Below are positions 1 through 64,000 of a stretch of 64,000 nt of DNA, piece after piece; positions within the stretch are counted from its first letter, which is position 1, and each line of letters starts with the position of its first letter. Location of the stretch: positions 384,001 to 448,000 of the forward strand of contig CP009479.1 of the NCBI GenBank assembly GCA_000965745.1, read 5' to 3'. The translations under genes were made by a program, and so were the position numbers. A model generated the notes under the pieces. The model was not told the DNA's origin. It saw only the letters and a program-made list of their open reading frames with translations, and did not search any database. Origin of the DNA: an uncultured archaeon. GTDB taxonomy: Archaea > Thermoplasmatota > Thermoplasmata > Thermoplasmatales > Thermoplasmataceae.

Positions 1-893
1 AAAACATACAGAAACTGAAATCATTCGTCAATGCTAAGGAGCTGCCGCACCTCATATTTGCAGGGCCGGCAGGTACCGGAAAGACATCAGCGGCGCTTGC
101 ACTTTCAATCGAGCTGTTCGGAGAAAACTACAAGGAGAACCTTCTTGAACTCAACGCATCAAACGAGCGCGGAATAGACGTAATCAGGGAAAATGTGAAG
201 GATTTTGCAAGGATAAAGCCTTCCAACGAGCTTGGCTTCAAGATCATATTCCTTGATGAAGCTGACCAGCTTACCTCAGAAGCGCAGGCTGCCCTAAGGA
301 GGACCATGGAGCTCTACTCCTCAACCACACGTTTCATATTTTCGTGCAACTACTCCTCGCAGATCATCCCGCCGATCCAGTCGAGGACTGTAGTTATGAG
401 GTTCAGGCCGCTAATCCCGGACCAGATGAAAAGCAGGCTAAATGATATTGCCAGGAAGGAGGACTTCACAATTGACGAGGATTCGCTAACGGCGATTACA
501 GAGATCTCTGAAGGTGATATGAGGAAGGCCCTGAACATACTTCAGGCAATATACTCGTCCGGCGAAGTTTCCGCGAGAAGGATCTATGAGATTGCAGGAT
601 ATGCACAGCCCTCCGACTTCAAGAAACTTCTTTCAACTTCGATTTCAGGCCTGTTTGATGAAGCACGTGCAGTACTTGACAGGATGCTCATTGAAGACGG
701 CCTCTCAGGCATGGATATCGTAAAGGGCCTCCACTCCTATGTAAGGAAAGAGCCGATAGCCCCGAGGCAGAAGATAGAGATCATAATGGCTCTAGCAGAA
801 GCTGAATTCAGGATTGTAGAGGGTTCCAGCGACAACATACAGCTTGATGCTCTTCTCGCCAAGATTGCATACATAGGCAACGAATACAGCTAA
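1..893 (+). CDS. rfcS: Replication factor C small subunit (5'-truncated by window edge)
   Basis: The frame is open from the window start: NIQKLKSFVNAKELPHLIFAGPAGTGKT (Walker A), ELNASNERG, IFLDEAD (Walker B), QAALRRTME, IQSR. These are clamp-loader motifs. Confidence 0.95.
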   Translation, partial: NIQKLKSFVNAKELPHLIFAGPAGTGKTSAALALSIELFGENYKENLLELNASNERGIDVIRENVKDFARIKPSNELGFKIIFLDEADQLTSEAQAALRRTMELYSSTTRFIFSCNYSSQIIPPIQSRTVVMRFRPLIPDQMKSRLNDIARKEDFTIDEDSLTAITEISEGDMRKALNILQAIYSSGEVSARRIYEIAGYAQPSDFKKLLSTSISGLFDEARAVLDRMLIEDGLSGMDIVKGLHSYVRKEPIAPRQKIEIIMALAEAEFRIVEGSSDNIQLDALLAKIAYIGNEYS

Positions 894-902
894 CCGGAAC
901 AT

Positions 903-2498
903 CTATTCAAAATCGAAGAGGTCCATTTTTTCCTTCTTCTTTGGTTCGGCTCTTTTCTTTGGCTTTTCGGGTTCGTATGTGGTTTCATACCTCTTTATGT
1001 TGGATTTCATGCTGGTCTCCTTCCTGAGGCTTGAATAATAATAGCCTGTGTCCCTTGAACCTTCGTACAGGAGGATGAAGACGTCACCGGCATGTTTTCT
1101 TCCCGTCCTTCCACGGCGCTGTATTGACCTTATCTCAGAAGGAACGGGCTCATAGAAAATCACACGGTCTGTGCTTGGGATGTCAAGCCCCTCTTCAGCG
1201 ACGCTTGTGGCAACCAGAACGTTGTATTTTCCCTGCCTGAAGTCATTGAGTATCTCTTCCTGCATCTTCTGGTTCATACCTTCGTCATCCTCCTTGCTTG
1301 CCTGCCCCACGAACCTCACAGGACGGATGTGGCTGGAATTTTCCTTGAAGTATGACGTAAGGATGTCAGATGTTTTCCTGAAGTGGGTAAATACTATTAT
1401 CCTTGATTCGGGGTTCTGTGACAGAACCTCCTCGCTGAGGTCCATTGCCGCCTTCATCTTGGGGCTCGATTTCTCTGTCTCCACACAACTCCTCAGTTTC
1501 GTCATGAGTATCTCAAAGTCATCGCTGTTCCTAAGAAGGGTGGCAGTCCGCTTCAGGGTCTTTTCCTCACTGTTCAGTATGCTCATGATGTAGTCATAGG
1601 CGATCTGGACTCCCTGGCTTTCGAGGTATTCTATGGCATAATCTATCCGAATGGCTGCAGATAGGTATGGTATGAAGGAGAACAGGGCTTTCTCTCCCGC
1701 CTTGGCCCTTTCTATGAGATCGGGAATTTTTGACGCCAGAACCTTTCTGGACATGTTTGTCGACCTCAGTATCTGATGGGACTTCAGTTTGTTTACAAGC
1801 TGGTTGAAGAGAGCCTTCAGGTATGGCGAGGTATCTGTGACGCTTTTGGGCAGCCTGATCTTGACAACGTTTAGTTTGATCTCATTTACGTATTTCTTGA
1901 CATCAGGTGAATTCTCATCCTTGATCAGGACTTTCTCTATACCCAGCGCCTTGGTCACCTCATCGAATTTCTTCCTGTCACCTCCCGGGCTTGCAGTGAT
2001 GGCAAGTATGAGCCTCTTCCTGGCTTCCAGGTAACTCGAGGCTACGTGGACATAGGCATAATTTCCTGTTGCCCTGTGTGCCTCGTCAAAAACAATTATC
2101 CCGAACTTGGAAATATCAACTGTGCCGTTCCTGAGGTCATTGCTCACAACCTGTGGTGTTGAGACGACCACCTTCGAGGAGACCCATTTTATGAGCCTGT
2201 CCTCGTTGTCGACTTCCCCTGTGAACTTGGTTATCTCGTTTTCATTGAGAGAGAGCAGCTTCTTCATGGTTTCATAGTGCTGCCCAACCAGTGGCTTGGT
2301 TGGAGCCATGAAAAGTGCCTTTCCTGAACCTTCCTCAAGAATTTTCGCTATGACCATTGCTGCAATTATGGTCTTTCCCAGTCCTGTTGGAAGCACAATA
2401 AGCGTATTCTGGTTCACCGCTTCATCATAAAGATTGGTCTGGTATTCCCTTGGCTCTATGACTTTTTTAGACAGAAGCGGGTTGTCCACACCCTTCAA
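903..2498 (-). CDS. hef: Hef/FANCM(Mph1)-family SF2 helicase, helicase portion only
   Basis: EPREYQ, LPTGLGKT, DEAHRATGNYAY, TASPG, ATSVAEEGLDIP and QRRGRTGR motifs. There is no C-terminal ERCC4 nuclease domain. Confidence 0.9.
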   Translation of the reverse strand: MKGVDNPLLSKKVIEPREYQTNLYDEAVNQNTLIVLPTGLGKTIIAAMVIAKILEEGSGKALFMAPTKPLVGQHYETMKKLLSLNENEITKFTGEVDNEDRLIKWVSSKVVVSTPQVVSNDLRNGTVDISKFGIIVFDEAHRATGNYAYVHVASSYLEARKRLILAITASPGGDRKKFDEVTKALGIEKVLIKDENSPDVKKYVNEIKLNVVKIRLPKSVTDTSPYLKALFNQLVNKLKSHQILRSTNMSRKVLASKIPDLIERAKAGEKALFSFIPYLSAAIRIDYAIEYLESQGVQIAYDYIMSILNSEEKTLKRTATLLRNSDDFEILMTKLRSCVETEKSSPKMKAAMDLSEEVLSQNPESRIIVFTHFRKTSDILTSYFKENSSHIRPVRFVGQASKEDDEGMNQKMQEEILNDFRQGKYNVLVATSVAEEGLDIPSTDRVIFYEPVPSEIRSIQRRGRTGRKHAGDVFILLYEGSRDTGYYYSSLRKETSMKSNIKRYETTYEPEKPKKRAEPKKKEKMDLFDFE

Positions 2499-2584
2499 TG
2501 TTCACTAAATATAAAAATTAGTCAGATAGGTTCTGACTAATGAAGGGAACCTTATAATACCCTCATTTGTATTAATTACTGATT

Positions 2585-3829
2585 TTGATGTCCGATACCC
2601 CTCCTATTACGGTAATCGATTCCCAGGAAAAGCTGAAGAAGCATTTTGTTTCAATTCCCAAGTCTGGCTCGTGGCTCAAGGGCATCAATTCATCCCAGAT
2701 TGAGGAAACTGCATCCCGAATAGTCAAATGGTCGCCTGGATCAAGAAACAATATTTTTCTGGTAAAGAGCCATGAAAGCAGGTACAGGGAAGCTACTGCC
2801 TTTCTCATCCTGAGCAAGTTGATTTCTGGTGGCAAGAGGGTCCTTATTCCAACCGCCAAAGCTGAAAATTTAGACGAGAAAGGGCTGTTCGGGAATGGTG
2901 ATGTGCTGTTTCTTAATGCTGCGGAAAGCAATACCGGCAATGGCTTGAGGTGGGAAGATCAAAGCAGGCTTTTAGGGGATATCTGGACCGGAAGAGCGAG
3001 TGACAAATTATTGAATATTCCCATAGTTGCACTAAGCGATCTCGATGGTGAAGAAAAGCAAGAGACAAAGATTCCACCGTACGTTGAGGGCCATATGGCA
3101 CCTTCGAGGAGTGACTGGAGAATCACACTATCTGTTGGGTTCATCCTGTTTGCAGCAGAATTCCTCCTAATGGCCATAGCCAACGGCATAAAGGGAGGGC
3201 TTGGAATTGCGGGGATCGGCTATCGCCAGTACTACAGCAACCAGTTTATGAATTTCCTTGTTTATGGCCAAGTGGAGACTTCCCCTTACAACTTCTTACT
3301 CATATATCCATGGTTTACGATTATAGGTTTGGCCTTGATCCTGATCTCGAGAAAATTCGTTGACAGGAGAACCTACAGGCTTTTCATCTACGCAACAGTA
3401 CTGTGGGTCGTTGGAACCATTGGCGTGACTCTTGCCTTCAATTTCACATTCTTCGGCCCTTTTAGCGGCAATGTATTTTCCAGGACCGTGCCAGCGTTGA
3501 TCTACGAAATCGGAATAAATTCCAGCCAGAGCGTCTTCGTTTCCCTGACCTACGCCCTCTTAATAGTCAGGTTTGCAAAATATCGTCAAAAGATCATCCT
3601 CATGATAGTGTCTGCAGGTTATGTTGCGGTAACTGCATTACAGTCCAGTGTGGTTGCCTTCAATGGGCCGGGCGCTGTGATTAGACCGGGATATGCAACG
3701 ATGCCTAGTGTATATCAGATAATAAGCTACGTGCTGTTTACGTTTTTATTCACAGCCTACTTCGTTCTGTTTTTGAAGTTAGATCTTTATTCTTCAAAGA
3801 ATCAGGGAAACCTGGTAATCAGAGATTGA
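2585..3829 (+). CDS. Hypothetical membrane protein (soluble N-terminal domain plus ~7 TM helices)
   Basis: 414-aa ORF with a hydrophobic C-terminal half. Its N-terminal domain resembles that of the next ORF. Confidence 0.75.
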   Translation: MMSDTPPITVIDSQEKLKKHFVSIPKSGSWLKGINSSQIEETASRIVKWSPGSRNNIFLVKSHESRYREATAFLILSKLISGGKRVLIPTAKAENLDEKGLFGNGDVLFLNAAESNTGNGLRWEDQSRLLGDIWTGRASDKLLNIPIVALSDLDGEEKQETKIPPYVEGHMAPSRSDWRITLSVGFILFAAEFLLMAIANGIKGGLGIAGIGYRQYYSNQFMNFLVYGQVETSPYNFLLIYPWFTIIGLALILISRKFVDRRTYRLFIYATVLWVVGTIGVTLAFNFTFFGPFSGNVFSRTVPALIYEIGINSSQSVFVSLTYALLIVRFAKYRQKIILMIVSAGYVAVTALQSSVVAFNGPGAVIRPGYATMPSVYQIISYVLFTFLFTAYFVLFLKLDLYSSKNQGNLVIRD

Positions 3830-3862
3830 CCCAGTTTATGCTTACTGGATCGAGGAGCTTGA

Positions 3863-5143
3863 ATGCGGAAACGAGATGTTATTATATTAATGAGCATTAA
3901 TCACATAACGGGCAGGACTGTGGAAGGCAGAAAAAATGCATATTGTACCGTAACGGATGAAGAGGCACTTTTGAGAAACATCCCTTCCGTAAGTAAAAAT
4001 AACAGTGGTTTTGCAAGGAAGAATTCAGAGCTTCTCGAAGAGGTGATATCCAAGATAGCAAACTGGAAACCGGATTCCGGGGATAACATCTTTCTTATTC
4101 AGAGTAAATTTCGGGAGGACCGCAATACACTGGCTTTTCTTGTGCTAAAGACGTTCATTGGAAAAGGTTTCAAAATACTTCTGATCAGCAATGGCGAGAA
4201 CTTAGAGGAGCCTTCGAATGAGCTTCTTTCAGGCAACGGCAAGGTTGTCATGCTGATAGATGCTTCAACCGGTTCTGATGAAAATGGTGAGAATTCCCCG
4301 CAGAAGCTCCTAAATCGAATAAGAATGGGTGCTGTGTCCAGTGAGATGAAAAGAGTGCCTGTTCTGGCCCTTTATGAAGGGGCAGATAGATTGGAAGAGG
4401 GCAGCGGGAGTAGGCCAGATGATGTGACAGTTGAAGGCTCCTCGAATCCCGGCACGAGGTCTGCGGCCTTTCTTCTTGGATATATCCTCATCTCTGTTCC
4501 CATATTTCTGGGGTTCATTTCACAGGCATACCCCACAATAGTTGAGTTCCTTGTGGACCCCTCCTCCCACTTCACTGTACATGGGACCGTCAACGTTGGA
4601 TTTGTCCTCACCTATTCCCTCTTCTATGTTATTACAATAATCTCTTTGCTCGGAGTTGCAGGCGCTATTATCACGTTCTTTTCCCGCAGGCATCTTTCAA
4701 GGAGAAAATACAGAATAATGTCTGCAGGACTTGTCCTACTCATCATCGGAATGTCAATCACCCCCTTCATAAACGTGTTTTTCTTCCAGAATCTTGTCAA
4801 CCACGGGTTGTTTGAAATCGAGACACTCCTCACACTTTCTCTTAGTTCTGTGGCATATTTGCTCCTAACTCTATGGTTTGTTGGAAAGAAACTGGGAGTT
4901 GCACTTGTGATCCTCATTGTCGCCAGATTTGCAGTTACCTCCATAATGAACTTGCTCCTGCAGGTTCCTGGCAGAGCCATTATGCCTTTGAATCTCCGGA
5001 TTTTAACACTTTTCCGAGTATCCGGTATGGTTCCGAGGATCATATTGCCAATTGCATCCGGAATGATGTTTGCAACGATGGTTTATATTGGGGTTAAATC
5101 CCACATAAAACCGGAGATTCTTGGATCTACGCAGGCTATGTAA
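3863..5143 (+). CDS. Hypothetical membrane protein, paralog of 2585-3829
   Basis: 426-aa ORF. IANWKPDSGDNIFLIQS aligns with IVKWSPGSRNNIFLVKS of the upstream ORF; multi-TM C-terminal half. The true start may be downstream. Confidence 0.75.
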   Translation: MRKRDVIILMSINHITGRTVEGRKNAYCTVTDEEALLRNIPSVSKNNSGFARKNSELLEEVISKIANWKPDSGDNIFLIQSKFREDRNTLAFLVLKTFIGKGFKILLISNGENLEEPSNELLSGNGKVVMLIDASTGSDENGENSPQKLLNRIRMGAVSSEMKRVPVLALYEGADRLEEGSGSRPDDVTVEGSSNPGTRSAAFLLGYILISVPIFLGFISQAYPTIVEFLVDPSSHFTVHGTVNVGFVLTYSLFYVITIISLLGVAGAIITFFSRRHLSRRKYRIMSAGLVLLIIGMSITPFINVFFFQNLVNHGLFEIETLLTLSLSSVAYLLLTLWFVGKKLGVALVILIVARFAVTSIMNLLLQVPGRAIMPLNLRILTLFRVSGMVPRIILPIASGMMFATMVYIGVKSHIKPEILGSTQAM

Positions 5144-5210
5144 CGGCGGATGCGCTTCTTTTCTGCAGTCGGCAATAAGTAGCGACATATTGCCAAGCGT
5201 TTTATATTGA

Positions 5211-6206
5211 GTGCGAGATTTGCAACTCATGCCTAATATAGAGCTGCTTAGAATAACGAGCAGAACGCTTGCGAAGAATCCTTTGAATGATCCTGCAGAA
5301 AGGGACCTTGTTTTATTCAAGCCCGAAGAGGTAAAGGAAGGTGCGCCTCTGCTCATTGGCCTTGCCGGTTTTGGAGGAGGCGCCAGGAGTTTCCTTAACT
5401 TTTCACCTCTATCAACGAATTTCACTGAGGTAGTTTCCAAACTTAGAAAATCCGGGGAGCTTAAGGATGCTATAATAGCGATTCCTGACTGCTTCACCTC
5501 CTACGGAGGCAATCAGTATGTCAATTCCAGCGCGATGGGAAATTATGAGGAGTTTATAACCAAGGAGCTTATTCCCGAAATGAAGGACAGGTTCAAAACC
5601 GGAAAGACGGGGGTTTTTGGAAAATCATCCGGTGGATTCGGGTCATACACCCTGGCGGTTCACAACCCCGAAATAATCAGCGGATTTGCGGACCATTCTG
5701 GAGATGCAGGTTTTGAATACTGCTACCTCCCTGACTTCCCAAACACCATAAAGGAGTTTAGAAAAGCGGGTGGGCCGAAAGAGTGGTTTGAGACGTTCCA
5801 GAAGAGCGTGAACAAGTCTGCCAAGAAGTTCATGGAGCCATTGAACATCCTGGCAATGTCCGCTTCCTACACTCCGAATCCTGATTCTGATACCATGATG
5901 ATCGATTTTCCCTTTGACCTCAAGACTGGCGAACTTCTGGACGACGTCTGGGAAAAATGGAAGAAATTCGATCCAGCTAGAACTATTTCCTGGAACTTGC
6001 AGAAAATCCGGGAAATGGATGCAGTATACCTTGATGTGGGATCAGAGGATGAGTTCAACATAAATATAGGCATGAGGAAGATGCACAGAGTGCTAGAAGA
6101 GAGCAAAGTTGAGCATTTCTTCGAAGAGTTTGAGGACGGTCATTTCAGCATTTCCTACAGGTATGAGAAGTCGCTGGCTTACCTTGCCGAGCACCTCTCA
6201 CAATGA
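5211..6206 (+). CDS. Alpha/beta-hydrolase, enterochelin-esterase-like
   Basis: GKSSGG nucleophile elbow, YLDVGSEDEF, and C-terminal EDGH catalytic His. Likely start is MPNIEL at 5229. Confidence 0.85.
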   Translation: MRDLQLMPNIELLRITSRTLAKNPLNDPAERDLVLFKPEEVKEGAPLLIGLAGFGGGARSFLNFSPLSTNFTEVVSKLRKSGELKDAIIAIPDCFTSYGGNQYVNSSAMGNYEEFITKELIPEMKDRFKTGKTGVFGKSSGGFGSYTLAVHNPEIISGFADHSGDAGFEYCYLPDFPNTIKEFRKAGGPKEWFETFQKSVNKSAKKFMEPLNILAMSASYTPNPDSDTMMIDFPFDLKTGELLDDVWEKWKKFDPARTISWNLQKIREMDAVYLDVGSEDEFNINIGMRKMHRVLEESKVEHFFEEFEDGHFSISYRYEKSLAYLAEHLSQ

Positions 6207-6291
6207 CATTTTTTATCTTTAGGTAAGCAGGTGCCCTTAAGTAGTGCAAATATTAACTACAACTTCAGGGATACAGAGCATAGTGCGACAA

Positions 6292-6363
6292 GGGCCGGTA
6301 GATCAGCGGTAGATCGCTTGCTTCGCAAGCAAGAGGTCTCGGGTTCAAATCCCGACCGGTCCA
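6292..6363 (+). tRNA. tRNA-Ala (anticodon CGC), intronless, CCA not encoded
   Basis: Cloverleaf: acceptor GGGCCGG/CCGGTCC with the G3-U70 Ala determinant, D stem GATC/GATC, anticodon arm CTTGC-TTCGCAA-GCAAG, T arm TCGGG-TTCAAAT-CCCGA, discriminator A. Confidence 0.97.
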
Positions 6364-6386
6364 TTTAATTTATTAATCGAATACTT
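6345..6386 (+). repeat. attL: tRNA 3'-end core plus internal arm TTAATTTATTAATCGAATACTT
   Basis: The core is identical to attR. The arm at 6365-6386 is a 19/22 inverted match to 23840-23861. Confidence 0.88.
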
Positions 6387-6412
6387 TTTATCTCAGTACT
6401 CGTTATGTTCTC

Positions 6413-7702
6413 ATGACCATGCAGCCGAAGTATCAGGAACTGCTTCTTGACGAGGACGTGCGCAGATGGTTTGAGAACCTCAAAGCAAAGTCGGTTCTCA
6501 CGGCAACAGTGGCATTGAGGAATCTTGGCCACTATTGCGAACTTACCCAGACAAATCCAAAAGAAATCCTGAAAAAAGCAGCGGCAGATGAGAAGGATTT
6601 TAGGTACGAATTCACGGATTTTGTCAGGAAGATGGAGAAAGAGGGCAAGGCAGGATCATACATTGCGAGGTTCAAGAAGGTCATTTTATCATGGCTGAAG
6701 TTTAATGGTATCGGTTTGCAGTTAACCGTTAACATATCCGGGGAAAACGAGACGCCGACAATAGTTAACGAAAGGGTGCCTAGCAAGGAAGAACTAGCCA
6801 GAATACTCAGGAAAGCCACCTCAAGAGGCAGGGTTGCCGTAGCAATCATGGGATTCTCTGGTCTCAGGCATGAGTCTCTGGGAGACTATGAAGGCACAGA
6901 CGGCCTCAGACTTGGAGATATCAAGGACCTGAGGATATCGGATGAAATCCAGTTTGACAAGACGCCAGCGATGATTCTGGTCAGGAACAAGTTGAGCAAG
7001 GCGAGGCACCAATATTTCTCTTTCATAGGAGAGGAAGGAGCCACTTACATCAAGGAATATCTGGAAGAACGGAGAAAGCAGGGAGAGGATTTAACCTACG
7101 AATCTCCATTACTGCAATTCGATGTCCGTGGAGTGAAAAAGAATGACTTCCTCCGAACCACCCTGGTGACAAGGGATATTAGAGAAGCAATAGAGAATTC
7201 TGGCTTGAAGATGCGCCCCTATGTACTAAGAGCATATTTCAGCACGGCTCTTGACATTGCAGAGGCAAAGGGCCTCACATCCCATCCATGGAGGCAGTTT
7301 ATTATGGGCCACAAAGGAGACATCGAGGCGAGATATAGCACAAACAAACGATTACCTCCGGAAGTTATAGAGGAAATGAGAGAGGCGTACAGAAAGAGCA
7401 CAAAGTTCCTTGAAACAAGATACAGCGAACTTGAGGAGGACAAAGCCAGAATGTATCTGCAACAGCAACTCTTGTCAGCAGTGGGCTACAAACCTGAAGA
7501 GATAGACAAGATGGATCTCGCTGACATCAGCAACGATGATTTCCAGAAGCTCCTAAGGGACAAGGTTGCAGGAGCCATGGCAAGCAACGGCTCGAAGCAG
7601 AGGCTCGTTCCCATGAACGAGATTGAGAAACTCCTAAGTGAAGGATATGAGTTCCAAGCAGTCCTGCCCAACGGAAAGGCTATAATGAAAATGCCGTTTT
7701 AG
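6413..7702 (+). CDS. Tyrosine recombinase/integrase, unsplit
   Basis: SGLR (catalytic R), LSKA (K), YVLRAYF (H/YxxR box), IMGH and ARY (catalytic Y). It lies directly beside attL. Confidence 0.9.
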   Translation: MTMQPKYQELLLDEDVRRWFENLKAKSVLTATVALRNLGHYCELTQTNPKEILKKAAADEKDFRYEFTDFVRKMEKEGKAGSYIARFKKVILSWLKFNGIGLQLTVNISGENETPTIVNERVPSKEELARILRKATSRGRVAVAIMGFSGLRHESLGDYEGTDGLRLGDIKDLRISDEIQFDKTPAMILVRNKLSKARHQYFSFIGEEGATYIKEYLEERRKQGEDLTYESPLLQFDVRGVKKNDFLRTTLVTRDIREAIENSGLKMRPYVLRAYFSTALDIAEAKGLTSHPWRQFIMGHKGDIEARYSTNKRLPPEVIEEMREAYRKSTKFLETRYSELEEDKARMYLQQQLLSAVGYKPEEIDKMDLADISNDDFQKLLRDKVAGAMASNGSKQRLVPMNEIEKLLSEGYEFQAVLPNGKAIMKMPF

Positions 7703-7707
7703 AGACA

Positions 7708-8223
7708 TTGCCATGCGATGAACACCCTGTAGAATTTGCAGTCAACTGTACCCGGTGCAAACTAATCTTAGACTTCATATGCGAAAGTAAAGACGAGGTC
7801 TCCACTAACCAATTATACGCTGCATTCCAGAGCAGGGAACACGGTTTGACAATGTCCCACCGTACGGTTGATAAGCATGTCAAGGAGTTAACGGATAATG
7901 GTTTTCTGCGAAGGTTCGTTGACAGCAAAACCGGTCAGGTAACACTGTTCGTTGACGTTTTTAACATCTATATCAGTATGACAAACAGGAAGTCTGAACT
8001 ACTTGAATCTTTAGCCCAGAAGTCAAAATATTTTCTGTACCAGTACGTTGAATCTAAGTCGGAATGGACTTACAAACTCGCCTATGACTGCCCCAAATGC
8101 GGTCAAAGTAAAATCATACCGAAATATGACAGATTCGTTTCTGAGGAGCACGACGGCACAATTATCACTTCTGTAAAATGGGAATGTCCATCCTGTGAAT
8201 ATGAAAGGCTGGAATACTGGTAG
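7708..8223 (+). CDS. Putative winged-HTH protein with CxxC Zn-binding motifs
   Basis: SHRTVDKHVKELTDNGFLRR is a wHTH-type segment. CTRC, CPKC and CPSC motifs are present. Confidence 0.65.
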   Translation: MPCDEHPVEFAVNCTRCKLILDFICESKDEVSTNQLYAAFQSREHGLTMSHRTVDKHVKELTDNGFLRRFVDSKTGQVTLFVDVFNIYISMTNRKSELLESLAQKSKYFLYQYVESKSEWTYKLAYDCPKCGQSKIIPKYDRFVSEEHDGTIITSVKWECPSCEYERLEYW

Positions 8224-8279
8224 CCTTGTTTTGCAAAGTATCTAAAACGATACAATACCCGGCATTCCATTATTAGTTC

Positions 8280-8468
8280 ATGCAGGAAAGTCAGCAAGGC
8301 AAAAGAGTCTCTATTCTGGAACTCAAAAGGAATTTTTTGGGAAAATTTCCTTCTCACCAGTTATCAAAGATACTCTCTGCAGAGCCGGATAGCCTTACGG
8401 GCGAAGAACTCCTGGCTAAGGCCCAGACATGGCTGGCTTTCTTCAAGGGAGATGATGGTACTGAGTAG
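8280..8468 (+). CDS. Small hypothetical protein (62 aa)
   Basis: ATG-started ORF heading an overlapping gene chain running from 8280 to 11113. Confidence 0.6.
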   Translation: MQESQQGKRVSILELKRNFLGKFPSHQLSKILSAEPDSLTGEELLAKAQTWLAFFKGDDGTE

Positions 8469-8820
8469 GAAACAGAGAGTTGTTTTAAGCAAGAATGAGC
8501 CGGATTATGGCGAAAGCGTACCGCAAGAGATCGTGCATTACGAGATAGCCAATCCGCAGAAAAAAGGCACAATAGAGAGGCTTCAGGAAACGGTTATCGA
8601 CAATACGGTTAACCGTTACGAGCTTGAAGACCGAAGGCAGATAGCAGCCATACGAGAATTCATGGAGCGGAATCCCGACATTAGTTACGTGGAATACGAG
8701 TCAAATCCTGTGCTACGGATGGACCTCGTGATAACGAGACGCGGTCTTATTTTCAAACGTGAAGAAGCCTCAATATCCGCGACACTCACTCCAAACAGGA
8801 GATTCAAGGCCCAGAGGTGA
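8452..8820 (+). CDS. Hypothetical protein (122 aa)
   Basis: Overlaps the previous ORF, has a GGAG SD-like motif upstream, and its stop lies within the GAGGTGA SD of the next gene. Confidence 0.7.
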   Translation: MMVLSRKQRVVLSKNEPDYGESVPQEIVHYEIANPQKKGTIERLQETVIDNTVNRYELEDRRQIAAIREFMERNPDISYVEYESNPVLRMDLVITRRGLIFKREEASISATLTPNRRFKAQR

Positions 8821-8823
8821 GTT

Positions 8824-9231
8824 ATGGGGTTTGAAGAGAAGGCAGGCCTTATCTGCGTCACTTGGAGCATTTTTCTCATACTTTCCATCATCTTCATACC
8901 ACCCGTCTGGCACGGATTCCTGTGGCTTCTGGCCTCTGGAAACATCTTCTTCAAGGTCTTGGGCTTAATCGGCATAACAACGGCACTGGTCGGTCTCATG
9001 ATAATCCTCTACAATACGATATCCTACATCGTCTATGCCCTAATCATTGCGTTCTCAGTAGGGACGCCAGCTATGGCACTATACCATTTCCTAGGGCTGG
9101 AACATTCAATTGTTATAGCACTGATTATAGCGTTAATCGTGATCCTGTACCTGCTGGAAACGAGAACAGTCAGGGTTGAACACCATACTGTAACTGTGAG
9201 TCTGCATAGGCGACTTGTGGTAAAAAAGTAG
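8824..9231 (+). CDS. Small multi-TM membrane protein
   Basis: GAGGTGA SD upstream; about 4 hydrophobic segments; directly upstream of the ATPase gene. Confidence 0.75.
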   Translation: MGFEEKAGLICVTWSIFLILSIIFIPPVWHGFLWLLASGNIFFKVLGLIGITTALVGLMIILYNTISYIVYALIIAFSVGTPAMALYHFLGLEHSIVIALIIALIVILYLLETRTVRVEHHTVTVSLHRRLVVKK

Positions 9232-9238
9232 CAAGAAA

Positions 9239-11113
9239 ATGGATAAATATTTTGAAGGGGGAATAAGAAGTATGCGAGAAATGGGCTTTTCTGAACTTAT
9301 CAATGCACGAAAGGTCCTATCCAGGCCCATAATCGAACTGCCCATAAGAAATGAGGAGAGGCTATTCTATCATCCTGAAAAAAGGCTCAAAAGGTTCACC
9401 GGACGAACTGCAATTGCCTATGCCATAATACCGGATAGCGAAAGAGGCAAGTTCAGGAGAGAAGAATGCTCTCCCAAAGCCTCTTCCCTCATGGACTACA
9501 TTCTCCATAAGGGAAACAGGAACGTGTCAATAACAGGAGTATCAGGGCAGGGTAAGAGCTATCTTACCACGCACCTAATATCGATATTCAGGGACAAGGA
9601 GACAATCATATTCTCATTCAAGCCGAATGATCATGAACTGCATCTTGGGATTCCGGTTGTGGATGCAAAGGAATGCCTACCCAACCCCTTCAGGGATGTA
9701 AACGCCTTCTCCGAGTCATACATTACCGCATTCTTCGGTGAGAAGACCTCATCGGGCATACAGCTTCAGCAAACTCCTGGATTCCTGCAGGAGATCGCCT
9801 CTGAAAGCAATACCTGGAAAGACTTCATGAAAAAACTCTTGGAAAGGAAGAGATCCGCATCCAAGAATCAGGTTGAGGCTCTGAACGCAATTGAGCAGAA
9901 TGTAAAGAGCCTGATCATTGACAATATGGGAAGCGTGGTCCTGGACAATGGGAGCATCGTTTTTGACTTCTCATCCCTCCCAACGAAACAGGCGCAGAAT
10001 TTCTATGCCGAGCTAATGCTGAGGCAGATATACAGGGAAATGGAAGAGCGCAAGAGGGACGACGTTCTCATTCTGATAGACGAAGCTCATCGATTGACCA
10101 AGTCCTACCATACAATCCTTGATGTCATGTCCAGGGAGATAAGGGACAAGGGAATGCTCTGGATAATCACACAGAATCTTATCGACATACTGCCAGAAAT
10201 GAGGGCGAATTTCGGTACAAAGTTCACTTTCAGGTTAGGAGATGCCGACCTTAACATGCTTTCATACAACCCACTTATGAGATACGCTGTCGAAATACTG
10301 CAACCTAGGCAGTTCATAGACATAGAGTTCCCTGAAGGATCGTCATTCTCGCCGGTCTTCACCTACGTTTCGAATGGCCTTGAGCACAAGGAGACGCAAA
10401 AGGTCGCAGCGGTGGTATCTGAACCAAAGAGGGAAGTGGGAGTCGGAGGGAGAGGGGAGATTACCGACTACAGGAGGGAGGCCCTAGAAATCCTCAGCGA
10501 GAAAATGTCCTATGCAACTGAACCAAAGAGGGAAGTGGGAGTCGGAGGGAGAGGGGAGATTACCGACTACAGGAGGGAGGCCCTAGAAATCCTCAGCGAG
10601 AAAATGTCCTATGCAACCGAAATGGGAAAGATAATAGCCGAGAAATACGGCATCACAAAGGACCAAGCCAAACTCAGGCTGAAATCAGCACTTGAGGAAC
10701 TGAAGAACAACAACGAAGTTGGCAGAGTTAAGTATCTCAGGGATGGAAAGCCAATAGTTATGTATTATTCCAAGAGCCCAAATCTCTCCAATCTACATAC
10801 TGGAATGCAGAGCCAGGTAGTCGGAATCCTGAACGATTTGGGAGTGAGCATCAACAGGATATCCACCACCGGAGAAAGAAGCGCATTTGACATTGAAACC
10901 GACTTCTTCATGGTCGAGATTGAGACAGGCCTGAAGCACAGCATGGAAGACCTGAAGGATAGGATAAAAAGCACTAACCTTCGTGTAATAGTAATAGTGC
11001 CTAACAAAGAGCTGGTAGACAAATACAAGGATCTAGGAGAGAATGTGTCAGTGCTAACAATAGACTCTCTGGCCACTGAGATTGCTGAGCCACTGCATTC
11101 AGATAACTCCTAG
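9239..11113 (+). CDS. HerA/FtsK/VirB4-like P-loop ATPase with C-terminal wHTH-like and PD-(D/E)XK-like domains
   Basis: Walker A GVSGQGKS, Walker B LILIDEAH, REIRDKG..LWIITQ. C-terminal AFDIETDFFMVEIETG resembles a nuclease motif. Confidence 0.8.
   Translation: MDKYFEGGIRSMREMGFSELINARKVLSRPIIELPIRNEERLFYHPEKRLKRFTGRTAIAYAIIPDSERGKFRREECSPKASSLMDYILHKGNRNVSITGVSGQGKSYLTTHLISIFRDKETIIFSFKPNDHELHLGIPVVDAKECLPNPFRDVNAFSESYITAFFGEKTSSGIQLQQTPGFLQEIASESNTWKDFMKKLLERKRSASKNQVEALNAIEQNVKSLIIDNMGSVVLDNGSIVFDFSSLPTKQAQNFYAELMLRQIYREMEERKRDDVLILIDEAHRLTKSYHTILDVMSREIRDKGMLWIITQNLIDILPEMRANFGTKFTFRLGDADLNMLSYNPLMRYAVEILQPRQFIDIEFPEGSSFSPVFTYVSNGLEHKETQKVAAVVSEPKREVGVGGRGEITDYRREALEILSEKMSYATEPKREVGVGGRGEITDYRREALEILSEKMSYATEMGKIIAEKYGITKDQAKLRLKSALEELKNNNEVGRVKYLRDGKPIVMYYSKSPNLSNLHTGMQSQVVGILNDLGVSINRISTTGERSAFDIETDFFMVEIETGLKHSMEDLKDRIKSTNLRVIVIVPNKELVDKYKDLGENVSVLTIDSLATEIAEPLHSDNS
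10419..10617 (+). repeat. Perfect 99-bp in-frame tandem duplication
   Basis: 10419-10517 is identical to 10518-10616 and encodes EPKREVGVGGRGEITDYRREALEILSEKMSYAT twice. Confidence 0.95.
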
Positions 11114-11194
11114 AATCGTTAGGGCTCCTATTGCGACTATGATGCAAAGAGCAATAATGCCTATCCCCACTACAACTTTTCCAGTGTTTGACAT
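11099..11194 (-). CDS. 31-aa single-TM peptide (not in ORF track)
   Basis: Manual translation gives MSNTGKVVVGIGIIALCIIVAIGALTILGVI*. It is divergent from parA. Confidence 0.5.
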   Translation of the reverse strand: MSNTGKVVVGIGIIALCIIVAIGALTILGVI

Positions 11195-11238
11195 AGTATT
11201 ATCGGCATGTGAAAAAAGTTAAGCTTATCCTCAATTAA

Positions 11239-11273
11239 GTTAACCGCTAACCGTTATTCCGAGCGGGTTAACC
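11239..11273. promoter_or_regulatory. Candidate centromere/operator repeats upstream of parA (GTTAACCGCTAACCG; GGTTAACC)
   Basis: The same motif recurs at 12654-12712, just after the par operon. Confidence 0.55.
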
Positions 11274-11305
11274 ATAAACTTATAATTCTTTGCAAACAAG
11301 CTTGA

Positions 11306-12064
11306 ATGATGATCATCTCTATCGCCAACCAGAAAGGAGGTTGCGGAAAGACAACTACTGCAGCAAATCTTGGAGCATTGCTAGCGAAGAAACACAGGGT
11401 GCTCCTGGTTGACATCGACCCACAGGGAAATCTTACCACTCATTTTGGAATCAACAAGGCGGAACAGAAGCACACCATATACGATGTGATGCTCGATGGC
11501 AGGATTGAGGAAGCAATTATCCGAAAGGATGGAGTCGACATCGTGCCGAGCACCATTGACCTGGCCGGGGCCGAGGTGGAGCTAACCGGAAAGATAGGGA
11601 GAGAGTATATTCTGGATAACGAACTCAAAAGAATCGCCAGGAAATACGACTATGTAATCATAGACACCCCGCCCAGTCTGGGAATATTCACCATCAACTC
11701 GCTTGTTGCATCTGACTATGTGCTCATACCCGTGCAGGCTGAATTCTTCGCTTTGGAAGGTTTGACGCAACTCATGAGAGTCGTAGAACTCGTGAATTCA
11801 AGGCTCTCAAGAAACCTGAAACTGCTTGGAATGGTAGTAACTATGTTCAATTCCAGGACAAGGTCATCCAAAGAGGTCCTTGAGGAGGTCAGGAAACACT
11901 ATACAAAGAACCTGCTTAAGACAGTTATACCTAGGAATGTGACAATAACCGATTCCACCATGGCTGGCTCTCCTGTAGTGAGATATAGGAAATCTGCTCC
12001 TGCATCAAAGTCATATATGGCGCTTGCAAATGAAATTCAGAAAAAGCTAAAGGTGTCAAAGTGA
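11306..12064 (+). CDS. parA: ParA/Soj-family partition ATPase
   Basis: Deviant Walker A NQKGGCGKTTT, DIDPQGNLT, IIDTPPSLG and PVQAEFFALEG. Confidence 0.95.
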   Translation: MMIISIANQKGGCGKTTTAANLGALLAKKHRVLLVDIDPQGNLTTHFGINKAEQKHTIYDVMLDGRIEEAIIRKDGVDIVPSTIDLAGAEVELTGKIGREYILDNELKRIARKYDYVIIDTPPSLGIFTINSLVASDYVLIPVQAEFFALEGLTQLMRVVELVNSRLSRNLKLLGMVVTMFNSRTRSSKEVLEEVRKHYTKNLLKTVIPRNVTITDSTMAGSPVVRYRKSAPASKSYMALANEIQKKLKVSK

Positions 12065-12396
12065 AAGACCCTATAATGAGACTTAGACAAATTCAAGGGG
12101 AGGTCTATAAACTCCATTTAGATATGGTAAAGGCAGGTGGCGGATATGATAAACTTGCCGATTACATAATCAAACAGTCACAGGGAAAGAACTCTGAACA
12201 AGACCCTACTTTACATCTTGCTGCCGTTACACATAGCATTTTAGGGCTCATAGCAGACTATAGCAAGTTTCTGAAAGCATACGACGAAGAGCATAGGAAC
12301 CCAAACGACCCGAAATTTGTAGGAAGCGTGGGAAATTTAGTATTTTTCGCGAAGAAAGGTTGGCCTCCAAAATTCAAGGTAAGAAAGGTGAAATAA
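12061..12396 (+). CDS. Hypothetical protein in the par operon
   Basis: GTGA overlap with the parA stop and an AGGTG SD upstream; 111 aa. Confidence 0.6.
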   Translation: MKDPIMRLRQIQGEVYKLHLDMVKAGGGYDKLADYIIKQSQGKNSEQDPTLHLAAVTHSILGLIADYSKFLKAYDEEHRNPNDPKFVGSVGNLVFFAKKGWPPKFKVRKVK

Positions 12397-12668
12397 TGGC
12401 AGATATGAAGAAAAGAGGTTTAGACAGTCTAATATCACAGAACTCACACTCTGATTCCGAGGCAAATAGTCCAGAGGAGAGATTCACAAAGACGGTAGGC
12501 TTCAAAGTAACCGAGAAGCAGTACGAAACTTACAAAAGATACTCAAAGTACTTTGGTTCCAACGACCTCATAAAGAAATGGCGTTCAGACCTTGACAGAA
12601 TAGAACAGGAGAAAGGCAAGGACATGGAAAGCGTGGAAACTGAGATCAGAAAACGGTTAACGAAGTGA
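12396..12668 (+). CDS. Putative ParA partner: ParB-like N-terminal peptide plus ribbon-helix-helix
   Basis: Likely start is MADMKKRGLDSLIS after an AGGTGA SD. TKTVGFKVTEKQYETYKRY follows an RHH strand-helix pattern. Confidence 0.6.
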   Translation: MADMKKRGLDSLISQNSHSDSEANSPEERFTKTVGFKVTEKQYETYKRYSKYFGSNDLIKKWRSDLDRIEQEKGKDMESVETEIRKRLTK

Positions 12669-12712
12669 TGGTTAACTGCTAACGTAAAGTTCTAAAACCT
12701 TAGACGGTTAAC
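12654..12712. promoter_or_regulatory. Second cluster of GGTTAAC repeats (candidate centromere)
   Basis: CGGTTAAC at 12654, GGTTAACTGCTAAC at 12670 and ACGGTTAAC at 12704. Confidence 0.55.
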
Positions 12713-12753
12713 AAGGTAAGGCATTTTATGCCTCAGGCAATAGAGGGAGCAGA

Positions 12754-13179
12754 ATGGCATTCTCAAGTGGATTTACACGGTGGATTCCGTTAATAATAGT
12801 GGCGGTTGTTGACTTCTTGATCTTCATCTCAGTTTTCTATTTTGTACCCAGTACATCTCCATATTACACACCGCTTTACTACCTCGTTGACTTTTTGTCT
12901 TTCTTCGCTGTAATTATTGCTTGGCAATCCATCAGATCTGCTAGAAGAGTAGTTTACAAGACTAATCGCAGATTTATTTACAGCACAATAGAGGATGATT
13001 CCGACACAGACGAATACAAGCAGAAACTAAAGGAAGCTTCCGACCTCTACCTTCAGGGGGGAATAAACTCCGATGAGGAGTTCTTCACAGTATTAGGCGA
13101 GCATACACCAAAGGAAGAGCGTATTTTCCGCGCCCTAAAGGGGGCAAGACAAGAATTTGGAAAAATGGGCAGGAGATAA
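12754..13179 (+). CDS. Hypothetical protein with two N-terminal TM helices
   Basis: 141-aa ORF with a GAGGGAG SD-like motif, hydrophobic N-terminus and charged C-terminal domain. Confidence 0.7.
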   Translation: MAFSSGFTRWIPLIIVAVVDFLIFISVFYFVPSTSPYYTPLYYLVDFLSFFAVIIAWQSIRSARRVVYKTNRRFIYSTIEDDSDTDEYKQKLKEASDLYLQGGINSDEEFFTVLGEHTPKEERIFRALKGARQEFGKMGRR

Positions 13180-13181
13180 TT

Positions 13182-13352
13182 ATGAAAGAGCACCAAGCAA
13201 GGACGCACCAGTGCGAGATCTGTAAACTCCATTATAACAGTAAGGGCGATGCTGAAAAGTGCCAGGAATGGTGCAGTCAGCACAACTCGTGCAACCTTGA
13301 GATAACATCAACGTCCATTGAGGCTGTGAAAAGCAGGCATGTGCCATCCTGA
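13182..13352 (+). CDS. 56-aa Cys/His-rich Zn-finger-like protein (not in ORF track)
   Basis: MKEHQARTHQCEICKLHYNSKGDAEKCQEWCSQHNSCNLEITSTSIEAVKSRHVPS*, with an AGGAG SD at 13171. Confidence 0.7.
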   Translation: MKEHQARTHQCEICKLHYNSKGDAEKCQEWCSQHNSCNLEITSTSIEAVKSRHVPS

Positions 13353-13359
13353 TTCTGCT

Positions 13360-13436
13360 GTCACTAAACTTGTAATTTTAGTAACGCCACTAAACACTGG
13401 ATTTTAATAACATATGTGTCCCTAAATTCTATGACT
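13360..13436. promoter_or_regulatory. res-like site with two clear and one weaker dyad subsites upstream of the resolvase
   Basis: GTCACTAAA-N8-TTTAGTAAC (13360-13385), GCCACTAAA-N8-TTTAATAAC (13386-13411), GTCCCTAAA (13418-13426). Confidence 0.6.
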
Positions 13437-13439
13437 TAA

Positions 13440-14045
13440 ATGACGCTCGTTTTCGCCTACGTTCGAGCCAGCACCCAAGAGGAGGTCAGGCAAGGCTCAA
13501 ATGAGAGGCAGAAGGACGTAATCAGGGAGTACGTGAAATCCAAGGCCTACGAACTGGAATTCTTTGAAGACAGGGCCAAATCTGGGAAGAACACCCAGAG
13601 GCCGGACTTCGAGAGGATGCTGAAATCCCTTGATAATAAGCCCAAGGTGGTCATTGTGGCAAAGATAGACAGGTTTGCCCGCTCCTTATCGGATCTGCTG
13701 AGAATGCTTGAATATCTGGACCAGAAGGGCATAGGATTCATCAGCGTCAACGACCCAGGCATTGATACCACCACACCCAATGGAAGGCTCCTGCTGCAAA
13801 TTCTGGGCGCATTCGCTGAATTTGAGAGGAACATGATAAATTCCAGGACCAAAGCAGGAAGGGAACAGGCGATGAATCGAGGAGTTAAATTCGGCAGACC
13901 AGCACTGAAAACAAGGAATGGCAGCTTCCTGGACAGGAGGAGAGTCATTGAATTGAAGGAGAAAGGCCTGTCTGCCAGAGCCATAGCAAAGTCCATGGAA
14001 TGCTCCGTTACACCAATACTGAGAATCCTAAAGGAGGTCTACTAA
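13440..14045 (+). CDS. Small serine recombinase (resolvase/invertase family)
   Basis: YVRAST (catalytic Ser), KIDRFARS, AFAEFER, GVKFGRP and a C-terminal HTH. Confidence 0.93.
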   Translation: MTLVFAYVRASTQEEVRQGSNERQKDVIREYVKSKAYELEFFEDRAKSGKNTQRPDFERMLKSLDNKPKVVIVAKIDRFARSLSDLLRMLEYLDQKGIGFISVNDPGIDTTTPNGRLLLQILGAFAEFERNMINSRTKAGREQAMNRGVKFGRPALKTRNGSFLDRRRVIELKEKGLSARAIAKSMECSVTPILRILKEVY

Positions 14046-14057
14046 TTCTCAGTGAAA

Positions 14058-14239
14058 GAGAGAGAGTCGCCGAACGCGTGAGCGCTCTTATTATATAATA
14101 TATACCTGATACAATGAACATTACATATTAAAAAAATGGAATTTTCCTTAATTTTTAAAGCTTGAAACGAACAAAGAACAATCCACTTGTTTTCTGACAC
14201 TCTCTCTCCAAAATCAATAACGACTGTTCTGCGACACTC
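14058..14239. other. Candidate replication origin of the element: inverted initiator-binding boxes flanking an AT-rich stretch
   Basis: GAGAGAGAGTCGCCGAAC (14058-14075) is inverted relative to TTTCTGACACTCTCTCTC (14191-14208) and GTTCTGCGACACTC (14226-14239). An AT-rich tract (~14088-14160) lies between them, directly upstream of cdc6. Confidence 0.6.
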
Positions 14240-14278
14240 AATGATTCGACTCGTTCGTTACTTTTAATAATCTTACCA

Positions 14279-15391
14279 GTGAAGCATGATTGTGCAGGTG
14301 ATCCAATGGCAATGAAAGATCCCTATGCATTCTTCGACACCAAGGTTAAGCAGAGGGCAAAGGAGACAAGCAACATAAAGAATGCCATCCTCTTTGACAT
14401 GGACTACAAGCCAAACCAGATTCTAATCAGAAAGGAGCTCGACAAGGTAACAGATGACTTAGCTGATTATGTGAACCTGCACCTGCCAAGGCACATAATC
14501 ATATACGGTTCCAAGGGGTCAGGTAAGACGCTCAGCGCCTTGATTATGGCCAGGGCCCTGAAAGAGAGCAAATCTGTGCCATATTACTACATAAACGTGA
14601 GGGAGAACCCGACATCCATCAAGGCATACCGCTACCTCACGAGAGTATCAAGCCGTGGGCACGACATAGAGGAGGTCGAGAGGAGATTCGACCAGATGCT
14701 TGAGGGAAAGTCTATCGTAATACTGGATGAAGTGGACTTCCTGCAGGACTTTGACATCCTATATCACGTCACGAGGCACACCAAGGCAAATCTTATACTG
14801 CTGACCCAGAAGGTCTACTGGTACAAGGACATGAATGATGAGAGCGTCAAGAGCTCGCTTCAGCCGGACCACATAGTATTCCACGAGTACAACGCCGAAG
14901 AAATGCGAGAGATCCTGAAGATGAGGGCCGAGGAGGGCCTTAATGGATTTGACAAGGATGCCTTGGGGCTTCTCTCTGCCATGCTGGTGAGGGAATACAG
15001 GAGCGATGCAAGAATTGGAATAAAGGCCCTGGAAATTCTCGGAAGGATAAACAAATGGACTGATGAAGCTGTAAGAGCAGCACTGAGACAGGCGTATGTT
15101 GAAGTGGAAGGGGAAACCCTGAGGAACCTTGGAGACAGGGATTTAATCATTCTCGCCTCATTGATCAAGAATCAGGACACAAACAAGGCCTACGCAGAGG
15201 TGACCAATGTCAACAACTTCCTGGTAAAGGGAATGAGCAAGTCTACATTCTTCCAGAGTGTCAACTACTTGCAGAATCTTGGTCTTGTCACACTGATCAA
15301 GAAAAAGATTGGTCGATACTACACAATGGAGTCGCAAATTTTATTATCCGATGCGTCGATTGTATCTGTCGAGCTGAAAAAAAGACTTTAG
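14279..15391 (+). CDS. cdc6: Cdc6/Orc1-like replication initiator (element-borne, divergent)
   Basis: DYKPNQILIRKEL, Walker A GSKGSGKT, ILDEVDFL, YNAEEMREILKMRA, DARIGI and a C-terminal wH domain. Likely start is ~14306 after a CAGGTGA SD. Confidence 0.85.
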   Translation: MKHDCAGDPMAMKDPYAFFDTKVKQRAKETSNIKNAILFDMDYKPNQILIRKELDKVTDDLADYVNLHLPRHIIIYGSKGSGKTLSALIMARALKESKSVPYYYINVRENPTSIKAYRYLTRVSSRGHDIEEVERRFDQMLEGKSIVILDEVDFLQDFDILYHVTRHTKANLILLTQKVYWYKDMNDESVKSSLQPDHIVFHEYNAEEMREILKMRAEEGLNGFDKDALGLLSAMLVREYRSDARIGIKALEILGRINKWTDEAVRAALRQAYVEVEGETLRNLGDRDLIILASLIKNQDTNKAYAEVTNVNNFLVKGMSKSTFFQSVNYLQNLGLVTLIKKKIGRYYTMESQILLSDASIVSVELKKRL

Positions 15392-15405
15392 TAACGTTCA
15401 ATAAC

Positions 15406-17499
15406 ATGGTGTTTTATATGGTTGATTCTTTGATGGAAAAAGGTGACCAAACTCAAAGAGGTGGCAATGGGCAAAGGAGATCATTAATCGAGGAGTTGCC
15501 AAGAATAGTCGACAGAGGAAAGAAGGAGGCACAGAAAATTCTTGATGGGCTTTCTAAGTCCCAGAGAGTAACTCTTCAGACAAACGAATTGGTGCTGCCT
15601 ACAAAGGCCATCGGAGGGCTGACCAAGTTTACGGGGCAGACTGTAAGGACGGAAGATAACAGTGAATTTCTTAATCGACTCATATACGGTGATAATCTGT
15701 TTGCCATGCAGGCACTTTTAGCAGGCGATCCTGAAACAGGACTTCCGTCAATGAGAGGCAGGATCGACCTGATTTATATTGATCCGCCCTTTGACAGCAA
15801 GGCGGATTATAGGACAAAAATACATCTTCCTTCCGTAGACATTGAGCAAAAACCATCGGTAATAGAACAATTCGCATACTCTGATACTTGGAAAGACGGG
15901 ACAAAGTCTTATCTGGAGATGATCGCCCCCAGATTGGTTCTAATGAAAGAACTACTGAGTGAAAAGGGTTCAATCTACGTGCATATAGATTGGCATGTTG
16001 GACATTATGTAAAAGTAATAATGGACGATATCTTCCAAAAGGAAAATTTCATAAATGAGGTTGTTTGGAAAAGAACAAGTGCTCATAGCGATTCTGGTAG
16101 ATATGGAATCAATAGTGACTACATATTATTCTATACAAAAACTTCTGAAAGGATCTGGAATCAGCAATACGAACCATATTCAGAAGAATACCTTGCGAGG
16201 TTCAGAAATGTTGACCCTGATGGGCGTAAATGGCAGGACGGACCGATAACGGCTAAAGGATTACAGGGAGGTGGTTATTCCTATGAATATAAAGGGGCCT
16301 ATGGCTACTGGAGGTGTCCTAAATCAACCATGGAAAGACTTGACAAGGAGAACCGGTTGTATTTCACCAAGAATGGTGGGATTAGGATAAAGAGGTATCT
16401 GGACGAAACTCCGGGAATACCTATGCAGACCATTTGGACGGACGTTTTTGCTGTCAATTCTCAAGCTCATGAAAGGGTAGATTATGTTACCCAAAAGCCG
16501 GAATCATTGCTGGACAGAATAGTAAAAACATCATCTGATGAGGGTTCTATTATCGCAGATTTCTTTGCAGGTTCTGGAACATTAGGAGCAGTGGCAGAGA
16601 AACTTCGAAGAAAATGGATTATGTGCGATTTAGGTAGACCTGCAAGTATGATCTCTCGAAAACGTCTTATCGACCAGGATTCCGGACCATTCCTCTACCA
16701 AACTATTGGAGACTACCAGAAAGAACAGTTTGAAAGATCGCAATTCAGACGTATAGGAGACCTTGCCCATGTTGTGATCAACCTATACGGTGCGCTTCCA
16801 TTTCCGATGCAAGAAGGTACCCCCACTAATCTTGGCTACATCAAACAGAGTAAGACTTTGGTGTTTGTTGACTCTCCCACAAAAATCACTGGTTATGCTA
16901 CTCTTAAAAGGGCCCAAGAGCTCAGAGCCTCCTTCATGGGAGGATGGAGCAGAATAGTTGTTCTGGGTTGGAACTTCGAAACGGATATTGGTAAAATCAT
17001 AGACGGCATAAACGATGATAAGCTCGAAGTACTGGTGATTCCCCCAGACTTGTTGGAGAAGTTAAAACACAAGGCTGACTACGAGAAACTCATAAAAGAA
17101 GGGAGCGTAAGATTCAGTTCTTTACAATACCTTGCTGTCAGACCAGTTATCAAAAAATTAGCAGATGACGACACGGAGGAGTTGACAATTGAACTTGAGA
17201 ATTATGTTCTTCTTTCCCCAGATGCATTACCACTTGACAAGGCAGACAAGGACAAACTCGAAAAGATCATAGAAGAGGATCCTTTGAGTCTCGTTGAATA
17301 CTGGAGCATTGACCCAGAATATGATGGAGAGATGTTCAGGAGCAAATGGCAGGATTACCGGGAAAACCATGAAGAGTCCGCTAAGGTGGACCGAAAGGTA
17401 AAACTCCTTGTCCCCAAGATTAATGGAAAAAGAAAGGTCTGCGTGAAAGCAGTTGATGTATTCGGATTCGAGAGCGTGACCGTTAAAGAGGTATTTTGA
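15406..17499 (+). CDS. mod: Type III R-M methyltransferase subunit (N6-adenine)
   Basis: LIYGDNL, IYIDPPF catalytic motif, TQKPESLL and DFFAGSGT SAM-binding motif. Confidence 0.9.
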   Translation: MVFYMVDSLMEKGDQTQRGGNGQRRSLIEELPRIVDRGKKEAQKILDGLSKSQRVTLQTNELVLPTKAIGGLTKFTGQTVRTEDNSEFLNRLIYGDNLFAMQALLAGDPETGLPSMRGRIDLIYIDPPFDSKADYRTKIHLPSVDIEQKPSVIEQFAYSDTWKDGTKSYLEMIAPRLVLMKELLSEKGSIYVHIDWHVGHYVKVIMDDIFQKENFINEVVWKRTSAHSDSGRYGINSDYILFYTKTSERIWNQQYEPYSEEYLARFRNVDPDGRKWQDGPITAKGLQGGGYSYEYKGAYGYWRCPKSTMERLDKENRLYFTKNGGIRIKRYLDETPGIPMQTIWTDVFAVNSQAHERVDYVTQKPESLLDRIVKTSSDEGSIIADFFAGSGTLGAVAEKLRRKWIMCDLGRPASMISRKRLIDQDSGPFLYQTIGDYQKEQFERSQFRRIGDLAHVVINLYGALPFPMQEGTPTNLGYIKQSKTLVFVDSPTKITGYATLKRAQELRASFMGGWSRIVVLGWNFETDIGKIIDGINDDKLEVLVIPPDLLEKLKHKADYEKLIKEGSVRFSSLQYLAVRPVIKKLADDDTEELTIELENYVLLSPDALPLDKADKDKLEKIIEEDPLSLVEYWSIDPEYDGEMFRSKWQDYRENHEESAKVDRKVKLLVPKINGKRKVCVKAVDVFGFESVTVKEVF

Positions 17500-20423
17500 T
17501 GGTAAATGTCAAGTCTCCCGGAACAAGAGATGTACCGCTAAAGCTTGCGAAGAGGATTACCGAACAAGCAAACGAGTTGTGGAAATCTGGAGAATTTCTT
17601 GAGAAAGTCGCGCCAATAACTCAGGAACTGCTTAAGTTCTGGGACCCTGATGGAATATTTGCTGATGAAAGAAGCATAAACTTTCATGATGGGCAGTGGC
17701 AATCGATACTGAATGTAATCTATGTGCACGAGGTCCTGAAACTATCCAGCGTTGGTGAGCTGTATGCTCAAATTTACTCAGAACTGCTGGCGCAAATGAA
17801 CATGGCAGATCTCAAACAGGATAAATACGAACATCCAAAATATTGTGTAAAGATGGCAACAGGAACCGGTAAGACTTGGGTTATGGATGCTTTACTCATA
17901 TGGCAATACCTTAACTCAAAATACGATGAAAATGGAAGTGAGAGGTTCTCAAAGAACTTCTTGTTAGTGGCTCCTGGTATCATAGTCTATGAAAGACTCC
18001 TGGACGCTTATCTGGGAAAGCGAAGAGAGGACGGTAATAGGGACTTTGATCAGTCCGATTTCTGGAGATTTCAGAAACTCTTCATTCCACCTGTCCACAA
18101 GGATGCAGTCTTTGGCTTTATCCAGAGTTGTGTTTCTCAAAAAGAGGAAATAGGACGAAAAGTCACCGGAGAAGGGCTAATAGGAATCACAAACTGGCAT
18201 CTTTTGGCAGAGGATGAGGAAGAAGATGAACTGGAGTCTGCACTAGATAGGCCAGATATAGCAGTAAATGAACTGCTCCCCATTACTCCTGGTACTTCCC
18301 AGGGCCATTCCTTGGAGGAACTTGACAATCAGTATATGAGAGGCCGGGAACTCGACTACTTATCAAGTCTTCAGGACCTTGTCGTATTCAATGACGAAGC
18401 TCACCATCTTGGCGAGATGAAGAGGGCGGATCAGGTTGTGGAGAAGAAATGGCAGGAAGCACTGGACAAAATTGCAGAGATCAAGAAGGATCGTTTCATG
18501 CAAGTGGATTTTTCAGCAACACCGTACATTGTCACTGGTAGTGGACAAAGCAGAGTCCAGAATCATTTCCCACACATAGTGTCCAACTTCGAACTCGTGG
18601 ATGCAATAAAAGAAGGACTGGTCAAAACTGTCGCTATTGACAAGAGGAAGGAGTTCGGTTCAATTCCTCTTGAGGACCTTGAGTACAAAGCAGAGCGAGA
18701 GGGCAAACAGGTTGCGAGTCTCTCCGATGGGCAAAAACTCATGCTAAGAGCAGGTATGCAGAAATTGAACATACTTGAGGAAGAATTTACAAAACTGGAC
18801 TCGACAAAGTATCCTAAAATGCTAGTCGTCTGTGAAGATACCAAAGTGGGCCCTCTGGTTATCACATTCCTTCTGCAGGAAGGCTACTCAGAGGACGATG
18901 TAATGGAAATCCACTCCACAAGGAAAGGCGATGTGAGCGAGGCAGAGTGGAAAGTGATTGAACAAAGACTCTTCGACATAGACCGTCATAAGAAGCCAAA
19001 GGTGATTGTTTCCGTTCTAATGCTCAGGGAAGGATTTGATGTTAACAATATATGTGTTATAGTGCCACTTAGGTCCGCCTCTTCTTACGTTCTATTGGAG
19101 CAGTTAATAGGGAGAGGTCTCAGATTAATGTGGCGTGGACCAGACTACGATGATATAAGAGCAGAAAATCGTGAGAAACTTCTAGTAAAGAAGGAAGAGC
19201 CAGATAGCTATATTGACATTCTAAGTGTAGTAGAGCACCCTAACTTCATCGAATATTATGAAAGAGTCCTTGCCGGAATGGTGGGCAAGGTCAGTGAAGA
19301 ACCAACAAAGAATAGAGTCGTTGGCGACCTTATCAAGGTAGGTCTCAAACCTAACTACAGAGACTATGACTTGTTCTGGATCATCATATTGCAGGACAAA
19401 GAGGAAGAACTCGCGGTGCCTGACCTATCCATAAATAAACTTGAGCCATTCCAGATGAGACTTGAGGATTTGCGTTCACTGGTCGGGCGAAAAGGTGATA
19501 CGTTTTACAGCGAGGAATTGACAGTAAAGACAACTTTTGGCGAATATACTGTTACAGCAGACATTTTCACTGCAAAAAGCTACAATTCATTTATCCAGAA
19601 AGTGGTGAACGCAGTGTCAGTTATCCATGTCAATGCAAGAGGCAGGAAATCAAGGGATTTTCCAGTCATGCAGGTTAATTCTGCCCTTATTGCAAAGCTC
19701 ACGGATGAATACATCAGACACAAACTATTCGGGCAGGAGTTTGATCCATTAGTGGATAATAACTGGCGCGTACTTCTTGTGGCACAGCAGAACTTGATCA
19801 AGCACATTGTAAGTAACATTGCACAGGCTGTTTATGATTCCATGAAGAATCTCAAAGTAAACGAGGCCAAGATCGTGAAAAAGTACTTCTCCGAGGTGCC
19901 TGAAATTCGAATAAGGGAAACATATGCCTTGAGAGCTGCAAAGAACATTTACGAGAAGATAGCCTATCCTTCACATGCTGGTGGGTTTGAAAAGGACTTT
20001 ATCGAATTCATAGATTCTGATTCCAAAGTCAAGGCATTTGTGAAGATAAACGAATACTACAACGACTTTGCAAATATCATTTATGTCAGGGACGACGGTC
20101 TTCTTGCTCACTACTACCCGGACTTCATGATAAGGGCTTGTGATCACATCTATCTTGTAGAAACCAAATCTGAAAGAGACATGAGCAACCAGAATGTCAA
20201 AAACAAGAGGATCGCAGCCATTGACTGGGTGGATAAAATAAATGAGCTCCCTCCAGAGGAAAGAATGAATTGTGATTGGAGCTACGTGCTCCTTAGCCAG
20301 AACACTTTCGAAATGATGAAAAAGCAGGGCGCGAATACCTGTGAGATACTGGAATACACCAAACTCACCAAGGCAAAGGTGAGAGGTACACTAGGAGACT
20401 ACATGGGATTCAAGGACTATTGA
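17496..20423 (+). CDS. res: Type III R-M restriction helicase-endonuclease subunit
   Basis: MATGTGKT, NDEAHH, FSATP, LREGFDV, EQLIGRGLR, and the C-terminal YYPDF...VETK nuclease motif. It overlaps the mod stop. Confidence 0.88.
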   Translation: MMVNVKSPGTRDVPLKLAKRITEQANELWKSGEFLEKVAPITQELLKFWDPDGIFADERSINFHDGQWQSILNVIYVHEVLKLSSVGELYAQIYSELLAQMNMADLKQDKYEHPKYCVKMATGTGKTWVMDALLIWQYLNSKYDENGSERFSKNFLLVAPGIIVYERLLDAYLGKRREDGNRDFDQSDFWRFQKLFIPPVHKDAVFGFIQSCVSQKEEIGRKVTGEGLIGITNWHLLAEDEEEDELESALDRPDIAVNELLPITPGTSQGHSLEELDNQYMRGRELDYLSSLQDLVVFNDEAHHLGEMKRADQVVEKKWQEALDKIAEIKKDRFMQVDFSATPYIVTGSGQSRVQNHFPHIVSNFELVDAIKEGLVKTVAIDKRKEFGSIPLEDLEYKAEREGKQVASLSDGQKLMLRAGMQKLNILEEEFTKLDSTKYPKMLVVCEDTKVGPLVITFLLQEGYSEDDVMEIHSTRKGDVSEAEWKVIEQRLFDIDRHKKPKVIVSVLMLREGFDVNNICVIVPLRSASSYVLLEQLIGRGLRLMWRGPDYDDIRAENREKLLVKKEEPDSYIDILSVVEHPNFIEYYERVLAGMVGKVSEEPTKNRVVGDLIKVGLKPNYRDYDLFWIIILQDKEEELAVPDLSINKLEPFQMRLEDLRSLVGRKGDTFYSEELTVKTTFGEYTVTADIFTAKSYNSFIQKVVNAVSVIHVNARGRKSRDFPVMQVNSALIAKLTDEYIRHKLFGQEFDPLVDNNWRVLLVAQQNLIKHIVSNIAQAVYDSMKNLKVNEAKIVKKYFSEVPEIRIRETYALRAAKNIYEKIAYPSHAGGFEKDFIEFIDSDSKVKAFVKINEYYNDFANIIYVRDDGLLAHYYPDFMIRACDHIYLVETKSERDMSNQNVKNKRIAAIDWVDKINELPPEERMNCDWSYVLLSQNTFEMMKKQGANTCEILEYTKLTKAKVRGTLGDYMGFKDY

Positions 20424-20448
20424 CTCTTCTTACACTGACAACTTGTAC

Positions 20449-20613
20449 CTAAGCAGTACTCTTTGGAATGGTGTAGGAATTCTTCTCACCCACATAGGTA
20501 TTGAAATTATTACCACACTCTGAGCATTTGTATCTTGAAACCTCATATACATTAAACGCCCATTGTTTGAGAGGAGGATTCTTATTTTCCATGTTACAGA
20601 CAGGGCACTTCAT
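20449..20613 (-). CDS. 54-aa Zn-ribbon protein with Cren7-like pattern (not in ORF track)
   Basis: MKCPVCNMENKNPPLKQWAFNVYEVSRYKCSECGNNFNTYVGEKNSYTIPKSTA*, containing two CxxC motifs. Confidence 0.7.
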   Translation of the reverse strand: MKCPVCNMENKNPPLKQWAFNVYEVSRYKCSECGNNFNTYVGEKNSYTIPKSTA

Positions 20614-20639
20614 AACGAAATAGTAGAACTAACGCCGAC

Positions 20640-20813
20640 TTAAATTTGTTCCTGTAAAAACTCCCTTGCACTTCTGACCCCTTTCTTTATATCATCTTCA
20701 CTTTTTCTTAATTGCTCCATCACACAATGGCTTTGAAGAGTTTCAATGGTAGCAAGAAGGCTATCCAGGTAGGATTTTGGTATGCTTATCAACCTGTCGT
20801 TGTGTTTTGCCAT
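20640..20813 (-). CDS. Orphan antitoxin-like small protein (Phd/YefM C-terminal-like)
   Basis: ISIPKSYLDSLLATIETLQ...MEQLRKSEDDIKKG pattern. No adjacent toxin gene was seen. Confidence 0.5.
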   Translation of the reverse strand: MAKHNDRLISIPKSYLDSLLATIETLQSHCVMEQLRKSEDDIKKGVRSAREFLQEQI

Positions 20814-20856
20814 CAAGAACAATAATACATATTCAGCTTTTAGTATCTATTGGTAA

Positions 20857-21270
20857 GACTCCGGCTCAAATTCACCCCTAACCCCTCTTTGAGCCTCCGC
20901 CGATTACTATGTGCCCTTCGCTCGCCTGCACGCCGAGCACAGGACCCCATGCTTCGACTCCAATCAAAATTCACCCCTAGCCCCTCTTTTGATTTACGTC
21001 TCGCACTCTTCTTCGAAGAGCCCCTCATTCGCCTTGCTCATTCAGGGTGGTGTCCTGTGCTCGCCGCTCGTGGTGTATGTGTGGTGTTAAACACCTTCGC
21101 TTCGCTTGGTGTTCCACACCACCCACCGCTAACGCTTACACCACTCGGTCTTGCTACGCAAGACTTCCGGCTCGCTTCGGGCACATTATTCTCTCCTGCG
21201 GAGTGCAATTTTAGGGGAACAGGGGGAGGGGAATTTTTGACCGCACAATCTCGCTGCGCTCGGTGCGGGA
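20857..21270 (-). other. Highly structured non-coding region (candidate single-strand origin / ssDNA signal, or ncRNA)
   Basis: At least 9 nested perfect stems, two repeated hairpins with compensatory stems, and C-GNA-G triloops on the minus strand. Confidence 0.75.
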
Positions 21271-21406
21271 TAATATTAGGGGTTCTCGGTCCGTGCTCAC
21301 TTCAACGATTCACAGATGGATAATACAAAGCACTGCGACCAACCCTTTTGGGAAAAGGTAGACGAAAACAAAAATTATTAGAAAATAATGTAATAACCAC
21401 GTGACG

Positions 21407-21443
21407 AGGTTTGTATAACAAACCTGACAAACAGGTTTTATAC
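21407..21443. promoter_or_regulatory. Palindromic operator and TATA-like box upstream of the DGQHR gene
   Basis: AGGTTTGT-ATA-ACAAACCT (21407-21425), an overlapping AAACCTG-N5-CAGGTTT, and TTTTATAC at ~21436. Confidence 0.55.
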
Positions 21444-21472
21444 AAGAAACCAATTAAGAGGTAGGTGAAACA

Positions 21473-22585
21473 ATGAGACTTAGAGCACTTGAAATTAGTC
21501 AGAAGGATACCCAGTTCTACCTCTGCTCATTTAGAGCAAAAGATATCGTTGGTATCTATAAGGTAGATACATGGAGAACGGATAACAGGAATGGCTACCA
21601 GAGAGATGTTGTAATCAGTAGGGCAAGAGGGTTTGGAAGATTCATAAGAGATGGCGGTGTCTCGCCTTCTTCCATACTGCTAAATGTGAGAGAAAGTGGA
21701 GTTATATCTTACAAAGATGGTTATTTACAGATCCCAGACGAGACTCCATTATGGATCGTAGATGGTCAGCACCGTGTCAAAGGGCTCAAAGAAATGATTG
21801 AAAATGATGGTCACATTGACATGGGAGAATTTGAATTCCCCGCAGTAATAATGAATTACCAGAATCCTTATGAGGAGGCTAAGCAATTCGTCATCATTAA
21901 CAGAACCGCAAAGGGTGTACGGTCTGATTTAGGTGAAAGATTCCTTCAAAGGGCTATTGAAGAACAAGGTAAAATGAGTGTCATGGCCAGACAAGGGCTC
22001 CCTTCATCGATTCTTACCGGAGTAGAATGGAAAACAAGGGCTGTCAATATAACCGACAGGATTAGCACCCTGGATACTTCTATATGGAAAGACCTGATTA
22101 TATTTCCGAACGAGCCTAAAGGCGATAAACTGGTCAGTCAAAAAGCATTTTCAGACTCACTGAGGCCAATTCTTAATGACCGACTATTTGAGAGACGTAC
22201 AGACGATGAAATAACCCAGATTCTCATAAACTACTGGAATGCAGTCAAGGAAATTTGGCCCAGATGCTTCAGCGATCCAAGCTCTTACGTTCTTCAGAAG
22301 TACGCAGGGGTTTTTGCCGTTCACAAGTTGCTTCCAAAGGCAGCTCAGTTCTGCCCTACTAAAGGCGATAAAATTGTTCTTACTAAAGATTCTTTCCTGG
22401 TAATTTTTGAAAGACTTTCTCAGAAGGACTTGGGGGACGGCAAGAAGTTTGACGAGGAAATTTGGGCAAACAGAGGCAGATATGGAATGCTTGGTACAAC
22501 AATGAAGTCCGTTTCCCTAATTACAGACGACCTGTCAGATGCGCTTGACAATTCTTTAGGATCGGGACAGGATATAGAACTGTAA
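21473..22585 (+). CDS. DGQHR-domain (DndB-like) protein
   Basis: GYQR, SILLN, WIVDGQHR and QFVIINRTAKGV motifs; AGGTGA SD. Confidence 0.88.
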   Translation: MRLRALEISQKDTQFYLCSFRAKDIVGIYKVDTWRTDNRNGYQRDVVISRARGFGRFIRDGGVSPSSILLNVRESGVISYKDGYLQIPDETPLWIVDGQHRVKGLKEMIENDGHIDMGEFEFPAVIMNYQNPYEEAKQFVIINRTAKGVRSDLGERFLQRAIEEQGKMSVMARQGLPSSILTGVEWKTRAVNITDRISTLDTSIWKDLIIFPNEPKGDKLVSQKAFSDSLRPILNDRLFERRTDDEITQILINYWNAVKEIWPRCFSDPSSYVLQKYAGVFAVHKLLPKAAQFCPTKGDKIVLTKDSFLVIFERLSQKDLGDGKKFDEEIWANRGRYGMLGTTMKSVSLITDDLSDALDNSLGSGQDIEL

Positions 22586-22602
22586 TTACCCCCTATTTCT
22601 AT

Positions 22603-23832
22603 TTGGAGGAATGTATGTCTTGTGATTTTATTTCTGAATTTCAAGTAACTGGCGACAAAGTAGTAAATCCAAGAGAAGGAATAACTTATGAATTCAAGGA
22701 GAATTTTAACTGGGGAGGCAAAGAGAAATATGCCAAGATCATGGCTTCTTTTGCTAATTCCACAGGTGGTTACCTCCTATTTGGCGTAAAAGATGACGGG
22801 CATATCGAGGGTCTCTCTAACAACAACTTTGAAGACCGCGACCCGGCAAATATCAGTTCATTCTTGAATTCCTTGTTCACTCCTGCAATACGGTGGGGCA
22901 AGTTCGTATGTGAACTTGGAGGATACAAGATCGGAGTCATCAAAGTCGAAGAGGCAATAGAAAAACCAATTATATCATATAGGAACGGCCAAGAGGTGAA
23001 GGAAGGAGACATTTTCTTTAGGTATGCAGCTCAAAGTGAAAGAATTAAGTTTTCTGAACTGAAGTCGATCATTGAAATTGGAAGAAGGGTGTACGGAGAG
23101 AAGCTCCTCAAGAGTCTAAGAATGATTGTCGAGAAAGGTCCTGAATCTGTAAAACTGCTTGACCTGAACGAGTTGAAAGATGCAAAGAAAGATGAGATTT
23201 ACTTCCTAGATGATAACTTTCCCGATTCGGAAGTAAGGGTACACAGAGCCTCAGAAAGCGAACAAACAAAGGGAGTTGGCATAAAAATAGTCAATGTTGA
23301 AGGTAAGGCGATGCCAATTACAATTAGGGAATTTGCAAACATAAGTTCAGAACTTATTGTGCACGCCTTTCTTGATCAAGAGCTCCCTGCAAAATTTGAT
23401 CCAATGGGCTTTGTGGAACGTCTCGCTTTCGAAACTAGCGGTTTGGTGCCTATGTATTTTTATATAAAAGAGGCCAACTTAACAAGAGATGAGGCAGTTG
23501 AGCTTATTAAAAAAACAAAGTCTACCACTAGAGGAAGAACTACTATCCTAAAACGATTGAGTGGTAAGGAATACGACTTCAGATCTTCAACATACAGCAA
23601 CACACTTGATGACTTAATTAATGGTTCCTTGAGCATAAGTGATCTGCAAACCTCAAATGTCAGGACCGTCTTGCAATCTATACGGTCTTGTTCAAAAGGC
23701 TTCTTGGTGCAGAACTGGAATAGGCTGAAGGACATAATGCAATACCTATATGATGAGTATTATATGAACCCGAAATTCAGGTCTGAGGTTAGATGGGCAA
23801 TGTGTTTCATAGACTTGACCTTATTTTCATAG
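22603..23832 (+). CDS. AlbA_2/Schlafen-like domain protein with unassigned C-terminal region
   Basis: REGITYEFKE, MASFANSTGGYLLFGVKDDG and IFFRY are typical AlbA_2 motifs. Likely start is ATG 22615 after GGAGG. Confidence 0.85.
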   Translation: MEECMSCDFISEFQVTGDKVVNPREGITYEFKENFNWGGKEKYAKIMASFANSTGGYLLFGVKDDGHIEGLSNNNFEDRDPANISSFLNSLFTPAIRWGKFVCELGGYKIGVIKVEEAIEKPIISYRNGQEVKEGDIFFRYAAQSERIKFSELKSIIEIGRRVYGEKLLKSLRMIVEKGPESVKLLDLNELKDAKKDEIYFLDDNFPDSEVRVHRASESEQTKGVGIKIVNVEGKAMPITIREFANISSELIVHAFLDQELPAKFDPMGFVERLAFETSGLVPMYFYIKEANLTRDEAVELIKKTKSTTRGRTTILKRLSGKEYDFRSSTYSNTLDDLINGSLSISDLQTSNVRTVLQSIRSCSKGFLVQNWNRLKDIMQYLYDEYYMNPKFRSEVRWAMCFIDLTLFS

Positions 23833-23839
23833 TCCGCGT

Positions 23840-23882
23840 AAGTATTCGCTTAATATTTTAATCAAATCCCGACCGGTCCATT
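23840..23882 (+). repeat. attR1 (arm plus tRNA-Ala 3' core)
   Basis: AAGTATTCGCTTAATATTTTAA followed by TCAAATCCCGACCGGTCCATT. Confidence 0.92.
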
Positions 23883-23888
23883 CGAACC

Positions 23889-24281
23889 CTACCTGAACAG
23901 CTTGAGACCCTTGTCAGTAAAAACTTCAAAGTGATTATATAAGGTATAGAGTGAGCATCCGTTATTAATTGCTATTGACGCAACAATAGCGTCCATTCTT
24001 GGAACTGCCCCTCCTTTTCTTTCCGCGTCTAATTCTAAAACGGCAGATAGTTCACTGTCATTTTTACTGTATTCCAGAGTTGGAATCTGCAGGACTAGAC
24101 GAGAATCTCTGGAGTATTTCTCTATACCGTACAGCACCTCATGCATGTTCACTGAACTTGTGCAGTATTCTTCCCCGCTTTCGATGATTTTAAGCATGAG
24201 TTCCTGGCCTTTGTATGAGTCCTTATCCAGCACTTCGATGATGATATCCGTGTCCAGAAGAATCAATTTCTTTTCTCCCAT
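23889..24281 (-). CDS. vapC: VapC PIN-domain toxin
   Basis: ILLDTDIIIE, HEVLYG and MDAIVASIA motifs. It overlaps the antitoxin gene. Confidence 0.88.
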   Translation of the reverse strand: MGEKKLILLDTDIIIEVLDKDSYKGQELMLKIIESGEEYCTSSVNMHEVLYGIEKYSRDSRLVLQIPTLEYSKNDSELSAVLELDAERKGGAVPRMDAIVASIAINNGCSLYTLYNHFEVFTDKGLKLFR

Positions 24282-24475
24282 CGTTTCTTTTCTATATCCA
24301 TGAGGAGCTCCTTCTTATTTTCAAATTCCACGCTTCCCCGTAGAGACAAAAGTAGATCCTTCTTGCTCTGTGATTTAATAAGCCTGTCCAGAAGTTCACT
24401 GAAACTTTCATTCTCCTTCTTGAATCCCATCAGTTCATCATATACAGATTTCTTAATGGTGATAGTTTTAGGCAT
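24263..24475 (-). CDS. vapB: VapB antitoxin (archaeal DUF217-like)
   Basis: KTITIKKSVYDELMGFKKENESFSELLDRLI pattern, directly upstream of the PIN toxin. Confidence 0.88.
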   Translation of the reverse strand: MPKTITIKKSVYDELMGFKKENESFSELLDRLIKSQSKKDLLLSLRGSVEFENKKELLMDIEKKRWEKRN

Positions 24476-24550
24476 AACATATGTTTATGTTTAACACTAT
24501 TTATACCTTCATACATCTACCAGTAAAGGCGCTGGAACGTGTCTTCTATA

Positions 24551-24591
24551 AAGTATTCGCTTAATATTTTAATCAAATCCCGACCAGTCCA
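24551..24591 (+). repeat. attR2, a 40/41 copy of attR1
   Basis: AAGTATTCGCTTAATATTTTAATCAAATCCCGACCAGTCCA versus 23840-23880: a single G>A difference. Confidence 0.92.
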
Positions 24592-24696
24592 CTTCAAGTT
24601 TACCGGGATATGCGAACAACTTTCAAGATTTACCCCCACCCTTGATTGTCTGCAGAAGCTCCATGCGGGATCACTTCAGCACCGGATCCAGTTCAA

Positions 24697-26151
24697 TCAA
24701 TTTTCTGGTTTCTTCAATTTCTTGAAAAGCTCATGTTCTATATCCGAAAGATTCATGAAGATTACATTTCCAGCCAGCCCATGCATGGCTCCCTTGAATC
24801 CACTTTTTGAAAATACAGCATATGTATAATTTTTCCCGGGGTATTGCTTTCTCAGTGATTCTGATTTTGTCTTTAAAGCTTCAACCACATTTATCGGTAC
24901 GGGACTGTTTGTCCACTTGCATTCTGCGAAAAACAATTCTCCACGTTTTTCGGAGTGTGCGACGATATCGATCTCCTCCACACCCCTGCCCTTTTTTCCG
25001 GACCCGTTTCTGCCCCACCACCTGGAAACAGTGTCAAACGATCTGCCTAATATCCCTTCCAATATTAGTTCCTTCATGAGGTTCTCAAACTGCTCACCCG
25101 CAAATGTGGGAAAATCTGTCTTTATGCTCTCAAGTACGCCTCCGTTGCGGGAACTCTCGATTTCACTCTTATGCGGCAATACATACCTGAACCAGAACTT
25201 CAGGTACTGGTCGGATATCCAGTACAATTTTCTCTTGAATTTCTCATGAGCCCCGAATGGCTTTTCAGGTATTACAAGGCCAAGTGACATGAGGACATCG
25301 AGATACTTGGATACCATACTCTTGTCCAGCCCGGAATAGTAACATATCTCTCCCAATGTATGATTTCCGTAAGAAATAGATCTGAGAATCAGCATGTAGT
25401 TCCTCGGTTCCCTGAATTCAGTTCTAAGGAGAAATTCTGCCTCCTCATAGAGTGCAGAACCTTTTGAAAGCAGGTTCTTTGACACATTTCCCCAAAATCC
25501 AACAGAAGGATCAAGTTTCAGAAGATATTCTGGTATGCCGCCAAATACAAAGTATGTATTGCATAAATCTTCAAATCCATAATCCACAAATTCAGCCAAA
25601 TATCTGAACTTCAAAGGTTTCAGCTGCAGTTGGCCGGTTCTTCTGCCGTAAAGAGGACTTCTACAGGAAAGTACTTCATTTTCCATTATGCTGATTGATG
25701 AGCCTGAAAGAATCAACATTACATTCATCTGCCTCAGAATCGTGTCGTATATTTTTTGAAACACCGATGAGATTGCCCTGTTAGCCTCTATTAGATATGG
25801 AAATTCATCAATGGCAATTATGACCTTTGATTTGCTTGCTTTCGCACGAAATGAGCTACTTGAAGCCAGAACAGAGAAAAGAGAGTGCCAATCATCAAAA
25901 CTTGCCTTGATAATACTGTCATCTTCCAGAAACCTTGATACACTCGCCTTGAAGTTGTTTATGTTTTCTTTGTCTCCTTCTGCTGTTGCAAGAAAATAGA
26001 CTCCCCTGTTGCCAATGAACCTACTGATTAATTCAGTCTTTCCAACCCTTCTTCTCCCATAAAGGATGAACAGCGAAGCTTCCTTGGATGAGTAAGCATT
26101 CTCAAGGATTTCTAGTTCCTCAACTCTGTTGACAAACTTTTGTTGATACAT
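24697..26151 (-). CDS. Archaeal ATPase (AAA + wHTH + DUF234/PD-(D/E)XK domain)
   Basis: FVNRVEEL, YGRRRVGKT, IDEFPYL, GGIPEYL, DQYLKFWFRY and RWW...EIDIV...FAECKW. Confidence 0.9.
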   Translation of the reverse strand: MYQQKFVNRVEELEILENAYSSKEASLFILYGRRRVGKTELISRFIGNRGVYFLATAEGDKENINNFKASVSRFLEDDSIIKASFDDWHSLFSVLASSSSFRAKASKSKVIIAIDEFPYLIEANRAISSVFQKIYDTILRQMNVMLILSGSSISIMENEVLSCRSPLYGRRTGQLQLKPLKFRYLAEFVDYGFEDLCNTYFVFGGIPEYLLKLDPSVGFWGNVSKNLLSKGSALYEEAEFLLRTEFREPRNYMLILRSISYGNHTLGEICYYSGLDKSMVSKYLDVLMSLGLVIPEKPFGAHEKFKRKLYWISDQYLKFWFRYVLPHKSEIESSRNGGVLESIKTDFPTFAGEQFENLMKELILEGILGRSFDTVSRWWGRNGSGKKGRGVEEIDIVAHSEKRGELFFAECKWTNSPVPINVVEALKTKSESLRKQYPGKNYTYAVFSKSGFKGAMHGLAGNVIFMNLSDIEHELFKKLKKPEN

Positions 26152-26263
26152 AAGTATTATACTTTATTCACAACAAGTACATTAACCTGTCCGGACTAAA
26201 CGTATTAAACTGAATAACCTTGGAGTCTTCCTTTAAAACAATAATAATTTATCAGGATGCCGT

Positions 26264-26506
26264 TCATTCAAGCTCGAGTCTTCTCTTCAGCTCTTCGAGT
26301 GAGATAAGTCTACCCTCCACTACATCCAAGGAACTCTCGAGGAAAGATGCTTTGAATTCATCAGTGTATCTACCTTCATCGTCACCCTCAGGGATCAGAC
26401 TCAATAATGCCCTTATCAATTTGTCATAAGAAATGCCACCGGCTTTCTTTAGTGCTTCCAATCTCAATTTAGTGGATTCTTTTACGTGGATTGTGGAATT
26501 ATTCAT
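26264..26506 (-). CDS. Orphan RHH antitoxin-like protein
   Basis: STIHVKESTKLRLEALK...SYDKLIRALL and a C-terminal GRLISLEELKRRL typical of archaeal RelB-type antitoxins. No toxin gene follows. Confidence 0.65.
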   Translation of the reverse strand: MNNSTIHVKESTKLRLEALKKAGGISYDKLIRALLSLIPEGDDEGRYTDEFKASFLESSLDVVEGRLISLEELKRRLELE

Positions 26507-26594
26507 TCTTTCCTATGATTAAGGAGAGCAACAATTTAAATGGTATCTTCAAGCGGAATGGGCGACGCGAGCATGAACTCATTTGTTAATTCCG

Positions 26595-26631
26595 GTATTC
26601 ACTAAAAACACTAATCGAATCCCGGCCGGTC
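26595..26631 (+). repeat. attR3, degenerate
   Basis: GTATTC-N12-AATCGAATCCCGGCCGGTC has the same arm-to-core spacing as attR1/2, and its core is 15/17 identical. Confidence 0.75.
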
Positions 26632-26871
26632 AATGATATCTCACGGTCATAATTTTCAACAGAAAACCTCCAATCAATAGATTTCAACTTCTGTCCATCG
26701 CCCATAAACCCTTGATAGAAACAAACTGGAAAAGAGTGCCAATGAAATGGTCAATTCCTAATTCTGCCCTCCAGTTGTTTAATTCAGCTTATGGTTTATC
26801 TCAAGTCCGTGGTGTAGCAGCCTCTAGATATGCGAATATGAACAAAGTTATTGGTATAACAATATGGATGC

Positions 26872-29800
26872 GTGCTAAGTAATCTCAATTCAAGAGTGAA
26901 CAACATGAGTGATTCAGGAGACAATAAAAAAACAACCGGTGACCCACAAATAGGGAGCATCCGGGCAAACACTAAAACTTCAACCAAGTGGATTGCAGTT
27001 GTAATAGCCCTTCTCGCAATAATAGGAGTCCTGGGTGGGGTGCTTGCAACACACTATTCCGCGGCCCAGACAGCCGGAGGGATCAACGCAATACTTTCAA
27101 GCAAGATTGGAGCAATAGATCAGAATGGAACCTATACGACGAGCATTACAGCGTCAAGCACTTTCAAGAACATGACAGTCTACTTCGGTGATGGTTCCAG
27201 CCAGCTCTTAAATTATAACGGGAACAATACTGTGAAAATCAGCCATAGGTATACTAATCCCGGTGAATACTATATTTTTGCCGATATCAACTATGGCTCA
27301 ACCAGCAGTTATTACATAGAGCCCGTCAAGGTTACACCACAGTACCCGAACACAAAATATGCCTACAGATCCATGTCTGTGGATCCCCTGTCTTCATCAC
27401 CGCAGTTGGTAAACAACCTGTCCAACATATTCAGCCCTGGTTCGCACATGACGCTCAACTTCGTCCCCCCTGTCGGAGGAGGCAGCGACCAGATAGTGCA
27501 GCAGACGCTGTCTATGTCCAACGGAACAGGGATGGTTTCGAGCCAGAACATACCTTACTTCTACAACCTGAACAATAAGGAATATGAGATTCCAGTTCAG
27601 ACGGAGGCTTATGGAGGTCTGCAGTCCGGCCTTTATGTTCTTGAGATCAACACCACCACAGCTCCGGTAAACTTCACACAGATGATAACTGCCAAGGTCT
27701 CAAGCACATCGATCATGAATTTCACGGCCAATCAGCAGTACATTTCTGCCTCTGCAACGTCGCTTGTCCACAACCTTTCAGCGTTGCAGTTTGACAGGAC
27801 AAACATAACCTACAGTGCCAATACGACAGTTAATTACACAAACCCTGCAGCTCTGTTTCTCTGGGATTCAGCGAATATCACCCTGAATAACGGATCAGTT
27901 ACTTACGGGACAAAAACGGTAACGTCAGGAACGTTTAAGGTGAATGCATCCACAGAGCTCTCCCTCTCCAGGCAGACTAACGTTACGTTCAACAACATGG
28001 CATCTGCAGAATTGAATGATACCAGCACTGTTTCAGTTTTCACCGGTGCAGCATCAGGCATAACAACGGACAATGCCACCCAGATAAAATTCCTTGCCAA
28101 TGCGCATAACGTTTCAGTGACATCAACATTGACCGGGGCCAGCACTGTTCCACTCAACAACGGAGAATACAACCGTTCCGCAACAGTCACAACATCCTAT
28201 TTCATAGATTTCCCGGTTGTCGGACAGGTACAGCAGCAGACTGGGGCATCCACAAGCTTCACCAACGCCGAGCCAAACCTGCCAGGCGGATATACGACGC
28301 TTGATCCGGCAACAGCATATTACCAGGCAGACACAGAAATACTTTCCAGCGTCCTGATGACGCTTGTAACGTATAACGGGTCTTCAACAAGCAATTTTGA
28401 GCCGCTCGTTGCAAAACAGCTGCCTTCTTTCAAGAACGGCGAAATAAACAGCAACTACACGAACAAGACTGTAACCACTCCATGGGGTTCAAAATATCAG
28501 TACAACGTCACCCCGGGCGAGAATTACACCTTTGTTGTAAACCAGAAGATCAAGTTCGCAAACGGGAATCCGGTTACAGCGTGGGATATCATGTACTCCC
28601 TGACAAGGACACTTCTCTTCGCGGGTGGATCTCCGGGAACTTCCGGATGGATCCTCGGGCAGTACATCCTTCCAGGGCATTACTTCAAGACAAACACTTT
28701 CTACAACATTACCACTAACATGACCGTAGACAACAACACAAACTCCATCACATTCCACTTCCAACAGCCAATGAACCCGAGTTTCGCGTTCCAGATCTTT
28801 TCGTCGGTCGGTACCTGGATCGAGGATTCCGGCTGGTACATAAAGCATGGGGCGGGGATAACATGGAGCAAACAGGGATTCCAGGACTACAAGAAATATG
28901 GGGATCTCAGCAACTACAACTCCTATGTCCAGAACCACGTGATGCCTGACGGCCCCTACAGAGTCTCATATATTGTGCCTGGGACTCAGGTTACACTTGC
29001 AGCAAACCCGGATTTCGTTTCACCCGGACCATGGTATCCTGCAGCGAAGATCAATACGGTCAACATACTATACCCCCACACCAATCAGCAAGCTTACCTG
29101 CTTCTGAAATCGGGGCAGGCTCAGAACGCATTTCTTCCGACGACATACTGGAACCAGACCAGGGCACTTGCAAACAGCGGAACTATCAGTGTGTATGGGT
29201 TCCCCACTCTGTCAATCAATTTCTACAACTTCAACCTGAAAATCAATGCTACGATACTGCATTCCCTGGACCAGTCGTCAAATGTGCCGTCATACTTCTT
29301 CGTCAACCCGAACGTCAGGAAGGCCTTCGCATACGCATTCAACTATTCCCTTTACTTCGGAAGGCAGGTTGGAAATGAGGTTTACAATACAACCTTCTTC
29401 TCGCCCTATGTAGGAATGCTTCCGTCTGGAATGCTCTACAACCAGACTGCACAGGGCCTGGCGGACGCGGGAAGCGGTGTTGTCAATGCTAACGGCCACG
29501 AGCCTTTCCAGCTTCAGCAGGCAAGAAAATACCTGAACTACTTCTTCAATGGCACAACAAGCTCATCCAACCACGACACAGCAGGCACAATGAACGTGAA
29601 ATTCCAGGGAGGAAAGGTTCTGTATAACGGCAACCCGCTTGTGATTCCAATAATAGTTCCTGCCAACGATCCCACAAGCACCGCAGCAGTAACAACATGG
29701 GGTGCGGACCTGAAGCAGATTCTACCCGGCGCATCTTTCCCTATTGTCCCGCTGCCGCTGACCCAGCTGTTCGGGGCATACTCGGTGCAGGGGCAGAACC

Positions 29801-30231
29801 CGATGCCAGTAAGCTGGGGCGCCTGGAACCCTGACTACCCCTTCCCCACAGACTATCTGCTGCCAATGGCAATGCCAATAAACGGATCCTTCTACATGGG
29901 AGCTGCAGATTACACGCCATACAATGTGGAAAACACCAGTCACAATGCCTACAACCTGTCTGAAGCAAGCTTCATGAACCAGGAAATCAGTGCATTGAAC
30001 AATGCGACAAGCAATGTGACAAATCAGACACTTTCGGAGTACTGGTTCCATGTTACGAACGGAATGGTCGTAAACAGCACAAATGAGGTATACGCCGGAC
30101 AGACACACAGATACCTAACCATCAGCGCAGGCATAAACGGAAACGACATTACAGCGTACCAGCAGAACGTGATGTTCGGAGGCAAAGGCATATTGCTCTA
30201 CAACCTTATCGGGTACAACACAACAGCGTGA
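26872..30231 (+). CDS. Large ABC-type peptide-binding protein (family 5) with N-terminal TM anchor, PKD-like domain and S/T/N-rich insert
   Basis: TM segment WIAVVIALLAIIGVLGG, PKD motif VYFGDG...HRYTNPGEY, TLDPATAY, KFANGNPVTAWDIMYSLTR, NVRKAFAYAF and WNPDYPFP. Likely start is MSDSG at 26905. Confidence 0.88.
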   Translation: MLSNLNSRVNNMSDSGDNKKTTGDPQIGSIRANTKTSTKWIAVVIALLAIIGVLGGVLATHYSAAQTAGGINAILSSKIGAIDQNGTYTTSITASSTFKNMTVYFGDGSSQLLNYNGNNTVKISHRYTNPGEYYIFADINYGSTSSYYIEPVKVTPQYPNTKYAYRSMSVDPLSSSPQLVNNLSNIFSPGSHMTLNFVPPVGGGSDQIVQQTLSMSNGTGMVSSQNIPYFYNLNNKEYEIPVQTEAYGGLQSGLYVLEINTTTAPVNFTQMITAKVSSTSIMNFTANQQYISASATSLVHNLSALQFDRTNITYSANTTVNYTNPAALFLWDSANITLNNGSVTYGTKTVTSGTFKVNASTELSLSRQTNVTFNNMASAELNDTSTVSVFTGAASGITTDNATQIKFLANAHNVSVTSTLTGASTVPLNNGEYNRSATVTTSYFIDFPVVGQVQQQTGASTSFTNAEPNLPGGYTTLDPATAYYQADTEILSSVLMTLVTYNGSSTSNFEPLVAKQLPSFKNGEINSNYTNKTVTTPWGSKYQYNVTPGENYTFVVNQKIKFANGNPVTAWDIMYSLTRTLLFAGGSPGTSGWILGQYILPGHYFKTNTFYNITTNMTVDNNTNSITFHFQQPMNPSFAFQIFSSVGTWIEDSGWYIKHGAGITWSKQGFQDYKKYGDLSNYNSYVQNHVMPDGPYRVSYIVPGTQVTLAANPDFVSPGPWYPAAKINTVNILYPHTNQQAYLLLKSGQAQNAFLPTTYWNQTRALANSGTISVYGFPTLSINFYNFNLKINATILHSLDQSSNVPSYFFVNPNVRKAFAYAFNYSLYFGRQVGNEVYNTTFFSPYVGMLPSGMLYNQTAQGLADAGSGVVNANGHEPFQLQQARKYLNYFFNGTTSSSNHDTAGTMNVKFQGGKVLYNGNPLVIPIIVPANDPTSTAAVTTWGADLKQILPGASFPIVPLPLTQLFGAYSVQGQNPMPVSWGAWNPDYPFPTDYLLPMAMPINGSFYMGAADYTPYNVENTSHNAYNLSEASFMNQEISALNNATSNVTNQTLSEYWFHVTNGMVVNSTNEVYAGQTHRYLTISAGINGNDITAYQQNVMFGGKGILLYNLIGYNTTA

Positions 30232-30279
30232 GCTTCGGTTCACGCCGAATAATTTTTTATTCTTTTTCTCTTTATTTTG
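30226..30279 (+). terminator. Hairpin with C(UUCG)G loop followed by T tracts
   Basis: GCGTGAGC-TTCG-GTTCACGC at 30226-30245, followed by T-rich sequence after the SBP stop. Confidence 0.6.
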
Positions 30280-30363
30280 ACTGGAAGAACATTGTTATAC
30301 TACTGCAGGAGATCAGGCATTGAGGTTTGTTCAGGGCTTGCCGTTGAAAGTGATGCGTGAGGT

Positions 30364-30810
30364 GTGGAAATAAACATGACAGTAACCGTGCGTTCAGAAG
30401 TGAGAATATGGCCAAATGCCAGCAAGATAGACGACTGCACCCAGAATTACCTTACCATTCCAAAGAAGCTTATATCTGACACATACAACCCTGGTCCGGG
30501 TTCAATAGTAACAGGGAAGATAGTAGCCGTTTCAATAGAAACAGATGAAGACATAGTTGGTGGCGGCGAATTCTCAAGTGTTATAAGGGATATCCCGGCC
30601 AGTACGAGGATAGTACTCGGGCAGGGCGACTATGATTACCTTTTTATATTCACAAAGGACTGGAAAAAGATTTCCAAAAAATTCACTGTTCCAGGGAGAA
30701 AATTCCTGACCTACTCCATTGACTCGATCCAGAACGGAAGGAAAAAAGAGAGGATCTACCACGGAAATACGGTATACTGGGAAGAGAAGGACGGTACAAC
30801 CCTGGAATGA
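30364..30810 (+). CDS. Hypothetical protein, possibly AbrB-like swapped-hairpin fold
   Basis: YLTIPKKL...PGSIVTGKI pattern; GAGGTG SD. Confidence 0.55.
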   Translation: MEINMTVTVRSEVRIWPNASKIDDCTQNYLTIPKKLISDTYNPGPGSIVTGKIVAVSIETDEDIVGGGEFSSVIRDIPASTRIVLGQGDYDYLFIFTKDWKKISKKFTVPGRKFLTYSIDSIQNGRKKERIYHGNTVYWEEKDGTTLE

Positions 30811-30917
30811 GAAGGCAGGTTCAATGATGACTGATCGTGCGATACGAATAAATCTGACCAACATATATTACATCCGGACGTGGATATTTGCCGGACGGAT
30901 ATGACAGGAGCAACAGG

Positions 30918-32024
30918 ATGGAGAAAGTGAAGTATTACCTTGCCCTCGCAATAGAGAACAGAAACAAAGGAAGAATGAATGAGGCTGAAAGGAACTACAT
31001 AGACGCCGCACTTTCACTTCTTTCCCATGCAAAGTCTGATGACACACCATCCAGGGCTAAGGACATACGAAGAGCAATAGATGTCCTTGACAACTTCCTC
31101 AACGTGTTCCACCCATCAGACACAGGCTCCGGAGATGATTATGCAAATGAAGGGTGGAAAATTCTCAACGAAGTCGGAATAAGCGCCTCCAGGCTCGAAA
31201 AAACATCGCTTGAGGACGTGGCTGGCCTCAGTACTGTCAAGGAGGAAATCATGAGGAGGCTCATTTACCCTATCAAATATCGTGACCTGTCAAAAAAATA
31301 TGGAGTCAGGCCATCCGGCGGGGTACTGCTCTACGGGCCGCCGGGAACCGGGAAGACTTTCCTGGCCAGGGCGATTGCCAACGAGGCCGGGGCAGCTTTC
31401 ATCAATGTAAACCCCTCAAGCCTTTATAACCAATGGTTCGGGCAATTCGAGAAGAACATAACCAGGGTGTTTGAGGCAGCAAGGCTCCTGTCCCCCTCAG
31501 TGATTTTCTTTGACGAGATCGAGACTATCGCCTCAAGGAGAGGTGGGTACGAGCAGGACGCGGCCTCAAGGAGAGGGGTCTCACAGCTTCTTATAGAGAT
31601 GGAGGGTGTAGAAAAGACGAGGGATGAGGAGATATTTGTACTGGCTGCAACCAACAGGCCTTGGGACCTTGATGAAGCCATTCTGAGGCCTGGCAGGTTC
31701 GACATACGGGTTTACACACCCCTCCCTGATGCCAGTGCCAGAAAGAAGATGTTCGAAAACAATCTCAGGAACATTGCATTCTCTGATGGGGTCGACTTTG
31801 ATGATCTTGCCTCAAAGACAGAAGGTTACAGCGGGGCTGATATTTCATACATATGCAGGAGGACAGTTATTGGCGCCTTTGCAAGAAGTGTTGAAGCCGG
31901 CAGAGAGATAAGGCTTGCTGGAAAGGACATGGAACAGACTATTGCAGAGGTGAAGCCCTCTGTTTCAGGAAAAACTGTAAGCCTTTATGAAAAGTTCTCC
32001 GGAACTTCAGGCATGTCAGCCTGA
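30918..32024 (+). CDS. Single-AAA ATPase with N-terminal MIT-like helical bundle (Vps4/CdvC-like)
   Basis: GPPGTGKT, FFDEIE, pore loop QWFG, ATNRPWDLD. The N-terminal KYYLALAIENRNKGRMNEAERNYIDAALSLL is MIT-like. Start taken at ATG 30918 after AGGAG. Confidence 0.75.
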   Translation: MEKVKYYLALAIENRNKGRMNEAERNYIDAALSLLSHAKSDDTPSRAKDIRRAIDVLDNFLNVFHPSDTGSGDDYANEGWKILNEVGISASRLEKTSLEDVAGLSTVKEEIMRRLIYPIKYRDLSKKYGVRPSGGVLLYGPPGTGKTFLARAIANEAGAAFINVNPSSLYNQWFGQFEKNITRVFEAARLLSPSVIFFDEIETIASRRGGYEQDAASRRGVSQLLIEMEGVEKTRDEEIFVLAATNRPWDLDEAILRPGRFDIRVYTPLPDASARKKMFENNLRNIAFSDGVDFDDLASKTEGYSGADISYICRRTVIGAFARSVEAGREIRLAGKDMEQTIAEVKPSVSGKTVSLYEKFSGTSGMSA

Positions 32025-32083
32025 GGCTAGGCTCAACAACAAAGATTTTAATTACGAATATCTTGTTATGCATAGGGAAGAGC

Positions 32084-32401
32084 ATGACGATTGAAGACTT
32101 TCTTATGCCGGGTGAGGAGATTAAATATCATGGAGGCTCCAGCCTCATTTATGGTGGCAAGCCGTATGAACTGATAATAACAGACAGGAGACTCCTGCTT
32201 TACGGCAGGCGCGGGATGCTTTTCAAGAAGGATGATATTGTAAGCCAGAAGGTGGAGGAGGTTCAGAATATAAAGTACTCCGAGAACGGCATAATCAGAA
32301 AAGAGGGAGTTCTTCAGATTGACGCAAAAACGAGGTTCTCGCTTATAGGCCATCCAAGCCAGGTGAAGGCCATATATCAGCAGATCCTCCAGTTCTTCTG
32401 A
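32084..32401 (+). CDS. Stand-alone prokaryotic PH-domain protein
   Basis: LMPGEEI...LIITDRRLLLY...GMLF...IKY...G.LQI with a C-terminal helix, matching the bacterial PH pattern. Confidence 0.75.
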   Translation: MTIEDFLMPGEEIKYHGGSSLIYGGKPYELIITDRRLLLYGRRGMLFKKDDIVSQKVEEVQNIKYSENGIIRKEGVLQIDAKTRFSLIGHPSQVKAIYQQILQFF

Positions 32402-32407
32402 TCAGAA

Positions 32408-32917
32408 ATGGCGCTGAGAGATACCTACAGGAACATGGTAGTGGAGAAAGTCCAGAAAAGGGCCGGATTTTCCCTTGACCAGGGAGGTGTACCTGCAAGG
32501 CAGTGGAAGAGAATATCTGAGCTTTCAGAGATTCTTCATGAAGCGGTTGTCCTGGAGCAGATGATCAGGGTTGAGGAAAAAAGAAGCAGATCTGTCTCGT
32601 CCAGAATATCCTCAAGAATAAGGCCCGCCAAAGCAGAGGAGCTGAAGCAATCGCTTTCTTCACTTGAAAAGGTTAAAAGCGGGATATGGAACAAGTGCGA
32701 TTCCATTGCATATGATATCGTCCGTGAGAAGGAGATGTCGGGGGCCGATTCAGTCCACGCGGTCCCCCCGGATTCCGCTGGAATCATGAGATGCCGTGCC
32801 TGCGGCGGAGGTGTCTCAATACTTGCTTATGACAATTATAAATGTACGAAATGTGGTCTCGGTTACTCAGCCAGGGACTACCTGGAAATTCTGATAAAAG
32901 ATGTGGAAGGAATATAA
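32408..32917 (+). CDS. Helical/coiled-coil protein with C-terminal Zn ribbon
   Basis: CRACGG...YKCTKCG motifs; starts 6 bp after the PH gene stop. Confidence 0.7.
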   Translation: MALRDTYRNMVVEKVQKRAGFSLDQGGVPARQWKRISELSEILHEAVVLEQMIRVEEKRSRSVSSRISSRIRPAKAEELKQSLSSLEKVKSGIWNKCDSIAYDIVREKEMSGADSVHAVPPDSAGIMRCRACGGGVSILAYDNYKCTKCGLGYSARDYLEILIKDVEGI

Positions 32918-32961
32918 GAATGAGGTCCGCTGTACGGATGCTGGAAAGCGGTAGTCGTATG

Positions 32962-33612
32962 CTACTCCTTTTCTGATTCTTTGTTCTGCCCCAGCTTCTT
33001 GATCAGTTCATCCACCGATTCTTCATCGCCGTTCACTGTGGACGGTGCCTTTTGAGCATTTTCCTGTGAAGGAGCTGAAGAGGCTGAAACGCTAATCTTA
33101 TTCCTGATGCCGCTCAGTATGTCTTCCACCTTTTCAGGGTTCTTCTGCCCAATCTGGTCCACAGAGGAGGTTATCTGGTCAAGCTGGGAGTTCAGCCTTT
33201 CCTGTATCTGGTCTGATGACATCATTATGTTTTCTATGTTTGTGTTGATCTGTGTAAGCTGCTTGTCTGAGAGCTGACTCTTAATAAGGTCCTGAGAGCC
33301 TTCCTTTAATGAGGCCCATATGTCCTTGGTAGTTTTGGCGAATTGCAGGTTCAGGTCTATGTTGTCTAGAAATAATTTATAATCCTTAAGTCCCCTTATT
33401 GCGCTGTTAAGCATCACTATGTTAGACGCAAAAATACGTGCCTTCTGATCGTTTTCATCTTCAAGGGCCATTTTTATGTCGTCCACGTTTCTTTCCCGGT
33501 TCCTTTCATAACTTCTTATTGCCCTTTCTATTTCACTCTTCCAGCGATTCAGCTTTGATCTTCTTTCCATGATCTTTTCGTTTTCAGTTTTACCAAACTT
33601 AAAAGGCGACAT
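32962..33612 (-). CDS. ESCRT-III/Snf7 (CdvB)-like protein
   Basis: Basic N-terminal helical hairpin with IKMALEDENDQKARIFASNIV (Vps24/Vps2/CdvB-type turn), acidic C-terminal half, flexible linker and terminal helix VDELIKKL. Confidence 0.75.
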   Translation of the reverse strand: MSPFKFGKTENEKIMERRSKLNRWKSEIERAIRSYERNRERNVDDIKMALEDENDQKARIFASNIVMLNSAIRGLKDYKLFLDNIDLNLQFAKTTKDIWASLKEGSQDLIKSQLSDKQLTQINTNIENIMMSSDQIQERLNSQLDQITSSVDQIGQKNPEKVEDILSGIRNKISVSASSAPSQENAQKAPSTVNGDEESVDELIKKLGQNKESEKE

Positions 33613-33776
33613 TGTCAATCTACGTAGAATAACTAAGGGAATCAGATTATTAAGATTTTCCTCATTATCTCGCTATTTCGCCCTCCGATGGTTCATGCGG
33701 GGACTCAATGAATTCTGCTGAAATACTCCCTCGCAGGGAGTTTTTATTTAATTGTATGTTCATATACAAATAACTG

Positions 33777-34322
33777 ATGAGGCCAAGATACTGGAAGCTT
33801 GCAGTAATACTCCTTGCATTGGGGATAATCTTCACCTACGGGTGGACACAGAGTTTCCATTCGGTTAACAAGACGTACTTCACCTTCCCGAAGGACGGAA
33901 ATGGAACTGCCATTGTTGTGTTCGCAGTTTCAAACGTGAATGTGAATGGTGAATTCCAGATATCATCCAATAACGCCACAAAGTATGGAAATCCTGCCCC
34001 GGTCACGGTTGTTTTCCAGAACGGAACAAAGGAGATGGCAAATTCCACCATGTTCCTGAATCAGTATTCGCTCACTGCCAAGTTCCATTTCAAGGGAGGA
34101 CTGGGTGAGCCCGGATTCAGTTCTTCAGGAGGGATCGCAAACATAAGCATATCGAGCGGGGACCCTCTGGCAGTTGCATCAATAAGCAATATCTCTGAGA
34201 GTTTCTTTCTTCACCATCTGTCGGGGACCCTTCGGCTATACGGGTCAAACGTCAACTATTACATGATTTACATTGATTCGTACGCAACTGTGAACGTAAA
34301 AGCGGTAGGTGGGTCTTTTTGA
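33777..34322 (+). CDS. Secreted or membrane-anchored hypothetical protein
   Basis: N-terminal hydrophobic segment and several NxS/T sequons. Confidence 0.7.
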   Translation: MRPRYWKLAVILLALGIIFTYGWTQSFHSVNKTYFTFPKDGNGTAIVVFAVSNVNVNGEFQISSNNATKYGNPAPVTVVFQNGTKEMANSTMFLNQYSLTAKFHFKGGLGEPGFSSSGGIANISISSGDPLAVASISNISESFFLHHLSGTLRLYGSNVNYYMIYIDSYATVNVKAVGGSF

Positions 34323-34999
34323 ATGAAAAAGAGGCAGTGGACAAGATGAGAGACCTTCAGAGTTCCATAGAAACCTCCATGGGGTACAGCAGGGCCGGAT
34401 CAAAATTCCCGGTTCTTTTTCTGTTAACCCTATGTGGAATTCTGGGAACATTGATTCTGTTCCTGGCATGGGACTTCTACAACTACTTCTCCATTTCAAC
34501 CGATTTGACTTCGGTACCAATAGGCAGTGGTTCATCCGTGAATGTTTCCGCCATAGTCCTGCTTATGTGGATCATCATTGCCGCTATATTCTACAACATA
34601 CTGGCGAGAGCATACCGTTCCACACCTACAGGAAAGTGGGATCGTGACCTAGATGAGGGGATAACCGGCATAATAAAAATAATAGAGAACGAAGACTGGG
34701 ATGAGACGCTTATGGGCCTGAGAAAGGCAAAGCTTTCATTCGTCTTCCTCGGCGTGATGCAGTTTGTTCTCTACTGGGCTCTCGCCGCAATTGTGTTTTC
34801 GCTGGTTTTTTATTTCGTTGCCGGAGCACTTTTCGGTGTCGGATACAGCAATCTGTTCATATCCGGAATCTCCGCCATAATAGTGCTTGGTCTCGGTGAC
34901 AGTTCGATCAAGAAGAGTTACAGGCAGCTATGGTACATGGATGGCCTGATAGCAGAGCTGAGGTGGTTTTATCTCGAATTCCAGGGATCAGAACTTTAA
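34319..34999 (+). CDS. Hypothetical 4-TM membrane protein
   Basis: Overlaps the previous stop; four hydrophobic segments. Confidence 0.7.
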   Translation: MNEKEAVDKMRDLQSSIETSMGYSRAGSKFPVLFLLTLCGILGTLILFLAWDFYNYFSISTDLTSVPIGSGSSVNVSAIVLLMWIIIAAIFYNILARAYRSTPTGKWDRDLDEGITGIIKIIENEDWDETLMGLRKAKLSFVFLGVMQFVLYWALAAIVFSLVFYFVAGALFGVGYSNLFISGISAIIVLGLGDSSIKKSYRQLWYMDGLIAELRWFYLEFQGSEL

Positions 35000-35261
35000 A
35001 CCTGATCTCTACGTTGTTGCGAGGATAATCAAGGCTCTGATAGATGACGGTCCCATGAAAAAGACAAGGCTCTCCACCTACGCTGAGCTTTCCTATGACA
35101 AGTTCATATCATACATGGAGTGGATGGTGAATAGAGGATTTCTGAAGGAAAGTGACGGGGAGGTGTCTGTTCTTGAAGAAGGAGTGGAGACCTACAACAG
35201 ACTTGTGGAATGGATATTGAAGTATGTGGGAAAGCTTAAGTTCAGCAGAAGAAGGTTCTAG
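34971..35261 (+). CDS. Winged-helix transcriptional regulator (probable non-canonical start upstream of ATG 35055)
   Basis: The frame is open from 34962 and reads NFKPDLYVVARIIKALIDDGPMKKTRLSTYAELSYDKFISYMEWMVNRGFL, a wHTH pattern. Confidence 0.7.
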   Translation: MSNSRDQNFKPDLYVVARIIKALIDDGPMKKTRLSTYAELSYDKFISYMEWMVNRGFLKESDGEVSVLEEGVETYNRLVEWILKYVGKLKFSRRRF

Positions 35262-35511
35262 CGGTCCGGGAAATGCATTGTTTTTACTCCCGCTTTTTTT
35301 TATATACCTTATTAGCCTAAATATTTGGGTTATCAGGATTTATACTTACCAATAATATGTGAAATCGACAGCTGAGGTTTCATAATTCGTCACTATGTTT
35401 CATCAGCTGAGCCAATCTAGCTGGTAGGGAGGCGTCCATTTTGTCACCTTGGGCACTCTTCCCACTCTAGTTTGGATTCCCCTTTTTATTGAACGCAACA
35501 GGTTTGATTTT

Positions 35512-36216
35512 CTATGCTGCCTGCTCTTTAATGAGATCGCAAAACCCCCTGTTCTTACTGCTTTTCTTTCTCAGGCACTTTCTTGCAACCTTCAGCAGGA
35601 AACTCTCAAATCTTCCGTAACTGACCCCGAATTCCCTATGACCTTTGCAGGCATCAATTCCTAGATATTCTGCTCCTTTCCTGACCAGCTCAGAAGGGTA
35701 TGGCTCGGCCTTTTCCCACACTCCAACCATCTCCCTGAGGAATATTCCGACAGTCACGTCACCAATGCCTTTTGCAAGGCCTTTCAGCTGTGCAACCAGA
35801 TCTCCCATTCCTGACACATCTTCGTGGATACTTGTCAGTCCACCCCTTGAGATAATGCTCTTCGACAGTTCGTCGAGTTTTGCCGCAGTCTTGAAGTCAT
35901 ATCTTGTATAGCCGCCTGAATCAAGAATGGAGACAATCCTGTCAAATCCTGCATTTGTGATTGACTCCGGAGTCGTCAGCCCTTCAGATTTGAAGAGAAA
36001 GAAGGTCCTGACCGCTATCGACTCGGTTATTCTTGCCCCGAAGAGAACAGAGAGCAGAAACCATGGAAAAGGGTCTCCTGCAAGATCAAACCCGAACCTT
36101 TCTGAATAAAGCACGGAATTTGCCATTATCAGTTCCCTGTTTATCATTTCTGCTTTCATGCAAAACATGCATACCTGGTTCAAAATCTTGACTGATATGG
36201 GGAACCCCGTAATCAC
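35512..36216 (-). CDS. HhH-GPD/DNA-glycosylase-like protein
   Basis: FPWFLLSVLFGARI, GGYTRYDFKTA and KGIGDVTVGIFLRE (HhH). The true start is probably downstream, around 36126. Confidence 0.75.
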   Translation of the reverse strand: MITGFPISVKILNQVCMFCMKAEMINRELIMANSVLYSERFGFDLAGDPFPWFLLSVLFGARITESIAVRTFFLFKSEGLTTPESITNAGFDRIVSILDSGGYTRYDFKTAAKLDELSKSIISRGGLTSIHEDVSGMGDLVAQLKGLAKGIGDVTVGIFLREMVGVWEKAEPYPSELVRKGAEYLGIDACKGHREFGVSYGRFESFLLKVARKCLRKKSSKNRGFCDLIKEQAA

Positions 36217-36273
36217 AGCCTTATTATCATGGAATGCTGAAAAAGCCTAAATCCAACATTCTGTTTTTATCGT

Positions 36274-36696
36274 ATGACAATTTTCATGGACGGTTTTTCT
36301 GTCAAGACGGAAAGCGAGAACCAGTTTACTGACATAACCGGGAGAATATCCGGCAGTGTGTCAAGGAGCGGTCTATCATCGGGCATTGCCAGCATATTTC
36401 TCCTTTCGACAACCTCTTCGCTGATAATATGCGAAAATGAAGGCGGCCTTCTGGAAGACATCGTCAGAAGAGCCATGTTCTTTGCCCCTGACGATATAGA
36501 ATACAGACATAACAAAGCATGGGGTGACAACAACGGCAGAAGCCACGTCAAAGCCACGCTCTACAGGCAGGACCTGACCGTTCCGGTAAGAAACGGTGAA
36601 CTACTGCTTGGCACATGGCAGAGCATCTTTCTCCTTGAGTTCGACGTAAGGCCCAGGGAAAGGAGGGTGTCAATCACCATGGTGGGAGACGTGTGA
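36274..36696 (+). CDS. yjbQ: YjbQ/UPF0047 family protein
   Basis: YRHN...NGRSHVKA and LGTWQSIFLLEFD motifs. Confidence 0.9.
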   Translation: MTIFMDGFSVKTESENQFTDITGRISGSVSRSGLSSGIASIFLLSTTSSLIICENEGGLLEDIVRRAMFFAPDDIEYRHNKAWGDNNGRSHVKATLYRQDLTVPVRNGELLLGTWQSIFLLEFDVRPRERRVSITMVGDV

Positions 36697-36751
36697 CCGG
36701 CAGCCAGATGCTGCCAAGGGAAATATATATCTTTTCTGATGATGTTGTCTG

Positions 36752-37384
36752 GTGTTCAACCAAGAACCTTTTAGGGTATCAGATCGCCGCAGAATAAGGA
36801 ATTTTGTCAGGGAACACAGCCTTGGCCTCTTGATCAGCACGTCTGAAGATGGAAGATTGCATGCTTCAAGCATCCCTTTTCTCATCGACTCAGAATGCAC
36901 TGAGCTCAAGGGGCATATGGCACGCATGAATGAGCAGTGGAACAATCTGGATGGAAGGGATGTCCTGGTGGTGTTCCAGGGTCCAGGGCATTATATATCA
37001 CCAGAATGGTATGGCGAAGAAGCCTCGGTTCCAACCTGGAACTACGTTTCCGTTCATGTGGAAGGCAGTTTCAGGCTTGTTGAGAAAGAGGATAGAAAGA
37101 TGGCCCTTCTGGATGAGATGGTGGCGCACTACGAAGGAGGCCTTGGCAGAAGCTGGTCTGCTGATTGGGGTGACAGCAGGTATCGTTCCATGGTGGAACA
37201 CATAGCAGCATTCACCATCTCAATCGAAAAGATAGAGGGAAAATGGAAGATGAGCCAGAATCATACGGAAAATGGCATAAAAAATGTGGCCGGTGAGTTG
37301 CTGAAGGTCGGAACCCATGATGCTTCAAGAGTTTCAGGGATGATGCTTGAAAGCCTGAATAGTACTCGAGGTGAAGGTGCGTGA
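36752..37384 (+). CDS. paiB: PaiB-family FMN/heme-binding split-barrel protein
   Basis: GHMARMNEQW, YISPEWY, VPTWNY and GKWKMSQN motifs. Confidence 0.88.
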   Translation: MFNQEPFRVSDRRRIRNFVREHSLGLLISTSEDGRLHASSIPFLIDSECTELKGHMARMNEQWNNLDGRDVLVVFQGPGHYISPEWYGEEASVPTWNYVSVHVEGSFRLVEKEDRKMALLDEMVAHYEGGLGRSWSADWGDSRYRSMVEHIAAFTISIEKIEGKWKMSQNHTENGIKNVAGELLKVGTHDASRVSGMMLESLNSTRGEGA

Positions 37385-37449
37385 TCAGTTCAGCACGTAT
37401 CCGGCAAAATGAAAAGTAAATAATATGTGCATAGGAATCACGTACGCAT

Positions 37450-38214
37450 ATGTCCGTTGTCAACTTCAACATGGTTTCCAGTGGGAGCAAAGGCAACTCG
37501 ACACTAATATGGGACCGGGAAAATCTGATTCTTGTGGACTTCGGGATAACGCTGAAGAGACTCCGGGAAAGGCTCGCAGCAAACAGGATAGGCGATCTTG
37601 AGGCATCTCTCTTCATCAGCCATGAACATTCGGACCATTCGAGGGGGGCAAAGATGCTGGCGAGAAACATGCCCGTGGGCATATACACCAGGGAAGCCAC
37701 GGCCAGTGCCCTAGGCCTGAAGGATGCCTATTCAATAAGGGACTCTGTCGTTCTGGGAAATTTTGAGATAAAAGCAATCAGCGTCTCGCACGACGCGGTT
37801 GACCCCGTTGCATACAGTGTCAGGTGCGGCAGGACCATGATTTCTGTCGTGTCTGACCTTGGCCGCATGACAGATGACGTGGCAGAGAGAATAAAGGGAT
37901 CGGATATACTTGCCATAGAGGCAAACCATGATGAAAAACTGCTTATGGCAGGTTCATACCCGGAAATGCTTAAGAGGAGGATCCTCAGCAACCACGGGCA
38001 TCTGTCCAACAGGCAGACAGCAGAAAAGATAACCGGGCTGGTGAAGCCCGACACTAGGATAATACTCACGCACCTGAGCCAGGAGAATAACCGCCCGGAA
38101 ATAGCACTGAATGAGATCGGGACAGCACTTGCCGAAAGCGGTACACCGTACGGGCACCTTGAATGCGCGTCCCAGGATTCGGGAAGCTCATTTTTTTCGC
38201 TTGAGATAGATTAG
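37450..38214 (+). CDS. Metallo-beta-lactamase-fold hydrolase (YycJ/WalJ-like)
   Basis: SGSKGN, SHEHSDH, SHDAVDP, EANHD, GHLSN and HLSQENN motifs. Confidence 0.9.
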   Translation: MSVVNFNMVSSGSKGNSTLIWDRENLILVDFGITLKRLRERLAANRIGDLEASLFISHEHSDHSRGAKMLARNMPVGIYTREATASALGLKDAYSIRDSVVLGNFEIKAISVSHDAVDPVAYSVRCGRTMISVVSDLGRMTDDVAERIKGSDILAIEANHDEKLLMAGSYPEMLKRRILSNHGHLSNRQTAEKITGLVKPDTRIILTHLSQENNRPEIALNEIGTALAESGTPYGHLECASQDSGSSFFSLEID

Positions 38215-38245
38215 GTTTTTATCATTATGTCAGTTTATCTTCCCA

Positions 38246-39124
38246 ATGGAAGGTATCGGGTTCATCGGCCTTGGCAAAATGGGTGTCCCTATCCTGAAAA
38301 ACATAATGAGGAAGCATCAGGTTCTCGGGGTATACAATAGAACTGCCACCAGGGCCCAGCCATATGCTGCCCTGGACATGAAAATATTCCGCGATCCCTG
38401 GGAGGTAGCGGCGAGGTGTGACATAATTTTCCTTATGCTGTCAGATTCGAAGGCAGTTAACGAGGTAATGCACGGAAAGAAGGGAATTCTCGGGAACCTT
38501 GGAACCGGGAAGATTGTTGTTGATCTGAGTACTATTCATCCGGATGATTCAGTGCGGATAGCAGCAGAGGTGAGAGAGAGAAATGCAGAGTTCATAGACT
38601 CCCCTGTCATAGGAAGTGTGCCTGTTGCTGAGAAGGGAGAACTGGTTACAGTTGCTGGAGGCTCCAGAGAGGCCTTTGATGCCGTTAAGCCGATTCTTGA
38701 ATCGTTCAGCAACAGGATATTCTATATGGGCCTCAACGGCTCCGGACTTAAAATGAAGCTGGTAAACAACCTTCTTATGGGGGCCAATCTCGCTGTTCTC
38801 TCTGAGTCTCTCCTTTTTGGTGAAAAGCTCGGCATTCCCAGGGAGAAACAGATAGAAATACTGTCCAGCGGCGCTGCATCATCCAAAATACTCGAACTGA
38901 AGAAAGAGCCTCTCCTGAATGAGGATTTCCTGCCCCAGTTTCTGCTTTCACATGAGTACAAGGACCTTAACTATGCACTGGACCTGGCCAGATCAAGCAG
39001 GGAGCCTGTGCCAATAAGTGGTGCTATCGTGCAGTTTTATGCAGCAGCAATGTCCATAGGCCTGGGAAACCTTGATTTCTCGTCTGTACTGAGAGCGTTC
39101 AAAGCACTGAGAGGTATGTCCTGA
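38246..39124 (+). CDS. NAD-dependent beta-hydroxyacid dehydrogenase
   Basis: GFIGLGKMG, DSPVIGS and KLVNN motifs. Confidence 0.9.
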   Translation: MEGIGFIGLGKMGVPILKNIMRKHQVLGVYNRTATRAQPYAALDMKIFRDPWEVAARCDIIFLMLSDSKAVNEVMHGKKGILGNLGTGKIVVDLSTIHPDDSVRIAAEVRERNAEFIDSPVIGSVPVAEKGELVTVAGGSREAFDAVKPILESFSNRIFYMGLNGSGLKMKLVNNLLMGANLAVLSESLLFGEKLGIPREKQIEILSSGAASSKILELKKEPLLNEDFLPQFLLSHEYKDLNYALDLARSSREPVPISGAIVQFYAAAMSIGLGNLDFSSVLRAFKALRGMS

Positions 39125-39871
39125 ATGAACAATTTCGCTTCTGAAATATATGGAGTCCTCTTCATCCTGACCTGCATAATCCTGGTTTACACTTCCTACA
39201 CAGACGTGAAAAAAAGGACGATAAATTCCTTCATTTTCCTGCCTGTGATTGCCCTGGGAGCGTGGTTCAATGTTGCCAATGGTGCACCACTTTTCTTCGC
39301 GGTCATTGGAATACTGATTTTCCTGGCAACTTACCTGAACACCAGCCTTGTGATTTACCCGATCATCGGAGTGGCGTTCCTGGCTGTCTCGCTTTATTAC
39401 ATTGCGGGCGGAGAGTTCGCCTACGGGTTTACATCCCTTGTAATGTCCCTGATGTTCCTGATAGGTTTCCAGGAGAGGCTATTCGGCATAGGGGACGTCA
39501 AGGCAATGGTGGCCCTCTTCTTCTCGTTCACCGAATTCCCCTTCACCACTCCCTTAATCACGCCAATCCAGATTGAGCTGGCCAAGGTAATGCCGTTATC
39601 AATCGTTATGCTGTTCAACATAGCGATTGTGTCACTGTTCTTCATTCCGTACCTGGTTATTCTGAACAGGAGAAAAGGGAGTTCCATAGGCCTGCATTCA
39701 GTGACTTCGGTTGATTACGATGAGAAGACTTACTCGCGGAACATGGCCAAGTTCAGTCTCATGGATACCCCCTCCGGAAAGGTAATGGTCTACAAAACCC
39801 CATTCATGATTTCCGTTTCCGTCGGGTTCATCATCACGATGCTGGCAGGATTCTGGTTCGTGCTGCTTTGA
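39125..39871 (+). CDS. A24-family prepilin/preflagellin peptidase-like membrane protein
   Basis: SYTDVKKRTI and GIGDVKAM aspartate motifs; C-terminal TPFMISV. Confidence 0.75.
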   Translation: MNNFASEIYGVLFILTCIILVYTSYTDVKKRTINSFIFLPVIALGAWFNVANGAPLFFAVIGILIFLATYLNTSLVIYPIIGVAFLAVSLYYIAGGEFAYGFTSLVMSLMFLIGFQERLFGIGDVKAMVALFFSFTEFPFTTPLITPIQIELAKVMPLSIVMLFNIAIVSLFFIPYLVILNRRKGSSIGLHSVTSVDYDEKTYSRNMAKFSLMDTPSGKVMVYKTPFMISVSVGFIITMLAGFWFVLL

Positions 39872-40003
39872 GCTGTAAGGGCAACGACAATTTGGGGCAT
39901 GATTTGCTGCCTGCAGCGTAAGGACAAAGTCTGTCCCCGACACAAATTCCACATGAATCGTTAGTGTTATTTAATTTCCTGTCACTATAGGGATGCGGTC
40001 GTT

Positions 40004-41260
40004 ATGCAAGATATGCTGATTGAGAACGCTTCACAGATTCTAACTATGGAGGGGGCCGGATGGGAGCCCCTGAGAGGGGAGAGGCAGAACAAGCTCAGAA
40101 TCAAGGAGGGGCAGTCCATCCTGATACGCGGAAACAGGATTATAGAGCTGCTGACAGCCACAAAGAAGGAGAAGTACCTTAGAAACAATGAGCCAAAGAC
40201 AATCGACGCCAGGGGAAATGTGGTAATGCCCGGAATAATTGATTCCCACACACATCTTGTTTACGGGGGAACAAGAGAAGACGAGTTCTTCATGAAGATA
40301 AAGGGGAAGAGCTACCTTGAGATTCTCAACTCTGGAAACGGCATCTATGCAACGGTAAATTCAACCAGGAAGATGAGTGAGGACCAGATATTTTCCGAAT
40401 CTCTTAAGAGAATCTATGACAGCATATTCTACGGCACCACCACGGTTGAGATAAAAACCGGTTATGGCCTTAATCTTGCCACGGAGCTGAAGATGCTTTC
40501 GGTGATCGAGAGGATCTCGTCTCTCGGGATAATCAATGTTGTACCCACATTCCTTGGAATGCATGCAATTCCGAAGGGAGAGACAGAAGGAAAGTACACG
40601 TCCGAGGTGCTTGACAAGATTGCGCCTAAATTTGCCGGGAAAGTGAAGTTTGTGGACGTTTTCTGTGACAAGGGAGCTTTTACTCCGGAGTCTACCAGGG
40701 AAATGGCCCTCTGGGGAGTCAGGAACAACATCAGGCTGAAGCTTCATGCGGATGAGCTTGAAGATGTCGGGTGCCTTGACCTCTGTGACGAATTCGAGTT
40801 CGCTTCAGTGGACCATCTCCTGAAAACCAACAGGCGCGGGATCGAAAAGATCAGCAAGTCAGGCTCGGTTGCAACATTTCTTCCCATCACAGCACACTCC
40901 ATAGGGAACGACAAATATCCGGACATAAAGAAATTCATAGACAGCGGCATACCGGTTGCAATAGGTTCCGACGCATCACCGGTCTCCTACAATTCAAACG
41001 TTTTCTTTGCCCTGTACCTTGCAGTGAGGTTCTGCCACATAACACTTGAGGAGGCGCTCAATGCAGTGACGATCAATGCGGCATTTGCAGCGGGCGTCGA
41101 GGATGACAGGGGGTCTATCGAGCCGGGGAAGATGGCTGACATATTGATCCTCAATGTTGACAACTACAGGAAGATTCCGTATGAGTTCGGCGCAAGGCTT
41201 GTAGATACAGTAATAACCAATGGAGAAATCGTGATGCGAAACGGAGTCTTCCAGCTCTGA
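40004..41260 (+). CDS. hutI: Imidazolonepropionase
   Basis: DSHTHLVYGG, EIKTGYGL, DVFCDKGAF, LHADEL and SVDHL motifs. Confidence 0.93.
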   Translation: MQDMLIENASQILTMEGAGWEPLRGERQNKLRIKEGQSILIRGNRIIELLTATKKEKYLRNNEPKTIDARGNVVMPGIIDSHTHLVYGGTREDEFFMKIKGKSYLEILNSGNGIYATVNSTRKMSEDQIFSESLKRIYDSIFYGTTTVEIKTGYGLNLATELKMLSVIERISSLGIINVVPTFLGMHAIPKGETEGKYTSEVLDKIAPKFAGKVKFVDVFCDKGAFTPESTREMALWGVRNNIRLKLHADELEDVGCLDLCDEFEFASVDHLLKTNRRGIEKISKSGSVATFLPITAHSIGNDKYPDIKKFIDSGIPVAIGSDASPVSYNSNVFFALYLAVRFCHITLEEALNAVTINAAFAAGVEDDRGSIEPGKMADILILNVDNYRKIPYEFGARLVDTVITNGEIVMRNGVFQL

Positions 41261-41270
41261 AACGGATACC

Positions 41271-42272
41271 ATGATAAACGTAGCTGCAACTGTCGGGAAA
41301 CTCAGGAAGATGAATGCAAAGAAGATACTTCTCCAGGTACCGGATGGTCTGAAGCCCAATGTTTTTGACTATTTTTCGCGTCTTTCCTCCGAGTTCAATG
41401 TCATCGTGAGCTCGGAAGGATTCTACGGGGCATGCGACACAGGCAACATGGAGGTCTACAAGGATGTTGACTGCATAGTACAGCTCGGCCACTCTGAAAT
41501 TCCAAACATAAACTACCCAAAGCCCGTAATCTTTGAGGAATACAGGAATGAGAAAACGGTGGAAATTGATCCCTCTGTGCTCGAGCCTCTTGTATCTGGC
41601 GGTTCAAGAAGAGTAGGGCTTGTAGCGTCCATACAGTACATGAATGAAATGCAGGATGTCAGGAGGCTGCTTGAAGACCAGGGAATAGAGGTCAGGGTGG
41701 GTGAAAGCGACGGGCGAATGAGATACGCGGGACAGGTTCTTGGCTGCAATTTCAGTTCAGCCCACTCAGTTGAGGCGGATGTTGATTCGTTCCTGGTCGT
41801 CAGCACGGGAATGTTCCACGCCATAGGCGTTCAGCTTTCAACATCGAAGGATGTTTTCCTGCTGGATCTCAATGACAGGACCATGAGGAACATAAAGGGT
41901 GAAACAGACAAGTTTCTGAGGAAAAGGTACGGAGCGCTCTACAGGGCAAGAGATGCAAGGAAATTCTGTGTGGTAGTCGACACAAAAGTCGGCCAGCACA
42001 GGAGGAAGCTGGCAGATGTTCTCATGAATGATGTCAGGAAGGTCGGAGGGGAACCTGTCCTTCTGACAACGAATGAGGTGAACCCCATGGACTATGAGAA
42101 CATGCGCTGCGATGCAGTTATTTTCACGGGTTGCCCCAGAGTCCCGATTGACGATCATGAGAAGTTCACAATGCCGGTCATGACTCCTCCTGAATTCCAG
42201 ACAATTTTCGGCCTTAAGAACCCCGGCAGGTACATAATGGACGAGATTGTGGCAGTTGACGACCTCAACTGA
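41271..42272 (+). CDS. dph2: Diphthamide biosynthesis enzyme Dph2
   Basis: LQVPDGLK, YGACD, GQVLGCNF and TGCPRVPIDD carry the three Fe-S cysteines. Confidence 0.93.
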   Translation: MINVAATVGKLRKMNAKKILLQVPDGLKPNVFDYFSRLSSEFNVIVSSEGFYGACDTGNMEVYKDVDCIVQLGHSEIPNINYPKPVIFEEYRNEKTVEIDPSVLEPLVSGGSRRVGLVASIQYMNEMQDVRRLLEDQGIEVRVGESDGRMRYAGQVLGCNFSSAHSVEADVDSFLVVSTGMFHAIGVQLSTSKDVFLLDLNDRTMRNIKGETDKFLRKRYGALYRARDARKFCVVVDTKVGQHRRKLADVLMNDVRKVGGEPVLLTTNEVNPMDYENMRCDAVIFTGCPRVPIDDHEKFTMPVMTPPEFQTIFGLKNPGRYIMDEIVAVDDLN

Positions 42273-42274
42273 TC

Positions 42275-43507
42275 CTATATCTTCTTTCCAACCAGGTAAA
42301 TCCTGTCTGAATCGACTATTTCACACTCGACTTTTGAATAAACTGGAAAATCACCCGGAATAACTACGGGCCTGTAAGCAAGGTCCCTTCCAACAACTGT
42401 TCCATTCTTGCCTTTCTCGTTTACCAGCACCGTTTTGACCTTTCCTGTTTCTTTTGAAAATTTGTCCCTCGTAATCTCCTCGTGAATCCTGGCGTATTCC
42501 TTTGTCCATCTCTTTGTGTCGTTTGAAGGTGGAGTCTTCACGTTGTAGTCCGGCGTGTACGGCCTTGGGGAAAATCTTGTTATGTTGATTATTTCAGGGC
42601 GCGTTTTCTCAATAAGGCTCACAGTTTTTTCGAAGGATTCCTCATCGTCGCCGTGATAGCCTGCAATAATGTCCGTTGAAAGCATGGAATCGGGGTACGC
42701 ATTCCTGAATGCAGAAACTATCTCCTCAAAATCCTCTCTTGAGTACTCCCTGTTCATTGACTCCAGTACCCTGTTGTCTCCGCTCTGCACAGGCAAGTGC
42801 ATGAACTTGAACACCTTCCCGCTGCTGTATGACTCCATAAGCCTGTCCTTTACCGAGAGTGTGTTCCTGGGTTCCATCATGCCAACTCTAAGCATGAAGT
42901 CTCCTTCCGACGAGGATATGGCTTCCACAAGGTCGGGGAGCGATGTGCCAATATCTTTACCGTATGCCGCTGTGTCCAGTGAGGATATCCTCACTTCCCT
43001 GATCCCCCTCTCAAGCTGCATCCTGATCTGGCTTACAATCTTCCCAATGGGGCGCGATACCAGTTTCCCCCTGGCCACATGCGATATGCAGTAGTTGCAG
43101 CTTCCGGTGCATCCCTGATTTATGGGGATCCCGTCAAATATTGACGGTTCCTTAATCTCTATGTCATCCAGCTGACCGGTGTAGAAGCTTCTGAAATCCT
43201 TTGGGGCGAGAACTTCAATGTTTTCGTCTTCAAGGACTTTGCCGGTCACAGACGAGATGCAGCCTATCACCCTGACCCTGGATTCCCGGGAGAGCTCCCC
43301 TATTCTTTTCGTCATGCGGTCTTCTGTTGACTTGATGACCACGCAGGTACCTATGACACTGATGTCAGCCTCTTCCGGTCTCCTGACAAGTGTATTGCCT
43401 TCGCTCAGAAGTTTGTTAACGTAAAGCCCTGATTCGGACTTGTTAAGAGTGCATCCATAAGATTCAAAGTATACTTTCAACAGACCACCGATTGGTTGCC
43501 TCCACAT
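42275..43507 (-). CDS. mtaB: tRNA t6A37 methylthiotransferase (archaeal MtaB type)
   Basis: YGCTLN, radical SAM motif GCTGSCNYC, HLPVQSG and a C-terminal TRAM domain. Confidence 0.88.
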   Translation of the reverse strand: MWRQPIGGLLKVYFESYGCTLNKSESGLYVNKLLSEGNTLVRRPEEADISVIGTCVVIKSTEDRMTKRIGELSRESRVRVIGCISSVTGKVLEDENIEVLAPKDFRSFYTGQLDDIEIKEPSIFDGIPINQGCTGSCNYCISHVARGKLVSRPIGKIVSQIRMQLERGIREVRISSLDTAAYGKDIGTSLPDLVEAISSSEGDFMLRVGMMEPRNTLSVKDRLMESYSSGKVFKFMHLPVQSGDNRVLESMNREYSREDFEEIVSAFRNAYPDSMLSTDIIAGYHGDDEESFEKTVSLIEKTRPEIINITRFSPRPYTPDYNVKTPPSNDTKRWTKEYARIHEEITRDKFSKETGKVKTVLVNEKGKNGTVVGRDLAYRPVVIPGDFPVYSKVECEIVDSDRIYLVGKKI

Positions 43508-43580
43508 TCAGGTATGATATTTTTCATTTTTGTTATTGATGCCCTCGATTTCTGACAAATTGTTGCGTTTTATGTAAATC

Positions 43581-44168
43581 GTGCTGTTGAGGGTCGTTGC
43601 TCAAATATTAAATATCGAACAAAAATTGCATAATATGGAAGAGAAAGAGGTGGGTGAACAATTCCTCGAAGGATACAGTTGTGATGTTGCAATAAGATGG
43701 TCAAGGCTTGACTCATCACTTCTTCCTGTGGACGAGCTGGACAAGAAGATCATCTGCTTTCTTAGATACAACGCAAGGATGACAAATGCAGAAATCGCAA
43801 AGCTCCTGAAGACTAGCGAGGCTACTGTCAGGAGGAGAATTTCTGAACTGATAAAGAAGAAGATAATCATAGGCTTCTCTGCGCTCGTTGATCTTCAGGC
43901 TGTGGAGAACAGCATCAAAGTTTACATGAAAATAGATGTCGAGCCCACTGAAATTGAGAATGTGGCGGGCGTTCTCGATGACAACATGAATATTCTCAGC
44001 CTTTACCGGAGAGGCGGAGAAAGCCAGATTCTCGGAGAGGCACTCTTCCTGAATATGGAATCCCTGCAGGACTTCGAGGACAGCACGCCTAAAATACCGG
44101 GAGTGATACGTGTTGAAACAATGATTGTTTCGAAGGCCTACAGGAAAAATCCCTGGGTGGGGATATAG
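43581..44168 (+). CDS. Lrp/AsnC-family transcriptional regulator
   Basis: VDELDKKII..LRYNARMTNAEIAKLLKTSEATVRRRI. The real start is probably 43635 or later. Confidence 0.88.
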   Translation: MLLRVVAQILNIEQKLHNMEEKEVGEQFLEGYSCDVAIRWSRLDSSLLPVDELDKKIICFLRYNARMTNAEIAKLLKTSEATVRRRISELIKKKIIIGFSALVDLQAVENSIKVYMKIDVEPTEIENVAGVLDDNMNILSLYRRGGESQILGEALFLNMESLQDFEDSTPKIPGVIRVETMIVSKAYRKNPWVGI

Positions 44169-44188
44169 AAATGGTTTTTGGTTTGGGA

Positions 44189-45556
44189 TTACTTGTTTCC
44201 ACTCATGACCTTGATGAAATCCTCCTCGGAAATCTTCCCGGTCGCCAGGGCGAGGTCTTTCAGGGACTTCCCAGTGTGGAGCGCTTCCTGGACTATTTTT
44301 GCAACTGTATCGTATCCAAGGTAAGGGTTGAGTAAAACTGCCGATCCAAAGCTCCTTGAGAGCATCTCAGTCATTCTTTTTGTGTCCGCTTCAAGGCCGT
44401 CAACCAGTTTTGTCCGGAACATCTCCAGGCCGTTTGCGAGAATGTCCAGCGATCTGTTAAGCTCATAATCAATGTGCGGCATCATCACGTTGAGCTCAAA
44501 CTGGCCAGCCTGTGCCGAGAAATTAAGCGCCTGCTGAGATCCAAGGACTGAATGGCATATCATGTTCATAGCCTCTGCGATTGAGGGGTTGATCTTCCCC
44601 GGCATTATTGATGACCCCTGCTGAACAGCGGGTATGATAATCTCATGAAGGCCGGCACCAGGACCTGAATACATGAGCCTTACATCGTTGCTGATCTTGT
44701 TCACATCTATCGCTATGTTTGCAGCAGCGTTCATCATTCTGGAGAAATCACTCATGAACTCCATTATTCCCGGGAGGTTCTCAGAAGCAATCATTTCCTC
44801 GCCCGTAAGCCTGCTCAGTTCCTTCACGACGTTCTCCTGGTATCCTGGAGCGGTATTCACGCCGGTCCCAGTTGCAGTCCCGCCTATGTTGAGCTCCCTC
44901 ATATAGTCAAAGGACTGTTTCAATTCCATTAGGTCTTTCCTGAGAGTGTATGCCCAGGCGGAAAGCTCGATTCCAAGTGTAAGGGGTGGCCCATCCTGAA
45001 GATGTGTCCTTCCCGGCTTCTTGACGTTCTTGAACTGGTCCGCCTTCTTCTCGAGCGATTTGACAATCTTGTCGAGCTGCTCCATTAGCCTTCTTGCCTT
45101 GATTAGTGCAGTCAGCCTTATCATGGTTGGGAAAGTATCGTTCGTGGACTGGCTCATGTTAACCTGATCGTTTGGATGAAGGAATGAGTAATCTCCCTTC
45201 TTCTTGCCGGCGAGCTCCAGTGCTATGTTGGCGATTACCTCGTTCGCATTCATGTGAAAAGATGTTCCCGCACCTGCCTGGAAGACGTCAATAACAAACT
45301 GGTCATGGTATTCGCCATCTATGATTTTCTGGCAGGCCTCCACAATCAAATCCTTCTTGTCGTCGGGAAGCTTTCCCCCCTTGTTGTTTGCAACAGCGGC
45401 CGCCAGCTTGATTCTTGCGTATGAGACAATGTGGTCTGAATCTGCAGTCAGGCCCGTTATTCTGAAATTGTTCCTGGCCCTGTACGTATTAACGCCGTAA
45501 TAACAATCGTCCTCAATTGTCACTTCACCAAGCACATCCTTTTCAGTTCTGCTCAT
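44189..45556 (-). CDS. Class II fumarase / aspartate ammonia-lyase
   Basis: GSSIMPGKINP signature, QSTND and GRTHLQD. Substrate cannot be resolved by eye. Confidence 0.9.
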   Translation of the reverse strand: MSRTEKDVLGEVTIEDDCYYGVNTYRARNNFRITGLTADSDHIVSYARIKLAAAVANNKGGKLPDDKKDLIVEACQKIIDGEYHDQFVIDVFQAGAGTSFHMNANEVIANIALELAGKKKGDYSFLHPNDQVNMSQSTNDTFPTMIRLTALIKARRLMEQLDKIVKSLEKKADQFKNVKKPGRTHLQDGPPLTLGIELSAWAYTLRKDLMELKQSFDYMRELNIGGTATGTGVNTAPGYQENVVKELSRLTGEEMIASENLPGIMEFMSDFSRMMNAAANIAIDVNKISNDVRLMYSGPGAGLHEIIIPAVQQGSSIMPGKINPSIAEAMNMICHSVLGSQQALNFSAQAGQFELNVMMPHIDYELNRSLDILANGLEMFRTKLVDGLEADTKRMTEMLSRSFGSAVLLNPYLGYDTVAKIVQEALHTGKSLKDLALATGKISEEDFIKVMSGNK

Positions 45557-45712
45557 GATAAGATAATAGCTGCGGGATATAAATCGGTTGTCAAAAGATC
45601 AGATGGTGGTTAATATAAACAGACATCATCGCAATTCTCCCTCTGTAACTCGTGCTTTAGCTACTCCGCAAACATATTAATATCTTAGTCTGATATAGTT
45701 GCGGGTACGATC

Positions 45713-47449
45713 ATGGCTAGAGAAGAAGCGATTTTTAGAATTGGAGGAGCCGCTGGTGACGGTGTCCAGTCTGCCGGGCAGATCATGGGCAAAACACTCT
45801 CAAGAAGTGGCCTCCATGTTGTGACTTATCTTTATTATCAGGATATAATAAGAGGCGGTCAGAGCTGGTACCAGATTAGAGGCTCTGCCAACGAGATTAA
45901 ATCCCAGGGCGACGGGCTTGATATCCTTATTGCCCTGAACAAGGATGCCTTGACGAGGCATACCAATCCTAAGATTAATGAAGGTGGAGCTTCACCATTG
46001 CAGGGAGTTGCAATTTTTGACAAGGGAATTTCGGGCTATGAGGCAGTGGATGGTGTAACATACTGTGCCATGCCTCTTGCCGAGATTGCTGCAAAGTACG
46101 GTTCAAACAAACTCATGAAGAATACTGTTGCCCTTGGGGCTGCGGCTGCTGCCAGCGGGCTTTCCTTTGATGTTATGTCCGATGTCATAGCAGACACCTT
46201 CGAGGGGAAAGGGGACGTAATAAAGCAGAACCAGGATGCAGCAAAGGAAGGGTACGACTATTTCAGCCAGCATTTCAAGAAGCTCGAGATCACTCTCAAG
46301 ACGAGCAACAGGAAAAGAATGCTCATGGGTGGTGGAGACGCAGTAGGCCTGGGGGCGGTAATGGGCGGGTTGAAATTCTACGCCGGATACCCGATGACTC
46401 CAGCCTCATCTGCACTTCATTTCCTGGCATCACACGCCAGTAAATACGGAGTTTTTGTAAAACTGCCGGAAGATGAGATAGCTGCTATAAACATGGCAAT
46501 AGGCGGGAACTATGCCGGCCTGAGGTCAATGACCGGGTCCTCCGGCGGAGGTTTCTCACTTATGGTTGAGGCACTGGGAATGGCAGGCATGATGGAGGTT
46601 CCACTCGTGATTTACGAATCACAGAGGTCGGGGCCTTCGACTGGATTGCCCACCAAGACGGAGCAGGGGGATCTTAATCTGGTTCTTGGAGCCTCGCAGG
46701 GAGATTTCCCAAGAATCGTCCTTTCGCCGCGGAATGTGGAGGAAATGTTCTACATGACTGCAGAGGCACTCAATCTGGCGGAAAAATACCAGACCCCTGT
46801 CATACTCATGTCAGATCTTTACCTTTCGGAGAATTATGCAACAGTGAATGACCTTGACCTCAAATTCAAGATTGACCACGGAGAGAGGGCAAAGGACAAC
46901 ACCGAGGATTTCAAGAGATATCTTGACACGCCTACCGGAATATCCCCCAGGGCGATTCCTGGCCAGGCTGGCCTTGTGCACAACGAGGATTCGGATGAGC
47001 ACAACGAGTATGGTGATGTTGTAAGCGATGCTGTCACAGACCCGAGAGACAGGATCAGGGCAATGAACAAGAGAATGAGGAAGATGGAGACCTACATCAA
47101 GAGCATGACTCCGACTCCGACATACAAACTTGATGGCGCAGAATATGCGATAGTTCAATGGGGATCTACACAGGGCGTTGTGGAAGAGGTCGTAGACGCA
47201 CTCAAGGAGAAGGGGCACAAGGTTGGTGCAATAGAAATCAACAGGCCGTTTCCCATGAATCCTGACATTGGAAAACTCCTTGAAGGAAGGAAGAAGGTCA
47301 TAGTTGTTGAGGGAAATTACACAGGGCAGTTCAACAGGCTGCTCAAGTCAGAGTTTCTCGTTAAGACGGAACTCATCACCAAGTACGATGGGGAGAACTT
47401 CTACCCCAGCGCCCTTGCGGGTGAGATAGAGTCGGTAATTAAGAGGTGA
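45713..47449 (+). CDS. 2-oxoacid:ferredoxin oxidoreductase, alpha (gamma-alpha fusion) subunit
   Basis: GGAAGDGVQSAG, YPMTP, EDEIAA and QRSGPSTGLPT motifs. Confidence 0.93.
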   Translation: MAREEAIFRIGGAAGDGVQSAGQIMGKTLSRSGLHVVTYLYYQDIIRGGQSWYQIRGSANEIKSQGDGLDILIALNKDALTRHTNPKINEGGASPLQGVAIFDKGISGYEAVDGVTYCAMPLAEIAAKYGSNKLMKNTVALGAAAAASGLSFDVMSDVIADTFEGKGDVIKQNQDAAKEGYDYFSQHFKKLEITLKTSNRKRMLMGGGDAVGLGAVMGGLKFYAGYPMTPASSALHFLASHASKYGVFVKLPEDEIAAINMAIGGNYAGLRSMTGSSGGGFSLMVEALGMAGMMEVPLVIYESQRSGPSTGLPTKTEQGDLNLVLGASQGDFPRIVLSPRNVEEMFYMTAEALNLAEKYQTPVILMSDLYLSENYATVNDLDLKFKIDHGERAKDNTEDFKRYLDTPTGISPRAIPGQAGLVHNEDSDEHNEYGDVVSDAVTDPRDRIRAMNKRMRKMETYIKSMTPTPTYKLDGAEYAIVQWGSTQGVVEEVVDALKEKGHKVGAIEINRPFPMNPDIGKLLEGRKKVIVVEGNYTGQFNRLLKSEFLVKTELITKYDGENFYPSALAGEIESVIKR

Positions 47450-48303
47450 ATAAAATGGTAGAATTGAAGGATTACAAAGGTCATGTTGCACCGGACTGGT
47501 GCCCCGCGTGTGGAAATTTCGCACAACTTACCGCAATGGAAAAATCATTGACAGAGCTCGGCATAGAGCCGAAGGATGTTGTTGTAGTATCCGGAATCGG
47601 GTGTTCCAGCAATCTCCCGGAGTTCATTCATGCCTATGGTTTCCACGGAATCCATGGAAGGCTGCTTCCGGTTGCATCTGCAATAAAATGGGGAAACCCG
47701 AAGCTTACAGTCATTGGCTATGGGGGGGATGGAGATGGTTTCAACGAGGGAACACAGCATCTTTACCACGCCGCAAGAAGAAACGTCGACATGACATACA
47801 TTGTTTCAGACAACCAGATTTTCGGCCTCACCACAGGCCAGGCATCCCCTACTTCACCGACTGGGCTGAAGACAAAAACAACACCAGACGGCAGCGTGGA
47901 AAAGCCCGTGAACCCGATGACATATGCGCTTTCAGCAGGAGCAACGTTTGTTGCCAGAGCGTTTTCCGGAGACCCGAAACACCTCCAGGAAGTAATCACG
48001 GAAGGAATCAAGCACAAGGGATTCTCGTTCATTGACGTTTTCAGCCCGTGTGTTACATTCAACAAGCTGAACACCTACGACTATTTCAGGAAGAGAGTGT
48101 ACAAACTGACTGACAACGACAGGAAAGATTTCCAGCAGGCCTACAAGTTTGCAGAAGAATGGAACGAGAAAATACCAATTGGAATTCTCTACCAGGTCGA
48201 TGAGGAGAGGTATGACCAGGTTGATCCGGTTGTCTCACAGGGGCCGTTGATAGATCGCGAGCCGTACAGGCTCACTCAGGAAGACCTAAAAGAATTCCTC
48301 TAA
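47446..48303 (+). CDS. 2-oxoacid:ferredoxin oxidoreductase, beta subunit
   Basis: WCPACGN, SGIGCS, TPP-binding GGDGD and SPCVTFN motifs. Confidence 0.93.
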   Translation: MNKMVELKDYKGHVAPDWCPACGNFAQLTAMEKSLTELGIEPKDVVVVSGIGCSSNLPEFIHAYGFHGIHGRLLPVASAIKWGNPKLTVIGYGGDGDGFNEGTQHLYHAARRNVDMTYIVSDNQIFGLTTGQASPTSPTGLKTKTTPDGSVEKPVNPMTYALSAGATFVARAFSGDPKHLQEVITEGIKHKGFSFIDVFSPCVTFNKLNTYDYFRKRVYKLTDNDRKDFQQAYKFAEEWNEKIPIGILYQVDEERYDQVDPVVSQGPLIDREPYRLTQEDLKEFL

Positions 48304-48440
48304 TTATATTTTTTATATTATTTAATCTCCCCTTCAGGGGTTTTAGCTGTTTTCCGCATACATCGAAATATACATCATGACCTAAACATTTAAATACATA
48401 GATTCTGATAGACGATAACTTCTACACGGAGGAATAAAAA

Positions 48441-51400
48441 GTGGAGAATAACGAAGATAAAGGAAAAGCTCCGGAAGAGCCGAAAGTTACTGCTCCGCCA
48501 TCACCCCCGAGGAAACCGTCAACCTCGGGAAAATGGATAGCAGTGATCATAGCTCTTTTGGTAGTGATTGGAGTGCTTGGCGGGCTTCTAGCAACGCACT
48601 ATGCACCAGCGGCCCCAAGCGGGCCTTCTGCAACACTATCAAGCAAAGTCGGAGCGATAAATCAGAATGGTACATACTCTACGAATATCACTGCCACAGG
48701 CAGTTTTAAGAACATGACAGTGTACTATGGAGATGGACACAGCCAGCTATTGAACTACAGTGGTAGTAACACGGTGAAAGTAGTGCATCATTACGCACAG
48801 CCGGGAGAATTTTACATTTTCGCTGACATCAATTACGGATCATCAACTGGATACTTTTTTGAGCCTGTAAAGGTCAGTCCTAACTATCCGTCAATTAACT
48901 ATGCGTACAGAGCACTGGCGGTAGATCCAGCTACATCCTCGACACAGCAGATTAACAACATATCAAACATATTCTCACCTGGTGGGCATATGAGACTTGA
49001 CTTCCTGCCTTCAGTTGGAGGAGGAACTTACAGTATCATATCACAGACTCTCACGCTTTACAACCAGTCAGGCATGGTTTCCCAGGAAAGCATACCTTAT
49101 GCATACAACATAAACAGCCATGGATATGCGCTTCCAGTGCCTGGAGTAACGTACGCAGACCTCCAGAGCGGAATGTACACCCTTCAGGTTCAGACCACAA
49201 CTGCACCAGTAAACACAACACAGTCAGTAACAACAACTGTGACAAACACCCAGAGCACGCCTTACGGAATACCGCTTACAGGCAGCCCAGGTATGACATA
49301 TCCGTTCTCAACAGGATCATCTGTTGCAGCAACTGGATCACAGAACGTTACATACAGCGTCCCTGTGACTAACCTGGCATACACGATGGGTGACCAGGCA
49401 ACCTTCGCGGGAGCCGCAAAGCTCAATGTGTCAAACACTGCCAACGTGACTGTTGTTTCAGGCAGCGGAACATTCGCAAACGCAACCCAGTTCCACCCAC
49501 TGAACACAAGCAGCAGTACCCAGGCTTACAGTCTAGTCCCAGCAGGATATGTGATAACACTCACATCAGGAACCACACTGATGTTCAACAACAATGTAAC
49601 CGCAATGACCGTTAACACCCAGACGACGATGAACTTTACCGGAAACTACACTCTCGGCTTCGTGAATGCAGTCGTTGCAACACTCAGTAACAACGCTGCT
49701 TCAAGTGTGTCAACAGGAGTTACCTACGAAGCTGGAACTGCATTCTCTAACCTGAATAATGCTGCCTTTGCAGTGCCTTCAACTAACGTGAGCTTCTCGA
49801 AGAGTGCTGCTGTAACATTTGGTGCTCCAACTGGAGTAACGATGAACACAGCAGCTAACATTAGCACGAGCGGAACAGTGTACAACAAAACTGGCGTAGC
49901 TGTTGCACCAACGCATGGGTATGTGTTGCTTAACGCATCAGAGACATATCTGCTGCCAACAAGTGCAATAACCTTCAACTCTGCAATGACCGGCCTTATG
50001 CTTCTTAACACTTCATCTAGTCTAACATTCGGTGCCGGAAACTATAACTTCACCCTGATGAACAAGACTATGGTGTCTGTTACAGGTTCAGGTTCAGTAG
50101 TGCTTTGGACTCACCTTGCTTATACGCAGATGCTCAAAGGAACCGGAACGGTTGGGCTTAACAACGGCCAGTATGACCAGTCTAAGACGATTACTTCAAC
50201 ATACTACGAGGACTTCCCGGTTGCCCAGAAAGTAACACAGCAGACTGTCGCAGGCACAGCTTTCACGAACGCAGAACCTAATGCACCTGGAGGATACACG
50301 ACACTCGATCCGTCAATCGCATACTACACTGCAGACTCTGAGATACTCAACAATGCTCTGCTGCAGCTTGATACCTACAACGGATCTGCAACAGACGCCT
50401 TTGTGCCACTCGCAGCTTCATACCTTCCGACTCTGACTAACGGTGGAATCAATACAAACTCCGCTAACTACACACAGAAAACACCATGGGGAACAACATA
50501 CGCAGTCAACCTGACACCGGGAATGAACTACACCTTCCACATAAACCACGCCATAACCTTCCAGAATGGAGCACCGCTCACTGCTTGGGATGTTATGTAT
50601 ACGTTTACGAGGACACTGCTCTTTGACGCAGCCAGTCCGGGAACTGGTGGATGGGTTATAGCGCAGTACCTCCTGCCGGGAGACTACTTCGCATCTAACA
50701 CATTCTACAACATAACACACAACATAACTGTGAACAACCAGACGAACACTATAACGTTCCACTTCCAGCAGTCAATGCCAGCTTCACTTGTGTTCCAGAT
50801 ATTCGCTTCATCTGGCACATGGATTGAGCCGGCAGCATGGTTCCAGGACCACGGAGCTGGAATAAAATGGACTCCTAAAGGATTCCAGGACTACAAGGCA
50901 CAGGGAAATATAGCGGGTTACAACAGTTACGTGCAGAATCATGTGATGGCCGATGGACCTTATATGATATCTTATATCGTTCCGGGTTCACAGGTTACCA
51001 TGGTGAAGAATACAAACTTCGTGCAGCCTAACAATACATACTACAGAAAGCCGACGATAGACAGAATCAACCTGCTTTATCTGTCCAGCAACCAGCAGGC
51101 GTTCCTGCTTCTGAAGTCTGGACAAGCAACATCAGCAGCTCTGCCTACTACGTACTTCAATCAGACAACACAGATGATCAACCAGGGACTGCTGCAGAGA
51201 CACGGATTCCCGACACTGGGTCTGTACTTCTATACGTTCACCATGAACACAAACCTGCAGATTCTGAAGACAGTCAGCTCACAGGCAAACCTGCCGTCCA
51301 ACTTCTTCATGAACCCGAATGTTAGGAAAGCGTTCGCATACGCTTACAACTACAGTCTGTATTACAACCAGCAGGTAGGAAACCAGATATACAACACGAC

Positions 51401-52238
51401 ATTCCTGTCGCCGTATGCTGGTATGCTGCCACCTGGAATGCTGTATCAGCAGACACTTTCGGACCTGAAGAATGCAAGCGCTCAGGTGATCAATGGCGGT
51501 AATGGACTTCAGCCATTCCAGAAGGTAATGGCACAGAAGTACTGGAACATATTCATGGGCCAGACAACTGTAGGCGGACAGCATGATAGCCCTGCAGCCA
51601 TGGGTATTACCAAGGATAACAGTGGAAACATCATGTATAACGGTAACAAGTTGTACATACCAATAATGATTCCAAACAGCGATCCTACTGATAAGGCCGC
51701 AGTGACAACCTGGGCCAGCGACATTGCACAGGTGATACCGGGAGCAACTGTTGTGCCTGTAGAGCTTCCGCTTACAGACATATTTGCTGCATATGCCATA
51801 CCAGGCCAGAACCCAATGCCAATAAGTTGGGGTGGATGGGCACCGGATTATCCGTATCCAACGGACTATCTGCTGCCAATGGGTATACCCATAAACTCCT
51901 CTACATACATGGGTCCAGCCGGTTACACGCCATACGTGGTGGGCAACACAAGCAATGCGGTATACAACCTGTCTGAATCTGCCTTCATGAACCAGGAAAT
52001 AAATGCACTGGACAATGCAACCAGCAACGCAACACACCCTGCTGCTGCTCAGAAATGGTTCCAGATAACAAATGGAATGATTGTGAACAGCACGATAGAG
52101 GTCTACATTGGACAGGCAGTACAGCACTGGACCATGAGTTCGAAGATAAGCAGTAGCGACATAATTAACTACCAGGAAAATGTGATGATAGGAGGAGGGC
52201 AGGATCTCCAGTATAACCTGCTTTCCTTCACATCATAA
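48441..52238 (+). CDS. Very large ABC-type peptide-binding protein (family 5), paralog of 26872-30231
   Basis: Same TM anchor, PKD-like domain and SBP motifs (TLDPSIAY, TAWDVMY, NVRKAFAYAY, WAPDYPYP), with a longer T/S/N/A-rich insert. Confidence 0.9.
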   Translation: MENNEDKGKAPEEPKVTAPPSPPRKPSTSGKWIAVIIALLVVIGVLGGLLATHYAPAAPSGPSATLSSKVGAINQNGTYSTNITATGSFKNMTVYYGDGHSQLLNYSGSNTVKVVHHYAQPGEFYIFADINYGSSTGYFFEPVKVSPNYPSINYAYRALAVDPATSSTQQINNISNIFSPGGHMRLDFLPSVGGGTYSIISQTLTLYNQSGMVSQESIPYAYNINSHGYALPVPGVTYADLQSGMYTLQVQTTTAPVNTTQSVTTTVTNTQSTPYGIPLTGSPGMTYPFSTGSSVAATGSQNVTYSVPVTNLAYTMGDQATFAGAAKLNVSNTANVTVVSGSGTFANATQFHPLNTSSSTQAYSLVPAGYVITLTSGTTLMFNNNVTAMTVNTQTTMNFTGNYTLGFVNAVVATLSNNAASSVSTGVTYEAGTAFSNLNNAAFAVPSTNVSFSKSAAVTFGAPTGVTMNTAANISTSGTVYNKTGVAVAPTHGYVLLNASETYLLPTSAITFNSAMTGLMLLNTSSSLTFGAGNYNFTLMNKTMVSVTGSGSVVLWTHLAYTQMLKGTGTVGLNNGQYDQSKTITSTYYEDFPVAQKVTQQTVAGTAFTNAEPNAPGGYTTLDPSIAYYTADSEILNNALLQLDTYNGSATDAFVPLAASYLPTLTNGGINTNSANYTQKTPWGTTYAVNLTPGMNYTFHINHAITFQNGAPLTAWDVMYTFTRTLLFDAASPGTGGWVIAQYLLPGDYFASNTFYNITHNITVNNQTNTITFHFQQSMPASLVFQIFASSGTWIEPAAWFQDHGAGIKWTPKGFQDYKAQGNIAGYNSYVQNHVMADGPYMISYIVPGSQVTMVKNTNFVQPNNTYYRKPTIDRINLLYLSSNQQAFLLLKSGQATSAALPTTYFNQTTQMINQGLLQRHGFPTLGLYFYTFTMNTNLQILKTVSSQANLPSNFFMNPNVRKAFAYAYNYSLYYNQQVGNQIYNTTFLSPYAGMLPPGMLYQQTLSDLKNASAQVINGGNGLQPFQKVMAQKYWNIFMGQTTVGGQHDSPAAMGITKDNSGNIMYNGNKLYIPIMIPNSDPTDKAAVTTWASDIAQVIPGATVVPVELPLTDIFAAYAIPGQNPMPISWGGWAPDYPYPTDYLLPMGIPINSSTYMGPAGYTPYVVGNTSNAVYNLSESAFMNQEINALDNATSNATHPAAAQKWFQITNGMIVNSTIEVYIGQAVQHWTMSSKISSSDIINYQENVMIGGGQDLQYNLLSFTS

Positions 52239-52290
52239 CTTTTTCCACCCTAAATTTTTTTTAAAATTCCATCTTTATTTTATTTCTGTA
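52239..52290 (+). terminator. Oligo-T archaeal terminator region
   Basis: Several T tracts immediately follow the SBP stop codon. Confidence 0.5.
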
Positions 52291-52551
52291 TTGTTCTAAT
52301 ATGACTTTCTGACTTTCCAATCTTGAAGTGCGAATTATGAGTTATTGCAATGTTGAAGTAATAGATTCAGCAAAGCCTGTTTGCATTAAGGAGACCGGCA
52401 TTGTTTTGACTTGAGCCGAAGCTATTTAGCCATAGTCCACAACAAAAAACCATCTTTCTACGTTTCTGAATAAGCAGAATGGAACCTCTGCATATTGCAG
52501 GTAAAAAGAGATGAGCCAAATTGTCTGTATAGAAAAGGTATCAGTATAGAT

Positions 52552-52896
52552 TCAGTATTCTTTTCCAACTGGCCATATTCTTCTGAAGAGCTTGCCCTGA
52601 TAGAAGATCACCACTGCTTCAATTAAGGCTATCAGCATTACAAAGTACAGGTCATAGAGGCCAAAAGAAAAAAACAGGTTTGTCGCCCTGCTGTAAAAAT
52701 GACCATTTGGTATGTACCTGAACATGTATGCGATGATCAGTCCATCCAGGAAAAGACAGGCCACGAGATAAAAACCTCTCAGGAAGTCATCGAAGATGTA
52801 CCTGATCAGTTGCCCTCTCGTAAGGTCCTTCGAGGTTACCTCTTTCTTTTCCTCTTCTTCACTCTTGTAGGATATCCTGGTAGACTGTCTCGCCAT
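52552..52896 (-). CDS. Small 2-TM hypothetical protein, last gene of the dpp operon
   Basis: Overlaps the 3' end of dppF; two hydrophobic helices. Confidence 0.65.
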   Translation of the reverse strand: MARQSTRISYKSEEEEKKEVTSKDLTRGQLIRYIFDDFLRGFYLVACLFLDGLIIAYMFRYIPNGHFYSRATNLFFSFGLYDLYFVMLIALIEAVVIFYQGKLFRRIWPVGKEY

Positions 52897-54334
52897 CTGG
52901 CTTCTCGCCTTTGTTCTCCTTTTCCCAATGGTTGTAATCGTAGATCAGGCATGATACAAAATGTCCCTTCACAGGCTCCGTAAGCCTTGGTACATCTCCC
53001 TTGGACATCTTTACAGTGATCACGTTGTTCGTCTGGCCGAAACCTATGGCCTCTATAGCCTTGAACCGCACTCCTCTTTCTTTCTGAGATTCCTTTGCAA
53101 TGAGGTTCTTGAAGCTGTCCAGTACGCTGCTGGAATTACCGCTGTATGGAGTAAGGGTGATCGTTAGAGTGTCATTCTCCTCATCGACCAGTATTTCCTC
53201 AGGTCTTGGAAAGTCTGCGGCGTCAGGGTTCCTGTAGGGATCCAGCATTTCGTTTATAGGCTCAGCCATATCTCCAGAGGACCATCCGCAATTTGCCATG
53301 GCAACCGGGCACCTTGGGTGGAAATAGCAGCCCTTTGGCGGGTTTGAAGGACTTGGAATTTCACCCTCCAGGACGATTCTCTCTACCTTTGTCTCCGGGT
53401 CTGGTATAGGTATGGCCGAGAGAAGTGCCTTCGTGTAAGGGTGAAGCATATCAGTAAAGAGTTCATCTGTTTCAGAAAGCTCTACCAGCTTGCCCAGATA
53501 CATAACGGCAACACGGTCGGACATCATCCTTATTACACTAAGATGGTGCGATATGAACAGGAATGAGAGATCAAACTTTCTCTGTATATCCCTCATCATG
53601 TTCAGGATCTGCGCCTGAACTGAAACGTCAAGGGCTGAAGTCGGCTCGTCCAGGACAAGAAGCTTGGGGTTGATTGAAATTGCCCGGGCAATACCTATCC
53701 TTTGCCTCTGACCTCCACTGAATTCGTGGGGGAAACGGTAAAGGTGATCTTCGCTCAGCCCTATTTCTTCAATCAGCTTCATAGTAATCTCCCTGATTTT
53801 GCTTGACCTTGTCTTGTTCAGAAGTTTCATTGGCTCGGCTATTATATCCCTGACCAATTTTCTCGGATCAAGGGAACTGAAAGGGTCCTGGAAAACAGGC
53901 TGCATAATTTTTCTGTATTCAAGCAGCTTTTTCCCCTTCATCTCAGTGATTGAGTACTTTGACCTGAGCTCTTCAAGCTTCTCTTCCATCTGTTTTTCTT
54001 CCTTTGGATCCACCGTCGCATCAGTCTTGGGGTCCCTGATGTGGTGGAGATTTTCCTCAAGCGAGATGATTTCCTGCATCTTGTCCTTTGGAAGATCGAG
54101 GTAAACATTGCCCTCTGTTGCTTCTATAAGCTTGAGTATGGTTCTCCCAAGGGTTGTCTTTCCACAACCTGTCTCTCCCACAACACCAAGTGTTTCTCCC
54201 TTCCTGAGCGCGAAGGTTACATCATCAACTGCTTTTACCTTTCCTTTGGACCTTCTCAGCCCGGAGGAAATATCAAAGTATTTCTTGAGGTGTGATACAT
54301 ACAACAGTACATCTTTCTGATCTGTTTCGCTCAT
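52859..54334 (-). CDS. dppF: Peptide ABC transporter ATPase (with insertions)
   Basis: GETGCGKTT, FSGGQRQR, LDEPTSALDVSVQAQ and C-terminal PKGCYFHPRC. Confidence 0.9.
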   Translation of the reverse strand: MSETDQKDVLLYVSHLKKYFDISSGLRRSKGKVKAVDDVTFALRKGETLGVVGETGCGKTTLGRTILKLIEATEGNVYLDLPKDKMQEIISLEENLHHIRDPKTDATVDPKEEKQMEEKLEELRSKYSITEMKGKKLLEYRKIMQPVFQDPFSSLDPRKLVRDIIAEPMKLLNKTRSSKIREITMKLIEEIGLSEDHLYRFPHEFSGGQRQRIGIARAISINPKLLVLDEPTSALDVSVQAQILNMMRDIQRKFDLSFLFISHHLSVIRMMSDRVAVMYLGKLVELSETDELFTDMLHPYTKALLSAIPIPDPETKVERIVLEGEIPSPSNPPKGCYFHPRCPVAMANCGWSSGDMAEPINEMLDPYRNPDAADFPRPEEILVDEENDTLTITLTPYSGNSSSVLDSFKNLIAKESQKERGVRFKAIEAIGFGQTNNVITVKMSKGDVPRLTEPVKGHFVSCLIYDYNHWEKENKGEKPDGETVYQDILQE

Positions 54335-55911
54335 TGCGCTTCACCTGCCGGCTCACCGACATATTCTCTTGAATAAAGGAAACAGGCCACTTTATGGCCA
54401 GGTTCTACTTCAACCAGCTTCGGTTTCTTCTCAGAGCAAACATCCATGGCGAATTTGCACCTTGGATGGAATCTGCATCCCGAAGGAGGAGTAATCAAAT
54501 TTGGAACTGTACCCGGGATAGACTCGAGTTTCTGATCTGCCGATCTCTTCTTGTCAGCCCTTGGGATAGCTCTCATAAGGCCCATCGTATACGGGTGCTT
54601 CGGATCGTGGAATATTTCCTTGACTGATGTCTGCTCTACAAGATTCCCTGCGTACATGACACCGACACGATCGCACATCTCTGCTATGACAGCAAGATCA
54701 TGGGTGATGAAAAGAACAGAACTGCCGGTAACCACATTCAGTTCCTTGATAAGCTCAAGTATCTGGGCCTGGGTTGTAACATCAAGTGCTGTAGTTGGCT
54801 CATCAGCAATCAGGAGCTTTGGATTTGCAGCGAGTGCCATGGCGATCATTGCCCTCTGCTGCATGCCACCACTCAGTTCGTGGGGATAAGAGTCGATCAC
54901 TCTTTCAGGGCCTGCAATATTGACAAGATTTAGGAGCTCCAGGGCCCTCCTTCTGGATTCTTTCTCCAGGGGCCTGTCCATTCTCTTCCTCATAAGCTTG
55001 TGCTTAATGGTGAAGGACATGAACTTGGAACGCATTTCCGACCTCTTCTGACTTATCTGCTGCCTAAGATGTTCTGCTTCCGATTCATTCCTGTTTGCTT
55101 CAGCTTCTATAAGATTCAGGTTCAGTGCAAATAACTCATCGTCCGCCTTGTAATATTCGCGTGCCACAGAAAGTGGCTGAAGGTCGATTCCGGTCTTCTC
55201 CTCAGCGAGGAGCGAAAGAAGCTCTTTCTTTACATAATTGATGTCTTCAGAAGTGTTGATAAGATCGTATATTGACTCGTCAGAGTCAGGGACACCGTAT
55301 TCTCTGCTCCATCTGTTGACAATCCTTCTCCTTTCGTCATAGTCCTTCGTCTTGACGATCTTCTGTATAAGCTCGTCAACGCCATCTTCTCCCAGTGTTT
55401 CCCTACGAATGATAGAATTGATGATGTCAATTCTGCTGTGAAGCATGATATTCTCTACAATCTGGTATCCAATTGAAAGCACAGGGTTGAGTGCGAGGAA
55501 TGGCTCCTGGAAGATCATCGCAACCTTGTCGCCCCTTATTTTAGAGAGAATGTAGTTATGCCTCTTTATCAGCCTCTTGTTTCTTTTGACCTTTACATTC
55601 GTCTCTGATTTTACCTTTATCTGTGCCAGTTTGTCCAGATCGGATATGATGTTGAAGCCATCGATGTATATCTTTCCCCTTACTATTCTGCCAGGGGGAT
55701 CGGGAACAAGGTCCATTATTGAAGTTGCCGTGACACTTTTTCCACAGCCACTCTCCCCTACAAGGCCAAATACTTCTCCTCGCTTTACTGAAAGGTCAAC
55801 GCCATCAATGGCCTTGACGATTCCCTTGAAGGTAAAGAACTGTGTTACAAGATCCCTGACTTCCACATAGTTCTCTTCTTTTACTTCACTCTGTTTTACC
55901 TCTGTTTCCAT
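54331..55911 (-). CDS. dppD: Peptide ABC transporter ATPase (with large helical insertion)
   Basis: GESGCGKS, LSGGMQQR, ADEPTTALDV and GCRFHPRC. Confidence 0.9.
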   Translation of the reverse strand: METEVKQSEVKEENYVEVRDLVTQFFTFKGIVKAIDGVDLSVKRGEVFGLVGESGCGKSVTATSIMDLVPDPPGRIVRGKIYIDGFNIISDLDKLAQIKVKSETNVKVKRNKRLIKRHNYILSKIRGDKVAMIFQEPFLALNPVLSIGYQIVENIMLHSRIDIINSIIRRETLGEDGVDELIQKIVKTKDYDERRRIVNRWSREYGVPDSDESIYDLINTSEDINYVKKELLSLLAEEKTGIDLQPLSVAREYYKADDELFALNLNLIEAEANRNESEAEHLRQQISQKRSEMRSKFMSFTIKHKLMRKRMDRPLEKESRRRALELLNLVNIAGPERVIDSYPHELSGGMQQRAMIAMALAANPKLLIADEPTTALDVTTQAQILELIKELNVVTGSSVLFITHDLAVIAEMCDRVGVMYAGNLVEQTSVKEIFHDPKHPYTMGLMRAIPRADKKRSADQKLESIPGTVPNLITPPSGCRFHPRCKFAMDVCSEKKPKLVEVEPGHKVACFLYSREYVGEPAGEAQ

Positions 55912-55915
55912 GTCA

Positions 55916-56866
55916 TTACCTCCTCAGTTTAGGATCAAGCACATCCCTCAGGCCGTCCCCCATTACACTTACTGCTATAGTGAAGACCACCAGGAATATG
56001 GACGGTATGATGATCGGCCACCATGCTCCGTAAACGATGTACTGGTTACCCCAGTTGATCAGGATTCCAAGCTCAGGAAGATAGGGATTTCCCCTGTTAA
56101 GACCTATGAACTCCAGGCTTGCGAACAGCTGAACAATAATACCGATGTCCAGGGATATCTGCACGAATATCGGAGACAGAACGTTCGGAAAAACATGCAC
56201 GAATATATTCCTGAATTTTGAAGATCCGGAAGCAGTCGCGGCCTCAACATATCGCATCTCTTTTGTGCTGAGTGCGAGACTCCTGGATAGCCTTGCGTAG
56301 ATGGGCCACCATATGATCATGAATGCTACGACAATAAAGATGAAGTTATCCCCAAGGGTGTATATAATTGCAAGGGCAAGGACAATCTGCGGTATACTGA
56401 AGAATATATCAGTAATCCTCATCATGAACTCGTCAACCATGCCTCCAAGGTATCCGGAAGCAGTTCCTATGACCATTCCTATTGCCACGCCAATGGCCAC
56501 AATGGCTATTGAGTAAGCCATATCAAACTTGAGAGCTGCAAGCATTGCCGGAAGCACTGGAATGCCGTACTGTGTCGTTCCGAAAATGTACATTATGCCC
56601 TTGCTCAATGTTGGCGGGGAAGGAGGGACCAGCTGAGGCTGCTGTCCGTAAAGGAAGCTGAGCATCGTATTTGCGTTTGTAACACCCAGATACTGTGGGT
56701 ATACAAAATCTAGCAGTGCAATGAAGAAATAGATCATCATCACGACGAAACCGGAGAAAGCAAGCTTGTTCTTGAAGAACAGTTTCATTGTGTGCTTCAT
56801 GTCCTCCAGTTTCGGGTTTCTTTTCTGGGGTTCTACATTTTTCTTAAAAACATTTACTTCTGCCAT
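55916..56866 (-). CDS. dppC: Peptide ABC transporter permease
   Basis: MRITDIFFSIP, EAA motif YVEAATASG and GDGLRDVLDP. Confidence 0.92.
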   Translation of the reverse strand: MAEVNVFKKNVEPQKRNPKLEDMKHTMKLFFKNKLAFSGFVVMMIYFFIALLDFVYPQYLGVTNANTMLSFLYGQQPQLVPPSPPTLSKGIMYIFGTTQYGIPVLPAMLAALKFDMAYSIAIVAIGVAIGMVIGTASGYLGGMVDEFMMRITDIFFSIPQIVLALAIIYTLGDNFIFIVVAFMIIWWPIYARLSRSLALSTKEMRYVEAATASGSSKFRNIFVHVFPNVLSPIFVQISLDIGIIVQLFASLEFIGLNRGNPYLPELGILINWGNQYIVYGAWWPIIIPSIFLVVFTIAVSVMGDGLRDVLDPKLRR

Positions 56867-56874
56867 TTAACCAC

Positions 56875-57951
56875 CTAATACCTTATCCTCGGATCCATGA
56901 ATGCATACACTATGTCCACTATCAGGTTGGCGAATACAAGAATCAACCCGAATACCAGGGTGGTGTCCAGAACTCCGTAAATCTGGTTGTCCAGAGTTGC
57001 TGTAACTGCGAACCATCCAAGTCCGTGATAAGTGAAGAGAATTTCTATAACCACAACCCCACTGAGAAGCGCAGCGATAAGCAGACCCATAACCGTAATG
57101 GTCGGTATCAGGGCATTTCTCCTGATGTGCCTCTTTATAATCATACCTTCCGGAACGCCTTTTGATCTTGCTGTCTTGACGTATTCCTGGTTAGTCGCAT
57201 CCACCATTCCAGCCCTGATGAACCTGAGAAGACCTGCCAGAATTGTATAAGTAAGGGTCACAACCGGCAGAACAAGATGGAGAAAAGCGCTCCATGCCAC
57301 TCTGGGATCGCCATGAATAAGGGCATCGAAGAACACCAAGTGAGTTGGCGAGGAAATGATAAACCCGGTTTCCTGATTAAGGAGCCAATGCGGGACTGGA
57401 GTTGGCACATTAACTACCCCATTAAATGGCAGCACGGCTCCGCCCCAGTTGCTCACCCCCTGCCCGAAGGCGAGGATCAGAAGTATACCTAAAACAAAAG
57501 GAGGCATCGCGTAACCGACCAGTGAGAATACCCTTCCAGCCTGATCGGCAAATGTGTTTGGCCTGGAACCGATATATGTTCCAATGGGTATGGCGAGCAA
57601 AATCGAAAGTATAGATGAGAATATTGCGAGCTGAATCGAGTTGGGCATGAACAGTTCTATACCAAGCAAGACCGGGCCCGGGAAAGGTTTTGTGACAAAA
57701 CCCCAGTTGCCCTTAAGCAGATTCGATATATAATAGAAGTACTGAACAGGCACTGGGAGGTTCAATCCGAGCTGTTCCTTCGCGATTTGTATTTGCTCCT
57801 GCCTCGGAAGCGTGCTGTGTGGATTAATGTACGCAGACACTAGCAGCGAATCCGGAAAACTCCTGAGCAATATGAAAACAAGCACTGTAATTCCTATGAC
57901 CGTAGGAATTATCAGCAGAACTCTCCTAAGTACAAAATATCTTAGTTCCAT
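56875..57951 (-). CDS. dppB: Peptide ABC transporter permease
   Basis: HLVLPVVTL, EYVKTARSKG and DIVYAFMDPRIRY. Confidence 0.92.
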   Translation of the reverse strand: MELRYFVLRRVLLIIPTVIGITVLVFILLRSFPDSLLVSAYINPHSTLPRQEQIQIAKEQLGLNLPVPVQYFYYISNLLKGNWGFVTKPFPGPVLLGIELFMPNSIQLAIFSSILSILLAIPIGTYIGSRPNTFADQAGRVFSLVGYAMPPFVLGILLILAFGQGVSNWGGAVLPFNGVVNVPTPVPHWLLNQETGFIISSPTHLVFFDALIHGDPRVAWSAFLHLVLPVVTLTYTILAGLLRFIRAGMVDATNQEYVKTARSKGVPEGMIIKRHIRRNALIPTITVMGLLIAALLSGVVVIEILFTYHGLGWFAVTATLDNQIYGVLDTTLVFGLILVFANLIVDIVYAFMDPRIRY

Positions 57952-58049
57952 CTATAACATCAACCAATTGGAAAATTGTTATTTAATCTTTTCCAGATTT
58001 AGGCGTGTCTTGCCTCCACAATAAGTAATATAAAAAAGAGAGTATTATT

Positions 58050-59012
58050 TTACTCTGCCACCAATGGAGGCTGAATTCGGCCACCGTCTCTCGCAGAATC
58101 CCTTCTAAATCTGGTTTTAACATGGTTGTACCACCAGATTTTCGAGAGTAATGCAGCCTCCTCAATAGGTCTTTCCAGAGACGGTTCTCGGAAACATTCG
58201 TCGAAACACTCCGAGCAATGGTTGTCGTAGGATTCCCACACGGGCCCCTTGTTCATTACAACTTCCATCCTTGTGAAGCACGGGTGGACTTTTCCCCTGT
58301 AGTCGGTGTAAAGGACATTCTCTCCTGCTTTGCATCTAGTTACAGATCTACCGTCGATATAATCGACTGCTTCCTTGTAGTAGGTTTTGAGATTGCCGAA
58401 AACGTGCCTGTTGTAGTTTTCATACGCGTAGTTGAAGGCGGTCCTTATCATATCCTGGCTTACCTGGAAATCCTGGAAGTAATAGGCGCTCTGGTCCGGG
58501 AAGCACATGGTCATTGGGATTCCCAGCTCGTTGTTGTTGAACTCTGCCATTTCACCTATCTTGTTGTAGTTGAAATTTGTAACAAGTGCATTGGAAGTCA
58601 CAATTTTCACCTTCTGCTTGGCCTCCTTTATTGTCTTGACCACGGTGTCAAATATCTTCAGGCCCCTGTACTCATTGTGCTCCTCAGGTATGTTGCTGTC
58701 AAGAGATATGGTTGCCGCATCAAGGTATGGAAACAGTCTTCTCAGTACATACGGATTTGTCCCGTTGGTTGCGATATGGGTGAAAAAGTGGTGTTCCTTA
58801 AGCTTCTTTATAATAGATTCGATTGACCTGTTGAGTGTTGGCTCCCCTCCTGTGAGTGATACAATCTTCACCCCATTCTTCTTCATTTCCTCTATATGCC
58901 TGTCTACAAGCTCATCGGGAAAAAATATCTTCCCCTGCCAGGCGTTACAGCTTTTGCATCGTAAGTTACAGAAAAAATCAATATTCCAGATCATTGTCTT
59001 GAAGGATTTCAT
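58050..59012 (-). CDS. Radical SAM protein with C-terminal SPASM/twitch-like Cys cluster
   Basis: CNLRCKSC, TGGEP and CKAG...HPC...CSECFDEC. Confidence 0.88.
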   Translation of the reverse strand: MKSFKTMIWNIDFFCNLRCKSCNAWQGKIFFPDELVDRHIEEMKKNGVKIVSLTGGEPTLNRSIESIIKKLKEHHFFTHIATNGTNPYVLRRLFPYLDAATISLDSNIPEEHNEYRGLKIFDTVVKTIKEAKQKVKIVTSNALVTNFNYNKIGEMAEFNNNELGIPMTMCFPDQSAYYFQDFQVSQDMIRTAFNYAYENYNRHVFGNLKTYYKEAVDYIDGRSVTRCKAGENVLYTDYRGKVHPCFTRMEVVMNKGPVWESYDNHCSECFDECFREPSLERPIEEAALLSKIWWYNHVKTRFRRDSARDGGRIQPPLVAE

Positions 59013-59081
59013 TTACACATGTTACGCAACTCAGTAATTTAGTATTTTTGTAAACAAAGCTGAAATTTTGTCGGGTTTCGG

Positions 59082-59606
59082 TCACTGTTGTATATAATAG
59101 GTCATGAAAACGTCGTCTACAGGCTCCCCGTTGATCATGAACTGGCCGCGCCTATGGCCTTCAATTTCAAAGCCAACTTTCTCGTAGGCCCGTATCGCCC
59201 CTGTGTTTGTTGAGAATACCTCAAGGTTCAGCTTCTTTATTCCCTGCCCCTTGCACCAGTTGATTGCTTCCTGGATCATTCTTGTGCCAAGACCCTTGTT
59301 TCTGTGGCCAGATTTTATTGCGATTCCAAGGTTTGCCGTGTGCCTGTTCTTTTTGTACATACCCCTCTGAATCGTTATAACTCCGATGATTTCGCCATAG
59401 CGGTCGCATACAAGTGTAAGGTCCTCGATGCTGCGTATGCGCTCCTGCTCCCCCCTTTCTGTAAGCAGATAGTACTCTCCTACGAGGTATATCCTTTCAT
59501 CCATAACGCTCTGCATGCAGATGATTATACCCCTTGCATCAGATGGGTCGGCCTTTCTTATTATATATTCAGATCTTTCTAGATCTTTCTGCCTCTTGAA
59601 CAGCAT
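59082..59606 (-). CDS. GNAT acetyltransferase
   Basis: HRNKGLGT, NTGAIRAYEKVGF. Confidence 0.9.
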   Translation of the reverse strand: MLFKRQKDLERSEYIIRKADPSDARGIIICMQSVMDERIYLVGEYYLLTERGEQERIRSIEDLTLVCDRYGEIIGVITIQRGMYKKNRHTANLGIAIKSGHRNKGLGTRMIQEAINWCKGQGIKKLNLEVFSTNTGAIRAYEKVGFEIEGHRRGQFMINGEPVDDVFMTYYIQQ

Positions 59607-59653
59607 CGGGCAACAAGCTAATAATGCAAATTAAATGATAACTGTTTCTGAGG

Positions 59654-59983
59654 TTATTTTTTAGCAAGAGTGCTTTTGAGGTCCGAATAAATTCCCTCCA
59701 TCTCATCCAGAACCAGCTTTGCGCTGTTCATTATTGCGTCCCGGTTCTCGATGAATTCAGGGGTAAGTATTGCTCCTTCCCTGGACGGGGATATAACCCC
59801 CTCCTTCTCCAGTATCCTGAGGGAGTATCGAATCTTATGCTCAGGGATGTTTGTTTCCTTAGCCATTTTAATAATGCCCGCAGGCTGTTCCCGCAAGAGA
59901 GTCTTGATAATTGCAATATGCCTCTTCACAGTTTCAAGGTCGTATACAATCTCTTTGAAAATTGAATGATCCTGATCGCTCAT
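59654..59983 (-). CDS. Archaeal wHTH protein
   Basis: QPAGIIKMAKETNIPEHKIRYSLRILEKEGVI..S..GA. Confidence 0.8.
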   Translation of the reverse strand: MSDQDHSIFKEIVYDLETVKRHIAIIKTLLREQPAGIIKMAKETNIPEHKIRYSLRILEKEGVISPSREGAILTPEFIENRDAIMNSAKLVLDEMEGIYSDLKSTLAKK

Positions 59984-60055
59984 GTTTTTAAGGAATGCAT
60001 GTTAGCATATAACAATTACGAATACCGAAACCGTCACGGAAGGGAGGTCTATCAG

Positions 60056-60277
60056 CTACGGAAACAGGACTTTGCTTCCTTCCACAATCTTTAAATCGTT
60101 CTGGATGCCCACCATCTTCCTGATGATCTCTTCCCTTTCCCTTATATATTCATCGAATTTCTCCGGGTGCTTGGATTCCCCCCTTATGCTTATTGCATTG
60201 ATGCGGAGGGCGAGCTGAAGCTTTAGGGCAAACCTTGTTTTTTCGTCCAGTTCATTCAGGTCAATGACCGATGTCAT
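60056..60277 (-). CDS. Small hypothetical protein (73 aa)
   Basis: ATG-started ORF filling an intergenic gap, with an AT-rich promoter-like region upstream. Confidence 0.6.
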   Translation of the reverse strand: MTSVIDLNELDEKTRFALKLQLALRINAISIRGESKHPEKFDEYIREREEIIRKMVGIQNDLKIVEGSKVLFP

Positions 60278-60430
60278 TCCATGAATTTAATCCCAAAAAC
60301 ACCTATAATCCTTTGCCTCTCCTGGCTTTAAAATTCATAAGGCTTCATTGCCTGATTCTCCGATGAGGTAAGACACACGTTGAATATGATGAGGCGAAAC
60401 TGTTATTTTCGTCTGCAAGTTGAGCAATTT

Positions 60431-61876
60431 ATGAGCGTACCCCTCAACAGAGTTGACGATTACACCTACGAAATACCAGTTACATATGACAATTATATGA
60501 ATGTTCCAGGCCTTGTTTATTCCAGCCCAAAGCTCCTCGGGGACGTGCTGGATGATAACGCCTTGCAGCAGGTTGTCAATGTTGCGACACTGCCGGGGAT
60601 CGTGAAAGCTTCCATTGCGATGCCTGACATACATTGGGGCTACGGGTTCCCGATAGGTGGCGTTGCTGCCTTCGACTATGACGAGGGACTTGTATCTCCC
60701 GGTGGAGTCGGGTATGACATAAACTGTGGTGTATCGCTTCTGAGAACGGACCTGAAGGTTGATGACATAAAAGGGAGCATCAAGGATATAGTCAACAACA
60801 TTTACGACCTGGTTCCGGCAGGGCTTGGATCCAGGAAGAAGACAAGGGTGAGTGAACAGGCACTTGAGCAGGTTCTATCCACTGGGGTAAAGTGGGCAAT
60901 ATCCGAGGGTTTCGGGACAGAGAGGGATGCAGAGTACACGGAAGCGGACGGTTCACTGCCATTGGCTAACCCATCAAAAGTTTCAGATCAGGCAAGGAGG
61001 AGGGGTTTAAGCCAGCTCGGGACACTAGGTGCAGGAAACCATTTTCTTGAGATACAGAAAGTTGATGAGATATACGACCGGGAAATGGCGGGAAAATTTG
61101 GGATAACCGGAAAGAATCAGATCACCATCATGATACACACAGGTTCCAGGGGCCTTGGGCACCAGGTGGCCACAGATTATCTTAAGATTCTGGGCACAAG
61201 CCCCGATTCTGTCCAGAACGTCAGAGACAGGCAGCTCATGTCTGCCCATATCAAGACCAGGACAGGCCAGGACTATCTGGGGGCAATGAATGCCGCTGCC
61301 AATTTCGGGTTCGTTAACAGGCAGATAATTGTCCACAATGTTAGAAAAGCCTTTTCAAAGGTTCTGGGAAGCGATTTTGAGTCGCTTGGAATTAGGCTGG
61401 TCTACAGCCTTGCACACAACATAGCCAAAGTAGAGGAGCACCAGGTTGGCGGAAGAAGGATGAAGCTGGTAGTGCACAGAAAGGGGGCAACCCGGGCATT
61501 CCCCGCAGGAAGGCCAGAATTGGGGGAAGTGTTCAGGGAGACCGGGCACCCTGTCCTTATTCCGGGAGACATGGGGAGCGCATCATATGTTCTTGTTGGA
61601 AACAGGGAAAATCTGGAAAGATCCTTCGGGTCAAGCTGCCATGGTGCTGGAAGGGTACTGAGCAGAAAAGCGTCACTTCGCACTTTTACCACTAGTGATG
61701 TCATGTCAAAGCTGGAAGATTATGGAGTATATGTGAAGGCTGCCAGCAGACGCGTCCTGGTGGAGGAAGCCCCAGGGAGTTACAAAAATATTGATGAGGT
61801 CATTGAGGCCGTCCAGGGGGCGAGACTTGCCGACCCTGTGGCGAGACTTGTTCCGATTGGAGTTGTAAAAGGCTGA
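60431..61876 (+). CDS. rtcB: RNA-splicing ligase RtcB
   Basis: MPDIHWGYGFPIGG, GYDINCG, GNHF, HTGSRG, HRKGAT and SCHGAGR. Start taken at ATG 60431. Confidence 0.95.
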   Translation: MSVPLNRVDDYTYEIPVTYDNYMNVPGLVYSSPKLLGDVLDDNALQQVVNVATLPGIVKASIAMPDIHWGYGFPIGGVAAFDYDEGLVSPGGVGYDINCGVSLLRTDLKVDDIKGSIKDIVNNIYDLVPAGLGSRKKTRVSEQALEQVLSTGVKWAISEGFGTERDAEYTEADGSLPLANPSKVSDQARRRGLSQLGTLGAGNHFLEIQKVDEIYDREMAGKFGITGKNQITIMIHTGSRGLGHQVATDYLKILGTSPDSVQNVRDRQLMSAHIKTRTGQDYLGAMNAAANFGFVNRQIIVHNVRKAFSKVLGSDFESLGIRLVYSLAHNIAKVEEHQVGGRRMKLVVHRKGATRAFPAGRPELGEVFRETGHPVLIPGDMGSASYVLVGNRENLERSFGSSCHGAGRVLSRKASLRTFTTSDVMSKLEDYGVYVKAASRRVLVEEAPGSYKNIDEVIEAVQGARLADPVARLVPIGVVKG

Positions 61877-62047
61877 CCCTTGTGTGACCATTGGGATGGC
61901 CCTGTAGTTGTCAAATTTCCCCTGTGGGATGAATCAATTCAGAGTCTGCATCAATCAAAGATTTTACCCTGGCCAATAACTATACAGTTTTACGATAATA
62001 TTTATAAGATTCGGTTTCTTTAGGCGGCTATCGAGAGGAAGATAACA

Positions 62048-64000
62048 GTGAATAGAACAACAGCATTTGCAATTCTGATCTCACTCGCCATGGTGGGAGG
62101 GAGTTTCCTAGTGGTGGGAGAGAGTCAGGCATTGACTCCTCAGACAGGGATAGTGAACGTGACAATTTCGTACGGTGGGACGTTTGGACCTGCCAACAAT
62201 TCTACCGTGTTTACAATTAATGATTTTTCAGGCAGTGTCATTAAACATGGCAATGGACCCACAGGGCAATTTACATTACCCTATGGGAATTACTACGTGG
62301 ATGTAAGTCCGTTATACACAGTATCCTCTTCTGGAGGTAACATAATAGCGAATGGGACGGTGAAGAACTTTACAGTTGATTCCTCTACACTTACATCAGG
62401 CTCAATGCCGCTTCCTGTTGTACTGAGTGCCTCTAAAACAACGCAGAGCAACTTGAGCATGACTGGAATCGCTTCAGGCTCATCAGTTTCCGTTTCACTC
62501 ATAACGCCAACCGGATTCACTTTCGAGAAGTTCTCCTTAAGTTCTTCCAAAAACTACAACAACACTGTTAGATTTCCTAACGGTTACTTCTATGTTAAAG
62601 TGAATTACGCTGGAGCAACCTATACCAACCTGGAGCACGGAACTGCAGCGGTAAGTATTCCACTATCAAGCACTTCGAATGTGTATGGGTTCGTTACATC
62701 GCAGACCGGAGCTTCAATTTCCAACGTGAATGCAGTAATATATGATATAGGAACCCAGAGCTATACAGTAAGTCATTTCACGGCAGGATTTTATAACCTA
62801 CATACCTCGTCTTGGACTGGAAAATATGTGTTCATAGCTTCACCGGGATATGCAGCCAAGCAGCTAACATCAACTCAACTGAACAGTGGAAATGAACAGG
62901 ATGTTATATTACAGAAGGCAAACAGCTCTGTATACTACAATTATTCCCTTTCATCTGATCTTCATACATTGAACCTCAAAGTAACTTACAATCTTGGAAA
63001 TAGCACTGCACTTCCATACTATTTTGGTAATTCAACCATTGGTTCCCTATACATGCAGGAATCCATGGATGGGTTAGACACGACCCCCTCCAAAGTTTCC
63101 AACTTCTTACAGGCCCTGATGGCAAATTACACGACAAACATGATCAGCGTGGCTGGAAAAGCCTATAACATATCTTATCTTGGCACACCTGTTGTAACAA
63201 CAAGCAGTGGCGGCATACTTCAGGCAAACGTCAACGCCACATATACTAGTAATGAAGTTGCATCTTCGCTCGGTTCAACAGGATATTCTGTTGAGTTGTA
63301 TGCTCTTGGAACTCAAACCACGCCTGGCTCACTGTATTACCATTACAACTTCACATACAGCAACCCCGGACTTTCGCTGTCCAGCAGCTCTTCATCAACA
63401 AGCACTTTCAAGAGCCCGATACTCCTGAATCCAGTAACATCCAGCCAGTGGGTTACACTCACACTTAAACCGGTCAAAGAGCCGGCGGTCGTGGATTCAG
63501 AGATAAACCTTTTCTGGACAGGCATCACCTCTAACAACTACGTCCTTAACACAAGCGCGACAAACACGGCTTTCATAGCACCAAATGGAGTACCCGTTAG
63601 CCTGAATGCGTCAAATGCATACTTCAACCCGGTAACGGGAACAAACGACTACCAGTATGCAACCTTCACCTGGCAGGTAGTTGGCGGAAGCATGTACACC
63701 GGATACAACACCACCATAACATTCAACGCACCATCTACAAAGGTGATTCTGAATGCAACAAGCCCGTCCGGTTCAACCAACACTTCAACATTCACAGTGA
63801 TAACATCGACTGCAAACCCATCGGCCAACTATTCAGTTTCACTGGCAGGTAAAACTCTGAGTTCGGGACCCGGAGCACCTTCGCCAGTTTCAATAACAGT
63901 TCCCCAGTCGTCACTTGTTACATACAGTGCATACCTATCTTCGCTGAATGTCAGTGGATACAGCGTCCCGCTTGAGTATCACTGGTATATGCCGGGATAC
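62048..64000 (+). CDS. Large secreted/surface glycoprotein, 3'-truncated by window edge (not in ORF track)
   Basis: GTG start after GAGGA; MNRTTAFAILISLAMVGGSFLVVGESQA looks like a signal peptide. S/T/N-rich beta-type sequence with many sequons; the frame appears open to the end. Confidence 0.8.
   Translation, partial: MNRTTAFAILISLAMVGGSFLVVGESQALTPQTGIVNVTISYGGTFGPANNSTVFTINDFSGSVIKHGNGPTGQFTLPYGNYYVDVSPLYTVSSSGGNIIANGTVKNFTVDSSTLTSGSMPLPVVLSASKTTQSNLSMTGIASGSSVSVSLITPTGFTFEKFSLSSSKNYNNTVRFPNGYFYVKVNYAGATYTNLEHGTAAVSIPLSSTSNVYGFVTSQTGASISNVNAVIYDIGTQSYTVSHFTAGFYNLHTSSWTGKYVFIASPGYAAKQLTSTQLNSGNEQDVILQKANSSVYYNYSLSSDLHTLNLKVTYNLGNSTALPYYFGNSTIGSLYMQESMDGLDTTPSKVSNFLQALMANYTTNMISVAGKAYNISYLGTPVVTTSSGGILQANVNATYTSNEVASSLGSTGYSVELYALGTQTTPGSLYYHYNFTYSNPGLSLSSSSSSTSTFKSPILLNPVTSSQWVTLTLKPVKEPAVVDSEINLFWTGITSNNYVLNTSATNTAFIAPNGVPVSLNASNAYFNPVTGTNDYQYATFTWQVVGGSMYTGYNTTITFNAPSTKVILNATSPSGSTNTSTFTVITSTANPSANYSVSLAGKTLSSGPGAPSPVSITVPQSSLVTYSAYLSSLNVSGYSVPLEYHWYMPGY

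Follow-up and report, generated by a model that had tools for sequence, protein, structure and literature searches.

An integrated Orc1/Cdc6 element and its non-coding module

The window, by which we mean the whole 64,000-nt stretch of DNA analysed here, carries an integrated element of ~17.5 kb bounded by perfect 21-nt direct repeats, TCAAATCCCGACCGGTCCATT, at positions 6345-6365 and 23862-23882, with the direct repeat adjoining a tRNA gene (6292-6363). The 429-aa ORF that follows the tRNA gene has no Pfam integrase match. A gene for a 624-aa HerA/FtsK-like ATPase occupies 9239-11113 and includes, at 10419-10616, a 99-nt unit repeated perfectly in tandem without loss of frame (2 x 99 nt, 100% identity), and repeated CACTAAAC boxes at 13340-13440, just upstream of the serine resolvase gene, form a candidate res site. 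The orc1/cdc6 gene (14279-15391) encodes a protein that matches the Orc1/Cdc6 structures 2v1u and 2qby. The first-pass annotation of this stretch had remarked on a Cdc6 theta-type replicon with no recognisable relaxase. Its remark on a Cdc6 replicon is correct, and neither a Rep protein nor a relaxase was found in the integrated element. Upstream of cdc6 lies a spacer (14046-14278) whose AT-rich core is flanked by 17-nt inverted repeats (14058-14074 and 14192-14208); it is likely the element's duplex origin, analogous to region IG1 of the Picrophilus oshimae plasmid pPO1. It is a better candidate for that role than the module described below: ORB-type origins combine an AT-rich unwinding region with inverted ORB repeats, and the module has 56% GC and no ORB dyad.

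Beyond the cargo that follows orc1/cdc6 lies a folded non-coding module, whose conserved minus-strand core spans 20857-21281 and whose optional extension reaches ~21375. The first-pass annotation had described a non-coding element of ~420 nt here; its non-coding nature holds, but the true module is longer. The extension (21282-21375, ~95 nt) comprises two hairpins, E2 (21288-21340, with an AT-rich loop) and E1 (21343-21359, CCTTTT-GGG-AAAAGG); it is conserved in the window copy and about half of the other loci, and is missing from the second copy in the same genome (copy B). We weighed a GAAA tetraloop receptor in E1 and discarded it, since the window copy lacks the UAUGG. The module forms an island of 55-56% GC against ~40% in its flanks, which in AT-rich genomes is a classic signature of RNA genes. 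It contains no credible ORF; a plus-strand ORF at 20850-21323 was rejected as spurious, and module copies differ by indels of 1-2 nt and by inserted hairpins. Among the Rfam 15 covariance models run against the window, tRNA alone reached its gathering score, the best E-value in the module region being 0.16 for a spurious lncRNA match.

Two small minus-strand genes, encoding a Phd/YefM-like protein of 57-60 aa and a zinc-ribbon protein of 54 aa, are found at 20449-20822. They lie outside the fold, have their own TATA-like box, and are downstream of the module on the folded strand, opposite to the backbone genes. On the other side, AT-rich interlocking inverted repeats (AGGTTTGTATAACAAACCT and ACAAACAGGTTT) at 21395-21445, between the module and the DndB-like gene, may be an operator for the DndB-Schlafen pair.

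A conserved fold

All stems and loops listed in the first-pass annotation are present, and were recovered both by single-sequence folding and in a consensus fold of 29 homologues. As that annotation had suggested, we compared folding of both strands under DNA and RNA parameters. With RNA parameters the plus strand folds at -161.5 kcal/mol (z -6.0 against dinucleotide shuffles) and the minus strand at -179.3 (z -6.5); with DNA parameters the values are -76.8 (z -6.4) and -92.2 (z -7.8). The real sequence beats its shuffles on both strands and with both sets (z -6 to -7.8), not one shuffle matching the real energy in any of these comparisons, and the minus strand is the more stable by 15-18 kcal/mol under each parameter set.

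The minus-strand consensus fold comprises 106 pairs in the alignment of 29 sequences. Structure is conserved among these homologues, with standard pairs in 98.0% of cells; sliding the 3' partners by 1-3 columns lowers this to 32-52%. Double-sided pair changes were observed 9 times against 3.0 expected, and 0 of 500 shuffles scored as high. Conserved secondary structure with compensatory changes is expected of a structured ncRNA gene, and the module has both.

The most distinctive parts of the fold are two signature hairpins. The first (20863-20895, minus strand, as are all features of the fold) joins a stem GGCUCAAA/UUUGAGCC to the loop GAGGGGUUAGGGGUGAA; the loop is invariant, while the stem is wholly different in pPO1 and in viral contigs. 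The second (20962-20994) has the stem AAUCAAAA/UUUUGAUU and the loop GAGGGGCUAGGGGUGAA. Optional inserted hairpins, each with its own covarying stem, share an identical loop position in both: many copies carry extra hairpins at the UUA position of the first, and 16 of 40 copies carry a UUGC-GNNA-GCAA hairpin in the second. GNRA loops cap 13 of 16 inserted hairpins. The signature loop was also examined as a possible k-turn, a reading that gained no support.

Long-range pairing organises the remainder. A helix AUGUGCCC/GGGCACAU (21179-21186 with 20909-20916), present in single and consensus folds, encloses the central domain. The stem first annotated at 20934-20945/21052-21063 is confirmed and lengthens to 18 bp, a long-range helix that joins 21048-21066 to 20931-20949; a conserved G-G mismatch interrupts it, and it also contains a G-U pair. 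A further domain at 21070-21144 consists, in the consensus fold, of the helix 21070-21077/21137-21144, the mini-hairpin GCGUUAGC (21128-21135) and the hairpin 21090-21095/21108-21113, whose loop holds GCGAAGC (21099-21105; GCTTCGC on the plus strand). Three simple hairpins complete the set: CUCUUC-GAA-GAAGAG at 21006-21020; CUUGC-GUA-GCAAG at 21148-21164, a GNA triloop in which N is U in 26 copies, A in 8, C in 3-4 and G in 1; and CUCC-GCA-GGAG at 21193-21203, which shows double-sided changes in three of its four pairs, including the compensatory variant CCCU-GCA-AGGG. A C-tract linker, CCCCUCCCCCUGUUCCCC (21214-21231, two to three tracts depending on the copy), is complementary to the G-tracts of the signature loops, and a consensus helix (76-79/472-475) hints that the two may pair. 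Last comes the hairpin CCGCAC/GUGCGG (21241-21246/21263-21268; 21241-21268 overall), whose loop holds the mini-hairpin GCGCAGC (21253-21259; GCTGCGC on the plus strand), with all four bases occurring at N and a compensatory variant GUGCAAC.

Selection on the minus strand

Sequence variation indicates which strand is kept foldable. The consensus fold contains three constitutive G-U pairs, and among wobble variants shared by at least two of the 40 copies, G-U (G-T in DNA) occurs at 14 pairs and A-C at 3. Variants confined to a single copy are even, with G-U at 21 pairs and A-C at 22. Selection therefore tolerates wobble on the minus strand only, which, together with the energy difference, supports the minus strand as the selected folded strand. 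Constitutive G-U pairs and tolerance of shared G-U variants would suit an RNA product, but the total excess of G-U over A-C is lower than that in a known RNA of the same family: 91:30 cells in the module versus 81:10 in RNase P RNA under an identical pipeline.

DNA-type mini-hairpins

The terminal loops follow the rule described for DNA mini-hairpins, in which a C-G pair closes G-N-A or G-N-N-A and the middle may be any base. The loops C-GAA-G, C-GUA-G and C-GCA-G reported earlier for the minus strand are confirmed, and in homologues the middle base takes all four identities while G, A and the C-G closing pair are fixed. Exact matches to GCG(N/NN)AGC number four on the minus strand and none on the plus strand, a ~43x enrichment over the window background of 0.18 per kb per strand. 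The variant GCGTTAGC is fixed in 35 of 40 copies; its GUUA is not a GNRA loop. Several of the mini-hairpins have stems of just 2 bp, and one of them underwent the compensatory change GCGCAGC to GUGCAAC noted above.

Such units are far more stable as DNA, where d(GCGAAGC) melts at 76.5 C and d(GCGTTAGC) at 69.5 C, than as RNA, the RNA version r(GCGAAAGC) melting at 39 C (PMC13037366). As RNA, the 2-bp GCGNAGC and GCGUUAGC units would be unstable at the growth temperature of the hosts. The natural sites listed in the discoverers' review are G4 oric, RSF1010 ssiA and the N4 promoters (PMC13037366). In the host 23S and 16S rRNAs and RNase P RNA we found no C-GNA-G hairpin with a stem of at least 4 bp, while C-GNRA-G loops are many. 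The claim that these are DNA-type loops thus gains from both the melting data and the host RNAs, but has to be qualified in one respect: the host CRISPR repeat RNA forms GCAUCCC-GCA-GGGAUGC, a C-GCA-G triloop, and therefore the loop type is not exclusive to DNA. A genome-wide ranking of C-GNA/GNNA-G hairpin clusters places the CRISPR array first, ahead of the module. This array, with at least 56 repeats of GTCGCATCCCGCAGGGATGCGTGGATTGAAAC, is found outside the window in the same genome, at ~1247300-1250900.

Signals for transcription were sought at the module borders, where we found neither a conserved TATA/BRE at a fixed distance nor an oligo-T terminator. Module copies that lack the extension occur in five unrelated upstream contexts.

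A fixed part of a plasmid backbone

A second copy of the module, 94% identical, lies 217 kb away in the same genome. Homologues are present in 41 of 103 genomes of the family and 16 of its 20 genera, often as several copies together with fragments. Beyond the family, among 401 genomes sampled, they extend to two further families of the order, with one partial match elsewhere in the class. The carriers are Thermoplasmatales, namely E-plasma, I-plasma, Cuniculiplasmataceae and related MAGs, and metagenome contigs add further copies of 76-99% identity. Two short variants (G075 890756-890981 and G076 C39 52035-52199) are missing core positions ~120-282.

The module resides in a family of integrative plasmids with a recurrent backbone: serine resolvase, AT-rich origin-like spacer, orc1/cdc6, swappable cargo, module, and again cargo. 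Order and orientation are constant in every locus with enough flanking sequence. The slot between orc1/cdc6 and the module holds type III, type IIG or other restriction systems, or nothing, while the slot beyond the module holds DndB-Schlafen in the window and TIR, a MerA-like gene or transposases at other loci. On this widespread plasmid family, the large and readily recognised module is thus placed at the boundary of two exchangeable slots for defence cargo. In the second genome copy (L064 1044-9548) and in another genome (L068 528-9044), the first slot carries the same four genes, encoding an Eco57I-type methylase (1224 aa), an HTH-IrrE/M78 peptidase, a DUF4411 protein and a PLD-SNF2 helicase (1060 aa), which are a candidate multi-gene defence system. 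The Phd/YefM-like and zinc-ribbon genes adjoin the module in ~60% of loci, with amino acid identities of 54-74% and 71-94% respectively. The module is not mobile alone; it is a conserved backbone part of the Orc1/Cdc6 plasmids and tRNA-integrated elements of the acidophilic Thermoplasmatales.

Searches of plasmid and phage collections with the module by blastn gave no match. A diverged homologue was reached solely through a search with the Cdc6 protein, which led to pPO1, whose Cdc6 is 42% identical. There the homologue is region IG2 (NC_016049.1 3709-4262). Like the module, IG2 follows cdc6 and restriction-modification cargo, precedes the HerA/FtsK-like ATPase gene and has the same orientation, on a plasmid that also carries a resolvase. 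It likewise has twin hairpins with TTCACCCC..CCCCTC loops (GAGGGG-N3-GGGGTGAA on the folded strand), a long-range helix of other sequence analogous to the one that encloses the central domain, a counterpart of the 18-bp helix (GAGCAGACGACAC/GUGUCGUCUGCUC), a G-tract, E2 and E1 hairpins and a very strong fold (z -10). The differences are that its stem sequences are entirely other, that blastn does not align it to the module, and that the CCGCAC hairpin is missing from it, as is part of the central domain. A primer pattern for pPO1 is absent from the family genomes. In pPO1 the ATPase gene directly follows the module; the window element keeps this order, with cargo, att site and integrase lying between.

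The pPO1 paper noted for IG2 a deviant GC content, an absence of Tn5 hits and a possible secondary structure, leaving its function unassigned (Angelov et al. 2011, PMC3177234). We found no other description of the module in the literature apart from this passing remark, and a preprint on AMD transcriptomes does not mention it. Rfam models gave no match at E<=0.1 to the pPO1 module or to three viral modules.

Relatives in head-tail viruses

Viral contigs were screened for the signature loop bordered by A/T-rich junctions, and the requirement of perfect flanking stems of at least 6 bp left 12 contigs. The filter is essential to how these matches are read: the bare 14-base loop motif gave 118 matches, mostly by chance, and is informative only once flanking stems are required. 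The stems of the viral signature hairpins range from 6 to 18 bp and all differ, the loops are constant, and some contain an inserted hairpin at the same position as in the plasmids. In 11 of the 12 contigs the signature hairpin, or a pair of them, lies 200-340 nt upstream of a TerL gene. These TerL genes are related (35-52% identity), a portal gene follows downstream, and a small Hjc-like or HNH-like gene sometimes intervenes between hairpin and TerL. Four of the 11 TerL-linked contigs end within 250 nt of the signature hairpin, these being contig ends rather than mapped termini, and one contig begins exactly at the closing inverted repeat of its module.

The viral modules are 430-480 nt long, closed by a long-range helix and strongly folded (z -4.5 to -9.6). 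Their GCGNAGC/GCGTTAGC mini-hairpins are biased to the TerL-sense strand (17, versus 4 on the other), they also carry clusters of G or C tracts, and they have in common with the plasmid domain at 21070-21144 the 11-mer AGCGTTAGCGG. Some are accompanied by an ORB-like TTCCAGTGGAAC. In four contigs (L246, L268, L269 and L273), the module contains a conserved palindrome, GTTATTCGGTATACCGAATAAC, upstream of the Hjc-like nuclease and TerL genes, which is a candidate terminase or nuclease site. The strand relationship of the motifs is not constant: the G-rich signature loop is on the mini-hairpin strand in the plasmids and one virus, and the C-rich loop is there in five viruses. Judged from these sequences, the flip would be awkward to reconcile with a single functional transcript.

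Viral and plasmid modules share motifs and design, not alignable sequence, and because of this, carrying the viral context over to the plasmid module is a step of interpretation. A 26-mer from the long helix had no viral match, the host's 55 CRISPR spacers matched none of the viral contigs, and the closest relatives of the viral TerL proteins in the 401 Thermoplasmata genomes are only 28% identical. The earlier suggestion of a packaging signal gains contextual support from the hairpin directly upstream of terminase genes, but the window plasmid has no terminase and carries the HerA/FtsK-like ATPase in its place.

Folded DNA or structured RNA

We tentatively favour a cis-acting site at which the minus strand acts as folded DNA, a reading to which we give somewhat less than even confidence and which we regard as slightly more likely than an RNA gene. 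The module is real and conserved, stands in fixed synteny after orc1/cdc6, and prefers the minus strand both by energy and by its wobble variants; that its state is DNA rather than RNA, and which process it serves, we infer. The site would work single-stranded, the minus strand folding into a multi-branched structure upon unwinding or transfer. Its invariant features would be the two hairpins that display the loop GAGGGG-N3-GGGG-UGAA on arbitrary stems and the set of GCGNAGC/GCGTTAGC mini-hairpins, and the folded strand would be recognised by the genome-processing machinery of the element. It could then serve in priming or initiation like G4 oric or RSF1010 ssiA, with which it shares a strand-specific intrastrand fold built around GCGNAGC-type mini-hairpins, or alternatively signal to the adjacent DNA-translocating ATPase during transfer or packaging. 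In favour of a DNA site are the 2-bp stems, which melt at 69-77 C as DNA and 39 C as RNA (PMC13037366), the four mini-hairpins on one strand and none on the other, the lack of C-GNA-G hairpins in host rRNA and RNase P RNA, and the fact that neither a conserved promoter or T-run terminator at the borders nor an Rfam match was found. The module further abuts the ATPase gene in pPO1, its signature hairpin is near TerL in viruses, and the orientation of the loop flips.

Several observations weigh against it. The element encodes no recognisable enzyme that would produce ssDNA, and it has a classic AT-rich, inverted-repeat-flanked origin candidate upstream of cdc6. Helices that span 150-310 nt could form only if over 400 nt were single-stranded simultaneously, a situation typical of RNA. 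For pPO1, non-denaturing Southern blots and S1 protection detected no ssDNA intermediates, although these were data not shown from exponential cells (PMC3177234). The proposal in the first-pass annotation that the minus strand functions as folded ssDNA stands as regards the choice of strand and the loop repertoire; the single-stranded state itself is plausible. The GC island, the C-GCA-G triloop of the host CRISPR repeat RNA, and the fact that the context borrowed from the viruses comes from unalignable modules also count against a DNA site.

The closest competitor, which we consider possible and rank below the DNA site, is a large structured ncRNA gene of ~420-520 nt transcribed from the minus strand. 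The AT-rich loop of hairpin E2 may contain its promoter, transcription then beginning close to GAGAACCCC. Such an RNA would help to maintain the plasmid, for instance by scaffolding backbone proteins or the small Phd-like and zinc-ribbon proteins encoded beside it, or would control replication. The nested fold of several domains fits such a gene, with its long-range helices, its optional hairpins added as modules and its compensatory changes; so do the GNRA loops of most inserted hairpins, the G-U pairs, the GC content, the CRISPR precedent for the loop type, the pPO1 result and the small genes downstream on the same strand. Set against this are the absence of an Rfam family match, of a conserved TATA/BRE and of an oligo-T terminator, the unrelated upstream contexts, the expected instability of the mini-hairpins as RNA, the prevalent GUUA loop, a G-U excess below that of RNase P RNA, and the viral relatives, in which a G-loop or a C-loop may occur on either strand relative to the other motifs.

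We consider it improbable that the module is a double-stranded protein-binding array, such as an iteron- or ORB-like origin, a centromere or a translocase recognition locus. Proteins would there bind the repeated TTCACCCC-N3-CCCCTC boxes, and the potential to form hairpins would be a by-product or would matter only in local cruciforms. There are three copies of the box, two direct and one as an inverted G-tract version; its orientation flips among viral modules, some of which have the ORB-like sequence beside them, and linkage to orc1/cdc6 is constant. However, the stems flanking the boxes are wholly different between lineages and yet always paired, inserted hairpins of 10-22 nt interrupt the box in a way that would disrupt a duplex site, the long-range helices keep their structure but not their sequence, tolerated mismatches are strand-asymmetric, and the GC-rich module is a poorer origin candidate than the spacer upstream of cdc6. 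A selfish MITE-like repeat or decaying functionless remnant would explain the multiple copies, patchy distribution and many fragments, but is very improbable for a module that sits on one backbone, with constant borders and always in the same place and orientation, that has no terminal inverted repeats with target-site duplications, and whose structure is kept as far as pPO1.

Returning to the folded-DNA site, a broader and more speculative version, which we regard as unlikely, is that the module belongs to an archaeal folded-DNA signal common to Orc1-type plasmids and a clade of head-tail viruses. The plasmids might then mimic the viral terminus or packaging site for satellite mobilisation, or might rely on the same host factor as the viruses for strand-specific priming; the hairpins, by presenting GGGG-N3-GGGG or its C-rich complement, could dock as a G-quadruplex or i-motif. 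If true, this would define a new class of cis-acting element in archaeal mobile DNA, where almost nothing is known of the sites for plasmid and virus replication, movement and packaging. The hallmark hairpin in any case ties the plasmid family to the packaging region of tailed viruses. Should the module be RNA instead, it would represent a new large ncRNA class with an unusual loop repertoire. Vectors derived from pPO1-type plasmids probably must keep it.

Comparison with known systems

Large ornate RNAs such as GOLLD, ROOL, HEARO/omega RNA and phi29 pRNA resemble the module in size, in GC-rich fold and in carriage by mobile elements, and phi29 pRNA also in being near packaging genes. The module differs from them in its DNA-type loops, the variable motif orientation among its relatives, and the absence of an Rfam match and of an identified promoter or terminator. 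The viral modules recall the cos/pac regions of tailed viruses, since a small HNH- or Hjc-like nuclease gene and TerL follow them directly and they are often at contig ends; known cos sites, however, are duplex sites without 450-nt folds, and the plasmid has no terminase.

The Frpo-type ssDNA promoters in the leading region of the F plasmid are folded ssDNA of ~300 nt in one orientation beside variable defence and anti-defence cargo, much as the module is placed. Frpo is a single long, imperfect hairpin resembling a bacterial -35/-10 promoter, unlike the module, in which no mimic of an archaeal TATA/BRE was identified.

Further parallels are single-strand initiation signals and complementary-strand origins, namely oric of phage G4, ssiA and ssiB of RSF1010, and the sso of RCR plasmids. 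Like the module, these are strand-specific folds built around melt-resistant GCGNAGC or C-GNA-G mini-hairpins (PMC13037366), and they are non-coding, linked in cis to a replicon and fixed in orientation. They differ in being 40-250 nt long and in belonging to replicons whose ssDNA stage is proven and whose partner, a primase or RNA polymerase, is known, whereas the module belongs to an archaeal replicon of the Cdc6 type, spans 420-520 nt and contains nested long-range helices. Should it indeed be a signal made of folded DNA, archaea would have their first counterpart to the ssi, sso and Frpo elements of bacteria, and a hidden single-stranded stage would be implied for a Cdc6 replicon.

Follow-up and report, generated by a model that had tools for sequence, protein, structure and literature searches.

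Small integrase-less cassettes stacked behind an integrative plasmid at tRNA-Ala genes of the Thermoplasmatales

Behind a plasmid-like element inserted at a tRNA-Ala gene, the attachment site of that element recurs several times, with one or two small genes between successive copies. What are these units, and do they move? An earlier note on the window (by which we mean the whole stretch of DNA analysed, 64,000 nucleotides) had placed three arm+core sites here. We recovered its repeats, arm and spacings (711 bp, then 2042 bp), and Pfam confirmed the cassette genes it had pointed to: vapBC, an ATPase (in the note an ATPase-nuclease) and an orphan antitoxin, here an RHH gene, all on the minus strand. 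The features are as follows.

6292..6363, plus strand: tRNA-Ala(CGC), intact (ARAGORN); its last 19 nt (6345-6363) are the att core, as attB/attL
6364..23882, plus strand: integrative plasmid-like element of 17.5 kb, with attL and attR1 as its ends
6365..6386, plus strand: P' arm of attL, the 22-nt arm inverted, 19/22 (fuzzy arm search of both strands)
6413..7702, plus strand: integrase, a divergent tyrosine recombinase of 429 aa
23840..23882, plus strand: attR1, P arm and exact core, right end of the element; 64.8 bits
23883..24550, minus strand: cassette 1, vapC and vapB; 711 bp including its site
23889-24281, minus strand: vapC, PIN domain (PF01850, E 8.6e-8)
24263-24475, minus strand: vapB (PF02697, E 4.3e-14), upstream of vapC with a 19-nt overlap
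24551..24593, plus strand: attR2, same arm as attR1, one mismatch in the core (G>A); 58.3 bits
24594..26222, minus strand: cassette 2a, one gene for a 484-aa ATPase_2, wHTH and DUF234 protein
24697-26151, minus strand: the ATPase_2, wHTH and DUF234 gene itself (Pfam), PADLOC candidate PDC-S27 (E 4.9e-53)
26223..26266, plus strand: attR2b, a decayed fourth site; its arm can still be recognised, its core is interrupted by indels
26264..26592, minus strand: cassette 2b, an 80-aa RHH protein (CopG/DUF7557-like, 26264-26506; weak Pfam matches)
26593..26635, plus strand: attR3, degenerate arm and core, the last site before the chromosomal flank; 46.1 bits

The core reads TCAAATCCCGACCGGTCCA(TT); it equals the 3' end of tRNA-Ala(CGC) (6345-6365) and is found exactly again at 23862-23882, a 21-nt direct repeat (6345 and 23862) that flanks the element. 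It carries one or two mismatches at 24573-24593 and three or four at 26615-26635. Directly 5' of the core stands a 22-nt arm, AAGTATTCGCTTAATATTTTAA, identical at 23840 and 24551 and degenerate at 26593. As the attL side bears this arm inverted, the attP of the plasmid has the form arm-core-arm', and each arm+core site corresponds to the P-arm half of that attP. Chance repeats were rejected: with a position matrix built from 78 sites, attR1, attR2 and attR3 score as listed above, against -9.6 bits at the genome-wide 99.999th percentile, and only six strong sites occur in the 2.23-Mb genome. A CRISPR-like or tandem-repeat origin was likewise rejected.

The site attR2b has an arm-only score of 21.8 bits (3.8 at the 99.99th percentile of the window), and its position aligns with the att site that closes the ATPase cassette in another genome, G019. 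Because of this decayed site, the "2.04-kb unit" of the earlier note is to be read as two cassettes, one with the ATPase and one of 0.37 kb with the RHH gene; its 711-bp vapBC unit stands as described. An att site before the same flanking gene as attR3 is also present in the congeneric genome G002. The note had further stated that the P'-type arm is missing after the cassette cores. This is the case at nearly all internal sites, both in the window and its relatives' arrays (at least 8/20 mismatches past the core) and in further arrays (at least 9/21). The exceptions are P-core-P' junctions in three genomes (G041, G070 and G073) and a mini-element in G010, which has both arms and retains 37 nt of the element's left end.

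The element encodes, besides the integrase, a VirB4/HerA-like ATPase, ParA, a resolvase and Orc1/Cdc6 (Pfam, NCBIfam). Further genes on it are those of a type III restriction-modification system and of a pair of DndB-like and Schlafen/AlbA_2 type. The integrase had no match in Pfam, and its matches among PDB sequences, being at chance level only, were discarded. In NCBIfam it matched XerA_Arch best (E 2e-10; 40.7 bits, where the cut-off is 220) and then XerC (E 1.7e-5), both below cut-off. Residues R152, K196, Y270, R273, H300 and Y308 are invariant across 12 homologues (41-90% identity) and, with roles read from motifs, would fit the catalytic set R-K-(H/Y)xxR-(H/W)-Y. An integrase 90% identical is encoded by a cultured relative, Acidiplasma aeolicum. 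The recombinase is a non-IntI-type enzyme whose gene rides on a mobile 17.5-kb element and is not fixed beside the array. The DndB-Schlafen pair was seen once more, in G004, again as internal cargo; as that copy has no left att site, we rejected the pair as a cassette. The right-end cargo of intact elements is of the defence type, as in the cassettes.

The same arm is found 3' of tRNA-Ala(TGC) in this genome (genome position 602466). A second array lies there, in which three strong sites and a weak distal one go with cassettes of 1965 and 1018 bp. The second element of the genome has a backbone 81-89% identical to that of the window element, and both elements stand ahead of their cassette arrays, in tandem. 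We conclude that an Orc1/Cdc6 plasmid family of Thermoplasmatales uses its own tyrosine recombinase to insert at the 3' ends of the tRNA-Ala(CGC) and tRNA-Ala(TGC) genes, and that integrase-less micro-cassettes are stacked downstream of the integrated plasmid, each closed by the P-arm and core half of attP.

By its domains and gene overlap, the pair in cassette 1 is a putative type II toxin-antitoxin system, VapBC; the RHH protein of cassette 2b stands without a partner toxin. Between the arm+core sites of the window there are only the VapBC, ATPase and RHH genes, four in all on the minus strand, and no genes for recombination or transfer. The 79 cassette ORFs examined include 12 PIN, 7 VapB, 6 RHH/DUF7557 and 4 ParE proteins, 2 Fic proteins and 2 ATPases of the PDC-S27 type. 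ORF direction was mixed (49 along the tRNA, 37 opposite), and when 33 cassettes were sorted by orientation (11 plus, 13 minus, 9 mixed) no common one emerged. The micro-cassettes measure 0.4-3 kb, lack an integrase and hold mostly toxin-antitoxin pairs and single defence genes.

The arm+core pattern was present in 65 of 103 Thermoplasmataceae genomes and in 17 of 20 genera, with no match for a reversed control; the largest arrays have 8-10 sites. In the literature searched we found no description of such arrays in Thermoplasmatales. Homologues of the vapBC cassette occur in 41 of the 103 genomes at 65-89% identity (full-length copies at 72-89%). At 29 copies elsewhere, an att site lies at the projected upstream boundary in 16 and at the downstream boundary in 10. 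The DNA upstream of 16 copies, that of the window included, falls into 14 unrelated groups, and that downstream of 11 copies into 10. The ATPase cassette is found in 25 of the 103 genomes, often without the RHH part, which with its arm stands alone in G004, G086, G089 and G094. Among 12 cassette families, 14 pairs are found together in at least two arrays; 7 of these pairs show conflicts of order. In the congener G003 the vapBC cassette lies directly at tRNA-Ala(TGC), where G002 has the 1965-bp cassette, and the first cassette behind tRNA-Ala(CGC) in G003 is also the first behind tRNA-Ala(TGC) in G001. Cassettes are 72-95% identical between genera, with chromosomal flanks at 66-71% or undetectable, which speaks for horizontal spread. 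They are therefore discrete modules, common to several genera and reshuffled among them. The earlier note had named invariant cassette content among relatives, together with junctions of attL and attR1 alone, as the outcome that would speak against it; cassette number and order were instead found to differ strongly, and on this count its hypothesis stands.

How do modules without an integrase come to be shared in this way? The reading that we lean towards is accretion anchored at tRNA-Ala, with the plasmid carrying the cassettes along in cis. Incoming DNA would enter at the tRNA and displace older units outward, where their sites would decay. If attL recombined with a distal arm+core site and not with attR1, an enlarged circle would form that takes neighbouring cassettes along; in the next host, the plasmid would excise by way of its proximal site and leave the cassettes joined to the tRNA without a P' arm. 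We propose that such P'-less cassettes build up for two reasons: they are unable to excise on their own, and losing toxin-antitoxin genes carries a penalty. The cassettes probably began as right-end cargo of such plasmids; the tandem elements of G041, G070 and G073, the mini-element of G010 and the rise of mismatches with rank point to this origin, which we infer as a mechanism from sequence. In support of the rise, mismatch load increases with rank from the tRNA (Spearman 0.47) across 68 sites, which come from related arrays and are not independent. The decay that the earlier note had described within the window is a broad trend only. Several points speak against movement in cis. Every cassette family begins no more than a few nucleotides from the core; random deletion of the P' arm does not predict this, which points to a site-specific step. 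The conserved 41-nt sites could also allow homologous recombination to reshuffle cassettes, with no integrase needed. The arms carry no cassette-specific signature: within cassette families arm identity was 0.74 downstream and 0.76 upstream, as compared to 0.77 for random pairs. In addition, G050 and G010 have arrays with integrase genes that are only distant or broken.

We also looked for direct traces of movement. Capture of cassettes by recombination of attL with attR2 or attR3, as the earlier note had suggested, is the most economical way to move them; no such junction was seen in Logan contigs. Indeed cassette circles, enlarged circles (attR2 or attR3 arm joined to the P' arm) and deletion scars were all absent from these contigs, which are assembled and break within the 41-nt repeat, in a compared stretch that excluded attL. 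In run X8, a 386-nt contig joins 12 nt of the tRNA T-arm, the core and the vapBC cassette (~99% identity). As the tRNA side is shorter than 31 letters, this gives no more than a hint that the element comes and goes independently; G013, with an array but no integrase at tRNA-Ala(TGC), points the same way. The element itself was without contig cover in X8, an observation given no weight. In run X5 a joint from 24593 to 23841 was seen at depth 6, and no reading is placed on it. Joints from 21024, 21273 and 21288 to 23842 and 24551 were set aside as coming from related elements with other cargo, and loose ends at 23840, 23882 and 24550 as mostly cross-mapping from other att sites.

An attP-specific pattern gave no match in viral contigs. 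One 2-kb metagenome contig has a P-core-P' junction ahead of an integrase gene, which fits an episome or a tandem alike. A circular-looking contig was rejected as an episome, since it is a tandem of tRNA, element and element. For joint movement of an element and its adjoining cassette we found no clear case; OWN2 and G047a have the backbone alone in common.

A true functional analogue of an integron, in which single cassettes circle out between successive arm+core sites and are re-inserted by the plasmid integrase in trans, P arm and core being sufficient, seems unlikely to us. It would account for the several genomes in which a cassette abuts the tRNA with no P' arm between them, for the poorly kept adjacency of vapBC (the 14 upstream contexts of 16 copies), for one array with a cassette duplicate 99.4% identical, for the start of all families at the core, and for conservation of the arm (82%) and core (91%) over flanks of 41-47%. 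However, the decay of sites away from the tRNA speaks against selective maintenance, the Logan contigs held no circle junction, and the complete attP is two-armed, which suggests use of both arms. There is no resident integrase adjoining the array and no shared orientation, and some arrays stand in genomes that lack an intact, closely related integrase gene. Folded as single-stranded DNA, both strands of attR1 and attR2 gave -2.0 to -4.6 kcal/mol (z +0.78 to -1.31 against shuffles); there was no attC-like fold, and folded sites of the attC type were rejected. With less probability than the plasmid-borne reading, Thermoplasmatales may hold an independently evolved functional analogue of the integron: a family-wide pool of toxin-antitoxin and defence micro-cassettes tagged by 41-nt half-att sites, which a plasmid tyrosine recombinase would excise, insert at tRNA-Ala and exchange across genera, with a single arm sufficient.

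It is also improbable, in our view, that the array is a passive graveyard. The units would then be decayed right-end leftovers of tandem plasmids; the toxin-antitoxin genes would persist as their loss is penalised, diversity would arise from differential loss, homologous recombination between the 41-nt repeats and gene flow, and the sites would no longer be used by an integrase. The earlier note had called relics the simpler explanation, which is right in part only. As decay intermediates there are the tandem junctions of G041 and G070, with their degraded integrase genes, and the mini-element of G010. Site quality drops away from the tRNA, intact elements carry right-end cargo of the same defence type, and attR1 and attR2 share a private arm variant, as would follow if cassette 1 descended from that lineage of elements. 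Such relics in situ fail by themselves to explain identical cassette boundaries beside unrelated DNA on both sides in many genera. The conflicts of order, the same first cassette at different tRNA-Ala genes of congeners, and a cross-genus cassette identity far above chromosomal background are equally against a graveyard, as is the finding of P-core-P' junctions in just 3 of 103 genomes, compared with about 80 internal sites without a P' arm.

With accretion and plasmid-borne movement as the reading we prefer, the array would give acidophilic archaea a route, defined at the level of sequence, for pooling toxin-antitoxin and anti-virus genes and reshuffling them between genera; this route needs only a tRNA-type attachment site. 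Its defined parts (a 429-aa recombinase, a 19-21-nt core, two 20-22-nt arms and many one-armed sites) make the use of a half attP by a tyrosine integrase testable, and likewise the origin of integron-like cassette systems from ordinary integrative plasmids. Recurrent cassettes, among them the two-gene unit of 1965 bp, are candidates for defence or addiction modules.

Integrons consist of IntI, attI and attC cassettes; large chromosomal integrons are rich in toxin-antitoxin genes, and archaeal integrons have been described from metagenomes. The arrays resemble them in their ordered small cassettes, rich in toxin-antitoxin genes, each with a terminal recombination site, variable in order and added at one primary site. 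The stack looks integron-like since the same cassettes stand in shuffled orders in most genera, yet its sites are ordinary tRNA-type integration sites: double-strand-type half attP sites from a tRNA end, without an attC hairpin. There is no IntI-type integrase and none fixed at the array; G013 has at least 8 cassettes at tRNA-Ala(TGC) and no integrase there, with a 92% identical integrase at its other tRNA-Ala gene. Shared cassette orientation and Pc logic are also missing, and distal sites decay. Of the earlier note's "integron-like accretion array", the tRNA-anchored accretion tied to an integrase-bearing element therefore holds, while the likeness to integrons is one of architecture only, given the recombinase, the lack of an attC fold and the mixed gene direction.

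Among archaeal elements, integrative plasmids of the pT26-2 family in Methanococcales have non-partitioning (type II) integrases and insert at tRNA genes (PMC6972569), and sites used more than once can hold whole arrays of integrated elements (PMC6563490). Such type II integrative plasmids likewise have the recombinase gene beside attP and an identity segment that is the 3' part of the tRNA gene including the T-arm, with the tRNA restored; tandem re-use of one site is also known for archaeal integrative elements. A search of the two papers by key terms gave no mention of conserved 20-22-nt inverted arms or of micro-cassette arrays behind the element. The plasmid studied here differs from the pT26-2 type in its backbone and in a recombinase without a Pfam match.

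Tycheposon islands of Prochlorococcus, for which cultures gave excision and tandem junctions, are likewise tRNA-anchored, with serial integration that pushes older units outward, partial tRNA copies between units and defence cargo (bioRxiv 10.1101/2020.12.28.424599). Tycheposons carry integrases, and their integrase-less remnants are described as degraded leftovers, whereas here micro-cassettes recur with a conserved arm and core. The recombinase here is archaeal and of an unrelated family; the comparison is one of island architecture.

A close parallel is with the CIMEs found in tandem accretion with ICESt1/ICESt3 of Streptococcus thermophilus (Pavlovic 2004, Bellanger 2011, as summarised in PMC5704250). 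CIMEs are, as here, att-bounded units that have no integrase and adjoin, in tandem, an autonomous element with the gene for the cognate tyrosine recombinase; they are movable by composite excision and derived from decayed elements, which is the reading we propose for the cassettes. CIMEs keep attL and attR, with chimeric two-armed junctions, whereas nearly all units here have the P-arm side alone. The units here are also far smaller, at 0.4-3 kb with one or two genes each; up to 8-10 of them make up an array, and they belong to a family-wide pool. The host is archaeal, the vehicle an Orc1/Cdc6 plasmid and the target a tRNA gene.

We observed that the sites downstream of the tRNA-Ala(CGC) gene repeat one composite att site, in which a 22-nt arm (the P arm, AAGTATTCGCTTAATATTTTAA) precedes a core, TCAAATCCCGACCGGTCCA(TT), that is the final 19-21 nt of the tRNA. 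The features in the window are as follows.

6292-6363: tRNA-Ala(CGC), the sole tRNA gene in the window
6364-23882: integrative plasmid, between attL and attR1
6365-6386: inverted arm (P' arm) directly after the tRNA, 19/22 match
23840: attR1
attR1 to attR2, 711 bp, minus strand: VapB and PIN/VapC (vapBC cassette)
24551: attR2
attR2 to attR2b, about 1.67 kb, minus strand: 484-aa ATPase_2, wHTH and DUF234 protein, matching the PADLOC candidate PDC-S27 (E 5e-53)
26223-26266: attR2b, a fourth, decayed site; arm 21.8 bits against 3.8 for the 99.99th percentile of the window, core broken by indels
attR2b to attR3, about 0.37 kb, minus strand: 80-aa RHH protein
26593: attR3

The core recurs exactly at 23862, with 1-2 changes at 24573 and with 3-4 changes at 26615, and the arm is identical at 23840 and 24551 and degenerate at 26593; successive strong sites are spaced by 711 bp and then 2042 bp. 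Using a position matrix built from 78 arm+core sites of related genomes, attR1, attR2 and attR3 scored 64.8, 58.3 and 46.1 bits, against -9.6 bits for the genome-wide 99.999th percentile (2.23 Mb), and only six strong sites were found in the whole genome. The arm+core array proposed in the earlier note for 23840-26631 was confirmed by these scores, and was extended by the fourth site and by its spread: the pattern occurs in 65 of 103 Thermoplasmataceae genomes and 17 of 20 genera, and a reversed control of the pattern gave 0 matches. Arrays in the family reach 8-10 sites. Taken over 81 sites, the consensus reads AGTATTCcCTTAAAACwTTAA-TCAAATCCCGACCGGTCCA-TT, with conservation of 82% in the arm, 91% in the core and 41-47% in the flanks.

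The site attR2b aligns with the att site closing the ATPase cassette in another genome of the family (G019), and in other genomes the ATPase and RHH parts are also found apart from each other. Because of this decayed site, the order is attR1-vapBC-attR2-ATPase-attR2b-RHH-attR3, so that the previously described 2.04-kb unit of ATPase and antitoxin stands in its gene content but not as a single unit. Since the inverted arm lies directly after the tRNA, the episomal attP is arm-core-arm', and every downstream window site reads as its P-arm half.

The arms of attR1 (23840-23861) and attR2 (24551-24572) are identical at 22/22 positions and carry a variant, GCTTAATATTTTAA, absent from the remaining 76 sites; this shared sequence may reflect gene conversion or descent from one element lineage. 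A contig from the public run X8 crosses attR2 with at most 2 differences in 800 nt.

Domain profile searches of the 17.5-kb element identified a 429-aa recombinase, a VirB4/HerA-like ATPase, ParA, a resolvase, Orc1/Cdc6, a type III restriction-modification system and a DndB-like + Schlafen/AlbA_2 pair. A Pfam search gave no match for the recombinase, and its NCBIfam hits (XerA_Arch, E 2e-10; XerC, E 1.7e-5) were both under the model cut-offs. Residues R152, K196, Y270-x-x-R273, H300 and Y308 are invariant among homologues of 41-90% identity. Homologues at 65-95% identity are found in Thermoplasmatales genomes and metagenome bins, the hosts including E-plasma, I-plasma, Acidiplasma, Cuniculiplasmataceae and Thermogymnomonas. 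The gene for the 624-aa VirB4/HerA-like ATPase contains a perfect 99-nt tandem duplication (33 codons, 10419-10616). In contigs of runs X1, X2 and X5 the non-coding backbone module of the element (end at about 21273-21288) was fused straight to a P arm, touching window stretches 20648-21290 and 21273-23842; these direct joins indicate related elements with other or no cargo between module and arm in those samples.

The same genome has, outside the window, a second element of 21.3 kb; this element, with a backbone 81-89% identical to that of the window element, lies at tRNA-Ala(TGC), which has the core in common with tRNA-Ala(CGC). Three strong sites come after it and bound cassettes of 1965 bp and 1018 bp (RHH and ParE), and the tail of the array holds a TPR and Fic unit (SoFic/PDC-S04-like) and then a decayed site.

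Genome 602393-632332: second locus
L007:2394-2465: its tRNA
L008:3766-12333: its array
L008:3806-5770 (genome 623806-625770): 1965-bp cassette, encoding a 343-aa wHTH protein and a 248-aa protein
Genome 632290: decayed site, 17.4 bits
Genome 1091350, 1307298, 1511165, 2068864 and 2149057: five further tRNA loci with 3'-end copies, outside the window

Pfam and PADLOC searches gave nothing for the two proteins of the 1965-bp cassette. The cassette is conserved over its full length in at least 6 genomes from different genera, in every case flanked by att sites, and is a candidate for an undescribed toxin-antitoxin or defence pair. The 3'-end copies lie 2.4-13 kb downstream at five other tRNAs (Thr-CGT, with two copies 51 nt apart, Met, Ala-GGC, Leu-CAG and Val-TAC), and therefore indicate more small tRNA-anchored islets. 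Multi-site arrays in this genome were seen only at the two tRNA-Ala genes having this core.

An all-against-all comparison of between-site units gave 12 cassette families, with alignments spanning core to next core. Copies of the window vapBC cassette, 65-89% identical (72-89% when full-length), are present in 41 of 103 genomes, which represent 15 genera; among 29 copies examined in other genomes, an att site stood at the projected upstream boundary in 16 and at the downstream one in 10. Counting that of the window itself, 16 copies had upstream neighbours belonging to 14 unrelated groups; for 11 copies, the downstream neighbours belonged to 10 groups. Between genera, cassettes share 72-95% identity; for the chromosomal flanks, blastn gave 66-71% identity or no match.

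Cassette number and order, suggested earlier for comparison across relatives, proved variable. Genome searches found neither window cassette in the congeneric G001 and G002. In the congeneric G003, vapBC is joined straight onto tRNA-Ala(TGC), firmly so in an assembled contig; in G002 the 1965-bp cassette is joined to that tRNA, and the same first cassette follows tRNA-Ala(CGC) in G003 and tRNA-Ala(TGC) in G001. Among the 14 family pairs found together in at least two arrays, 7 show conflicting order, which losses from a single ancestral arrangement cannot account for. All four cassette genes of the window are on the minus strand. The 79 cassette ORFs comprise 12 PIN, 7 VapB, 6 RHH/DUF7557, 4 ParE, 2 Fic and 2 PDC-S27-type ATPases, the remainder including metal-transport, methylase and Schlafen-helicase genes.

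In one family genome (array L042, G013:C1 905000-924999; oriented positions 29954-37668) an 802-bp cassette occurs twice at 99.4% identity. Both copies have the same core variant, and one is preceded by a tRNA-Ala-like fragment reaching back to the anticodon region, with no arm.

The reported increase of decay with distance from the tRNA holds broadly: the mismatch load of sites goes up with their rank from the tRNA (Spearman 0.47, n=68, sites not independent). Junctions of P arm-core-P' arm were found in 3 of 103 genomes, where they mark tandem whole elements with integrase fragments after them; about 80 internal sites have no P' arm. In G010, a mini-element consists of a PIN cassette fused to 37 nt that remain from the left end of the element, P' arm included. 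These observations make right-end cargo of decayed elements a plausible starting point for cassettes. All cassette families start within a few nt of the core, which random deletion does not predict.

Junctions were surveyed in assembled contigs of public runs. A 386-nt contig of X8, from a different study, passes from GAGGTCTCGGGT (the tRNA T-arm) through the core into the vapBC cassette, differing at 2 of 374 nt, and other X8 contigs span cassettes and flank at about 99% identity. These contigs hint at a near-identical strain in which the array may sit straight at a tRNA-Ala gene with the element absent, the tRNA side being 12 letters; the assembled contig of G003 shows such a layout firmly. 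A contig of X5 (depth 6) jumps back 753 nt from the attR2 end (24593) to the attR1 arm start (23841); this joint would set two arm+core sites nearly back to back, and may belong to another organism. Junctions of cassette circles, enlarged circles or cassette deletions were not seen in the assembled contigs, for which the compared stretch was without attL.

The structural claims on the array are firm; for its mobilisation, we infer that two canonical reactions would suffice for these data. In pick-up, attL would recombine with a distal arm+core site to give a circle of element and cassettes, whose attP would then have the cassette's arm. In drop-off, after integration elsewhere, attL would recombine with the proximal site and excise the element alone, leaving cassettes joined to the tRNA with no P' arm. 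Together these would give tRNA-cassette junctions, arrays without a nearby integrase gene, exchange between tRNA-Ala genes and shuffled orders. Units with a P' arm would self-excise and be lost, so one-armed, toxin-antitoxin-stabilised units would accumulate. Alternatively, single cassettes may be moved in trans, in the manner of an integron, or the array may be a passive graveyard, reshuffled via homologous recombination.

The earlier interpretation is partly supported: the tRNA-anchored cassette array stands, and its likeness to integrons is architectural only, with no IntI, no folded attC and no co-orientation of cassettes. Tandem site re-use has been noted in archaeal elements (PMC6563490), and a literature search found no description of such arrays in Thermoplasmatales. 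The units here are one-armed micro-cassettes that come from a pool spanning the family, and an archaeal integrative plasmid serves them. Among known systems, the tandem accretion of ICESt1/ICESt3 with cis-mobilisable elements comes nearest in its logic (PMC5704250), and tycheposons, which build tRNA-anchored islands, offer another close parallel (bioRxiv 10.1101/2020.12.28.424599).
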